A DNA stretch of 62,059 nucleotides, counting the filler, from Sphacelaria rigidula (lineage: Eukaryota), in NCBI GenBank assembly GCA_964200075.2. It is 8 parts of 8 records of this genome, joined end to end, with 100 filler letters (N's around TTAATTAATTAA, not from the genome) between each part and the next. Parts side by side here need not be neighbours in the genome. Positions count along the whole stretch, not along the records: positions 1 to 7,670 come from CAXNAA020013847.1; 7 more parts are not named here. One strand, 5' to 3'. A program made the position numbers and the translations under genes. Every line of letters begins with the position of its first letter. Positions within the stretch are counted from its first letter, which is position 1. Shown here piece after piece: positions 1 to 62,059 of the stretch. The notes below the pieces were generated by a model. That model ran no database searches, was not told the DNA's origin, and worked only from the letters and a program-made list of their open reading frames with translations.

Positions 1-238
1 GGTTTTACAGGTATCTCACCACGAGACCCCAACCTCCATGTGAATTTGACATGGAGGGGGTGGGGGGGGGGGGGAGGCGTTCCATGAGGAAACATACGTG
101 TGGCGTGTCTGATGTTAGATATCGATAAGAAAGTTGACTGTTGAAACTTGAAAGTCATATGCGTGGCCACCGTTATGGTGTCGTAAACGAGACGATGAGA
201 AGGTAGTTACGAGCAGAAGAGGCATGGGCTGGCCCCTC

Positions 239-279
239 GTGACTACAATAGTGACTACAATAGTGACTACAATAGTGAC
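239..279. repeat. 12-bp tandem repeat (GTGACTACAATA), ~3.4 copies
   Basis: Seen directly in the sequence. Confidence 0.9.
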
Positions 280-2892
280 TGCACAGACTCGCCCAGGGGA
301 AGGGGAAGGGTTGAAAGTGTGACGGAACTAAAATGATTAAAAAGAGGTGGCAATTGTTGCTCGTGTGGGACGCTGGATATGAAGAGGTGGCAGCTTTGAA
401 ACGAGAACGAGAGCCCCCCCCTTCAACCCCCCCCCCTTCCCGCCCCTCGGGCGGTTTTGACGCAGTAGCATCTTGAATAGAGGTGGGGATGGAACTCTTG
501 AACGTGTGCTTTGACGAGAAGGATAGGCGACGGATATTCATGATATTTTTTTCATGATTTCTAGCCCCCGTGAGAGAAAAAAAGAAAATTCACAAAAAGT
601 CATCCGCAAATGTAGCGCGTTTATTTGAATATTTGGTCAGTTGCGTTTTTGCGGCGGCATGCGTTTCCAGCATTGTTTGAGTGTGTGTATGTGTGCGTGT
701 ACTAACGGAATCGTTGTTGGTTCTCTGTCTTTTTGCCCCTCTTCTCCTCTGGAAGATGTCCGGGGGTCGTGCACATGAAGATACTCGGGTCGCGTTTGTT
801 CCTTTTTGTTGCTATTTAATACGAAATTACAGTGACGCTTATTGTTGTTTGGAAGTTAGTTCAAAGTTATTTGGAAAGGTGGTTTATGCCGGATGGATCA
901 GCACACCGTACGTACCTTTGAAGTACCTGCTTTAATGATACTTTGGATCAGTAAGCCAGCTAGGAGGCGTTTTGGAGCTACCCGGCGGTAATTGATTGGA
1001 TGATAGTTTTGGTCGTCATCTTTGGAACGACAATATAGTTGAATCGGCGGAATATATTGCGTCTAGTCCATCGCGCTGTGGACCTTCAGTTCAATTTCAC
1101 TCCGTTCACCCCGACTTTGAGGACGCGCGTAGACAGGAGGGGGGGGGGGGAGTACCCGCGAAATGGCTGGATGCATGTAGCCTCTGTGAGGAAGGGAATT
1201 TCGAACAGTTTCTGCGCGAAAATAGTCAAAATACATCGTGTACGTCGTTGCTTCCGCCGTACGCTGCATTTAGTCGCAGTTAGCACACAGTATATATACA
1301 ACGAGAGGATGCATGTGTGTGCGTCATGTTCCAAGGTGTTTCTTTCTCTGCTCTTATCTCTGTGCCAGCTCGCACAGCGGGAGTGTCTCTTCGTTTGCTT
1401 TTGTCTTCTTTTTTCTTTGGCTTGAGTGAAATCAATATAATGTGATGTGTTTCCTTTTCACGGATTCATTTGGAGGTATTCACCTGTGCGTATGAAGGCA
1501 AAATATGCATCATCTTGGAGACCTCGGAGTATTATGTCCGTGCGTGCATGGGGTTGACTTGAGCATTCGTCGCATGGAGTGCTAATCTATGTGCTTTCTG
1601 CTGTGTGCTGAGCGCTTATACGGTGTTGACTTATTTAAAGGTGTTGCGGTACAGTACTTAACTGGAAATATCTAATCCTACACAATCCAATTTTTCCTTC
1701 ACTTTTTGTTTTTCACCGACTGTCGTTGTCGTACGTAGCGACTCGATGTTTGTATGGAGGGTTCATCGCGATGGATGGTGCCCGGCCTGTATATGTGTCT
1801 TAGTGAGTGACTAGTTAGCACAGCCTGGGGAACCAATTACGTTACCAAACAGTCTACCGCGTACCGTCTAGATTTTTGCGTCTATTGCAGTAGACAATAT
1901 ATTCCGCACTGTACGCAGTACACCTTTTGACGATGTAATCTCTTGTCTCGGGAACGCAGGTTCGCGCGTGGTTTGTGCTGAGAATATACCCGTATTTTTC
2001 TGCTTTGTGAAATCCGAGTATCCTCATGCGCCATGTATTCCACGAAGAGTGTACTGCTGTCTGATCTGTGTCGCGATGACACCGCGTGTCTGCTTCGTAC
2101 ATGACGTCGGTGTGATGTGATTGATTACGGGTATGATTCGGTTTTTTTGGGTTGTTATCTTCTTGTTTTCTTGCTTCGTTGATTTTCGTAGACCGGCGTC
2201 CTCTATAGGAGGCGTTTCCATGTGGCCGGAAATGAGAGGAACGACGAGTGTCCTCTGTGGGAGGAGGGAGATGTATCCTCTTGAGTCTGCTGTGGGAGAT
2301 ACGGGAGGTGTGCAACCTGGCTTCCCTCTATGAGCGGATATAGGTGTACGTTCTTTGCTTTGGAAGGTTAAAAAAAAAAAGGATCATAATACGTCGAGTT
2401 GATGTGTACCGAGTATGGGCTTCATCGCACAAGCCGTACTGTACCTACTGCAGTTACGCCCGAGGAGAGCGGCACTTCTCGGTATACATGCCGATGTTGG
2501 GACATTCGCGTTGAACGAAATGCGTCCTAGTTTGATGCCGCGCATCACGACGTTTAGCACTTGGTTCACGGCGTACATGTGTTCCGATCAAACATTGCTC
2601 GCAAGGAAAGCTACTCTCCACATGGAGTTCTTGGTAGTAGAGCTCGCTCCTCCTTTGGATACGTGCTTGTGCATTGCCATGGGAGACAAGTGTCGTCTAG
2701 AATTGGATACCCACATCCGCTTCGTGATGGAACGCAAGTCAGGAGCGGGTGCGTGATATTTCAGTCATGCTACGGTACGCTGCACAAACTTTACCTTGCA
2801 TTTGGCTTGTCAGGGATCTTTCTATCTCATCCAAAAAGCAGCTTATGAGGCACGTGGTGAGAGCACGCCACGATTAGCTTTCCAAAGGGCTA

Positions 2893-3166
2893 GAGGTATG
2901 AGAAATGCTACGGTGGAGGAGCACTTTTTTCGCGAATTTTTCATGTCTAGTTCAGGGGCTCCTAACGATTCAAGATGCACACAAATATGGGTCAGGACAT
3001 CCCCGTTTGCAAATTCATTCGTTATATTCCCAGCACATTGGAGTAGTAATTCTGGCGTACTTTCACATATTTTCATGGGTCGCATTTTGCATGAGATAAA
3101 GGGCTCCTGACAATTCTAACCTCAGGAAATATTTGTGCACCCCTACCGTAGCATCACTCGTATCTG
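2893..3166. mobile_element. 274-bp Tc1/mariner-type MITE
   Basis: Imperfect ~32-bp TIR (..ATGCTACGGTGGAGGAGCAC / GTGCACCCCTACCGTAGCAT..CTG) with TA on both sides. Related ends occur at 23133-23210 and ~35345-35685. Confidence 0.75.
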
Positions 3167-3407
3167 TAATGGATTTTGAAACGGAGATGTTCTGACTTTT
3201 TCAGTAGATGCCCGTCGAGGAAGCGATTCTTCGCCATTCCAATGACGAGCTGGGCCGTGAAACATCTGATAAGACCCTCCGCCGATCACATCTCAATACC
3301 GCGGCGAGATATCGCGACGTAAAGACATCCCTAGGATCGAGAGATCGCAATACGTGTGCTCCGATAGTTCTTGATGGATGCTCGGACAGCTATCAACCCT
3401 AAACACT

Positions 3408-3585
3408 GCGAGCTTGGCCGCGGAACAGTTTCACTCGCTGACAGTCCAGGCACGTCCGGGGGTCTGCAGCAGGCGCGAGCGGGGTTTCGAAGGGGGGTGG
3501 CTGCCTGTTCCCAGATGAACTCAAAGGCTCGCAAAACTAGCCATGTGTGTTTGCGTGGGAAACATCCAAGTCAGGATGGAAGACC
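3408..3585 (+). repeat. Dispersed repeat D (second copy ~5208-5395)
   Basis: CTGACAGTCCAGGYACGTCCGGG and AGCCATGTRTGTTTG are shared and colinear. Confidence 0.65.
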
Positions 3586-4327
3586 AAGCCAAAGGTAATC
3601 ACCATTTTTGATAGTGCTGACTGGTCAATATGCCAAATTGGTTGTACGTCAGATCCCTCTAGGGTTCCTACTTCGCGGCTTAGCCGTAGTTGACCATTTG
3701 GTTAATGACCTTTTCCACCATAGTAACACAAGCAAATGCGCCCCTTTTCGCTCTGTATGTAATCTTTGCGTCCCGTTTGGCCTCTCTTGTGCTGGAATTT
3801 TGAGACCTTTCGCATGCCAAACTTGACTTTTGGGCGGATCAAGGGTCTGCCGGGATGGAAACTCTGAACACGTAACCCCCGCCCTGATTGCCCGGAGGGT
3901 AATTCTTCAGAAAATGTCATGATTATCGTGATTCTTATTGAATACTGTTGAAGAAATCGATCGAGAAACATAGACGAGACCGAAAAGTCTGGTGGGCTTC
4001 GCGATGTTCATGTATATTTGCTTCTGCTCCCTACCCGCTCTGTCCCACTGACCTCGGATGCTGGCCACGCTCACACACATGTATGCACACGAGCGCACGG
4101 TAGCGGCAGTCTGTAGCCAAAGTAGCGGCCGCTCCAGGAGATACATCGGGACCTTCGCTAGTAGAGGGAGCTGCTGAAGATGAGCTGGGGGGCAGCGTGT
4201 CCGCGATCTCAGCGGTCTCCAGGCGAAGGAAGTGTGTACACAGCGGATGACCGCATTCGCCAACCCCTTGGTTGTAAACCACGGGATAACAGCCTGGGAG
4301 TCCCCCCCCTCCCCCCTCCTCCTTCCC

Positions 4328-4889
4328 GCCTGGTTCGGCGAGAACCCAGCGTGCCCCGTGCCCGGCTTTGTAGGGGCGGACCCCCGATGGGGTTGGCGTC
4401 GGTTGGCGATGACGCAGTAAAACACGTCACTCACTGCGTGAGCTAGGCATCCAGGTTACCGAGTTTTCTGTGCGCTTGGGCATTTTCGCGGTAACCATGA
4501 TGGTAGTCGAGCTAGATCATGTTGTGCGGCGTGGTTGAACCCTAACTCCGCACTAAGGGGATGATTGTACTACGTAGTGTTTGAATGGTGAGACACCCAT
4601 GAGGCAGTGCATAAGTCGTGGCTGTCCCCGTGAGTGGCGATACCAGAAAATGAAGCATGTCATTGAAGGCTCTCATCCAACTGCAAGATAATAAGTAGGC
4701 TTCGGGCCGAACAATCTTGGCAGGATGTAGCTCTGACCCTTCATGCGACTCGCTGAACACACCACGACGCTTCGCGCTTGGTGATTGAGTGCGAACCTGG
4801 TCCAGCGATAACTCGGCATGCTCCGTCCCGGCTTGTAGGGATGCGAGGTTAATGGTCATATGACTTTGGCATATATGATCATGAGTACA
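4328..4889 (+). mobile_element. Repeat family A, longest copy (~560-bp non-coding retroposon-like element in a poly(C) tract)
   Basis: Aligns by eye to copies at 30184, 38884, 54529, 59673 and 59991. It ends ...ATGAGTAC followed by (C)n. A ~45-bp internal direct repeat lies at ~4328-4375 and ~4796-4841. Confidence 0.85.
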
Positions 4890-7670
4890 CCCCCCCCCCC
4901 ACCCCCCCCCCCCCCCCCCCCAACCACCACAACCAGTTCCCCCCTCGCGCCTCCTTCTCTTTNNNNNNNNNNCACCCCCCCCCCCCCCCCCTCCCCCGCC
5001 CCCCTTCCTCAAAATTCAATTTTTCGACCTTGGGGCCTACGTGTTCAGAACGTTTCTACCGGCAGACCCTTGGGCGGATTCACAGTTCTCGAAACGAAAC
5101 GAAAAATCAGGACAGTTCCTCCGAAACTCAGAGAGAACTTGCTGCAGTACTCCGACTAAGAGTCGACATGGGCGTACGAAACGTCAAACATCATTAACGC
5201 TTACACAGCGAGCGTCGCCCCGGAGCAGCTTCGCAGACTGACAGTCCAGGTACGTCCGGGCATCTCGAGGTGGCGGAGGAGTGGTTTTTGACAGCGGGGT
5301 AGGGGCCTCTTGACAGAACAGCCGAAAGAAAGGTCACCAAGTCAGCCATGTATGTTTGGGAGTTTCCCATGGAAACTTGTGAGCCAGGAACGAGGCTTGG
5401 GAGAGGTGGAGTGATCTCTCTAACCAATCCTGGCTATCAAAACGATCACTTCGTTTCCCTACAGGTGGACTACGCCTTCGCTGTGTCTAGCCGTGTTTCT
5501 CGTGTTAGTGACGACAGTTCAACCATACATAGAAAACGTGGATACCAATAACGTGTTCTGTACTCTGCTCGTGGTCTGTACCGCCTGCCTGACCCGGTCA
5601 TGCATCGCCAGCATCGCTTCACATTGTCCGCAGCAGTGTTGTTGTGGAACAGTGAGCAGAGGCATGAGCAGCATGCAGCAGGTTGTGCTCAGTGGAGAGC
5701 GATGTCACCCTGACGATCTCTTGCCCTTGTATCCAGCGGAGACATACAGTACACATACTGACTCTGCACGCAATAGACTGCAGGGTCGGAACCGGACAGG
5801 GGCTCCCCGGGACTGTTCTCTACATGGATGTCCAACATCACTTATACATGCTCATGAAATGCTTTTCGTGTATCGAGAAAACTGCTGTTTTGAGCCCCAA
5901 ATACGGCCTAGTCATCTCAGTCCACGTGCGGGGCGGTCGCTGTCTAAGGGTTGGAGTGCTCTGGAGTCCTTCCCCAAACGTACATACGGCGAGTAAGTCT
6001 TCGCGAGACGGAACAAGTAACTAAGGAGTATTGTTAAGTATATTACCCAAGGAGCATTTTGTTTCGGGAAAATCGGATTTTTCCCCGACTTCTCCAGAAA
6101 ATAAATGCTGAAATGAAATTCGACTCTGGATATCGGTTGGGGCTATGGAGGCAGTGTTGGATATAGATATAATTCCTGCCGTAGTTGACGGACCTTCCCT
6201 CACATTTTTCGGAGAGAGTAGAAACTGCACGCGAGAACATGTTCGAGATTTCGCACAATAACAAGTCCCGGTAATACCGTTTCAAGAATCCGGTAGTACG
6301 TCCTGTAGATCACTTCCCGATCACTTCATGATACCCCTGGACTAGGCATTCCTCGCCCGCCATTTCAGTCGAGTGTTTGCCAGATAATTGAAAAAAATCC
6401 GACTCTTCCCAAGCTGCTGCAGAGGCAAATCCGCCGCTACAGTTTGGGAAAATCTGTTGTCAGCCTCAAGTTTATCCATTGCCTGACCTGGTCAGCTCTC
6501 TGACTGCAAGCGGTGGTCCATTTGTGAATCAGCATCTCTTCCACTTGGAAAAAACGAACATGATGCCGGTTCACACATGGACCACCTGCTCGGAGCCAAA
6601 GTGTTGAGGAAATTGCCATCACGTTTTCCAGATACCTCATGTCCCCGAAAAAGCTCGCAGACTTTGGGAAAAGGGTAGACCCGTTAATAATACCCCCAAG
6701 CCCTTTCTACGGGCGAATATCGATGCCAAACAACAGCCAACGTGGGCATGCACGCTCAAGAGAGGTAAAATTTAATAATACTTCACGACAAGACACAGCA
6801 GTCCATCGCTTGCGCGACGAAGGCTACTTCGCGATGTTGTTGTAGTGAGTAGGTGACGGCGCATGACACTCCCTGGCGCATCCGGCGTTCGCCGGCCGCG
6901 GGCTGATGTGTACACCCACGTTGTATACGGCTAACAAGTGAGGGGGTGGCATTCTATCGCGCTTGTTGAATACGAAGAGTTCTTCGACGACATGTTTTTA
7001 CACTCGGTGTTGTGCAACAACATATCCATCGCCATACCGCAGCAGTTGTCCATTGAAGTCTGGCGAAACCTGTCCGCCCGGAAAGGGATAACGGGCGCAA
7101 CAGAGGCGGGGCCGTATCTGCCATCACCTGTACAACAGAGCAGCATACCTATTTAGTGCACCAGATCGACAGCGGTAGGAAACCACGAGGGTGAGTGGAT
7201 CGGACTTCGGTATACCACGACATGGTACAGGCAACAAAGTCTCCGTGACGATGAGACCGCGTTTCGTGGCACCTAGGGAACGCTTTTCTAGTCTCCTGCA
7301 GCTGTGAACCGAACGATGGGCGGTTCAAATCCACCCCGAACAAATCTTCAAGCCTCTATTGGTGGAAACAACATGTCATGTCTGATTTGTCGACTCGACC
7401 ATCCGGCGACGTTACAGCGAGAGCCGACATGAAAAAGACGTCTCGTTTTTATCAGTAGCCCGTCGTCTTGTGGACGGATCTGTGACTTGCCGTTTAGCGT
7501 CGGATTGGCAAATAGATGCGGCATTGTAATCCCACGAGTAGGGCTTCAACGTTCGCTCGGCTCGCATTTGCTCTAATCTACACTCACCAGGAAGGGGAGT
7601 ACAGTCAAGAACAGCAATAATGGTCGACTGCCTGTGCTCTGTCCGTCGCCTTCGCTTTTGCGGACCCGAT

Positions 7671-7770
7671 NNNNNNNNNNNNNNNNNNNNNNNNNNNNNN
7701 NNNNNNNNNNNNNNTTAATTAATTAANNNNNNNNNNNNNNNNNNNNNNNNNNNNNNNNNNNNNNNNNNNN
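7671..7770. other. Artificial scaffold linker N44-TTAATTAATTAA-N44
   Basis: Identical 100-bp linker recurring every 7,770 bp; the 12-mer has stops in all six frames. Confidence 0.98.
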
Positions 7771-8130
7771 TATTTGCTCTGAATCAAACGTTCATAGCGA
7801 GAAGCAGATTCGAGCAAATTAGCGTCGCGGAGACCACCCCGTTCTATTTCAGCAGTATCGGTAACAGAGAACAGGGGGTTTGAAAATTTGCGGGAGCAGG
7901 TATTGTTGAGGATGGGTCGTGAGAACCTGCACAACAATCGCAATAATTATTAACTATGGGTGCTAATGCACGCTCCGGTCGCGATATGGCGATATTTTGG
8001 TCTTTAAAGTGAAAGCACCATCCGTTATTTCGATATCCCCCCCTCTACTCGGAGGTTATGAACGTCAGGGGGGAAGGAGAATTCCTTTCGGGAAATTAAC
8101 GGATGTCGAAATGATTCGGAATTAAAAGAG

Positions 8131-8210
8131 GTGTCTCAAACTCGAGGTTCCTGGTATATTTCACAGTAATTTTACGTTCGAATATACCGGGAACCTCGAG
8201 TTTGAGATAC
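8131..8210. repeat. 30-bp inverted repeat with 20-nt loop
   Basis: 8131-8160 versus 8181-8210, two mismatches. Confidence 0.9.
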
Positions 8211-8352
8211 TGTACCTCTGGAACGTGGGTTTACATATTCCTGGTCGCTCTCTTCAACTGGTTGACGCCACGCACGACGGTCGGCGAATGAGCTTTCATT
8301 CGTCCTGAAGATCTCGGCGCCTGCCGGAGAGGGTAGAACAATGTACTGCCCG

Positions 8353-8533
8353 CGACTCAATGTCAGCGGATCGTGTTGCATAGTGAGATTCTCAGTACCA
8401 ATCGCCCAATTGATATTGCGTCGATGAGCGCGACACGTGCTGGACTCAATGCCGGCGGATCGTGTTGCTCGGTGAGCATTCTCAGTAACAATAGCCCAAG
8501 TGAACCTGCGCCGATGAGCGCGGCACGTGCTGT
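8353..8533. repeat. ~90-bp tandem duplication
   Basis: GACTCAATGYCRGCGGATCGTGTTGC...CGATGAGCGCGRCACGTGCTG occurs twice. Confidence 0.85.
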
Positions 8534-11500
8534 AAGCGTGTTCGCAGCGGCAGTCATGGTGCAAAACCACACACGCACACTGCGAATACCCTCAACACGT
8601 GCAACATTGTAAGATCTAGTACGCTGTAGACAGTACGTGGGGCTGCGGCACAAAACACTACCGACTGCTGCTGTGCACAGATATGCGGCGTAATGCAATA
8701 ATAGCATCTCTTCAGATTCCACAGCACTACTCTTGCACTACTGTACTGTCTGCAGGCGACCGTGTGATGACTCTCACAACTATGTGCCTCATATGCATCT
8801 CCGGACCGTTCCGCCGTAGAAAAGGCGTTTTGGTTTGAGTCAAAGGAATGATTCCGAACCCAAAAAGTGGGTAGTCTTACTCAGTCTTCCAGCGGGGGGG
8901 TCGCTGTCTAAGGGTTAACCGCTGTCCTACACAGTACTACAGATCGCAGCCTCCGTCAATATTCAATGCTTGCACCATGTTATGTTGTTGGTCGATTTCT
9001 GGTCGACACACACCACCGTATTACTAGTATTGTTGAACGGTACAGGGCATCACTTGCACCAGCTTTTGAATATCTCAGAGTGAAAATGTTTCAACTGGAC
9101 GTGGTCCAGAGAGAGCCCGACAGGCCTTGCAGACGTACTCTGCACAGACCTCTGAGCACGATCATGGACTGAAGAGCACTTCAGTAGAATTCACCGCTCG
9201 GTCGACTAAAATTGAGTGTTACACCGATATTCGGATCCCATTACAGCATAGCCTGCGCAAAACGTGTCCTCGTCAAAATCGCCGCCTCCGATTTGAGGTC
9301 TATCAACGTCACACTTTGCCTGGGGAACACTCTGCACCCCCCCTCACTCGAGGGTTCATGGAATGCCTTGGGTTGGCGTTAGGGTTAGCGTGAATTCGAG
9401 TTTATATTTTTCCGAGAAATTTCCTTGAGGAGTCAATCCACCAAGTGGTGAACTGACCTCGAGCATTTGCGGCATGTTTCTTGGCACACGAGAGGTACCG
9501 GTAACAGTCTTGAACCATTATTGTACCAAAGTACTTCGAAGTAGTACAGACAGTACATGATTGTTGACTGCCTGCAACAGCACCCGTGAGTGAGTTGATC
9601 ATTGGAAACCTGCGCATTGCGCCGTATGGTATTGTCACATACGAAGTACAAAGCAACGCTGGCACCTGGACAATAGTCGTAGGTGGAGTGTACACTCCAT
9701 GAGCAGCGGGTTTCCGCATATGACCGGCCTCAAGACTCCCCGGCGATATAAGGCCGTGTCTCATGAGACCACCAAAAGGAAGAAGCGTCCAAGAGCAGCA
9801 TGTTGATCGTTTTTGAGGTGTTTTGGCCTCGATACGACACGGCCTAACATTTAGACATCGTCGGCGGCAATTTTTCTCGAAAAGACCGCGGCGGTAGCGG
9901 AGGCGGAAGTCGCTCAGTTTGTAGGTTCGCCGTCACTGCCATCGATGACAACACATCCTGATTGAGGGGTTTGTTACACCCCCGTTATCTCCGTTATCGC
10001 CGGTACAAAAGTTGAAACCACGATCACGGGCTCCAGGTACTCTATGCTCTTGGCTTGCTGTGGGGTGAAATTTCCGGCCACTTGCGCAGGTCGTGTCGGA
10101 TGCCCACCGTGCATCGACTACAGTACAGTTCAGCACTGCTGCCCGTTGTTTCAAAATTGCGCGAACTTGCCGTCGTTTTATGTGATATTCGCGTACAGAA
10201 CGCCAAGCCGAAAAGGCTAAGCTGGTTTGCCATACTGTACTTATTATATGAACACTATGCAGTGCAGCACAACACTCAGTATATCAACACCGACCAAGCT
10301 ACAGGATGAACGGGAAAGCTGAAACTGCATGGCCAGATACAACAAAATAATGCCCCACCTACGAAAAACGGCATTAACCCGAAGCTTGCCGGCCACAAGC
10401 ATGAGCACATCCCGACAACTCCAAGCATGCTGTAGGGTACGGTCTGTGCAGACTGTCAAGGAAACAACAACATAGTACCGTTACAGGAGTTTGGTACGGT
10501 GGTATACACTTCGATCCTGCCACCATGGAAACTTATAATGTCGTCACCTCGATGATGGCCCCTCTTCCCGTTGTCCCCGAAGTAAAGATAATGCAGCGTC
10601 CAGATTTTGTGAAGATAGTTGGGTTTGTGTTGGATACAACGCGTGCTTTAGTTGTCTATGTCTGCGGTCTACCGCGTGAGAAGGTGTGGCATTTCTATTC
10701 CGAAAGTTCAACGCATATATTTTGTGACGTGATCATAATCCATGGCGTACGATCTGCTGAATCATATTAACGTTTATCTCAGTTGATCTTAATCTTTGTT
10801 TGTCCAGGACGTGAACGCAGATAGTCCAACGAGCAGAGGGAGAGCTGAGCCGTAGGCATGATATTCAAGGTGAAAATTTCACGGTGTTCATGCTACAACG
10901 TGAAAATATGACATTGCCTGGGAAATGCGGAGAAGGGTGGGGGCACCGGGCCAACGACAGTAAACTGCAACGGCAATGGCTCGAGGAAAACGGTGGGAAG
11001 GGAGGCTATAGGGTAGAGAAGACCAAGGCAGGCACCTTGAAGTGCACAATGATGATCGGCGGGTGAACAAGGTTAACCATGCGCGAACACACTAATGATA
11101 GGTGGTAGAAATCTAAGCGATGGTGCCATCGGACTGCGGGAGGACAAGCGCCAGTGTTACGCCCAGTTTAGTGTCACGTTCTTCACCACCACCCACAAAA
11201 CTCGACTTGGTGAAGTGAAATAAGTCGACAGGGTAGAAAAATGACAACTATGCTGATGCACAGCTATAATAATTATCCTACACTACCCCTCCGTCGAACG
11301 CCGGTTCAATTCCATCCAGTACAGCACACGAACGATCGACGGTTAACCGGGAAAAAGGCCACGGAAATCTGTACAAGCCCAGAAGCCATTTTCCAATATG
11401 GCCGACGTACACGCGATCGCAGATAACTCGCGCTGCACGACTACCAGCCTGCTGAAACTGAAGAGGCAAGTACTAATTACTAATAGCTATCGTTTGACAT

Positions 11501-12220
11501 CCAACTTGCGCTGATTAGTTCTCGGGATCGTGCGGAAATCGCGAAATATGAACCTTACTATACATCAACATTTTCATCCACGGCAAGCATACGCGCAGCC
11601 GTGACGTCGATGGCTGATAGAGATGCATCTTAGCTACGCAGAGCAATTTGATTTGTCTCTGCAGCTGCTGTTTGTATTGAGACATTGCCATCTCGGTGGG
11701 GGGTGTTGGGACACATGAGATGCGGTGGAAAAGTGCATCAGATACTCCTTCCTGAGTACAAAGAAAGTCGGTATCCAAAAGGAGCCGGCGGCAATTTCGC
11801 CGCGTTTAATTGTGTTCGTAGTCGTACATATGTTCTCCCACCCTCTTTCATGGAAACAACAGCGTTGCCCGTCAGCAGAGAAGATAGTTCAAGCAGGTGC
11901 ATGCCGTTATAGCTGCGGTGGCGCGCGAGGTCGCTGCCCAAAACATAGCGTGCAAACACAAGCATACTGTCGTCAGCGACGCCGGGACCCCTCCGCGTCC
12001 AAGGTCAGTTCTCATGGCAAACAAACAACGCAAAAAAATACTGTACGAGCTGGCCCAGCTGACAGTGATTTGCGAATATATCCGGGCCGAGTGTTGGGTA
12101 ATTCGAAGCGTTGGGCGCTCAAATATTGACACAATATTTATATCATCCTAACGCACAACCTTCCCGGGGATGCCAAGAAAATATATATATACAGTTTCTC
12201 CAAAAACTCGAAAAACGCTG

Positions 12221-12703
12221 TAGGCCGCTTCTTTTAGCCTGAAACAAAATCTGTCTGAGAACTGCCCTTATGAACCCTTCACCTCGGATTATTGGCGGAA
12301 TACGGGCCTTGGCGGATTTGTCCCCCTCCGAAAGATTTGCTGTATTGTTCACGAGGATTACAGCGCGCTTGTCCGATCTCTCGTACTCCCAGTTTTACTC
12401 TTGTCCGGATTCTGGAATTTTGCAGTCGCCGCGAAAATTGTCCACTTGTCGGGAAAAAAACGTACTTTTCCTCAACAACTCGAAGTTTTTTCACGTGACT
12501 GAAAAACTCCAAAATCCGGCCAAGAGTAAAACCGGGAGTACGAAATATCGAACAAGCGTGCTGGAATCCTCGTGAAAAATAGAGCAAATCTGTCCGAGGG
12601 GGCCAAATCCGCCAAGGCCCGTATTCCGCCAATAATCCGTGATGAAAGGCTCAAAAAGGCAGTTCTCAGACAGATTTTTTTTCAGGTTATAAGAAGCGGC
12701 CTA
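12221..12703. mobile_element. 483-bp foldback (fully palindromic) MITE
   Basis: TAGGCCGCTTCT...AGAAGCGGCCTA; the arms are complementary up to a centre at ~12462. This explains the mirror ORFs 12279-12632 and 12292-12498. Confidence 0.9.
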
Positions 12704-15180
12704 ACCCCGTGAAAAAAATGAATACGTGGGCATCGCTACTATAGTTGTTCGTCCTCCAGTGGAGGAGATCCTGGTGCAATTGCGGCCAAAACTTCCAGGA
12801 ATTTGTCGCAGCATCCAACTTTTTGTGTAGCACGGCTGCCCTCATTAAATCCAAGCGCTGCAGTTGACTCCAATTATGGAGGTCATGAGTTCGAATCCCG
12901 ACGGATGCCCTTTTATTTGTTCCGTCGGATAGGTGATGCATTCTGCACTACATTTTTTCACTGTTCTTCATTCAGCGGCGGCCCCGTGCGTTACCAAGTT
13001 GGTCGGCAGGCCATACCGATATGCTGACGGCGGTCTGATTTTGAAAACTAGATAGCTTACGGTGTGAGAGGCAAATCGGGATTTACTGCTCGCCGAGCTC
13101 ATAGCACTATTTTTTTGTTCATCTGTATCATTTTGCGTCCGAAAGGGAGGTAGGGGGGTATCGACGGTTTCCAATGGCTTCCTGTACTCGTGGGAAAAAA
13201 ATTCGAGGATACCTTGGTTTTTCTGGTCGTGGCAGATTTCTGTTTTATACACATACACTCTTCAGCCAAGATGGTCGATTCCGGTGGAACAATCCGTGTC
13301 ACCTTCGCCTTTTCCGGTAGTCGCATATTTGTTTCCACGTGACAACCACTTTTGGTCAACAACAGTCGTTCCAGGTGGTAGCTGTCGTGGATTTCTACAC
13401 CTGACCACCACTTTATTCTAAACTCGACTGACGTTCATAGTTCTTAGACGAACGTACAACTGCGGCAAGACGAATAAGATACAAGCACCTGAATACGTTC
13501 ATGTGACGTGATAGATTTTTCAACGATGAACGCAAGGTAAACCGAGGGGGCAACATTCGCCCAGCCATCACTTGCGCCCGAAACGATGAAGGAGAAGAAA
13601 AAAAGTCGTTCAACCTGTTGTGTTTGCCATAATGAGCGGTTTACATGAAACGTTGCGAAAATCGACAGGATGTGTGATGCGCAAGACACGTGGTGACACG
13701 ACCCGCCGTTCCGGTGCAGATGGTACCATATCGACGACATCGGCGAGAGTGTGGCGAAGAAAACCACCCCATGTTTTTCGTCCGACCGTTCAATATAATA
13801 GTGATACGGAGGATTCCCGGCAGTTGTGTCCTGGCACGAACGCCATAGCGTCGAGACGCGAGCGTTGGTAGTGCTGCACGGTAAACCAAAAGGTCGACTG
13901 GCATACGATGGTGTTGTTCAGGTCAGCCGTCTGCCGTTGAAACACTCACTTGATTGACTGGCGGGCGGAGCCAGATCACCCCCAATATACTTTTGCACCC
14001 CACCGTGCACCGCACATGCACAAACCATGATCGCCATGTACCTGAGATGCGACTCATGACTACAGCCTGGAAAATAACATCCTCGGGTTGTACAGAACCG
14101 TTTGCGCAATCTATCTACAGGAAAGAACGGCCCCAAAATTCACCACAGACTAAAATCAGAACGTGAAATCTTTCCCATTGTCGTCCCCCGCTTCTGATGC
14201 CGAGTCCTCTCTCTCTCGGACCCGCTGCATTCTGAATCCGAATCTCCGATCCAGATCCCGCTGCAGAGTTTGACTTGTGTCTGGCGACCCAAGTGGAGGC
14301 TCCAGTGATGTGTTGCATGGGGAAACGGGTGTCGTAGCCACCTGAGGAGAAGGTAATGCCTTGACCGCGTGTTCCTTTCCTCGATCCCTGTGCTGCAATG
14401 CAGCCTCCTGCTGCTCAGCCCATGTTCCCCATGCGCTACTCACATCTGGGTGGTTGATTTTGTTTCTCTTCCGTCTTGACGCCGAGATGTGGGCATGCGA
14501 AGGTGTGCCTCTACCAGACCCAGGCGGGGCACGTCTTTTATTTGTCTTCGAAGGTGGAGTAGAAGTCGCCACCTCACAGGGTATCCCGCCGGTAGTTTCT
14601 CGGCCTTCGCGAGTTGGGGTGCCCACTTCGTGGCAGATTGTCGTCGGCGCCGTGGATGCCGATAGCTCCCGTGAGTTCACCTCCGCCGCGCAGGTACTGA
14701 AGACTGTGTGCGCCGTGCGTTCCCTGGGCGTTCGACTCTCTACTCTTTCACTCTGCGAGCTTCGCCGGCCGTCGCCCCCATCCAACGCCCCCTCGGTTTG
14801 CATGGGTACCCCATCGACCACCGCGCCAGGCGCCCCAGAGTCATAGAAAAGAGCAATCGCCCTGTGCTTTCCATACGATTGGGTACTGGGCTCATCTCCT
14901 ACCGCGGATTTGTCGCCGCGGTGGCTGCCAGCAATAGCCCTTATATTTGACATCGGCACTGCGGATTCTACGCCTGTCGGCCGACAACTTTTGTCAACCA
15001 CAGTTGTGGCATGTGCCGGGTGCGATGACAGCAGACGGCACGCAGGTTTTTCACTACCTACCCGCACGACATGCAACAAAGCGTATGTGTACAAGAATTT
15101 AGTTCTGTGCAATATTTAACGTTTCAACAGTCAGAGTGGGGAGTTCTCGCGCACACATGTATATACAAGTATATACATAT

Positions 15181-15252
15181 TCGCCCCGGTGGTGTAATGG
15201 TCCGAATTTCGCCATTAGGGTGGAGAGAACGGGGTTCGATTCCCGATGCGAG
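15181..15252 (+). pseudogene. tRNA-like sequence (pseudo-tRNA or SINE head)
   Basis: A-box TGGTGTAATGG (15190-15200) and B-box GGTTCGATTCC (15233-15243) at tRNA spacing, but acceptor, D and T stems pair poorly. Confidence 0.55.
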
Positions 15253-15440
15253 TGATCCTACGATGGGGGGGGGTATTTGGTTGCACGAAAAAAAGGTTCA
15301 TAAGTGTGTCAGACATCCTTTCACACTTGCGTTGCGCTTGTATTTGGTCCCAAACGGTGTCAGGCAGTATGAATGATCGTTATTGATCCACAACAAGCTT
15401 GTTCAAGCAACCTTTGCTGCTTTCAACGACGATCTGACTC

Positions 15441-15540
15441 NNNNNNNNNNNNNNNNNNNNNNNNNNNNNNNNNNNNNNNNNNNNTTAATTAATTAANNNN
15501 NNNNNNNNNNNNNNNNNNNNNNNNNNNNNNNNNNNNNNNN
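15441..15540. other. Artificial scaffold linker
   Basis: Same 100-bp linker as 7671-7770. Confidence 0.98.
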
Positions 15541-15729
15541 GTGTCCGTACGAGTACATCCCGTAGTACATTCCGTAGATGTCGGATCCCTGGATATCACC
15601 GTACACGTTGACCTCGTCGAACACCTCGGGGTTGGACAAGTCCGGGCAGAACCCGCGAACCTTCCAGGTGAGACCGTACGACTCCGCGTCGAACCATCCC
15701 AGGTCACCCATCTCCGAGTTGATGATGTC
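15541..15729 (-). CDS. MC5E exon 7 (runs off scaffold)
   Basis: tag|DIINSEMGDLGWFDAESYGLTWKVRGFCPDLSNPEVFDEVNVYGDIQGSDIYGMYYGMYSYGH. Confidence 0.93.
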
Positions 15730-18700
15730 CTACACATGTCGATCACGCGATTCATGCAACAGGGTACAGATGAAAGTGAGATTCGGGAGCGTTGTAAGGC
15801 AATGTCGCCGTCACAATCATGACAAAAGAAGCATTTTCTCCACTGGCGTCACCACTCGGCGCGTCACGGGATTTTCAGAGAAATTGTGTCCCGCCTGCCT
15901 TCTCACCATTCGGCACTCGCCCAGGTCGTTCTTCGCACAGTCTGCGTTCTCAGACATCACTTCGGATACGCAGTTGATGAAGGAACGTCCGCCACTGTAC
16001 GACTTCTGTTGTTCCCCTGCATCGGTGTCCCACGACGTAACCTTCAGGACAGGACGGCAACCAATGACGATGCGAACGGCACGTGGGGTTTGGTCAAGAC
16101 ATTGCGAACGCCTCGAGAGTCACGCACGACCTCCAGAACAACTTACATAGTTGAGCATTTGCGCCACGCTCACCTTGGTACCGTAGAATGACAAACTCCC
16201 GCCGTGGCCCCTGACCTCGTGGAAGTCATCGGATCCATCAGACTGGATTCGAAGTACATCACAGTCACCTCCATCGGAAACGCCGTGGCATTGGAACACG
16301 GCTCCATCGTAGACGAAGAGGGAGCTCGTGAGAAGCCAGTAACCGGTAGGATCACCGCCGACTTCATTGTCATCTTCGTCAAGCACCTTAACCGGCCCAT
16401 CGGGGTAGGCAGCATAGATGCCGCTGAGAGTACCACACCCCCCGCTCTCGATGTCTGTAGACAATTGAAGGACGTGGAAGCAAAATACAGGAACAAGTCA
16501 CCACAAGGTCCAGTGGCCCTTCGGAATGTCTCACATGGCAACAGAAGCGCTCATTTGGGCACGGTGAGATTTTCAGGGCTACTTCGTGTGCGTGACGGCA
16601 CTCCACGGTTGGAACAGTCCTTTATTTTCGGCAAAATTACGCGACTTCCGTTCGACTTTATCGCTCGGCTTCCTCTCGAAGAACGCGTGGCGGGTCGCCC
16701 GAATTTCAATATTACACAATCCCCGACTTCTCTCGCTGTGCTTCGACAGGGAGGGTTCGGTTTGAATAGAGATGAAATGAAATCCCAAATTCAAATACGG
16801 GTATCGTTTTCATCGACAAATGAAACACTGTTTTTCATTGTGTGCTGATGCACATCTGTAGCTGCTGTGCGATTCAAACTCCCTCTAGTAAGCAGAACTA
16901 CCGCAAAAAAATGCACCGGACAATGTACATCATGCTGTCAACAATCCGCTCGTGTCGAAAAACAATTCCCCAACTTCAACGCAAGACCTGAAGGAAATTA
17001 TCGTGAAAGATTGTTAGTTATCGATTTCACCAACATCTGGCCCAGACAGAATTTAGTCGAGATTCATGTCATGGTGGGCGGCGATAAGTAGTAGACCAGA
17101 CACGTCCAGAAATTTGTTACAAAAACGCCGCCTCCAGTGACTCACTGGTTCGTCATCAACTCGAGTGCCAAAAAAGTTGTCAAGCCGTCCCTGCACAAAC
17201 AACCAGTGCGTTCCTTGTCTAGTGCAGCTGTTGACCATATGTTGTCCAAGGTCAACATGTTTTGACGATTCCAGAGGTGATCTGAGGATCGAAGAGTTTA
17301 TATCAACATGATCACACTCCGTTTTCGCGAGTACGCTTTCTCGACTGTAACCCACGACAAGTACAGGGTCAAACTCGAGATGGCAAGGACGAGGCCCGGG
17401 GAAAATGGCTCCAAGGAAAAAATGAAATTTCGGCTACAATCTGTAACAGTATCCCGATGTGTGGCATCGGGGAGTTACTCACACATGGTGTTGGATGTAG
17501 ATGCCCAACGGTATGTGGGGTCGCCGCTGCAGGAGCCCGTAGGGCTTGGCGATGGCGCTGGCTCCGTCACAGGCTCGGTTGCTTCGGTGTCTGCCAGAGG
17601 AATGGAGCACGATGCGGAACATTTGATTACCCGAGGCTTCGGATGTCGTAGTCGAGCAAAAACACGCAGTGCCATCTCCACTGGAAGATCCGAATGTATC
17701 GTTGTGAGGCTCATGAAGTTGCTTGCACGGGGAAAAATATCACACCGTCCTGTATTTCGTGTGTCATGATCGACACTACAAACCGATCTCTAAAGAACCG
17801 TCTGTACACAGTTGGGCCGGTTGTCCACACCATCAGCAACACTACGCATTGGGCTTGCCCCTTCATTCGCACAATACACGACGCGGGGCCCGTCACCGAC
17901 TCACGAATGTACAGGGATGACGGTTAGGGTACCGTTGCGGGGGCTGGATATATTTCAGAAGAAAATGTTGGAGGTGCAGGTTCACAACCCAAGTACATGT
18001 TTCGTGTATACGTGACCATGTTCCGAGGGCTGTTTCACAAACGGATTGCGAGGAAGTGGCACGACATCATATTCGCACGATATCATATTCGCACGATCGT
18101 AGTCTACCCCCCACCACCACGAAGTGCTAGAAGGGACATTTGATTCAGCGCCTCACCAATGTCGTACGCCGTGAACGCCAAGTATCCGCCGCATATCATC
18201 GAGTCATCGCCGGCGCAGGGATAGTCACACACGGCGTCACCATCGTCCGCGTACACTTCCAAATCAACGTCGGCACCCCCGCACCTGCACCAGTCCATCG
18301 GAAGAGAGAGGGTAAATGTTCATCCGAATTTTGATCCGGGCCGAAGTGTCTTCCATCAGACTCCTAGACAACCCGTTCAAAAGTGCCCGGCTTCACAAAG
18401 AAGATGCGCTGTGCACGACTGCTCCTTGTAGGTTGTACTGAGCTTGACCCACGATGCGCGCACCCGGGCTCAACAGTGTAAGTGTTCAACATGACCCTCA
18501 ACTTGCAAGTCACACCTGCCCGAGAAATAATCGTTTTGGTGCCAGGTTCGACTTTTACTGTGAGGTGGTCCGACAGTCGGTGTTTCATCCTTGTCCGGCG
18601 GCGTTTCCTAGTATTAAATCCCTGCTCTTCCGCGTGGTGCGGGGTACGACCGGTTAGGCGCTTTACTTACCAGCACTCCTTGCCCCACTGAAGCGCATAG

Positions 18701-19890
18701 ATGGTGGCGTCCAACTCCAGACAGTGGGCTTGGCAAACCTGTCGAGCGGTTAATTGCAAGCGAGCACCGCAAGTGAGCACGGCGGAAATAACCTCAGAAC
18801 GGCCATCAGTCCGGAGAGGACTCAAATGTAACTTCATGCTGTTTGTGCAGTACGTCAGTTTTTGTGGTGGCTCATTGCCCATCCACAATCCTGTTCGACC
18901 CGCCTGATAGTGCCTGATAGAGCAACATGTGTAAGTAAAGTACGTGAGCGGCATACGCTCATGAGATCATTTCAGATTCTTGGTTCTACAGTGTCTGCTG
19001 CTTGGCCAAAAGGGGTCACCACCTGACCATGACCATCATCATAGCGAACTAACTGGGACGACTCCAGTACAAGGCGCGAAGTGGCTCCGATACAATTTGG
19101 ACGTGGATGAAAGGACTTAGCTACAGGTTCTTGTGCCAACCTCCGCCACCCACAACTATCCGGTTTCCAGCAGGTATCACAGTTGGAGCGAATCAAGTGT
19201 CAGGCACGTCACATTACACTTGTGCAAGCACAGAGATTCGTAACAACGCATGGCTTCATGATCCGAGTCTATTGGGGATGTTCTGGTCATCTCTCATCAT
19301 TCGGACAAGTAGCAGCGTATTGTATCCACCAAATACTGTCAGAATTCTGGGTACCTCCATTCGTTACAGATCGGAAAAATTATGAACTGGAACGAACACA
19401 GCTCGGGTCAGGATGCAAAAAACGAGTCCAGCGCTGCTTGCAGCATCGGACAAAAACTTGATCCACCCCACGAAGCTAACCGAAACGCTGTCTTGAAATG
19501 ATGAAACAAACTTATGCCGTGATTTCACAATCGAGACCGTGCCGTGTGCTAGGCGGGAGCCCAAGGCAGAAACGAGTGAGAACGGGCAGTAAAACCAAGT
19601 ACACCCACCTCGGGGGTCATCAACTCGTCGGTCAACACATCGCCCAGCACTCGTGAGTTGCGCCTGTCGTTGAAGCATCCCAACGATGCAGCATCAGCTG
19701 CCTGGCCCACAGCTCGAGAAGACTTGTTGCTCGCGTTATCGGAAAGCCCCACCGACAAGCCGAGGACGAGTGCGGCGGCACCAGCGAAGGCGCCGACCGC
19801 GAGAAGGTGTCGCTTCTTGATTTTGCCGTTGCATGTCCTGTCCGCGTTGCCATCACGCCAAATCTGAGCGTCGCTTTCCACCGCAGCCAT
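15541..19890 (-). CDS. Membrane-anchored WSC-domain mannuronan C-5-epimerase (alginate epimerase), 7 exons, 3'-truncated by scaffold end
   Basis: Manually spliced exons 19890-19609, 18738-18671, 18284-18157, 17590-17483, 16454-16174, 16041-15907 and 15729-15541. All introns are GT..AG and the phases (0,2,1,1,0,0) join into one open 397-codon frame. The product has KIKKRH plus a hydrophobic segment, an 8-Cys WSC pattern (LGCF..VCQAHC..ECWCG..VCDYPC..ICGG), a TEPAPSPSPT linker, then motifs I recognise from brown-algal MC5E (EVRGHGGSLSFYGTKVTSWD, GRSFINCVSE, ECRMDIINSEMGDLGW..ESYGLTWKVRGFC..VYGDI..SDIY..YYGMYSYGH). An in-frame stop lies two codons upstream of the ATG. Confidence 0.93.
15907..16041 (-). 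CDS. MC5E exon 6 (not in the supplied ORF track)
   Basis: aag|VTSWDTDAGEQQKSYSGGRSFINCVSEVMSENADCAKNDLGECRM|gtgaga. Confidence 0.9.
16174..16454 (-). CDS. MC5E exon 5
   Basis: tacag|(Y)IESGGCGTLSGIY...GYWLLTSSLFV..GGDCDVLRIQS..EVRGHGGSLSFYGTK|gtgagc. Confidence 0.92.
17483..17590 (-). CDS. MC5E exon 4 (Pro/Thr/Ser linker)
   Basis: gcag|(D)TEATEPVTEPAPSPSPTGSCSGDPTYRWASTSNTM|gtgagt; phase fits both neighbours. Confidence 0.85.
18157..18284 (-). CDS. MC5E exon 3 (WSC C-terminal half)
   Basis: gcag|(W)CGGADVDLEVYADDGDAVCDYPCAGDDSMICGGYLAFTAYDI|gtgagg. Confidence 0.9.
18671..18738 (-). CDS. MC5E exon 2 (WSC)
   Basis: cag|VCQAHCLELDATIYALQWGKEC(W)|gtaagt. Confidence 0.88.
19609..19890 (-). CDS. 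MC5E exon 1: start codon, signal anchor, start of WSC domain
   Basis: MAAVE...KIKKRHLLAVGAFAGAAALVLGLSVGLS...SLGCFNDRRNSRVLGDVLTDELMTPE, followed by a GTGGGT donor. Confidence 0.85.
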
Positions 19891-21894
19891 TATTTATCTG
19901 CGTCGATCAAGCGCAGATGAGCGAAGGACGAGAAGGTCTCGGCGAGACTGCTGCTGTAGACCTCGGAGAGAGACACCCGGCGCAAGCAACAACGACAACT
20001 ATGCGTTCCGTGAACAAAGAATGGTGTGGGGGAAGATATCCTTGTGATGTTGGATCGGGGTGAAGTGAAGTGGGTGGGGGGGTGGGGAGGGGGGAAGGGA
20101 GGGTTGCTTGCTGCAGCTTTATTCACAGGATAGTTACGATTGTTCTCATTTATCACATATTCTGGAAAAACAATTCGGCGGGCTTCAATATACTCGAAAA
20201 TACTCATCTTCCCGCACCCTAGGGAGTATGTGTAGGACCGAAATCAAGGGGTCCCCGAATTAGCGAAGGGGTGGGGCACACACGAGAACATGCACGCGGT
20301 CTCCCCAAGGAACCTGACCGTATGGACATTCGAACACACCTTGTCGCTGAGAGCTTTGCTGCTGTTTTATTCTGCCTAGTAGCGCGTATGTGCTGTGTTG
20401 CTGGGACGGTAAGTAAAGAAGCGAGCAGGGGTGTCGGAGTAATTTGACGGCACGACCTGTCCGTAGGTAGAGGCAGATTTGATTTTCGACTCTTTCGGTG
20501 ATAAATGGCTTTGGGATCACATTTTGGCTTCGGTCGGCCCGATTCAATTTACGAGTAGATCGTTCAAAGTATAAAATGGATTAATTTATAGTTTAGACGT
20601 ACACTGGCATGAAATAACAAACTAACAAGAATTGACACGATTTATGACGTTCCAGGCCCCCAAATACTTGTACTAGAATCAAGTCAATTTCAAAAGTTTT
20701 CGTCCCACATATTTCGTATTCTGCCCATCGCATTTTCTTTAAGCCGGCAGCACTTTCTCGGCGTGAGACTTTTGGAACACTAAAAATTACCGACATGATC
20801 CTGACATGATTCATGTCAGCTTCCCCCAAACCATCACCAGACATAGGTATATACTTACGGCAGGAGGTATATGAATATCTTTTTTCGTCTTCGACCCGGA
20901 GCAAATACCTTTGCTTTCATCATGGGAGCTGTGATGTATTTTGGCAAACATGGCGAAGGTGCACCCTTTGCGATTTCCATTCTGCTTTCGACATGTTGGT
21001 TGGTTGTGTTTGCCGTTCGGTTCATAGTTTTGCAAATTCGCACACGGCTTTTCGCCCCCTGCAAAAAATGGCGGACAACATCAAGGCTGGTTACGAGAAT
21101 TTCTGGTGCGTCGTGAACCCGAAGGGCGATGGGGCGGCCTTGGTGAAAGACTCCACACGTCGAACAACTCATGACTTGACTCAGTTCTGTGATACGACCC
21201 ATCTAGTGGGGAAAAGATGCCGCTGGGTTATGCCCTGTAACCCGGCCGGTGGAAAATGGTACCGCCAGTGAATATAGATACCGTTGAGTCAAACAGTATA
21301 CCTCAACAGCTGGCATGTACGAAAATGAGTTACATGACATGACGTGTCGGACATGTAAATGACCCACAATCATCGTATGCCTTGCTCTCTCTGCTTTACT
21401 CGAACACGTATGTCGAATGGTCAACCACTACTTTTAACGTTCCTGCCTGTATCAGAATGTGTCAAAGCGTGTGACACACGAAAAGAAAAATGCCATGCCC
21501 TCCGGTATGCGCCGGGCGTGTCTTCCTCGTCGCCTAGAGTGACTGTTGACGATGATCGAATACGTGAGGTAGGTGGCATCACATTTCCCACCCGTGGAGT
21601 ACTGACTGTCCTCCGCTGGTTGGGCGGGGCGGGTATATCTGTTCATTTTTTCGGCTTGATTTTGTGCTTGGTTTGCTGTTATTGCCTCGATTCAAAATAG
21701 ATTACTGTAGTTGTACCGAAGTTCACCCGCCTCACCCCACTGCAGCACCTCGGCTTCGAACTCCAATCTGCGAAAAGATCGGTGTTTCGACGAGCAGCAA
21801 CAGCATCTTCTCCTAACCGGTCGGTACTTCAATGCAGTGAGTGGAGGGAGACATGTTGTGTTTATTTCTCGCATATGCAATGGTACTATACACA

Positions 21895-22127
21895 ATTTCG
21901 ACTTCGAGAGAGAGGGACTACGGAACCCCTCTCGTGATAAAACTACAGACTAGCACCGCAGAAGGAAGGTGGCGAACTAGTATAAACAAGAAAAAAAAAA
22001 AAGTACTATGCTGGCCTACCTCCTCTGCTGGCCCACCTCCTGTGTGAACCTCCCCGCTCGTGCGCCCACACATACTATATACCGAAAGGTCTAGACCGGC
22101 GTCCAGAATAGATCGGACGACAACACA
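21895..22127 (+). mobile_element. Repeat family B copy (diverged)
   Basis: Reverse complement of the 34932 and 44698 copies. Confidence 0.75.
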
Positions 22128-22796
22128 TGGTCTTCACTTCGAGACACTCAATCGATCACATGTACAACCGTTTTTGTGGTATAGCACACTTGGTGCGTTC
22201 AAATACCCCCTGTTCGGGGTTATATCACAGCGACGACCAGACTAAACAAACTAAGTTGTGTGTAGTGTCGGAGCGCGGAGCCGTACCTAGACATGACTCG
22301 TTCACCACCCTGTACCGTTCAACTTCAGCCGTGTCGAAGGATGAATGTGCTGCTTGTCCTGTCGGTGTACATACATACACGCACACAACAAAAAAACTCT
22401 CGCTTGCAAATTATGTGCGCACCCTATGAATTTGACTCGGCACCCACCCGCTGACTTACAAGGCAGAATAGTGCAGATCAGTTAAGCGATGGGCTCTATT
22501 TCCTTGTAGCCCGAATAGTCGCTTGCGGTGAATGTGATCCGCGCTTTCACTCCAAGCATGCTGCCTTGGGGGAAGGAAAGCCGGGGGAAAAAACGACAAC
22601 TTTCGAACAAGATACATGTGTCAGTGCACAATTATTCGCCCCGCTTGCTTCTTTGGTGTACAGGTGCCGTGCAGAAGTATGGCAGTAGCGTTCAAACCTA
22701 CAGTAGTAGTAGTAGCAGTAGTATTAATAGTAGAAGTGGTGGTGGTGCGTGGCAATCGGCCTCGGTGGTTTCAACATTAATGATTCACCGGAGTTG

Positions 22797-22980
22797 GTCG
22801 CCCCCGTGGCTCAGGTGCTATGTCCTCGAAACCCTCCCACATTTGGGCCGTGGGTTCGAACCTCGGCGATGTCAATGTAAAGGTCTCCACTTCAGAGCCG
22901 CGCGGGGCGCAGTTGATAACCTCGAAAGGGTATATACTGTATGTGGTAGGCTCTTGGGTTTTATGCATTTTCCCCCAAAA
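22797..22980 (+). mobile_element. tRNA-derived SINE candidate
   Basis: A-box-like TGGCTCAGGTG (22807-22817) and B-box GGTTCGAACC (22853-22862), with TCGCC/GGCGA closing the head. The 3' boundary is a guess. Confidence 0.45.
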
Positions 22981-23132
22981 AACTTGTGCGTCTCGTTCAG
23001 GAGGGGGGTATTTTGAATCGGAAACCCCGCCGAGGCGTTACAGTTACTTGATTTCAGTGTGAAAGACCGAAAACAAGAAGCCATAGTTTGTGCGAATTAT
23101 ACGCGCGCATAAAAAGCAAAAGCCTAGCCTCT

Positions 23133-23210
23133 ACTCCAGAGCAATGCTACGGTAGGGGTGCACTTTTTTCGCGAAATTATGTCTGGTTCAGAGGCTCCTA
23201 ACGATTCTAG
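23133..23210. mobile_element. Left end of the same MITE family, cut by scaffold end
   Basis: ATGCTACGGTAGGGGTGCACTTTTTTCGCGAA..GGCTCCTAACGATTC matches 2905-2971. Confidence 0.75.
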
Positions 23211-23310
23211 NNNNNNNNNNNNNNNNNNNNNNNNNNNNNNNNNNNNNNNNNNNNTTAATTAATTAANNNNNNNNNNNNNNNNNNNNNNNNNNNNNNNNNN
23301 NNNNNNNNNN
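23211..23310. other. Artificial scaffold linker
   Basis: Same 100-bp linker as 7671-7770. Confidence 0.98.
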
Positions 23311-23520
23311 AAGACAGGTGACACAAGGAGAGTAGTATGGCCACCATGTTAGGGGTTCAGCTCAGAAACAAAAACCTTAACGGAGTATAATATGCTCTAT
23401 ACGTAGCTGTGACAATAGATGACAGATAATATCTATCGGTAGGCATTGTATACCACAGTAGTAGTTTATGGTATGTATATATCGGTATTCATTGCCACCA
23501 TGTATAGATGTATACGCACT

Positions 23521-23640
23521 CCATCAATAGCTATTGCCGTCATCAATAGATTTGGTATACAATCTGTTAATAGCCATCGTCGTCATCAATAGATTTGGCA
23601 CGCGGTCCATCGATAGCCATTGCCGTCATCAATAGATTTT
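23521..23640. repeat. 43-bp tandem repeat, ~3 copies
   Basis: ATAGCYATYGYCGTCATCAATAGATTT recurs in units starting at 23521, 23564 and 23607. Confidence 0.85.
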
Positions 23641-26600
23641 TAGAGCTATCGATCAATGCATTTGGTCGGCCGTGATAATTTCCGGTGTAAGGCCACAACA
23701 GACTGCTGCCGGGACGAAAGTGTGGGAAAGTGGTCTATCGATAGACATTGCCAACGACAAAAGGAAGAGAAAATTGTCGATCGATGGCCATTACGGACGA
23801 CAATGTTGGCATCTACTGCAGCAGGTTCTATTGCGATAGCAATAGATGCCGTCTTTTGTCCAGGGTGTGGGAGATACAAAGAAACGATCGGGGTTCTTTA
23901 GTTCCCTGAGAAACCAAAACAGGAAAATGGTGCAAGATGGGGAGCAAGACTCGCATGGACACCTTTGACGATATATATTGTTGTTGTGATGATCGTGGGA
24001 ATACAAGCATGTCGATGGGAGGAAGAGTTTACGGCGACCGTCCGACCAACGACCTATTTTTGGGTCGGATAATTGAAGCGGTCGCGCGCCAATGTTGGTT
24101 GACCTTCACGGCTGTATCAATTAAAGAAATGTTTTTATCACGACCTCTCGAGCAGTTGCTTTCGTTCGAACTCTTGTCAACAACTTTTCCCCCCCGAGCC
24201 GTGGTCATGCTCGTCTCCTCTTTCTGCTGTGTGAGAGCTCAAGCTTTATGTGAGGCATCTGATGGCTACCAGATGCTCCGGGGGTGTGATTATTCCTCTC
24301 TGTAGGGCTCGTGGTTCTTCTGGATCGTGTTCCGGACACGGTGCAGGGTCGGTGGAAAAACAGCTTCAAATCAACATCTGATGACCAACAGCGGCATCCG
24401 CGATAGCTTAGACCGCAGATCTACCTTCCTGCCTCATCAAAGACAGTCTGTAATGGCATGGTACCAAATCGCTGACGTCTCAACGACTGCCCGAAGTTGA
24501 TTTCGCCTCACGCTAATGAAGGTGATCGCTCACATGTCCATCAACCAAATTTCAGGTTCCGCAAAACCTTGGTGCCCAGAGCAACGGTTCCATCGGTATG
24601 TTCAACCAACAGTGCACTGCACTGTCGCTTTAGTACTACATGTATGCACGTCCGCACCCGATGTACTGTCTGGATGTTCAGGGGATCCACTTTCCCCCCA
24701 TCATTCTGCCATGTGCCCTGCTGCTCATCACAATTGCTGGACCAGCGCTACTAGCCTACTCATGCTCACCGAAACAGCTCCGACAATCACTATGGAAGAA
24801 TGTAGGTGACGGACGACTGACGGAGATGGAGGCATTGACGACCTCCTAACACCCCATCAACGACTTGCAAGAGTAGCTTTGCTTGCCTGTCGGTCGCCGT
24901 TTATTTCTCCCTGCATCGCTGACTTGGCAACAGACACGCAGCAGCGGCAAGAGAACATGCATGAAGTGTAAAGTTGACTTCGATCTCCTGCATGTGATGC
25001 ACGTGGAATCTCTGTAGTGACACGAGATCTTCCGTCATGAGAAACTCTCCGCTCAAGGTACATTGTCCTCCTTCCATGACTATTAGCAAACCTTGCAGGC
25101 GTGCGAGATGGCATTGCCGGCACCCAAGCGCTGTCATATTTTTACAGGAAGGGACTGTGACGTGTATAAAAGAAGCTCATCCCGTGCAAAAGCTACGGTT
25201 ATTGCGGGCCTCGGATAGGAGTGGAGTAGTTCATTTCTAGCGGGAAGAAAGACGATGACGTTGTTCGATTGGCTGGACTTCTAGTAACGTCTTGTAGCCT
25301 TACCTTACGTTTCGATGTGGAGTACAGCACAGGTGGAATGTGCTGATCACAAGGGGTTCGTGCTTATGCACGAATGGAATTGTGCTTGTCGTGCACATGC
25401 TTTGCGTGCTTACGCAGCGGTGTTTGCTCTCAAACTAGTGAAGGGTCATATCGGGTCCGTCCTACTTGACGAAGGGTTTTACAGTGAAGCTGTTGCCTCC
25501 CGATCATCAGCGGGCTCGAGTATTGGGGTCGGATGTTTAAGGAAAACCATTACTTGAAGGTCTACATGAATGGCCACCCCAACCGGACTGGCTATGGTGT
25601 TTCGCGCGATCCTTTTGCGTCAGACATATCTGAGTTATCTACGAGGTGTTGCTGTCTTGTTTGGGGTGGGAGAGCAGCGCCGCTGGATGGGCACGGTGTT
25701 GAATCAATCCAACACTGAAGGTGCGGCTTGTACTTTTGTTACTCCGATAACAGTTGTTTGCAAAGAAGCACAGGCAGCGTGGTTTGCGGTGCACTCGCGC
25801 CATGAGAACGGGGCGGCGTTGCAAACCCCATTTGAAAACCATGAACCAACATAGCCTGAGAATGGTGACCCAGTACGCATGGCATGGTTATGAATATCTG
25901 ATGGGTTTCCGAGTCGGTTCATCTCACGGCTCAAACATACACTGTCGAAGCCCAGGGCCCGAAAAACTAATTGGATTTGCGGAGTGTTGCAGGGTTGTCC
26001 TCGAGTACGGTGTTTGGAGAAGGACTGTGCGGTATAGTACAGTATTGATTATGGCGGTATCGCTGCGGCACAGAGTGTGCGGTGCGGCACGGGGTGGTGC
26101 CGTATTCACTCGGTTCAGGTCGAAGCACAGCATGTGGTTCTCCGGAACTGCAGTGCCCTATGTTACGGGGCCAAAACGATGAGTGCACCTGCAACGACAA
26201 CTACAGTCCTCAGCATACCGCACTTGCAAGGGTACTGCATGCGTTCCTGTTCACCTTGTAGGTCAGACGATTGGTTGAACAATCCCAACTTCTGTAGTCA
26301 TGGCGGAGGTACAGAAAGGGACTTAGAAATGGACGCCCTTCGCAAAGCAGTAATGGTGCGACTGACGGCTCTATTGTGGTCTCACTTTTCCAGCAAGCAA
26401 CGTCCGAGTACTTGAGGTGAACTTGGAATAAGGAATGACAAAACAGCCCTACCCATAGTCAAACTACGCGGCTCACCGCACACAAGAGTTCAATTCATTA
26501 TCACGACTCTTTTGTCACACCGATCGGTAGACAGGAAATAGCAGAAGTAACCACACCGACGACGGCACCCACCCCTTCCAGAAAAAAGACGAAAACCGAC

Positions 26601-29002
26601 GTAGGACAAGATATTTGGGAGTGCACAATACGAGAGAGATACGAAAGCACCACAGCACTATTTGTTTTGCTAACTGTTCATAGTACAGACATTTGATAAC
26701 TTCGCAGTTTCTCGAACCCGCTGGTCTAAGGTTTGAACAATGAAGTATGCAGATGTACCGAGTGAGAGATACGGCGGCAGAAACCACTTTTCTTGAAAAA
26801 ATGGCTTGAGCGGGTAGGCTTTCGTCATAAAATGGTGAGAAGGAAGTTACGTAGCAGTGACAGTCGCCCCAAACTCAGTATGCATTAAACCTTTGTTGCG
26901 AAACTCGGAACCTTTTCCCGTCCAGGCCTGCTGCGGGTCAGAGAAGTCCCACTGCAGGTTTCGAGCTCCGTACACCGCGTGCCCTGCAGCGCTGTAGAGA
27001 CGTTAGCGAGGAACAGGATTCAGTTATTCGTTTGTACATCCCAGCACAAGTTTCCCACATGCGTTAGCCCACGATTTCATCGCCCGGCATGCGTGCTCAG
27101 GGCGTTGTGCTGTCTCTACAGCAGAATTTCACTTCGTGAAGGAGAAACTGGCTCAAAGGGCGATGACCACGCACAGCCGACATACAATGTTCTTTGGTTC
27201 TGTAGGCCGTGTGGGGTGACGAACTACAGCACGTGACAGGTATGGAGCTCTACTCAGAGGCATTGCACCGACGCCGGTGTCACGAGTGCATTCGTAGTAG
27301 GAGTCGAGGAGAGAGCTACAAGCTCATTTCTGTTGATACGAGATGAGGCATTGAGTGTCTTGGAGCCCTTTCTCCAACGTGATAAGTGATCAGGTGTTCT
27401 GTAGCCCGTAAACCTTTTGGTACCGACCCCCCACTAAGACGAGGTTGACCATGTGTCAGTAAAATAATAACAGCTTTGCCAGAGAGCGACCTGCCCAATC
27501 ACGGTGAGGCGAAATTCATCGACCACACCCGAACAACCAGCGCGGGGATTGTTACCGAGTTTGATGTTAATGCCAAGATCGTCTGGGGGCCCTGTCCCTG
27601 GCCCAGATATAATGCATTCGTAGGTATGCAAAGCCCGGATGCTCGGGGAACGATTTCTCGTTTTACTTGCATCGAGCACAGCGCTCCCGTGATTTCTTGG
27701 ATCTTACACTAAACCGTCGTAATTACACGAACACATGTTCGGGGGAGGGGAAGTGTACATGCTACAATGTGGTCATTTTCACGAGGCAGTAAGCCCGGCC
27801 GGGGCGTGCGAGGAGAGGAGGAGCTGTAGTCATGAGTTTCGCCTATCCCTGTACCGATGCTTTGCAGAACACAGTAAACATGAATGAAGTGGGCGGGGCC
27901 GAAGGGGCGGTATATAGGCGGCTGATTTTGGTACCTGGGAACTATCCAGAACGTGCAAGGGAGTATGCTAAGGCAGCTGCTGCTGAAGTCGGAGAGGCGT
28001 ACTGCACTGTTCTGTACTGCGTGTATGTGCGCCGCAACGCCCACACCTTTGAAGAACAATTTGCTGCTTGCAATAAAGAGGGGCATCGCGGCCCACCCCG
28101 ACCAAAAAAGGGCTGTGTGGCACGGTGATGGGGACAATAATATCATCCAAAGCCACAAGTAGCGAGCGGCCCACCGTTCGCCGCATGCTGTTGTAGTCTC
28201 TCTACGGCAACCCACACTGCTTGATACATCAGATGTAGATCGCCTCATGCGCACCTCACCCGAATTACAGTTTATACCTGCACCTTAAAAAAGATTGGAT
28301 GAAACTTTCGGTATTCCTCCCAACCCTGCGGTTACATACGTGGATTTTTAGCAACATGAAGGCACTGTTTCGTGCAGACGCCAGACACGTCATTCCTAAC
28401 CAGCCTCATTGGTCGTTCTGGAGGCCCGATCCCAAAATCGTTAATCGGAGAATCCACAGGTGGTCGCGTCTGCCTTGAAAAGCCATTGAGGAAAGCATTC
28501 ATTTGATATGGCTTATGTAGGGTGCCTCGCTACTCCACATGGATTACCAACAATAGACTGTCTCACAAGTACATTGATTTTGGCGTTCTTGTAAAAATAA
28601 AGAGATGGCATCATACGAGACGGTTGAACGCATTTGAACTTGTATCGGTCTCATACGCTCGGAACACTGCCCTACCTGTCACGACAACAGTGCTTGTTTC
28701 GGATCAGCATCCTCAAGCCGCAATGGTTTTGAAAAGTACCGACTGGTGCCATGAATCATGTAGACCTATAAAAACACCCTCGGTAGTCTCGCTCTTCAGG
28801 TTTCAGGTCACAAGATCAAACAGATTCATTGTCATTGACGTTCACCCGTTTTGACCAAACAACTCGTTTCTAGATACGACTTGGTTCACGGGGACCACTC
28901 CTACTACACTCATCCGCAAACCTTCCACACGTGCGACGAGCACGAGTATGACTCATGGCACTCGCATTCGTTGGACTGGTTGTTGAACGTTTTCGGAGGC
29001 CC

Positions 29003-29240
29003 GCGAGCACTTCAGTGATTGCTCGTTATGGGAAAACTATTAGGGCGAGCACTCGAGTCATTGCTCGTTGTGGGAAAATCTATAGGCCGAGCAATCGAGT
29101 CATTGCTCGCTGTGGAAAAAATAATAGGGCAAGCGTTCGACACATTGCTCATTGTGGGCAAATTGATAGGGCGAGCACTCAAGTCATTGCTCGTTGTGGG
29201 GAAAACCACTAGGACGAGCACTCAAGTTGTGCTCGTTGTG
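29003..29240. repeat. 42-bp minisatellite (~5.6 copies) inside a short TIR element (28926-29299)
   Basis: Units start at 29003, 29045, 29087, 29129, 29171 and ~29214. Each holds CGAGCA-N10-TGCTCG. The flanking inverted repeat is CACACGTnnGACGAG. Confidence 0.88.
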
Positions 29241-29769
29241 TTTTCAAAAGCATCAACGAGTGTACTCGTTTCGAGGAGGAATGACTCGTCCGACGTGTGA
29301 AATCTTCTCGCAGGGTCTGGAGGCGGATTCTAAAAATCCGTACAATTGTACTTTGAGTCACCACGTAGCTTTCCGTCGACGGAGGTTTTCTATTTCTTCC
29401 ATTTCGCCGGTTTCCGAGGATCCTAGGTTTATGGTGGATGTGAGGCGTTCACGTGACGTTCTGGGACCCCGAATAATGGGCAAATACAAAATCGGAGAAT
29501 CTCGTCGTCAAAAAGTCGTAATGACGTAAAGTACGTATGTGCAATTTTCAGAGTCTAACTACAAACCCCTGTGTGAACGTTTGTGGATATGTTCGGTGAA
29601 GTGTCCCGTGCCCGATACAACGTCCTAGCTTGATTTATTTGAGCATAGATTGCATTTTTCGACGTGAAAAGGGACGGTTTTCATCAGTTTATCGAGTTTC
29701 GAAACAAAGTTGCACAACGAATTATTTGACTAGCCCCGGACGAGCACATATTTTTTTTTTGCTTTGACG

Positions 29770-29880
29770 CATTCTGTGCAGGCTTTAGGGGGTCTCGGCG
29801 CCTGAACCCGCGGAAGCTGGTGAAAGCGGAGCAACTTCGGAAGTTTGTCGACAATCCATTTTTTTCGTTTTGGAGCAGCG
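29770..29880 (+). repeat. Dispersed repeat E (second copy 40463-40571), GC-rich subterminal-type hairpin
   Basis: GCATTCT..GGCTT..GGGGGTCT..GAAGCTGRTGAAA(A)GCGGAG is shared. Confidence 0.6.
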
Positions 29881-30183
29881 AACCCTACCCAACGGACTGC
29901 CAAGTTTGAGGGTGATCAGAGCATTGTTGCGACAGATGCAAGCGAAAACATTTGGAGGCATATCATCAGTAGCAATCCGGCGACGCCCAAACCCCACATC
30001 ACAGTGATTCGACGGGTTTGGGGATTCGATCCCATAGTAAGCTTTCAGAGTGTGTTTTTTTGCCGGTTGATTCTTAAGCTGATCGTGGATAGCACGTGAA
30101 CAGTGTGTAAAAATTGGGATTCATTTATGTACTTCTTGTGTTACAGGTCGCACTCCGAACCCCCACCCCCCTGCCTGGTCTTA

Positions 30184-30707
30184 GCCTGGTCCGGCGAGAA
30201 CCCGGCGTGCTCCGTCCCGGCTTTGTAGGGGCGGACCGCCGATGGGGTTGGCGTCTGTTGGCGATGACGCCATGGAGCACGCCACTCACTGCGGAAGCTA
30301 GGCAACCAGGTTACCGGTTTTTTTTGCACGCTTGCGTTTTTTTTGCGGTAACCATGATGGTGGTCGAGCTAGATCATGTTGTGCAGCGTGAGAGAACCTC
30401 AGCTCTGCACAATGAGGATGATCGTCCCACCTAGTGTTTAAATGGTGAGACACCCATGCGGCAGTGTATAAGCCATGGCTGTCTCCTGAAGTGCCGATAC
30501 CACAAAATAAAAGAGCTCATTGGAGGATGTCATCCAAATGCAAGATTAATCAGTACGCTTCGGGCCGAACAATCTCGGCAGGATGCAGCTCACCCTTCAT
30601 GCGACTCGCCGAACACNNNNNNNNNNAACCCGGCGTGCTCCGTCCCGGCTTTGAAGGGATGCGAGGTGAGTGGTCTTATGACTATGGCATGCATAATCAT
30701 GAGTACT
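30184..30707 (+). mobile_element. Repeat family A copy (10-N gap inside)
   Basis: Colinear with 4328-4889; C-rich tracts on both sides. Confidence 0.85.
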
Positions 30708-30980
30708 CCCCCCCTGCTTGGAACGAGTCTGTGGCCTCAAGCGATGAACTCATTTCTCCCTACAGGCTTGTTGAGATTGAATACTCAAAGTTTGTTTCCC
30801 GGTATTTCCTCACGCCGTTTTTTCGAGGTAGGCCACGAAAATGTGCACACATGTTCTCGAGGGCACTGTCTGCAACTCGAAGTTTTTTTGTTTTCCATCG
30901 GGGATTCGGTGTCGAGATAGTCGAGATCTGAACCGCCACCTCGACCTCTCTGCAGTAATCCCAGCCCTGGCAAGATGCCA

Positions 30981-31080
30981 NNNNNNNNNNNNNNNNNNNN
31001 NNNNNNNNNNNNNNNNNNNNNNNNTTAATTAATTAANNNNNNNNNNNNNNNNNNNNNNNNNNNNNNNNNNNNNNNNNNNN
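30981..31080. other. Artificial scaffold linker
   Basis: Same 100-bp linker as 7671-7770. Confidence 0.98.
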
Positions 31081-31929
31081 GGAAAGTTTTTCGTGCGGCG
31101 TATTCTAAATCAACTAGGTCTAGCGCCATTCACGGCAGGCGAAGCGGCGGACAAAGGATTCGTAGCAAGGCGCGCACAGCGCCGGGGATGCGTTCGGCTG
31201 GGTCCAGAATTCCATGATGACCTGACTTGTCGGAGGTTGATTTTGGATATGGCTACAGGGGTAGACGATGTGACTCGGTTAGAAGCACCTCTGCCGTGCT
31301 GTTTTCTGCAGCTCCCAAGCTTGAAAATCATTAGCGATGCCAGCGGGGATGCCATGGGAGGATACTGTTTGGAAACCGGCAAATGGTGGAGGATAGATTT
31401 CACTGCGGATGTACGTGCACGCCTCCGTACCCGTGTGCTTTCTAGAGACGATTAGTCGATGAACGTTTTCGAGCTGCTGGCTATGGTAGTGACGGCGTGG
31501 GTGTTGACTGTGCATGCTGGGGAACGACCGGAGTACCCCGGGCAGAGTATCTTGATGCGAGGATACAACATGAGCGCTATTCACTGGGTAAACAAATGTA
31601 GGGGGGCGGAAGAGCCACGGTCGGGGGCGCTCATGCGAATGATGGGCGTGTTGGAAATGCGAAACGGGTGGCGGTTCCGTGCGAAACATATCAAAGGGGT
31701 AGCAAATACTCGTGCCAATGGTATCTCGAGGTGGAACCGTGCTGACATTGCTCGTAACTTGCACTCTCTTCGGCCCGACATTTGTTGGCAGGAGCAGCGA
31801 CTCGGGCAAGAAGCTCTGGACCTTACTTTCGCGGTCTTGGCGTCGAGCTCGTCGGAAAGTCAGTTGCGGCTTCGTCTAAACGGAATTACGAGGCGGATTT
31901 CCGGTCTTGGTGTCTCTTTCGCGGGTTGA
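31081..31929 (+). pseudogene. DIRS-type RT C-terminus/RNase H, with in-frame stop
   Basis: One frame containing ISDASG, NVFELLA, MRGYN (expected D-N), HIKGVANTRANGISR (expected AD..SR). Stop at 31453-31455. Confidence 0.88.
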
Positions 31930-32954
31930 CAGGTCGGGATAAGATTTTCGGCGCCGACGCATCGGTCGAAGAGATGACTTGGGATTTGGTCGATTTTGCG
32001 GCGTGGTGTTTCGATTCCCAAGGGAGCGTAGCGAGTACGATATCGGGCAAGTTTGCGGCGGTGCAGTATTTTCATAGGATGGAGATACAAGTAGAAGTCG
32101 TCACCACGTCTCCGGTGTTGAAGTGTGCGTTAAAAGGGATTGCGAGATCGCATGCTGACACCGGCACGTGCCGTCGAACTCGCCTTCCGGTCACATGGCA
32201 GATGTTGTTGGACGGGGAATGTTTGATCCCATCGTGGGGCGTTGGGGGAAAGGTGCTTTGGCTTTGCTTGAGCTTGAGCTATTTTCTGCTCATACGGTCG
32301 GACGAGATGTTTGCGACTACGTCGGAGGTGGTACATTCGGTGCATTGTCTCACACTTAGGGACGTGGCGTTTTTTTCAGGGGATACCCAGCTGGAGTATT
32401 TGCAGTGGCGCCAGGCTGACAGGATAGAGATACATTTCCGGGGCCACAAAAGGGATCAGGAGAAGAGGGGCGAAGTAAGGGTCCGTACGCGAGAAGAAGT
32501 TCGTGGTCCGCATGCGGGGTACAGAGCAGACGGCGGTGCAGTTGCTCTGATGTTGGAGTTGTTGTCATGCTACGCGACATTGCCCGCAGACGCACCACTA
32601 TCCTCTTACCGCTATGGTCTGGGAGTCAAAGTATAGAAGTACAACGAGGCACTTCGAGCGTTGAGAGAGGTAGTCGAAAAGTTGGGTCGCGACCCGAGAG
32701 ACTTTGCTTGACACTCGTTGAGGATCGGAGGGACATCCACTATGGTAGCAGGGGGAGAAATATCAGATCGAGTTGCGCAGAGGGAAGGAAGGTGGAAGTC
32801 AGATGCATGCAAGGCGTACACTGTAAACAACATAGAAGACTCGCGACGAGTATCGCGCATTCTTGGAGATAAGAAAAGGGCAGTTAGTAGACAACCAGGG
32901 GAGGGAACTGTGTGGGGGAGTTACAAGAAGAGGTGGCGAATTCCGATGCAATGA
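31782..32954 (+). pseudogene. Tyrosine recombinase of the DIRS-order element, two in-frame stops
   Basis: Catalytic-type motifs LLIRSDE, HKRDQ, HSLRIGG, GRWKS and KAY lie in one frame. Stops at 32634-32636 and 32709-32711. Confidence 0.9.
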
Positions 32955-34931
32955 AAAACTCCACGACCTCGATATGGGTGAAGGAATGGTAGAGTACCAT
33001 TTGGGGACTTGGTCGTTTGAGATTTTCACGTGCATTAGGAGCGTTCATGTGTCCCCCTGGCTGTTCTAAGGGAGAGAGAGAGAGACAGTTTTCTTGAGCA
33101 GAGGCACGATAGTATATGGCAGAAGGGTTTAGAGACCGTGCCCTGCAAGCAGTCGTCTCTCTCTCTCTCTCTCTTGCCTTCGGGCCCGAAAATATGAATG
33201 AAAAAGGCAATTCGAAAGAAAAGCAATGAACCTTGGGTTTCCATCTGGTTTAGCACCCGAGGGCCATACAAGGGCCATTAAGGCATACTGTTGTCATATT
33301 CCAAAAAGCTCTGCGGCACTGTAAGGATGAATTCTCCGAACAGGAAGCTTCGGGCGCTACACGAGTTAAAACAATCAGCGTCCCCTACAAAAGTGGTGCG
33401 TAACTCATGTGAGGTTCGAAGCTCTGCTCAAATAGTATGTTGGCAGTATCCTGGCATACAATCACCGCTTACCCGTATATCATGCGACCGATGCAAGGCT
33501 CACCATTCTGTTCCGTTTTCTATGACTTTGTACACCCCGGTATCTTCTTCCATTAAGGCCCGGGTCCCGAAGGGCCTGTGGGGCAGTCGCAAGTCACGGC
33601 ACAATGCGGTCACGAGAAGGGAATACGAGGCAAGAGTATCTAATGACCTTGTCGTTACAACTGGCATGAACCACTCGACGACGGCATTGTCACGGAAAGT
33701 GTACGAGTAATAATAAGGACCAGAATACAGACAACGTGAGAGGCTTGCCCTGCCTACTTGACGACGAAAACCACTGCAAATCGTGAGGTCTGCGCTCGGC
33801 AATAAAGCATAATTGGTACACATGTGCACGATGTCGTGCTTCGAACTATGGCGCGATATACTGAACAATTCGCCAATAAGTCAAGTTCTGCAGTATAGAA
33901 TCCGATCGCCTTCAAGTCGCCACTCCGTGTGGGCAAAATTCTGTAGCAATACAACCATAATATACAGCATGATGACAATAAGCCCGATACACCCGCCGTG
34001 CGGTAATCCAGGAAACAGCCAGCTACTCAACTCCGCAGCATGAGAATATCACTTGCCTGAGAACGTTCGAAGTGTGATTCCAGCCCATCGCGAAGGCTTG
34101 CACTTCCCGTACTCCGCCGGATTGACTCGTTCTGTTGACGGGGTATTTCGGGTAGGACACTCTCGAGCAGGAATACCCAGCTGCTGGCACAGCCTGCAGC
34201 CCATGGCTCAGCAGTGCTGGAGGATATTGAACATGGCCGTTTCCACCGCCACCACCGGTAGGGGTTGGCCTTGCGGGCGCCGATTTTCCGATCGTCAACC
34301 GGGGGAGTATCGAACGCGGGTGCCGCCGTAGGTGCAACATTATTCAGATGCTTTCACCGCCGGAGCGTCCTACTGAGGCACGTGCAGAGATCACATTAGA
34401 GAGCAAGTTGATTATACTCAATTGGGCTGGTTTTGCCTGGCTTTGTGTGATATTTATCGCAGAGAATATGCAGGGGTAGGATTGGGACCAGCGGTCGTCA
34501 ATATTTAATCTCGATCGTACTTGGCTTTAGCTCGACAAGACCAAGTTCGATTCTTTCGTGGCGGGATGGTGTTCCCGTATGTATGGTGAGTGGTTATCAC
34601 CGACCATTTCCACTTTCCATTTGGTCGAGGCTGTCGACTGCACCTACCTATTTGTTTGCGGTCCAGGGGTCGACGGTGAACCCCAACCAAAACTACAAAT
34701 TGCTTGTTGTTTTTGTTCACGAAGAGGCGCAGGCTGCAAGCAGGGACCGTGCATCATGACCACCCGCCCGGTGGTTGCGTGAGGGTGGGTTCGTTGATAT
34801 TAAATACCACGATATTCATCATTCAATCAAGTGGGCAAGGTGGTTTATAACGAGTGCACGCAGGACCGTGCGTAGTTCAGGTAGTGCCGCAGTCTACTTC
34901 TAGGAAAATTGACTGTGGGTGTTGCCAACTT

Positions 34932-35158
34932 GTGTATGTGTGTGCGTGTGTGTTGTCGTCCCATCTATTCTCGGCGCCGGTCGACACCTTTCGGTATATG
35001 TGGGTGCACCAGCCGGGGTGACACAGGAGGAGGGCCAACACAGGAACTTTTTCGTTCTGCCTGTTTTAGTTTTCCCCCTTTCTTCTGCGGTGCTTGCCTT
35101 TCTTTTTGATCGCGAGACGGGTGCAGCGGTCCCTTTCCCTCGTCGACCATCAAGTCGT
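34932..35158 (-). mobile_element. Repeat family B copy
   Basis: (TG)n-TTGTCGTCCCATCTATTCT..CCAGCCGGGGTGACACAGGAGGA..CATCAAGTCG, colinear with 44698-44929. Confidence 0.85.
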
Positions 35159-35364
35159 TTTTTTTTTTCCCGTAGGAACATTTTTCGATAGTCTTGAGGT
35201 GCTAGTGATCTAACGTATCGGATTATGAATAAATGCTGCAGACAATACTTCGGAGTGCACGTTTGAGTCCAAATTATTTACGAGATTACACACCAAGGCC
35301 CATATGTTTGTCATCCAGGAGCTCCAAAAGTGCAGAGCCCCAGAAAAAAGTGTGCACCCCTACC

Positions 35365-35663
35365 AACAACATTTTCGTGAAATTGAGACTTAAAGGTATG
35401 ATTGAGAGTGAAAAGCGGTCAATTAGTAAATGAGCCAATTCAGTTCTGAAATGCACTTCCACCAGGCACAATATTCTCTCTGTAGTAGCTTGCCACTGGG
35501 GCCCTCGATACCCTTGAGTAGGATATCAACGTGTAGCTGTAAGCACGTGGCAGTGATGAGACGAAGAAAAGCACACACAGAATGAAAAATTGGCCAAGTT
35601 CAAGCGAACGATCAAAGCCACTCTCAATCCGCACCCAACTCTCAATCTCACGAAAACCCTGTT
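35365..35663. mobile_element. 299-bp MITE, AACA...TGTT termini, 4-bp TSD (TACC)
   Basis: Imperfect TIR of ~40 bp; TACC at 35361-35364 and 35664-35667; an empty-site sequence is present at 3135-3159. Confidence 0.88.
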
Positions 35664-35971
35664 TACCGTAGAATCACTCAATATAGGTGATCTACCGGTT
35701 CTACTAGATCATGACGACTATCACAGGTCTACAAAAATGGTCGAGGTGCTCAAAACAAACTTACATCTACATGCTCACCTGTATGTATGTTGTCGCGTGA
35801 AATAGCAACCGTTTCTGGTCGCTAGAGATGGAATCCGTCGCGCAAAATGCCGTCGGATTGGATTCGTCGGAAACATTTCCGAAAGGAATCTGCAGATTGT
35901 AAATTCCAAAGGGAATATTCCCGAATTTGCGATGGATTCTGACGTGCGTCGGAAATCTCTCTGGACGGGAA

Positions 35972-36857
35972 CCGTAAAAGTGCGAGAGATGGTACCGGTC
36001 CGGAAGATGGCACCGGTCGGGGAGCTGGCACGGGGGTGCGAAACAAAAAGTGGAAATGGCATGATTTTACTGTATTTTCGCACCGGGGGGGGTGTGATCT
36101 TACCGACCCGGAACCCAACTTTGAGGGTTCGGCGGGTGGAGCAGGGTCGCTCATGAGCTGCTGCATGTACACACATGGGTACCTTTCACGTGTGTAGTGT
36201 TGTCAACATGTTGTCGGGGCAACACTAATTTGCGTATGGCCACGGTTCAAGCAGGATGATGTCTGTCATTTTCATTTAATCCGCTTGGAAAATCGCTCAT
36301 TTCGTCCGAACAAAACACGGTACACACCCAAACGAAGCAGCCAACATTTTTTTACCTTCTCGCCATATCCAGACTAGCACTGAACACCTACCGGTATACA
36401 GCAGATGACCTTTGTGCTACGGTGATCTACGGCAAGCTTGTGCAAGCTACTACGTTCCAGATCCCGTTTCCGTGATCCCTTCGAGCCAGCAACAAAGGTG
36501 CCTAGATACCAATGATGCGCCCACCGCACAAACGAAAGAACGCTGCTTTCTACGGATGATCTTCTGTATTCTCAATTAGCGATATTTCACAATTCAATGC
36601 CTCCTTCCTCGTCCCCATCCCCCGACACGCCCAAGTATGTCGGCCACGGTTTGCATTTGTTTGGGCGTCGCACCGGTCGGAGAGATGGCACCGGAGTGCG
36701 TTGAATAACCCAGAAAAAATCATTTAACTGCATTTCGGCACCGGGGTCGGGGAGATGGCACCGGTCGGGGAGATAGCACCGGGGTGCGAAAAAAAATCCG
36801 AGAGATTTTTTTTTTTTAAATCGATCGCACCCGGTACCATCTCTCGCACTTTTACGG
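35972..36857. mobile_element. Non-autonomous Tc1/mariner/pogo-type DNA transposon (886 bp)
   Basis: Perfect 27-bp TIR CCGTAAAAGTGCGAGAGATGGTACCGG; TA on the right flank and AA on the left; 18-bp subterminal repeats GAGATGGCACCGGTCGGG near both ends. Confidence 0.85.
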
Positions 36858-38750
36858 TACTCGCATTTGCAGCGAATTCGGACACGGGTCGGGAATCTCC
36901 CTCGACATATTGACTGATTCTTGGCGGAGAGGCGGATTTGGGGGGAAAACATGCGTTCTCTAGCTGTTGTACAAATACAATTCGGTAATCGGTGCAACTC
37001 ATGGCGCAGCGTACCCCGTCCTTAGGCCACGCGATCCCGGGAGTGAATCATGAGCATCGCAGCACCACTTATGGAGGTGACAAGTGAATGGAGATTCACA
37101 AATCATCCACGAGTCGGACGAATAAATGATTCGTCTGTAAATTACTTGATTTTAGTGTTATTCATTCGTACCGTACGAATCAATCCTCAGGCTTTGTTTT
37201 CAGCCTTGCAACCCAGGTACGCGCAGCCCAGGCACGTGGAATGGCGCACAAATTGCGCGGAGACCTTTTGCACCACCGGTTCAACTTTTTTCTCCTTGTT
37301 GAGCAATCAGGCCTGAAAAATCGTGGATTCGGTGATTCGAACCGGGGATGATTCGTCCGAACCGTTAAATCATCTATGGGGCATTTATTAGACCCGCATG
37401 ATCACCTCGCTGTCTGATGAATGAGTAATGAGCGCTATACTTGCAGAGCACATAGCGTGCCAGCTCATCGGCAACGGATCGGTAATACTTCACTCCCCAG
37501 ACTGCTCGAGGTGCAAACCAGGTGCTTTGGGGCTCAAAAACGTTTTCGGGTTGTTCGACAACATAACTCATCCCGAGCATATAGACCTCATATTGTCTTC
37601 TCCCCTTTTTTTCCGGGGGTGCTCCATGTGAATACACCTGATTTTATACTACACTCTTGTGATTGTCATGTGATGGAGAAAGCGAGGTCTTCCCTGTTCA
37701 GACGCTACATACCCTGCACACTGTTGACACAGTCGGTACTCGTACTTACTTCTGTTTTCGAGCGGCATTCAAAGCGTCTCTCATATCTGCAAGAAAAAAT
37801 CGGTGTTTTCTGCTGAGCGTGGTACGTTCCCTGACGAGGGGCTGGCGGCCTGTTGTGATCCATTTTGAAGCACACGACGCAAAAAACAGCGCTTGAGTCA
37901 AACACGTCGCCGAGGAGAAATGGGCTGCCACAGTCTGCCCCACTAAATAATCTCACGAACAACCCACAAATAGAGGGGGCTGGAGCGGAGACCTCGAAGG
38001 AGTTGGGGTTTGATGCGGAGTAATTTTGTTTCGAGGCGTGTGTGTGTGTGCGTGCATGTTTGCCATGGATTTTTTACGGAGCAATTCATTTTGTGCTTGT
38101 GTGTGTTTGTCATCCGATCATTATTCCTGATCGGCTTGGTCCATTCTTTCATCAGGAGAATCATCGACACTTGAAAAATAGAACCCTACTGTAAATGATT
38201 TTTGACCGATTCGCACCTCTAATTGTTTCTCCATGATGGGAACGACGCAACAGCATCGACACACACTTCTTTGATATGTCCTGACAGCATTCCAACTCCT
38301 GGTGTTGATTGTAGACCATTGGTAGGATTTCGAAGGAATCTGAGGTTTGTGCTGATGGGTGACGAATTATAGAATCAGGATCGTGGGGTGACGGATGACG
38401 ACGAAACAGGATGGTAAGGGTCACCGTGAGGGAACAACAAGCGCAGCGCCGCCACCCTCAGTCGTGTTCAGTTCCCCAGCCCAAAAGCACTCCACGCTCG
38501 CCAGTGCTGAGTAAGGCAACGGTCATTCACGTGTGCAAGACGGCCGAGTACACTACAAGTGGTGGTTCTCGAACTTGTCCGAATCATGTCGCCCGCCCGC
38601 CGCCCTGTTGCTCGAGAGGGGGTGGAACCAGGGTAGAAGTGATGGCTTATCGTTTTCTTCTTGTTTTTTTTTCTTGGGGGGGGGGGCGGGGGGGGGGGGG
38701 GTTGTTGTTATTTTTTTGTTTGTTTTGTTGTTTGTGCTTTGTCTTGCTCT

Positions 38751-38850
38751 NNNNNNNNNNNNNNNNNNNNNNNNNNNNNNNNNNNNNNNNNNNNTTAATT
38801 AATTAANNNNNNNNNNNNNNNNNNNNNNNNNNNNNNNNNNNNNNNNNNNN
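38751..38850. other. Artificial scaffold linker
   Basis: Same 100-bp linker as 7671-7770. Confidence 0.98.
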
Positions 38851-38883
38851 TATTCGGTTATTGCGTGTGTGTGTGAGGGGCGG

Positions 38884-38981
38884 GTACTCATGATGTTGAA
38901 TACCGTAGTCATGAGACCATTGACCTCGCATCCCTACGAAGCTGGGACGGAGCACGCCGGGTTCTCGCCGGACCAGGCTCG
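38884..38981 (-). mobile_element. Repeat family A, 3'-terminal ~100 bp only
   Basis: Reverse complement reads GCCTGGTCCGGCGAGAACCCGGCGTGCTCCGTCCC...ATGAGTACCC; G-tracts on both sides on the + strand. Confidence 0.85.
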
Positions 38982-40619
38982 GGGCCCGGGGGGGATTCCC
39001 GTAAACCTCAGACACGAGATAAGAATATCACCCAATACACTCGCACGCGCCGCCTACGGTACACATACCCCCCACCAAAATACGCCACGCCGTTCAGCAG
39101 TTTCGTCACAGCTGCGTGCTGACCACGTGCATACATGTACATGTTTTTCTGTTGTCCTGACAAGGCAGAGCGCTGCTGGTCGTAGCTTGCACCCAGTACC
39201 ATAACGTGCATCGCATGCGTGGCAACGGCCTCTTTTATGTGGGCGTTGTGTGTTATCCAAAGCCCGTTTCAAACGCCCGTCGTAGAGGCTGTCCGTTTAG
39301 CGTCTGATTGGGAGCCCCGGCGTTCAAATGATCCCTTCCAGCGCCAAGGTCACCAGGTGGTCACCTGCCTTTTGGGGGGGCCTCGGACTAGTTGGTGTGG
39401 GTGGAAGAGGCACCGCCCACATATGAACAACCGGAGTCAGATCCCGCTAGGTGGTTCATTGTGCGATTTCACGAATAAGGTGAATTTTGAAATTACTTGT
39501 TCATGATCGCGAACAACAGCACGCGCTGACGCCCGAGATCATCATGACCGGCGATCGCGCCACCGGTGCATGGAGGATGGCATGCAAGGAGGTATGCCGG
39601 GTGCCGCCATCGTACTCACACTTCACCTCTTGCAGACACCGCAGATACTGATGCATGAAAGGAGGAGAGAGGGGCATGGACCCCAGCCTGTGCAGCTCAA
39701 TCATGGACCTCGGTTGCAGCAATCTAATTGGCCAAAAGCTTGACTCGGGAAAAAGTCGAGTCAGCGCCCGCCCACTCGGCGAAGTGGCGACCGTCTACGC
39801 CTACAACTTTTTGTCTCGAAGACATTGCGGGACTGCCAGGTGGCCATCTGGTGACTGGGCGTGTGATAGGCTAAGGTCACCACCCGTGGGCTCTAGGTTC
39901 GCGGGTCCTGACAGAAGTGGCCCTTACAGAGAGAAAGTTTCCAGATTTTGCGTACAGTCTGGTTCACGCTTTCGACTCCAAATCCCTTCATCCGCAAATG
40001 TTCACGCCGACTCTTGGAATTTGACTGAAATTTTGCGCACGTGTACCGTGGGGCATTCCGAAACTTGTGTTGCACGGTGGTTTTCGATCAATGTTTCGCT
40101 TGTTATCAAGGGCTCCAGGGTCATGGGGAGTAACATGCCATTTTGAGGCCCTCGACGAATTAGCGAAAGAACAAAACACGTTTTTTGGAAGTTTCGGGTT
40201 GCGCCACGGTTCATATGTGCAATGTTTCATCGTTTAACTCCAAGAATCGGCGCTAACATTTGGGCCTGTGGGCGGCAAAGTGGAGTTGAAAGGTATAAAC
40301 TCGCAATTAGGTCGTTTTGTTGGCGAAACGACTTTTTTTAGCATGTTTTTACGTCAAAACGACCTCATTGCTTCAGTTTTTTTAGCAGTGCAATGATAAT
40401 TTGTTCAAATGTTCCTAGGACTACCCAGGGACGCATAGTGTATCATTTTTTTTTTCCTTGAGGCATTCTTCACCGGCTTCCGGGGGTCTTGACGCTGAGA
40501 CCCCCTGAAGCTGATGAAAAGCGGAGAAACTCTGAGACATATTCTACAACCAAATTTTCCATTGGGAGCATCAATGTTTACACCTGTGCCTCGTTTTTGT
40601 CATTCTTGGATTCCCCCCC

Positions 40620-40685
40620 TGCTCCGTCTCGAAAGGCACGCACAATGAATCGTCAAACGGCTAAGGCAAGCAACAAATGAGTAAC
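40620..40685 (+). mobile_element. Repeat family C, 3'-terminal fragment
   Basis: (C)7-TGCTCCGTCTCGAAAGG...CTAAGGCAAGCAACAAATGAGTAA-(C)n. Confidence 0.75.
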
Positions 40686-43600
40686 CCCCCTCCCCAAGCC
40701 CCCCAAGCGCGCGCGCCTCGGGACGAGTCTGTGAGATCACGGGCTCCAGTCACCTCTTCCCGGTACACGCCTTGAATTCTGGTCTCGTGGGTTGGGTCAG
40801 CGGGAGCACCGCGTCAACTCTCGTTAAACAAACGCAGCCATCTACTTTTTGTTTACTCACGTATTCATGTTTCCTGCGGAGGACCCCAGATACTTCGAAG
40901 AAAACAACCCAATGCATCGGGAAGCGAACCCACGTTATCTCCCCACCCTTATGTTGACAGTCGGACCATTACCATGCATGCTACTATTGGGCAGGCATTG
41001 CGGAAGGCATTTCCTGATTAATGAATTTTTCGTCGAAAGCGTGAACCAACCTGCACGTCTTCACATCCTGTTGAGGACTGGTACTCCAGTCCGAAGCTAC
41101 AGTAAACAGTGTTGCTCTCCCAGGCGTTTTCCCGTCATAGTCTGACTGCAAAACGCCTGTTGAAAAACATGGCACTGCTACATGAAGCTTTCGGCTGCTT
41201 GACCATGGCTTGCTCGCAACATACAGCACGGCACCAAAGGCTGATGATGTCCTAAAGTCGGGTGTTCAGGACACAAAACCACAGTTTCGCGAGACCTGAG
41301 CGCTGGAGCGAGGCGCTGCACACGGGCAATTTGTGCTCCAGCCCGTCAGCTGCCAAGTCGTGGTGACTGAATGAAGCATTGTCCGGGGGAGTTCCGGCGC
41401 GGTGTCCAACACGATGGAAAACGGCCGCATGAAGTGAATTGTCATAACCATGTGTGTACTGTAGCTGTTTTTCTCTTGTTTTCGCAGACGTTCGACAGCA
41501 CGATTGGAGTCTTGCAGATGATTTTGCGCAGAACCTGGTCTGCTGATGCACAGTGTCCACTCGCCAAGGTAGACTACAAGACACGAATGGTTCCTAGGGT
41601 ATCGACTGTTGAACCCAACACGCGAATTACCACCGTGATTGCCCCCAATTGACGAATTGGGTGAGTTCTTTTTATCGCAAAAAAATTATGGTGGGCAGGT
41701 CATGGCTGATATCGAAATACGGGGCGGCGATGTAAAAAACGAGAATTGTGGTGACTTGACAACACTAAATGGCTATAACATTTTGCTAGTGTTGGGCGAG
41801 GCTGCTGAGTGTCCAGAACATGTGTTATCCCGCGGTGAGGGTCTACACATTTGGCGATTGAAGTTATGAGAGACAGAGAGTCATTATCCAGAACGACGAA
41901 TCTTCGGCAGTCTGGCCGAAACCGAGCCCACGCTAGTGCGTCTGTTATGTGCCACCGGCCAATCAAAAACTCCCTTTCGAAGCTCCTTCATGCGGTGTCG
42001 ATGCAGTGCCGACGCTGATGATCAGTTGATATCATCAATCACCAGGCGTCTTCGGCAGTTTCATTTTGGCGGTACCTACTGATGTGCTTGTTTGCTCCAT
42101 GTTCTGTCCCCGCACTGGCAATGGGCGTGCGCTTCATCCCAGACCGCTTATGCCGACTAAAAGCATGCTGACGGTGTGGGTGATACATGTGTCTGCGGCT
42201 ACGCGACAGTCTAGTTCGCAAATTGGCAGCGTGGCAGCAGCCGCTGCAGTATCATAACAGCACAGCCAGATAGGGAGGACACGATCCCTCCTTTACCCTA
42301 CTCCGTTTCGGAATAAACTGGTCGGAGAGTACCCTGTGTATTGTACCAATTATATTCACGTACTCATGCCGAATGTGGTCGTTTTGTTCATTTTGCACCG
42401 ATGAAATATTTCTGGCCGTCGGACAAGTTTTTCGGCACCTCACGTTTGGACTACGGATTCCAAGGTTTTCCGTCAGGGGCGCCTGTGCATGATGTTCATG
42501 ATAATTTATCGCCATCAGCAGGAATGATCCGCGTGTTTCCGTCCTCGAAACAGGTTGTGTCCCGAAACTGGTGTCCTTTATGGAGCCAGTTTTGGAGCGC
42601 GAATTGTTGTTGTTGAGGGGATTTTACGCTCCGGTGAGCCACCACCCTTGGACCGACGCGAAAGAAAAATACAGTCGATATTTCAACTGTTGAGGAGGCG
42701 ACGGGCATGCCTCGTACTCACTCCCCCGAAATGGGCGTATGTCGCCTCCGATCCCGACAACAGAGCTTGTGGTACAAGCTTCTGTTCTCCAGTCAAACGT
42801 TTGTATGGCAACCAACCACTCTTTAGTATCGTGGAGCCTGTCGAGTCATGGTGTCTCTGCCGACCGCTTGTTCGCTCGTACTGGTGTGTGAAATGGGGCA
42901 ACCCACCTGTCCTGCTCACAGTACTTCGCACCAAATGACTGATCCGTTGTGTAGATCCTCAGGCAAATGGGAAAACGGATGTGATACTTGAATTTCGAGA
43001 AAGCAACATACACAGCACCGTCCGCAAAACGACTGGAGTCTGCAGGTAGCCGCGAAGCACCTCCGACAGTTCCTTTTTCTCGCGAACCGCACCCAAGTGG
43101 TGGAGGGACCCGTCTGCCGCCACCACTGCCCGCACGGGCGACAGGCACGCGCACGGCAATACCTCGCCGCCACGACGCCAGAGGGTAGGAAAAGAGCAAG
43201 CTGGTTCGAAAGGACTGCACGTCGCAGATGGCTTCGCGAAGGGCTATCGTGCAGGGAGACTCAACCTCGGCATGAGGAGAAATCCTGAGGCAAGTTGCCA
43301 TAATGCGCGCCTCAGTACGTGCGCACACCATGCCTATCTCGATGATCATTGCAATCTCGAAAGGACATCGACGTATTTGTCAACGTTTGGATCTTAGTTG
43401 CCAGACGGAGATGTACCTCGGTCGGCCGCCACCTTTCTAGCACAACTTCGAGGCTACATAACTCTCCTCATTGTGCCTGAGCTTACCGCTGCCAGCCACA
43501 AGTTGAGAACTCTACCAACATTTTACCAAGGGTCAGATACTATATTTTAGCAGGAAAAAAATGAAGAAGGAAAGTATGCGCCTCGTTCATGCACGAGCAA

Positions 43601-44697
43601 CAGCGATGCACTGATGTGCAGTTTGCGTGTCCACCCGAAGGGCTACCTCCAGTCGTCTGTGCATGTATGCTGTGCCATCGTGTCGGAGTTGCACCTGCGC
43701 TGTGCAGCACAGACGTATATGGGTTGTGAGGCTGTCGTGTACTGCACACGTACACCTTCGCCTGCCTGCGCATGTGCGTGTATCGTGTGCTGTCCGTACT
43801 ATACGAGCTGTGTGCTGCACCTTCCCCGCGTATTGCTTATTTTTTACGCTTGGGCCCCCCGGTAAACGTACTGTTAAGCAGTACGATCACACTACATTAC
43901 AGTCGTAGTAGGACAGGGATATCATGCCAACCACCAGTGCTTGACTTGCGCAGCGAAGGCATTGCCACACTGTTCAGCGTCCCCATGATGTTCCTGCAAC
44001 GCCCAGTCTTCATTTGCCTACTGATTATCATCGTAATGTAGGTCACGATTATGGCTGAGATAATATACTTCATACTCAGCGAGTAACTATGGCAAAACAT
44101 CCGCTGCAACGCACAAACTGGTGACCAAAGGATAGCACACTGTTGACTCCACTGGATGCGTGTGGCAGGGTCGTCGAAGAATGATGGTTGACGCAGAGCT
44201 CGGTTTGTGAGATGGACCTCCATTTCCATTTCACAGTACAGCACGTTCAGTACGGGTTCGGGGACAGTACAGCACACAAGAGCTTGACAAGACAAATTGG
44301 ATTTGCTCAAAAGTCATACAAAAGAAAAAGAGAGCAAGTTTGATGAAACCTCAATCCATGAGAAGTGACAAACTACCGGTTTGGCCTACATGGTGTCAGA
44401 CCGTCGAGTACCTACTGCAAGTGATGGGGACTCTTGAAGAGAAGAGTTGGACGCGCGGTGGCTATGTGCTGCGCGTCGAGAAATGTACACAACAGATGGA
44501 CAGTAGGCAGATGTTTTGGTATGAAAAATATCAACAGTGAGGCTTCAACCTTGCAACCAATCAGCACACCGGAAAAAGCCACGTCATCCAGAGTAACGTG
44601 AGCAACGTTCTGGGAATTTTTGCTCATATTACATTATACTAAGCTGTCAAACCCATTACACTACAAAGCGTTACAACATACATGTTTCCATCGAAAT

Positions 44698-45650
44698 TGT
44701 GTGTGTGTGTGCGTGTGTGTGTTTTCGTCCCATCTATTCTGGACGCCGGTCTACACCCTTGGGTATATGTAGGCGCACCAGCCGGGGTCACACTGGAGGA
44801 AGGCCAGCACAGGAGTTTTTTCTTTTCTTAGTTGTTTCAGCTCTCCACCTTCCTTCTGCGGTGCTTGCCTTTATTTTTCTATCCCGAGAGGGGTTCAGCA
44901 ATCCCTTTCCCTCGTGGATCATCAAGTCGAATTATTAGTTATCGTTGTTCTCGACTTTTTTTTTTCTCTTCTGTTTTGCTGTTCTGCACGCACCAGTTGT
45001 CCTTCGGTTCTCTAGCTTTTTTTCTTCAAGCGTTCATCCTCCCGTATCATCGCCTTTCGGCGCGTTTGCTTTGGAGTTTCACCACGGTTTGTCTTGTCTT
45101 CCGCTCGTGGTCGTGTCCTCTTCCTCCTTCTATGTCTCGAGCTGCTTTCTCTCTCACGGTTTTGTCACCCATACTTAAACCAAGAGTTATCAGTGACGTA
45201 CATTCGCTTTGCGCAGGCGCCCCTCATTGTAATTAAACGCTACCATTTTACCGTCTCCTTATTCAGACTGCCGTTTCCTCACTAGCCTCCGTACCAGACC
45301 TGTATGTTTACGAGTTTTCCTCGGCATTCTCATCCCCCGCGACTACAGTGTTCACGAGCACACGTCAACACCTGTTTTGGTGTATCCATGTTGTCCTCTG
45401 CCTTCTACTTTGGTCCGAGTACGCTCGCGGGTCCTTGTCACAATCCCACCACAGTTCACTTTTTGTGTCATCAAAATGACATCCCTTACTTTACGAGTAA
45501 TTAACACCTGCTGTGAATGCGCCTTCACTTCGTCGAACCCCCCTTCTCCCGCCCCCTCTCTCCGAACCTGCCCCAACAGGTGTAGGGCCAGGCCTCACCC
45601 GAGTAGCTACTCAATCGATTGCGGTGTAACCCACCATTCACTTTGAGTTT
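44698..45650 (-). mobile_element. Repeat family B, longest copy: non-LTR-type element with (CA)n 3' tail
   Basis: The 3'-terminal ~230 bp are shared with copies at 21895, 34932, 47105 and 54391, which all end GGA(C/T)GA(C/A)A..(CA)n. The extension to ~45650 is inferred from a single copy. Confidence 0.65.
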
Positions 45651-46383
45651 TGAATCAGTCAGTTGACTTCCGCCTTACAACCACTATTGATCACTTCAAT
45701 GCCGTGTGGGCCAAGTGCGGGCACTCAGAATCCCATGCATGGCGTCCACACAGGTTTTGCTTGACCAGAGGACTGGTACGTATCTGCAATCTTCAAATTC
45801 TTTGTGTAGGCACCGTCATGCGCGGACTCGGAGCCCTGCCCACCCGGCGCGGGTAGCATTTTGGGATCCCCTCTCACTGCAAGCTCTACTCTAGTCTACG
45901 CTTGGCTGTGGGCTTCGATAGTAACGCCGAGATGATCGCAAGGGTCGCAAGGGCAAAGCATCGGCTAAAGGTCGACATTGTCCAAATATGTCTTTGAATG
46001 GTGGAGTCAGCTGCAGCAGAATTCCGCCGTGGCTACCGGCACGCAAATAGGGCCGGTGCGCCGTCGCCAGCGCTTCGTCTAAAGCGAATCCCAGCACACA
46101 GGAGCTTTGACGCCTATTGATTCGGTATTTAGTAGCGACTAGAGGAAAATATCTTCTGCCCGTGCCATTTTAGCATTTGGGATCAAAACGTTTCTGCTGT
46201 ATCGTCGCCGCCGCCGCGCTGCTTCATTCTCGCCACACAAGGCACCAATGGAAAGTGATTCCTCACGCTGTCTAGCTTGGACCTCACGGTTCTTTTGAAG
46301 CCCCTACACTGAGAGAGCGACATTTGTTTGGGTGCAATACAGACTCGGGTTTCGGACTATTAACCCCCCCCCCCCCTCCCCCT

Positions 46384-46520
46384 CAAGGACGGGGGTAAGA
46401 GATGTAAAATGTCTTTGTGTCATGTATGGAAGAAACGAAATGAGCTATGGAAGAAACGTAATGAGCGCCGGAATGTTGGAGGTGTCTCTATTAGGAGTAG
46501 GAACGGTGCTCCGTCTCGAA
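46384..46520 (+). mobile_element. Repeat family C (~170-200 bp, shares 3' end with family A), cut by scaffold end
   Basis: Starts after a (C)n tract; AATGAGCGCC..GGAGGTGTCTCTATTAGGAGTAGGAACGGTGCTCCGTCTCGAA also occurs at 53326 and 59425. Confidence 0.8.
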
Positions 46521-46620
46521 NNNNNNNNNNNNNNNNNNNNNNNNNNNNNNNNNNNNNNNNNNNNTTAATTAATTAANNNNNNNNNNNNNNNNNNNNNNNN
46601 NNNNNNNNNNNNNNNNNNNN
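46521..46620. other. Artificial scaffold linker
   Basis: Same 100-bp linker as 7671-7770. Confidence 0.98.
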
Positions 46621-47104
46621 ACATTGGCTAGAACGAACCCAAACGTGGGAAAATCCAGCTCCTCGTTGTGCTCGGCCTTTCCCATTTCGATTTACGTGAA
46701 GATTTTGCCTCCCAAAACCATGCACTTTTCGGGGGGGGCTATCGTATAAAGTGTCAAAATCAACCGTCAACCAGTGAATCTAGTGCTATTACAACCGCCG
46801 TTGCTGTTGGTGTTGCTACTGTTCTATTTACACGTAGTCAATTGCTTTGGTGCGGGTTGGTTGTCGCTGACAATATCTTGCACGCAACCCACTTAAGATT
46901 CGTTCCCCCGAAAGTACGCTGACGTCTTTCTTCCTTTGGGTGCAAGGTATCCCATTGCTTGCTGTTAGGTGATTCGAAAATGTAATGAACGATTACACTG
47001 TTTTGGTGGATATTGTGAGCTATGCGGATACGGGTGTCAATTGAAACTTTTATTTCGGCCGTACCGACTTTGCAGTATTCTAGTGTGTGGGGGCTGGCGG
47101 CGTA

Positions 47105-47381
47105 CTAAAACAGAATGAGAAAAGAAACAAACTCCTGTGTCGACCTCAAACTCTGGATATTAGATCACATTGTCAAAAAGTGTACTGCGTACAGTATAAA
47201 ACCTACTGCCCTTTGCCATGGACGCAATAGTCGATATTGTACTCAGTACACTTTTTGACAACGTCATCTATTGTCCAGGGTGCGGTCGATCTTCCCCCTG
47301 TGTGGCCCCGGATGATGCGCCCACATACACCGAAAGGTGTAGACTGACGTCCAGAATGGATGGGATGACACCACACACACA
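47105..47381 (+). mobile_element. Repeat family B copy interrupted by a small MITE
   Basis: ACTCCTGTG..[MITE]..CCTGTGTGGCCCCGG..CCAGAATGGATGGGATGACA-(CA)n. Confidence 0.7.
47149..47282. mobile_element. ~134-bp MITE with ~48-bp TIR (CACCCTGGAC... terminus)
   Basis: CTCTGGATATTAGATCACATTGTCAAAAAGTGTACTG pairs with CAGTACACTTTTTGACAACGTCATCTATTGTCCAGGGTG. Related ends occur near 1900-1950, 23840-23868 and 50135-50208. Confidence 0.78.
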
Positions 47382-50300
47382 TTCGTTGTTCCAGCCGTGC
47401 GTTCCGCCCATAAAACTACTCAAACTCATGTTTGTATCACTCTGTCATTGTCGACCTTAGGACACTTCTTATTGCCTCAACACGTTAGATTTTCGAAACA
47501 TTTCTCTCATATGTAGAAAAAAACACAACAGTTTTTCTGGGAAAGTTTCAGTACGGACTGTTTATGGGGGTGATAATTACGGATACGCCTCTTTCTTGGT
47601 CTCTTCAATGATATGGAGTGACAACGGTGATCTTTCTTTCTCAGCCAAGTGATTTCCGTCGCCTTGCATCCAATACAATGCTCTTAACAGGCACATTGAG
47701 CGATGAAATCGAGGGCCAAAGCACACGAGAAGCGTATGCGAAGATATACGCACGAATTACGTAGCTGTGCCCAGCCCACTCTCCCAAAGCATTGTAGACC
47801 GGCCACGCGGTGTATCGAGTTTGATATCCGCACTAGGACTTCTCCGACTCGCGGCAACTCTAATGAGTTCTCTTTTCAATTTTTTGGGCAGAAGTTTCAT
47901 TGCCGAGAAAGTTTGGGGCGAAGATCGCGGATATGCCTTCATGTGTATGTATGTGTTTCTCTCAGATGATGAAACATTACAGGGGTGCACGTTTTGTCAG
48001 TGAAGCGATTTTTTCACCTCGAACATGTCGAGAGTCTCTTTCGAGTTTGGGGTTTTGTTACTCGGCAAAATGAAGCTTGAAAAATCCAACAAGGAGGATG
48101 CTATACTCGGTCAGTCACTGCTTCTTGATTGCGGAGTATCAGCGTCGCTTCCATGTCTAGAATACGTCAACCTACCATCCAGTGTACAATATAGGAATTG
48201 ATGTTGAAGCCTTGATCGTGTAGGGTTGTCGACTGAGACGACATCCGCGACAGTCACAGGCCAGAACAAGGATCACTTAGTGACGGGTCTCGCGGCACAC
48301 CCCCAGCCAACTTGAGAGTTGAAGAAGGGCCACCCTCTACCCTGTCACACGCCGGGAAGCATTTTGTGCAACTCGGTGTCCATTTCCAACTGCATGTCTC
48401 ATTCACTCTCGGGGGTTTTCACGGGTCACCATTTAGATGGAAGGAGACACTGCACCTCACGCTGTAATGAGGGACTAAACCGCGCTCGAGGTCATGCGGT
48501 GCAAGCGCAAGTGGTGCCAACCAGAACAAAACACACCTGAATACGAAGATGAGCTTTCCGGTACATTATTTCAGATTTTTTTCACTATCTTTTTGTTTCC
48601 CCCCACTTTCTTCTTCAGCGAGCGTACCCGTTTACCTTGGGCACGTCTGTCGTGTGACCACGGCTGGGTGGCTCAGGATCAGTTGATGTGCCACAATCAA
48701 TCAATCGATCAATATCAATACATGCAGGGCGTGGCGTCAGACATTGCTTTTACATAGGTACGAAGTGTAAAACCTGCGAAATACCGGCTTTTGGCGTCAT
48801 ACCGGCACCTTCAGTACTCTTGTGCCGGGGAATGTCGCATTCCATCCCTACCCAATACCACCCCGACCCCCGGGGGGTCGGCGGTGGTATATACTATGCT
48901 CTGCTGTACTGTGTCCTGTCTCCGATGCAAAAATGAGGCACATGCTGGGAAATAACCCGCACGCGCAATCCGTCTTTCTGGATATACTCTGGAGCGCTAG
49001 CATTGCACATGGGGGACAGCTCATGAGCTATCCAAATACTACTTCCTACTTGTGTACTGATCTGGATCATGCGGGCCCTTTTCCCTTATTTGCCCCCTAC
49101 AGCGCTGACGCCGAGAGCGCGGAGTAGTAGCGCAAAGGTAGCGCTGCGGCTTCTCGGATCCCGCTGTCACGTATGCTGTGCTTTCGGAGAATGGATCCAA
49201 GAGTCCTCTTCGATTTGCTATCTTAGATAGCTTATCAGCTGTCCTAGGTGTGCAGCATTAAGTGCTTTTCCTTTTCAAATTTACGCAGGCTTTTGTCAAG
49301 GTGAAGTGTACGTTCTACTCGCTGAATTCATGTTTTGCAGTTTCAATGATCTCGAGCTCAGACAGGAGGTCATCGTGGGAAGAGGGTTGGGCACTGTTAG
49401 CTTCAACAGCTCGCTTCACGGGCGATGCTCAACATGGGAGAAAGCTGCATGACGCATGGGATTCGTTACAGCACATGTCGCAAGCGGTTTTTGCTGAAAA
49501 GATGTTTGTATCCGCTAGAACAGGGCGAGTTGGTGCAGGGCTCTCTAGATGTGGGCCCCACTCTGTGTGCATCAGCCTTGAAACACACACCCTTGTCTGT
49601 TGTACATGAAATATTCTGTTTGCTGCTGTGTGTTCGATATTGCGTACCAACCGCGGCGTTACGCCTTAGGCGGTACTACCTGCTCACTGCAGAGCAGCAG
49701 GGTGCAGGGTGACAAAGCACACCATAGGACGTCACATCCTTAGCCTATCCCTGTGCTGCATCGATTTCGCGCTGTCCTACGCAGTTCGCCACATCATGCA
49801 CGCAACCGCTTGTATCTGCGGTCAACGTGTACGCGGGATATCACCCCTCGCTACGCCCTACATTGCTACGACACATTTAGTGAAGCTCTCCGTGTTGGAG
49901 CTACAGTGTGCGTTTGCCCCAGGTTGCGCACGCAGGAGTGAAAGGCCGCCTCCGCTGCTGTAATGGCTGCCTGTATCTTGGGCGAAGCTGTATGGTAACA
50001 CAGCCGCTATGGCGCGAAAGCTGCCTGTGGCATTTCGTACCCTGGAGATTTTTTCACCCTGTTGTCCCGAAGTGTAGCGTTGCAGTTATCGACTTGAGGT
50101 ACGAGTATTACACAAATTATAGTCGGTAATATATTTTATACTGTGCGCAGTACACTTCTAACATCGTGTTCGTACTGATTGTAGAAATTTTCAATCTTCG
50201 TCCAGGGTCTGGCACATGTAACGCAGGATCCGGTACATTTCCACATATAATCAGGCGCGGTTGATGGTGGAAAAATCCACAACATGTGAACGAACTGCAG

Positions 50301-52972
50301 GTGAGGCAATCGCTAAAACTTTCACCTGCAAACTCTGCTCCCGTGCACTGTAAGTTGGTATCGCTAGGACAGTACCATAACTACCTTGCGGGCAGCCAGA
50401 CTGTCAGGATTTTGAATCCGCTAGCATTGCTACTGTCTGTACGGGGATGTTGCTCACTTATCGGTACGTGGGGAAGGGTTCATGGTAGAACGCAGCGCTC
50501 GCGTGAGAGAAGCTTAACCTTGACTTGTCGAGCTTTACGGATAGGCAAACGTTCAGCCTAGACACACACATTTATAGGAGGGCCTGGGTGCTGCTTCTTT
50601 TCTGGTTTTCTGCGAGCATCCATCTCTTACTGGGGGAAGACTAACGATGAAGTCGAAAAGATCCGTTGCGGTCTGCAAGCCTGACCGAAGTTGTACCTAC
50701 TACAATAATCATCAGACAGGAGGTGGTGACTAAAAATAGAATCCGGTGAGAATGATATCCACCGTTTCAATGCAGACCGGGCCCTCAGCGCCTTGTGCAG
50801 CCAAGACTGCGGCTCCAACACCTTCCTCTAGTGCCAATCAACATATCCTCCAAGTTTCGGTGTTATTACAAGCGAGGTGCGGATTTTCATCGCGTCTAAC
50901 CTTCAAAAACACCGCCTCCATAAAATTGAAAAGGAATAACACAAGCATTGGACTCTGCTTGCAAGGAGAGCCCCCGACAAGTTGGCGACCACCCCCTCGT
51001 GGGTGATCAGATTATAACACCCGCGGGAGATGACATGAAATAGTGCGTTTACGGTTATGCTACATAATGGAGCAAATCTATAGAACTTATCAACAAGGCG
51101 TTATCAATAAGCATTCTCTGGGAGTGCGGAATCTCGATTTGTTCCACATCACGGGGGGTGTTATCCCCCGTCACGAACGGTACCACATGGCATCAGCAGC
51201 CCCGGGAACAAGACACGAAGCACTGAAGCCTTGCACTATATGGAAACGATAAGTAAAAGCAATCATCGTGTTCACTGAAATATTGCAGATTGTGGAGTAC
51301 TCATCGACAGGAGTTGTAGAGATCTCACCTATCCGGGAAGCAGCCGCCGCCATGATATCTCCCTCCCGTCGCCCTAGTGAACCTCAGCCACCCTCCTGGT
51401 ACGGCTATCCCTTCGAGTGTAGCACCGTCCCTTGCTTTTTAAGATGAGCGACTTTACTCTGCGAGTAAAAACAACACCACAAAACAGAAAAAATACGTGC
51501 GATCTCGGGCTACTCTCTCTTTTCGGTCCTGCGTTCCCCCTGCTCTACGTGGCTAGTCGATGCACCTGCCCAAGCCGATATATCCCGGTGTCGAGAACAT
51601 GACGAATGGAAACATATTTTGAACAATGACTTGTCGATGTCGATACACAAGCAAGTTGCAGTTTTGTGTCTGTTTTCCTTCCAACAGTCAAGTGATACAG
51701 TTGTAGTCTAGACAGGAGCAAACTCTGCAATAACTGTCAGTATCTTGCAGGTTCCTCTTCCCTCTACATGACCAGTGATTCTGCGTTACTCCATTAGAAG
51801 TTTTGGCATCTTCATCGACGCCATCGGCTATCGGCTCCTAGTGCTGTACACTGTACTGCTGTACCACCAGGTCTGACACATCTATTTCACAATCGGTGGC
51901 GAGAAGCACATATTCATCATGTTGCCACTGCCGCCCGTCTTCTACAGTCTTCGCTTTGTCGCACAACCCCACCAGCCCACTGCGCAGTACTGTTGCCGCA
52001 TACCGACTGTTCCGGACTGGTCCAGTAACATTGCATCCTGAAATACATTGTGCTTCGCTCTGTCGAACTTGCTGTACTATCTGTTGTGTGCTCGGCGACA
52101 CTGTCACCAGCACGCAGCTGCTTCGCAAACTTGTACAAGCTTGGTCCTGAGTCACCGGCGGCGATACCGGCGGCCATCGACGAACAAAACGACTGCGTCA
52201 TACAGCCCTTGCGATCTTCCTTCTCCACAGGACGACGACCAGCTCATCAGCAATATATTTTCTTCCTCAAGATCGCCCTCTTCGCCTGTTCTGGACCTTG
52301 AGCAGGGGTAAGCAATCTCAGTACAAAGTCAGGTATCGCGTAATCGCGGAGAGATTTGGGTTACGGGGAATAGCACCCTGCATGATAAGAATACCACTCT
52401 CGTTGTTCTCAAAAACCAAGCCTTGCATTACCAAAAACTGGTACGACAGGTATACTTTACTGAAAGCTGGTGATCGACCGGGCATTTCAAGGGAAACCAG
52501 TGTCAGCGGTCTACTCTTCGTATATGAAGTAAAGTCGACGCAACGAAACATTTCCCCTGGGGGGTGCTATGGTCTGCCACGCGGTGTATAGCACAAACAT
52601 CATGCGTATGAAGTGGACCCGCACAATCATAAAAGTACTAGAAGTGAACCGGCATGGCGGCACCTATCAGAGGAAGGCGTAGAAGTAATAAGGCGAGATT
52701 CCTCAGCTTGTTTCGACTCTCCGCTAGAAGGCGATTCACTTTTGGTGATATTACTCGCACTGCCGCGGAGATTTCAGGTTTTCACCACGTCGACCTTTCT
52801 GCGGCTACACGAGATTATCTTCTATAATTAGGTTGAACATTAAAATCAGGCTCAACTCCAAAACAGTGCTTCCCCCGACCTGAAGTCATGACAGATAGGC
52901 ACTAGCTCCGTAAGCCCGTTTTTTCAAAGAACTTAGCTCATTTTATTTCACTTGATAAGCTCTCCCCCTTGT

Positions 52973-53040
52973 GGTGCTCCCTCTCGAAAGGGATGCGTGG
53001 TCAATGGTCAAACGACTAAGGCAAGCAACAAATGAGTACG
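52973..53040 (+). mobile_element. Repeat family C, 3'-terminal fragment
   Basis: GGTGCTCCCTCTCGAAAGGGATGCGTGGTCAATGGTCAAACGACTAAGGCAAGCAACAAATGAGTACG. Confidence 0.8.
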
Positions 53041-53325
53041 CTCCCTTGTTTTATGCCCCACTTTGAGCTTTTTTCAGCGAAAATATGCGTGTTTTATGCG
53101 CTCCCTTCGCGTCCTTATTGTGGCGTTGTGGCAGTATCCCCTCACGAGGCGCGCCTTCTAGCATAAGGAGAAGACGACAATTTGGGTATTCGAAGTTCCA
53201 AAAAAGGTTTTTGATCGAAAAATAGGACTTTTCTCCGATCATTGAATTTGAATGCCACCCCAAACCACCTATCGAAACAACGTGTACGCAGTACGTACAC
53301 TCATGATACATGATGCAGCAGTGGG

Positions 53326-53438
53326 TGGAAGAAACGTAATGAGCGCCAGAATGTTGGAGATGTCTCTATTAGGAGTAGNNNNNNNNNNGGATACGTGGTC
53401 AATGGTCGAACGACTAAGGCAAGCAACAAATGAGTACG
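53326..53438 (+). mobile_element. Repeat family C copy (10-N gap inside)
   Basis: Same sequence as the other C copies; ends ATGAGTACG-(C)11. Confidence 0.8.
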
Positions 53439-53462
53439 CCCCCCCCCCCATATCATCTACCA

Positions 53463-53800
53463 TCAGTCGACATTTGAAATCATGTCGAACTTCCGACTCC
53501 GATTGTACTTGAGCATGACCGCGGCTTCGATCCGGTTACCTAACGCCCTCTCCTGGCGGGAATCCAAACACCCCCTCAAAACGGAAAATACTCGCTCCAT
53601 AAACGCAGGCGATGGCTGAATAAGTACGATATCCATCGCCACGAGATACCAAGTGGGAAGCCTTGTTTTGTTTTCGTCCCAGAACGACAGCAAACCGTAA
53701 TTTGAGTGCGCGCCCGAGGCTGCGACCAAAAATTCAGCCTTCTCGGACAAAAGGCCCGCCATGACCTCAGGGCTCACAGGGGAAAACAGCAAGCTGGCGG
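53463..53800 (-). mobile_element. hAT transposase C-terminal dimerisation-domain fragment
   Basis: LLSFWDENKTRLPTWYLVAMDIVLIQPSPAFMERVFSVLR...RIEAAVMLKYN matches the hAT W..W/P.S...ERxFS signature. 54087-54290 (LFFEKLEESFEISKSSKCAR) may be an upstream part of the same gene. Confidence 0.85.
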
Positions 53801-54290
53801 ACCTCCTCCCGGGTGTAGCCTGTACGCTGCTTAATATACACGAAGTATATGAGCTAACGTTGTAGGTTGTACGCTGCACAATGTACAATGGGCCCCATGG
53901 CACAACTATTGTACAAAATCTTGATTAATTTTTTCAATCTACCATAGTATCAAACATATAAAACACAAACGGAAACGTTTTTCGGATCAGACCCTCAACC
54001 ATGGCAGTTTGGAGTATTGATTGTTGAAGCCTGTCTGGTGACGAGCAACGAGTGACGAGTCACGCCATAGGCCGCAGGGAGCACTTTCAAGCAGCTGATA
54101 CACTGGCTGCAGGAGGCGCATGGAAGAATATCGCAATTTTACGCGCGTTTCGCGCACATTTTGAGCTTTTCGAAATTTCGAAGCTCTCTTCAAGCTTTTC
54201 GAAAAAAAGCTTATTTAACCCTTGGACCGCGAGGTTAGTCTTCTGTTGAATCGGCATCAATTTCAAGTGAAACAACGTACGCATGATCCA

Positions 54291-54390
54291 NNNNNNNNNN
54301 NNNNNNNNNNNNNNNNNNNNNNNNNNNNNNNNNNTTAATTAATTAANNNNNNNNNNNNNNNNNNNNNNNNNNNNNNNNNNNNNNNNNNNN
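54291..54390. other. Artificial scaffold linker
   Basis: Same 100-bp linker as 7671-7770. Confidence 0.98.
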
Positions 54391-54464
54391 CCCCGGCTGA
54401 TGCGCCCACATATCCCGGAAAGGGTAGACTGGTGCCCAGAATAAATGGGACGACAACACACACA
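54391..54464 (+). mobile_element. Repeat family B 3' end at scaffold start
   Basis: CCCCGGCTGATGCGCCCACATAT..CCAGAATAAATGGGACGACAACACACACA. Confidence 0.8.
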
Positions 54465-54528
54465 TCAAATCCTATACATTCCCCCGTCCTTCCGCCGCCA
54501 AAACTCATCACACAACACGGTACACGTT

Positions 54529-54928
54529 GCGGTAATCATGATGGCGGTTGAGGTAGATCATGTTGTGCGGGGTGGGAGAACCTCAATTCCGAGCAAAGGG
54601 GATGATCGTACCACGTAGTTTTTACATGGTGAGCCCCCCATGAAGCAATGTAGAACCTGTGGCTGTCTCTGGAAGTGACGAAGCCAGAAATTGAAGCAAC
54701 TCATTGAAGACTGCCATCCATATTCTAGGTACTCAGTAGGCTTCGGGCCGAACAATCTTGGCAGGATACAGCTCACCCTTCGTGCCACTCGCCGAGCACA
54801 TCACGGCGCTTCGCCCTAGGTGAAAGATTGCGAGCCTGGTCCGGCAAAAACCCGGCATGCTGCGTCCCGGCTCTGTAGGGATGCGAGGTCAATGGCCATG
54901 TGACTATGGTATGCAAGATCGTGAGTAC
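54529..54928 (+). mobile_element. Repeat family A, 5'-truncated copy
   Basis: Colinear with 4488-4889; ends GTGAGTAC-(C)n. Confidence 0.85.
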
Positions 54929-55001
54929 CCCTCCTCCCCCGCCCCCCCCCCGTCCCCAACACATGCGATCCAGCAGATTCCGTTGCTGAAATCACCTACT
55001 T

Positions 55002-55864
55002 CTCTACGAGCTGGACCAGCCTAAAAACGGATTTAAGCTCTAAGAGCAATATCTCATCACCGGAAACGAATTGGGCCGTGATCCGCATATCGTATTCATC
55101 GTCTAATCAAGGGGAAGGTGCCCATCTGCTCAAAACTCTGGGCCATTTTTTTCTCGTTGATCAAACCCCATGTATAGTACTTCCTGTACCTAGCGGAGAT
55201 AGCGCCAATACTAAAATCTCAATGAAACTCCCGATCGATGCATTCAGCGGATGGCGACGAATTTTGGTGTGGAGAACCATAAAAGAGTGACGAATACAAA
55301 AAAAATAGCCTTAACTTTTTTTTTCCCCATAGAGGTTAGGGCGTTCTCGTGAAGAAATAGTTTTCACCATAGTAGAACGCAACCAGTGAAAAAGATTGAA
55401 ACAAATCAACCTGACCCATTCTTTTTTCTTGTCAATTATGCCTTAGAGAGCGTCCACACAAAATTTCAATACACGAAAACCAAACACGGGCCGGTGAGTG
55501 GCCTGCGAGATACTGTTCCGAATTTCTACCGACCCGGTTTTGTTTAGGTCCATGCTCCCGACAATATTCATTAGAGTTGGACCCTGGAATTTGGTATGGA
55601 CAATGAATAGGGCATGAAGAAAAAAATTTCATCGGCACCCTTGCGGCACCAGGAATTTTTTTTCATGAGTTATGGGCAATAATCATTTTTCAGGTTTCAG
55701 TAAAATGCCTTCAACTCACGAAAAAAAAAATCTGGTGCCGATGTAATTTTTTTTCATGCCCTATTCATTGTCCATACCAAATTTCAGGGTTCAACTCCAA
55801 ATACTGGCGGGAGCATGAGCCTGCAAACTTCAAATCCGCCTCTAGGCTGGCCCAGCTCGTAGTG
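55002..55864. mobile_element. Non-autonomous CACTA/EnSpm element
   Basis: The right end reads CACTACGAGCTGGGCCAGCCTAGAGGCGGATTT on the minus strand and the left end reads CTCTACGAGCTGGACCAGCCTAAAAACGGATTT. The TSD is not preserved. Confidence 0.75.
55547..55821. repeat. 275-bp palindrome or nested foldback MITE inside the CACTA element
   Basis: CATGCTCCCG..ATTTGGTATGGACAATGAATAGGGCATGAA pairs with TTCATGCCCTATTCATTGTCCATACCAAAT..CGGGAGCATG. Confidence 0.82.
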
Positions 55865-58800
55865 TGTTCGTATTCAAGGCTGGTTCCTATGTGAAGATGG
55901 ACCAGCCACGAAAAAATGAAACGCGGTTATGCTGTTCAATTCCATATATTTCTTCACGAAATTCCGACACGATGCGCATGAGGCATGTTGTGAAGTTCCT
56001 ATTGTCCCCCCTTGACATTATTTTTTCTCTTCACTGTGATATCGATGCTCTTGTATCATGAAAAATTATTCCGAAATTTAGATCAACAATAAATCACGAG
56101 GGGGAAACGGTAGGAGCTTTACGTATACCCAATGTATATCGTGTCAAAATTTCATGGAAAACGACTTGAAATTGAGCAGTGAAATCGCGTATTTCTGTCG
56201 AGAACCGGTTCACTTGCTTTTTGACTACAACAACCTCAGCCGGAACTTTGAAGTTTTCTACAAGCCCGACGCCTCGGGGGTCTCGTCTGCGTGCCATCTC
56301 AGACCCTGCGCGCGTACCGTACGACATGAGTTGTTGTACAACCACAACTAGTGCAGAACCATCACTTTGCGGCCGCGGCACAACCGACTGTAACTGTGAA
56401 TGCGATTTCAGCCGTTTTTTCCCTAATTCCGCCGCATATGCCGCCCTCAACTCTCTACACTTCGCAGCTGACTACAGTTTGGTATTTCGTTTGATGGGAA
56501 CTCGTCAGATCGCAGTGCTGCGTGATGTGAAACACGCGGGTTGATTTGAAGATTGCCACCATGTGTAAAGTATGCACAACTCGCGATATATCGTCAGTTA
56601 GACCCGGCTGAAGGAAAGTCCGCTTTTTAGGCGGCCCGGCCTGTATACTCCCGCGAATGGGGAAGGGTTAAAGGATCACGGGGGCGTATTGTGCAGGAAG
56701 CACTCTTTTCTGGACAAATTGGGCCTGTTACATTGCCGAGTCTTCTGAGTTTCACAGTAAGTGCGTTATGACCATCATTTGACTTTGACGTGAGTAAGGG
56801 GTCGAGATTTTATTCTTGACATGATAATCGATAACGACCCGCTCCGGCCAGGGGAGCTATTCGAATATATATTCGGACTGGATCCTTGCACATGTGTACT
56901 TGTACTGGTTCGTATACAATCTCGGTAAATATTGAGTGCGGATTGAGTTAGGATACTGTACGTAGGTGGACCAATCGGCAACACGGGATTATAGCATGAG
57001 CGTGATATCTGTACCGCATGTCACGAGACACCCACGGCGACACTTGTGTGAACTTTTGGGGATACATTCAGAGTGCACACCTGAGCTTTGGAGGAGCGTG
57101 CATACGGTGTGCGCGTGATTGGTGAGTGGAGAGTATGAGATTTTGATACAAGATAATACACATTACCCTCTGTCAAGACCACCTCCTGTATGAGGCTGTC
57201 GATCAACGTCAGACGACAAAAGATGCACGTGAATGATTCGTTTGCTGGCTTGAAACGTTGGCAAGGTTTATCCAATACTAAGCCACGCATCAGCAGCAAG
57301 ACAAAATCCATGATTTATTCGGTGACAACACGAACTGGCCCGCAGTCAGCTCACCTGCTGAGGAAAAACACCAGCGAAAAAAATATCTCGCTACCCTCGA
57401 TCATGTTGCACGTGCAGTTGTGCAAAATGAAGCACTACCGGCGGTTCGTGGTGGATGATGACAACAATAACACCAACGATCCTCGTGTTAAAGTGTACGG
57501 GGAAAAGAAATCGCCATAAGAACAAGATATTTGGACTAGGGCGAGAAGAACACAGACCTTGATTTCTCCAACACCCATGCGCCAACGATGGAATCATAGT
57601 TCGGGAGCAGTCCTTGCTGCCCTAAGTGGTTACCCGCCCCACTGTACGTGTTCATCGTGTATCCTTGGTCCGCAGATTGGTCGAGCAGCTGTTGTGTTGC
57701 GCTGCCCACCTGTTCGGAGTGTTCAAACAGATGCACGCGGCAGGAGAATGACGACGGTGTAGCAGTTACACAGCTGAGGTGTGCTTGCTAGTGTTGAATT
57801 CTCGGATAGTCGACACCAGTTACTCCATGTTGCCCGCGCGTGCCCCATCAGTTGAATTGTCATCAGGTTTCACTTTGAAAGTGATCTTCGGACTCAGGTG
57901 TCCATCCGTGCGCCACGGCGGGCGCCGACAGAGTTGATCCCATGAACACCCAGGTCGCTAGTCGGACCTTTGCACATTCTAATACCCCGCAAAATATCTC
58001 ATGATTAGGCACCAGGTTGCCGACGGCTTGCGGGTACGACTGTCTCGGCAGCTACGGTGCTGCCTGCGGAGAACGGCGCTGCGTTTTTGGAAAAGCTTCG
58101 CGGAGATCTGCCGATTGTGTCAGACCTTTTTCGTTATGAGTATCCCCCGCAGCGGGTCAAAACAGTCAAACGTTTGGAAAACCATCCGTACTCCGCACGA
58201 AAAATATTTCTTCTTGACTGAGACGCGTTTAAGGATCGTTACTACAGGAGCTACACGAACAACAGCATACATATGTATTCCGGATCGTTCCCTTTTTTTT
58301 TCAGATCCTGGACGATCATCCCAGTTTCCCGTAGTTTTGGTTTCGACAAAGGACTCTCCAGTCAGCGCATCCCAAACAAAAGTTGGAGCCCTTACTCGTG
58401 GGCGCAATAAGCCGTGTCTGAGTACGCGGCGACATACATGGACACGCGTGGGGGTGCTACCCCCTTGACCCTTTGACTGCGAGCTTCTTCTCGGAACAGA
58501 ATTACCAGCTAGCAGCCCTAGGCGTCAAGACGGGGGAAGCTTTCTCAAGGGGAGGGGGGGGGGGGGGGTTCCCAGATCAACCAGGAAGGCCCCGAAACCA
58601 ACCGTTCGTGTTTCCCCGCAATTTCCAGGTCGAGAGGTAGACGCAGGGGGGGGGGTGGGTGGGGGAAACAGCGGCCATTCAGACAGGGTTGATTGGTCTG
58701 ATGGTCCATCGTAATTTCCCCATCATTGCTTGTTTTGCAGGAAAGCTGTATTGATACTTGACTATTTCTGTGGTGATCACTGAGTTATTCAACGCACCAG

Positions 58801-59424
58801 AGATGGAAGTGTTTTTGCTCTCGGCAAAGCCTTCTCCGCTTGCCTGTCCGCTCTTGTCTTGCTAACGTAGCTTCGCATCTGTGTAAAGGTTATGGCAGAG
58901 ATAGACACAGCGCAAGCTGCGTGCGGTGGAGAGCGATGGCACCCTGATTGTTTTGAACTCTACAATCTAGGCCCTGATCCAAAAGCTCTGTGCTGTACGG
59001 CACAGCAGTAGAGTACAGGGTGGTTGAGTACAGAGCAGCCGAGGCGATGTGACATGAAGCGCAACATCAAAACATACTCGAAGTGTGCCAGCAGCGCGTG
59101 TTACAAATGATACTAAAACCGTGGAAGCGTAGACAAGAGGGAACATTGTCTTCTTCCGCCATAGCATCACTGGTAGCCATCTTGCGCCACTTGCAAAGGC
59201 ATGGATATCATGATTTTTTACAGCGAATATGTACACTTCACGTGGCTCGAAACCGGCCATGGATTCTCCGGGACTAACTTCTATGTTGTATGCAAATAAA
59301 TGCTCAATGTTTAGTTGAAAACGTAAAAAGACCTGCTATGTGACGAGAACAAACAATAATATTGAGTAGTACCAAACCCAAACCACGGGTGACACCAGAA
59401 TATCTGGACGGGGGGGGGGGGAGA

Positions 59425-59589
59425 CGTGCTCATTTGTTGCTGGCCTTGGTGATTTGACGTTGACCACGCATCCCGTTCGAGACGCAGCACCGTTTTTACT
59501 CCTAGTAGAGACACCTCGAATATTTGGGCGCTCACTACTTTTAAGCATACACTACACAAAACTATTTACATATCTTGTCCCCTTCCTGA
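59425..59589 (-). mobile_element. Repeat family C, near full-length diverged copy
   Basis: Reverse complement aligns with 46384-46520 plus the common 3' end; G12 tract at its 3' side. Confidence 0.75.
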
Positions 59590-59672
59590 TCCACTGTCTG
59601 TGGCCACCATCTATCTCCTACTATAGCATCGTTTTCTCCCTACTGTCAAATGTATGTGGGGGGGGAGGGGAT

Positions 59673-59973
59673 GTACTCACGATTTTGCATGCCGTATTCA
59701 TAAACCATTGACCTCCCATACCCACGAAGCCGGCACGAAGGACGCCGGGATTACGACGGACCAGACTCGCAACCAATCACCAAGCGCGAAGCACCGCCAG
59801 GTGCTCGTCAAGTCGCTTGAAAAGTGAGCTGCATCCAGCGAAGATTGTTCAGCTCGAAGCGTACCGATTATCTTGCATTTGGATGACAGCCTTCGATGAG
59901 TCGATTGATTTTCTGGTATCGCCACTTCAGAGACAACCACGGGTTCCACACTGCTTCATGAGTGTCTCACCAT
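59673..59973 (-). mobile_element. Repeat family A, 5'-truncated copy
   Basis: Reverse complement is colinear with ~4585-4889; G-tracts on both sides. Confidence 0.8.
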
Positions 59974-59990
59974 CTAGGAGGGGCGGGGGG

Positions 59991-60808
59991 TATATTCATG
60001 ATCATGCATGCCGTAGCCATAAGATCATTGACCTCGCATCCCTACAAAGCCGGGACGGAGTACGCCGGGTTTTTGCCAGACAAGGCTCGCATTCAATCAC
60101 CAAGCGTAAAGCGCCGTGGTGTGTTCGGCGAGTCGCATGAAGGGCAAGCTACATCCTTCTAAGATTATTCGACCCAAAGCCTACCGATTATCTTGCATTT
60201 GGATGGCAACCTACAATGAGTTGCTTCATTTTCTGGTCATTTTTTGGTGTCGCCACTTCCAGAGACAGCCACGGCTTTTACACTGCCTTATGGGTGTCTC
60301 ACCATTTCAACACTACGTAGAACAATGTTTTCGTGAGATTGACGGTAAAGGATACGATTGAGAGTGGGAAATGGCCAATCAATGAGCAGATAATTTCAAT
60401 TCTGAAATGCCCCTCCACGAGGCCCGATACGTTTTCTGTAGTAACTTGCCACTTGTCCCTTAATATCCCCGAGTAGGATATCGACGTGTAGCTGTCAGCA
60501 CACGCCAGTGTTACAGGCAAATAAGTTCACACACAGAATAGAAAATTGGTCGAGTTAAAGCGAATGATGAAACCCTTTCTCAATCAACGCTCTACTCTCA
60601 GTACCACGAAAACGTTGTTGTAGTACGATCACCTCATTTGCGCGGAGTTGAGGTTCTCCACCGTGCACAATATGATCTAGCTCGACCACCATTACGGTTA
60701 CCGCAAAAAAATCGCAAGACAAGCCCCCCCCGGCAACCTGGTTGCCTACTGTAGCTTACGCAGGGAGTGGCGTATTTTACAGCCGTTGCCAACCGACGCC
60801 AAACCTCG
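59991..60808 (-). mobile_element. Repeat family A copy interrupted by the 299-bp MITE
   Basis: Removing 60321-60623 restores colinearity with ~4388-4889; G-tracts on both sides. Confidence 0.82.
60321..60619. mobile_element. 299-bp MITE, second copy, 4-bp TSD (GTAG)
   Basis: Colinear with 35365-35663 and identical in length; GTAG at 60317-60320 and 60620-60623; the empty site is seen in the family A copy at ~4565-4580. Confidence 0.88.
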
Positions 60809-62059
60809 AAAGGGTAACCTAGGGGGAGGGGGGGGAGGGGGTATTTGTTACTTTCCTTAGTCATTTGACCGTTGACCGTAAAACCACGGGGGGGGGTGGG
60901 GGGCGCATCCATTCACAGGATTGAACACTACGTGAGGAATGAACCAATTGTAATTTCTGGGGTCCCATGGACCAGCCGGTACCATATTCCCGGAAAAGTT
61001 GGAAAAGTTTAACGTTTCCTCCATTTCAAGTTGAAGAGTTTTGGGTGTCAAGGGCATTTCTTGACGAATCAGACACCCTGTCCGGAAGACTATCGTGGAT
61101 TCGAACAGGACAAAAATGACGATGGCAGATGCCGTCAGTGTGAGAGTGAGAACGAGCACCATAAATTGGGCCAAGCAACAAAACACCGTATGGGGAATGC
61201 GGCATGAGTTTTTGGTCGAACATCATCCTTTCCCAACTTCAACCGTCCACGAGGTATGTTCCATGGTCCCATATTTTGTTCCGAATCCGCCCTCGAACGG
61301 TTCTGTGTAACCTACCCCCGTAGAACGGAAACGTGCATGACTGCAACAGGTGGTGTCCACCATCAGCAAAGAAAGGACGGAAATCTACATAAATAAAAAC
61401 ATCACCCGCACATGCGCTCATGATAATTTCATCAATCGTATTTTCTTGGGCCTGAGTGTTTTTGTCACGCGACTAGATGGATCTGCGGCACAGCGGGGAC
61501 TGTCCGATTTGGCACAGTACAGTCAGCACACTGTTTCATGAGCATACAAAGGATCATGCAGTTGGCCGACAAAGGCAACCGTGTTACTAGACAGCCTAGA
61601 ATATCGATCAAGATCATGTTTTACTGATATTCAACCCGTTATCTATTGAACCATACCCTTTGCCTGGTACTTACCCTGTCGGCACTCCAGAGCAGCGGCC
61701 GACTGTGCGTGGTGGGCTGTGCTGTTCGCCGCTGAGTATCTGTTGTCTGCGCTCATTTCGATTTCCTGCGTTTTCATACCCGCGGTCGAAAAGACGGATC
61801 ATCTCCGAGGACAAAAAGGGTAATAGATGGATGAAAAAAATCTCTCGTTTTGATGCTTTTGTAGTGGATGAGGGCAGTAAATGTCTCACTCGCGTTGGGT
61901 AAATCTCATAAAACACCCCACACCAAGGGGCCCTACAGACTGGAAAACGGTTTATACCCCCCCCCCCCCCCCCCCCGGGGGGGGGGGAGAATGGGGAAAA
62001 CCAAAAAAGGGCGCCCCAAAACCTTTTTTCCCCTTTTTTTTTCTCAAACCCGGGAATTT

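What the first reader, a model, noticed from the sequence alone, without database searches (positions are those of the whole stretch)
4328..4889. Abundant non-coding retroposon system that appears to target poly(C)/poly(G) tracts
Seen: six family A copies (4328, 30184, 38884, 54529, 59673, 59991) and five family C copies (40620, 46384, 52973, 53326, 59425) lie on five unrelated scaffolds. Every copy with a visible 3' end stops at about RTGAGTAC followed by a C-rich run. The 5' ends fall at different internal points, and most begin just after a C-run whatever the truncation point. There are no TIRs, no poly(A) and no ORF. Established: a fixed 3' end with variable 5' truncation is the signature of target-primed reverse transcription. 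Inference: an unseen autonomous RT element inserts these RNAs into (C)n homopolymers. From memory, (C)n- and (CA)n-associated insertion was reported for Chlamys-type Penelope-like elements of green algae, and a very abundant short non-coding repeat (Sower) is known in Ectocarpus. I cannot verify identity with either.
Basis: partly seen in the sequence, partly recalled or inferred. Interest (0 to 1): 0.72.

Follow-up and report, generated by a model that had tools for sequence, protein, structure and literature searches.

The report
Brown-algal LINE and passenger targeting C-runs
Two abundant repeats sit in runs of C in this likely brown-algal genome: one is the cut-off tail end of a reverse-transcriptase-encoding LINE retrotransposon, the other a 560-base non-coding passenger with a similar tail that the LINE likely copies; a system of the same build is already catalogued in Ectocarpus, so it is real but ordinary.

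Summary
The repeats are real, with fixed 3' ends, variable 5' ends and C-run flanks. The autonomous partner is in the genome: a single-ORF AP-endonuclease/RT LINE of about 1,360 codons whose stop codon lies a few bases from its 3' end. Family C is therefore not non-coding; its copies are 5'-truncated LINE ends. Family A is a 560-nt non-coding element sharing the LINE's last ~52 nt at 77%. Target-site duplications starting in the C-run are detectable (25 of 142 above the null's 99th percentile). Paralogous empty sites carry the C-run (3 of 3 usable cases, plus the 4328 copy). The LINE clusters with Ectocarpus proteins. A 2025 Ectocarpus library (PMC12477816, supplement) lists RTE-X LINEs with (C)n ends and C-rich TSDs, plus a ~600-bp non-autonomous partner. 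It is not a Chlamys Penelope element. Sequence identity with RTEX-N1/Sower could not be tested. Verdict: new member of a known kind. Small extras are a 5'-truncation hot spot at 63-68 nt and a 3' motif shared with distant relatives that have AT-rich tails.

The parts
4328..4889 (+). Family A, full-length non-autonomous element (561 nt); 47-nt direct repeat at 4328-4375 and 4796-4840; inserted in the C-run of another dispersed repeat
   Evidence: empty paralogues of the host repeat in L036, L039, L043
30184..30706 (+). Family A, full-length 5' end, 10-N gap inside; flanks share CCCCCCTGC(C/T)TGG, a likely target-site duplication
   Evidence: TSD read by eye from the sequence
38884..38981 (-). 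Family A, 98-nt 5'-truncated copy starting at the second copy of the 47-nt repeat
54527..54928 (+). Family A, 402-nt 5'-truncated copy; no upstream C-run
59673..59976 (-). Family A, about 305-nt 5'-truncated copy; third member of a head-to-tail train
59993..60805 (-). Family A, copy from consensus position 62 to the end, split by a 300-bp insertion at 60321-60619
60844..60885 (-).
   Evidence: tblastn E 3e-4 with the last 60 aa of P0002; sequence; not found by the nhmmer profile
40620..40683 (+). Family C = LINE 3' end, 65 nt
46386..46520 (+). Family C = LINE 3' region with a 21-nt internal duplication, cut by the scaffold end
52973..53039 (+). Family C = LINE 3' end, 67 nt; encodes 19 of the last 20 residues of the intact homologue P0002, then the stop
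53322..53437 (+). Family C = LINE 3' end, about 124 nt, with a 10-N gap
59426..59655 (-). Family C = LINE 3' end, about 230 nt; last member of the train

Best explanation
Family C is the 5'-truncated 3' end of a single-ORF LINE encoding an AP-endonuclease and a reverse transcriptase, and family A is a 560-nt non-coding element with a similar 3' tail that this LINE likely copies in trans; both sit in pre-existing C-runs with short target-site duplications, most likely through target-primed reverse transcription. Shown: the LINE in the genome, its ORF running to the terminus, the shared tail, fixed 3' and variable 5' ends, TSDs, and C-runs at empty sites. Inferred: the LINE protein binds a structured signal in the last ~65 nt. 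The endonuclease nicks the G-rich strand at the G-run, and the freed G end pairs with a few C at the RNA's 3' end to prime cDNA, a mirror image of L1's T-run and poly(A). The second nick about 6-14 nt past the C-run gives a TSD made of the C-run plus unique bases. Each insertion leaves a new C-run, which would explain the head-to-tail trains. The family is most likely RTE-X, of the kind named RTEX-1/2 and RTEX-N1 in Ectocarpus.
For: Of 20 non-LTR RT loci, all 3 of one RT family end in the family C sequence on the same strand. Among the 30 best matches to that RT, 11 show the C end 1.0-1.36 kb downstream (10 of the 22 with enough flank, plus one). One more has it inverted, the rest are cut or interrupted, and none runs into an A-type end. 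L047 covers residues 1-1360 of P0002 in 10 pieces at 52-83% identity; P0002 carries PF03372, PF14529 and PF00078. Open-frame relatives L193 and L195 and a second lineage L198 end TGAGTACG plus a C-run right at the stop codon. A and the LINE share 52 nt at 77%. TSD test: 25 of 142 copies above the shuffled-flank 99th percentile (about 1.4 expected), 17 of the 25 starting with CC. Empty paralogous sites with a 7-8 C run: L028, L069, L079 and the 4328 copy. In L079 the 3' run is longer than the target's (12 against 7), which suggests added C. 20 of 146 incidental copies start within 45 nt of another copy's 3' end on the same strand, against 4 near an opposite-strand end. Tree: 100/99 clade with Ectocarpus proteins, apart from the genome's other LINEs, which end in (CAA)n or (CAAT)n where resolved. 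PMC12477816 supplement rows match this anatomy.
Against: No reference RTE-X sequence was available, so the clade name rests on matching anatomy and elimination. 107 of 142 copies score no better than the null's 95th percentile for a TSD (old copies, pure C TSDs are down-weighted). 12 of 62 copies lack a run of 4 or more C upstream. Two loci of another RT family (L034, L036) also had a C end 1.7-1.8 kb downstream, though beyond their own (CAAT)n ends. The endonuclease region of the genome's own copy scores only E 0.022 with PF03372, under the cut-off. No intact ORF was among the 150 scored matches (longest open frame 627 aa). Folding of the 3' end is weak (z from -2.1 to +0.3). Mobilisation of A by this LINE, the RNA's C-tail and the nick sites were not observed.
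Confidence: 0.9

Rival explanations
1. Family A is moved by a Chlamys-type Penelope-like element (GIY-YIG endonuclease), as the first reader half-suggested.
For: Chlamys elements favour (C)n and (CA)n targets and have non-autonomous partners (PMC8557442 passages); Chlamys families exist in Ectocarpus. A has a repeat at its 5' end and occurs in tandem trains.
Against: A's tail matches an AP-endonuclease LINE. The 5' repeat lacks the terminal 48 nt, so it is not a pseudo-LTR. Clear TSDs exist. Ectocarpus Chlamys-1 is listed with an (A)n end. Pfam GIY-YIG gave one weak hit genome-wide, though that profile is a poor test for Penelope endonucleases.
Confidence: 0.03
2. A is mobilised by a second LINE lineage with an A-like tail that is extinct, unassembled or unsampled here, not by the family C LINE.
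For: A differs from C in both loops and the last 20 nt. The second brown-algal lineage L198 shares GGCATGCA with A and is followed by an A-like fragment. Ectocarpus has two autonomous families. A copies look older (median 12% against 8% from consensus).
Against: None of the 30 best RT matches runs into an A-type end. A and C share target pattern and form mixed trains. This changes the partner, not the mechanism.
Confidence: 0.2
3. The C-runs are wholly element-made, or arose after insertion by slippage; there is no C-run targeting.
For: Every copy carries a 3' C-run, and some C appears to be added by the element (L079).
Against: 5' C-runs occur at all truncation points, TSDs include unique bases beyond the run, and empty paralogues hold the run.
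Confidence: 0.03
4. The copies are solo LTRs or fragments of DIRS, Helitron or TIR elements.
For: A has a direct repeat at its start and near its end.
Against: One-sided truncation (41 of 46 reach the 3' end, 5 of 46 the 5' end), TSDs of variable length, and identity of C with a non-LTR ORF end.
Confidence: 0.01

Closest known systems
RTEX-1_Ec32 and RTEX-2_Ec32 (RTE-X LINEs, Ectocarpus; PMC12477816 supplement 3)
   Same: Single EN-RT ORF, (C)n 3' end, C-rich TSD, about 5.5 kb, thousands of copies. This genome's RT groups with two Ectocarpus protein clusters.
   Different: Copies here are older and broken; no intact ORF among 150 scored. Direct sequence comparison was not possible (FASTA supplement unreadable).
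RTEX-N1_Ec32 (604-607 bp, over 6,000 copies, 2.48 Mb); probably the repeat earlier called Sower (1.2% of the genome, about 2.5 Mb; PMC3145265 passage). The equation is my inference from size and rank.
   Same: Non-coding, about 600 bp, most abundant family, ~60-bp 3' end about 80% like the LINE, C-rich TSD, unknown 5' head, found in tandem. Family A: 560 nt, about 1.3% of the sampled DNA.
   Different: A is 45 nt shorter and shows no match to the LINE 5' region, whereas N1 is noted as weakly like RTEX-2's 5' end. The 47-nt internal repeat is not mentioned in the rows I read. Orthology untested.
Stringent-type SINE/LINE pairs (PMC3747384 passages)
   Same: Shared 3' tail with a predicted stem-loop; trans-mobilisation.
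   Different: The shared tail lies inside the LINE's coding sequence; no Pol III head found; tail and target are C-runs. Green-algal RTEX tails listed there are (CA)n, (CAA)n, (CCAT)n and similar.
Mammalian L1/Alu (own knowledge)
   Same: Homopolymer priming at an endonuclease nick, 5' truncation, TSDs of 10-20 bp, reuse of old tails as targets.
   Different: C/G instead of A/T; sequence-specific tail; one ORF.
Chlamys Penelope-like elements (PMC8557442 passages)
   Same: Bias for (C)n targets, 5' truncation, tandem insertions.
   Different: GIY-YIG endonuclease, pseudo-LTRs, TSDs often not discernible; none fits here.

Membership tests
Non-LTR retrotransposon (LINE), family C | Non-LTR RT domain upstream of the repeat's 3' end on the same strand | tested here: met
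Non-LTR retrotransposon (LINE), family C | Fixed 3' end, 5' truncation, variable-length TSD | tested here: met
   29 of 33 reach the 3' end; TSDs
RTE-X clade | N-terminal AP-endonuclease fused to RT in one ORF | tested here: met
   P0002 domains; L047 collinear over residues 1-1360; own copy only E 0.022 with PF03372
RTE-X clade | RT groups with reference RTE-X sequences | not testable with these tools
   No named RTE-X reference available; the tree shows only a clade with Ectocarpus proteins, apart from the (CAA)n/(CAAT)n-tailed families
Ectocarpus RTEX-1/2 kind | (C)n 3' end and C-rich TSD | tested here: met
   definition
RTEX-N1_Ec32 / Sower | About 600 bp, non-coding, ~60-bp tail shared with the LINE, C-rich TSD | tested here: met
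   560 nt, no ORF, 52 nt at 77%
RTEX-N1_Ec32 / Sower | Sequence identity over the element body | not testable with these tools
   The paper's FASTA supplements cannot be read
SINE in the strict sense | Pol III head derived from tRNA, 5S or 7SL RNA | tested here: not met
   No Rfam match on any copy at E up to 5; ARAGORN found nothing in the consensus. A decayed head cannot be excluded.
Chlamys Penelope-like element | Pseudo-LTR formed by a partial tandem that includes the 3' terminus | tested here: not met
   The 5' repeat of A (1-47) stops 48 nt short of the terminus
Chlamys Penelope-like element | GIY-YIG endonuclease and Penelope-type RT in the autonomous partner | tested here: not met
   Partner carries AP-endonuclease and non-LTR RT

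The most novel reading that the evidence does not exclude
Brown-algal RTE-X is a mirror-image L1 that switched its priming homopolymer to C/G while keeping an ancient RNA recognition signal written into the last ~20 codons of its ORF. The core TGCG(A/T)GG(T/C)CAATGG survives in a distant lineage (about 37% protein identity) that ends in AT-rich repeats (L191, L192). The protein's grip on this signal would cause the sharp abort of reverse transcription at 63-68 nt (22 of 51 LINE copies). In family A the 47-nt repeat would act as a 5'-end-defining signal, since both the 560-nt and the ~95-nt forms start at it. This would be a natural tail/target swap within one clade, and a candidate C-run-directed insertion enzyme.
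Probability: 0.3. Interest if true: 0.5.

Novelty: new member of a known kind. Interest (0 to 1): 0.22.

Why it matters
For annotation: these two families supply roughly 100 copies per Mb in the sample (about 14,000 A and 10,000 C hits if extrapolated to 244 Mb), and family C would be mis-filed as non-coding. The (C)n end and C-rich TSD are already recorded for Ectocarpus as short notes in a supplementary table. This work adds direct support that the C-run pre-exists at the target, which I did not see in the passages read. Homopolymer priming on G-runs would be an unusual variant of target-primed reverse transcription, and open-frame relatives (L193, L195, P0002) make it testable in vitro. It does not open a new class of element.

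Tried and rejected
Rfam scan of the window: no match on any copy. tRNA head: none. HDV-like or hammerhead ribozyme: inspected by eye only; a 7-bp stem closes the first 127 nt of A but the other core elements are absent; motifs recalled, not run. A GG rule at 5' junctions or beyond the C-run (symmetric nicking): rejected. Junction GG was not enriched (A 19 of 61 against 19.3 expected; C 13 of 50 against 20.7; one of six windows gave p 0.03), and flank GG was 29 of 86 against 40% background. The 65-nt C copies as a separate mini-family: rejected; same consensus and divergence as long copies (21 short at 8.4%, 11 long at 8.3%). Homology of A's head to the LINE 5' region: none. Empty orthologous sites from other samples: four runs laid on 54391-62059 gave no resolvable empty site, the joints table being swamped by repeats. 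Expression: no RNA holder listed. In one search, 19 of 22 flagged copies were dropped by eye as self-matches, tandem trains or low-complexity matches. Whole-element consensus fold was uninformative. Paper searches: 'non-LTR retrotransposon'+'poly C tail'+'target' 0 papers; 'brown alga'+'SINE'+'non-autonomous'+'LINE' 1; 'RTEX'+'target site duplication'+'Chlamydomonas' 2; the library lacks most subscription journals and Repbase Reports. Earlier scan findings: none.

Full report
Setting. The window is eight short scaffolds joined by N spacers, from a 244-Mb assembly in 27,214 contigs. All named homologues of the RT found below are from Ectocarpus, so the host is likely a brown alga; I did not try to identify it further.

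Observation. All 11 copies exist. To avoid selection I took the first 10 kb of 80 evenly spaced larger contigs (799,855 bases) and scanned them with profiles of family A and of the LINE's last 1.8 kb. 41 of 46 A hits and 29 of 33 C hits reach within 4 nt of the 3' end; 5 of 46 A hits start at the 5' end. Of the five A exceptions, three are cut by a gap or contig end. Among 62 copies with both flanks, runs of 5 or more C occur upstream in 43 and downstream in 43 (background 2.7% and 1.2%); G-runs in none. Terminal motifs match 3,104 and 4,942 places, controls 0. Extrapolated, A has about 14,000 hits and 1.3% of the DNA; contig starts and large contigs may bias this.

The autonomous partner. From 150 scored RVT_1 matches I fetched 20 of the roughly 32 with the long, non-LTR span. 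All three members of one RT family have the family C sequence 1.0-1.5 kb downstream on the same strand, and the reading frame runs into it, ending at the TGA of AAATGAGTAC just before the C-run. Two loci of another family also had a C end downstream, but beyond their own (CAAT)n ends. Of the 30 best matches to this RT, 11 show the C end in place; one has it inverted, the others are cut or interrupted, and none ends in an A-type tail. The intact database homologue P0002 (1,360 aa, 73% identical, AP-endonuclease and RT domains) aligns to locus L047 from residue 1 to 1360, and its last 20 residues match window 52973-53032 at 19 of 20. Family C is thus 5'-truncated LINE, not a non-coding family. 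Metagenome contigs L193 and L195 (open frames of 1,253 and 1,426 codons; L195 is 80-83% identical in DNA to this genome's copies) and L198 (second lineage) all end TGAGTACG plus a C-run. No intact copy was seen in this assembly among 150 scored matches.

Family A. The consensus from 28 full-length copies is 560 nt, with no long ORF, no tRNA and no Rfam match. Its last 52 nt are 77% identical to the LINE end; nothing else matches the LINE. Positions 1-47 repeat at 466-512, so the full-length form and a common ~95-nt form begin with the same sequence. Contigs from three other coded organisms hold the A body abundantly at 85% or more, so the family is not confined to this species.

Target. TSDs score above the 99th percentile of shuffled flank pairs in 25 of 142 copies (852 null pairs; the set includes copies chosen as search anchors); 17 of the 25 start with CC and the scored lengths are 9-20 bp. 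Most copies give no clear TSD, as expected at 8-12% divergence with C matches down-weighted. Insertions into other repeats supply empty paralogues. Of 150 copies tested, 22 were flagged and 3 were genuine by eye (L028 with 4 empty loci, L069 with 24, L079 with 5); each target has a run of 7-8 C, partly mutated in some paralogues. The finding's own copy at 4328 sits in the same C-run of the same host repeat as L028 and L097, which is empty in L036, L039 and L043. In L079 the 3' run is longer than the target's, so the element likely adds a few C. Old tails are reused: 20 of 146 incidental copies start within 45 nt of a same-strand 3' end, 4 near an opposite-strand end. The window has a four-member train at 60885-59426.

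Mechanism. Shown: LINE, shared tail, polarity, TSDs, C-runs at empty sites. From established knowledge of AP-endonuclease LINEs: target-primed reverse transcription and trans-mobilisation through a shared tail (PMC3747384 passages). Inferred: nick at the G-run, priming by 3' C, second nick about 6-14 nt beyond the run. A six-pair hairpin in the tail is kept in C, A and L198, with loops of 4, 9 and 4 nt, two one-sided changes and one double change (L198 read by eye). That is three lineages only, and folding z-scores are weak.

Truncation hot spots. 22 of 51 incidental LINE copies are 63-68 nt long; A clusters at 94-101 (8 of 56), 301-308 (6) and 497-510 (6). The short LINE copies are not a separate family, and a GG junction rule failed. 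The cause is unexplained; the 65-nt point lies at the 5' edge of the predicted tail structure.

Comparison. The RT forms a 100/99 clade with two protein clusters containing Ectocarpus sequences, apart from this genome's other LINEs, which end in (CAA)n or (CAAT)n where resolved. PMC12477816 (passages and rows of supplements 3 and 4) lists RTEX-1 and RTEX-2 with a single EN-RT ORF, (C)n ends and C-rich TSDs, and RTEX-N1 (604-607 bp, 6,116 copies, 60-bp tail 83% like the LINEs, unknown head, tandem copies). Its RTE families end in (CAA)n, CRE in (CA)n and Chlamys-1 in (A)n. Its FASTA supplements could not be read, so identity with A is untested. Sower is given as 1.2% of the Ectocarpus genome, about 2.5 Mb (PMC3145265 passage), matching RTEX-N1's 2.48 Mb; that they are one family is my inference. 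RTEX-1 is also named in Saccharina (PMC4421812 passage). The Chlamys (C)n bias is real (PMC8557442 passages) but its defining features are not met. PMC11203168 (passages) places RTE and RTEX together in one superfamily.

Verdict. A real, well-supported LINE plus non-autonomous partner that insert in C-runs; it works like, and is very probably a member of, the Ectocarpus RTE-X system. New member of a known kind; interest 0.22. The boldest reading not excluded is a clade-wide RNA signal inside the ORF end with a tail/target switch to C in brown algae, resting on two distant loci with the same core motif and AT-rich ends.

Noticed in passing
window 4328-4375 and 4796-4840: 47-nt direct repeat at the very start of family A and again 48 nt before its end; the ~95-nt truncated forms start at the second copy. 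Function unexplained.
   Followed up: partly
L191:3095-3160; L192:2088-2150: Distant relatives (about 37% protein identity) keep the nucleotide motif TGCGAGG(T/C)CAATGG near the ORF end but finish in (AT)n or (ATTT)n instead of a C-run.
   Followed up: partly
L198:2636-2805: A second-lineage LINE end is followed directly, after its C-run, by a diverged family A-like fragment.
   Followed up: partly
L128:4248-4314: Chimeric 65-70-nt copy: LINE-type hairpin joined at the shared GGGATG to an A-type tail; possible template switch.
   Followed up: no
L058:2199-3590: LINE copy whose 3' part is inverted relative to its RT part, as in twin priming.
   Followed up: no
window 60321-60619 and 35365-35663: 300-bp repeat (74% alike) that splits a family A copy, with about 10 nt of A sequence duplicated on both sides.
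   Followed up: no
window 4001-5075: Unclassified dispersed repeat whose internal C-run was hit independently three times (window, L028, L097).
   Followed up: partly
window 31279-32872: Overlapping minus-strand frames that look by eye like RNase H and tyrosine-recombinase remnants of a DIRS/Ngaro element; no Pfam match.
   Followed up: no
window 53463-53924 (-): hAT transposase dimerisation domain (PF05699, E 3e-6).
   Followed up: no
window 12221-12703, 55551-55817, 47140-47289, 8131-8210: Self-complementary stretches (72-84%), likely MITE-type elements.
   Followed up: no
window 21905-22127, 34927-35157, 44694-44929, 47293-47381, 54391-54464: Another dispersed repeat family of about 230 bp.
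   Followed up: no
L047:5038-5445: 400-bp element with long inverted ends inserted in the LINE ORF.
   Followed up: no
L033, L034, L036, L038, L040, L041, L043, L045, L046, L048: Three further LINE families with (CAA)n or (CAAT)n tails; (CAAT)n is not among the LINE rows of the Ectocarpus table I read.
   Followed up: partly
window 7671-7770 and six similar places: Artificial scaffold spacers (44 N, a 12-nt stop linker, 44 N).
   Followed up: yes
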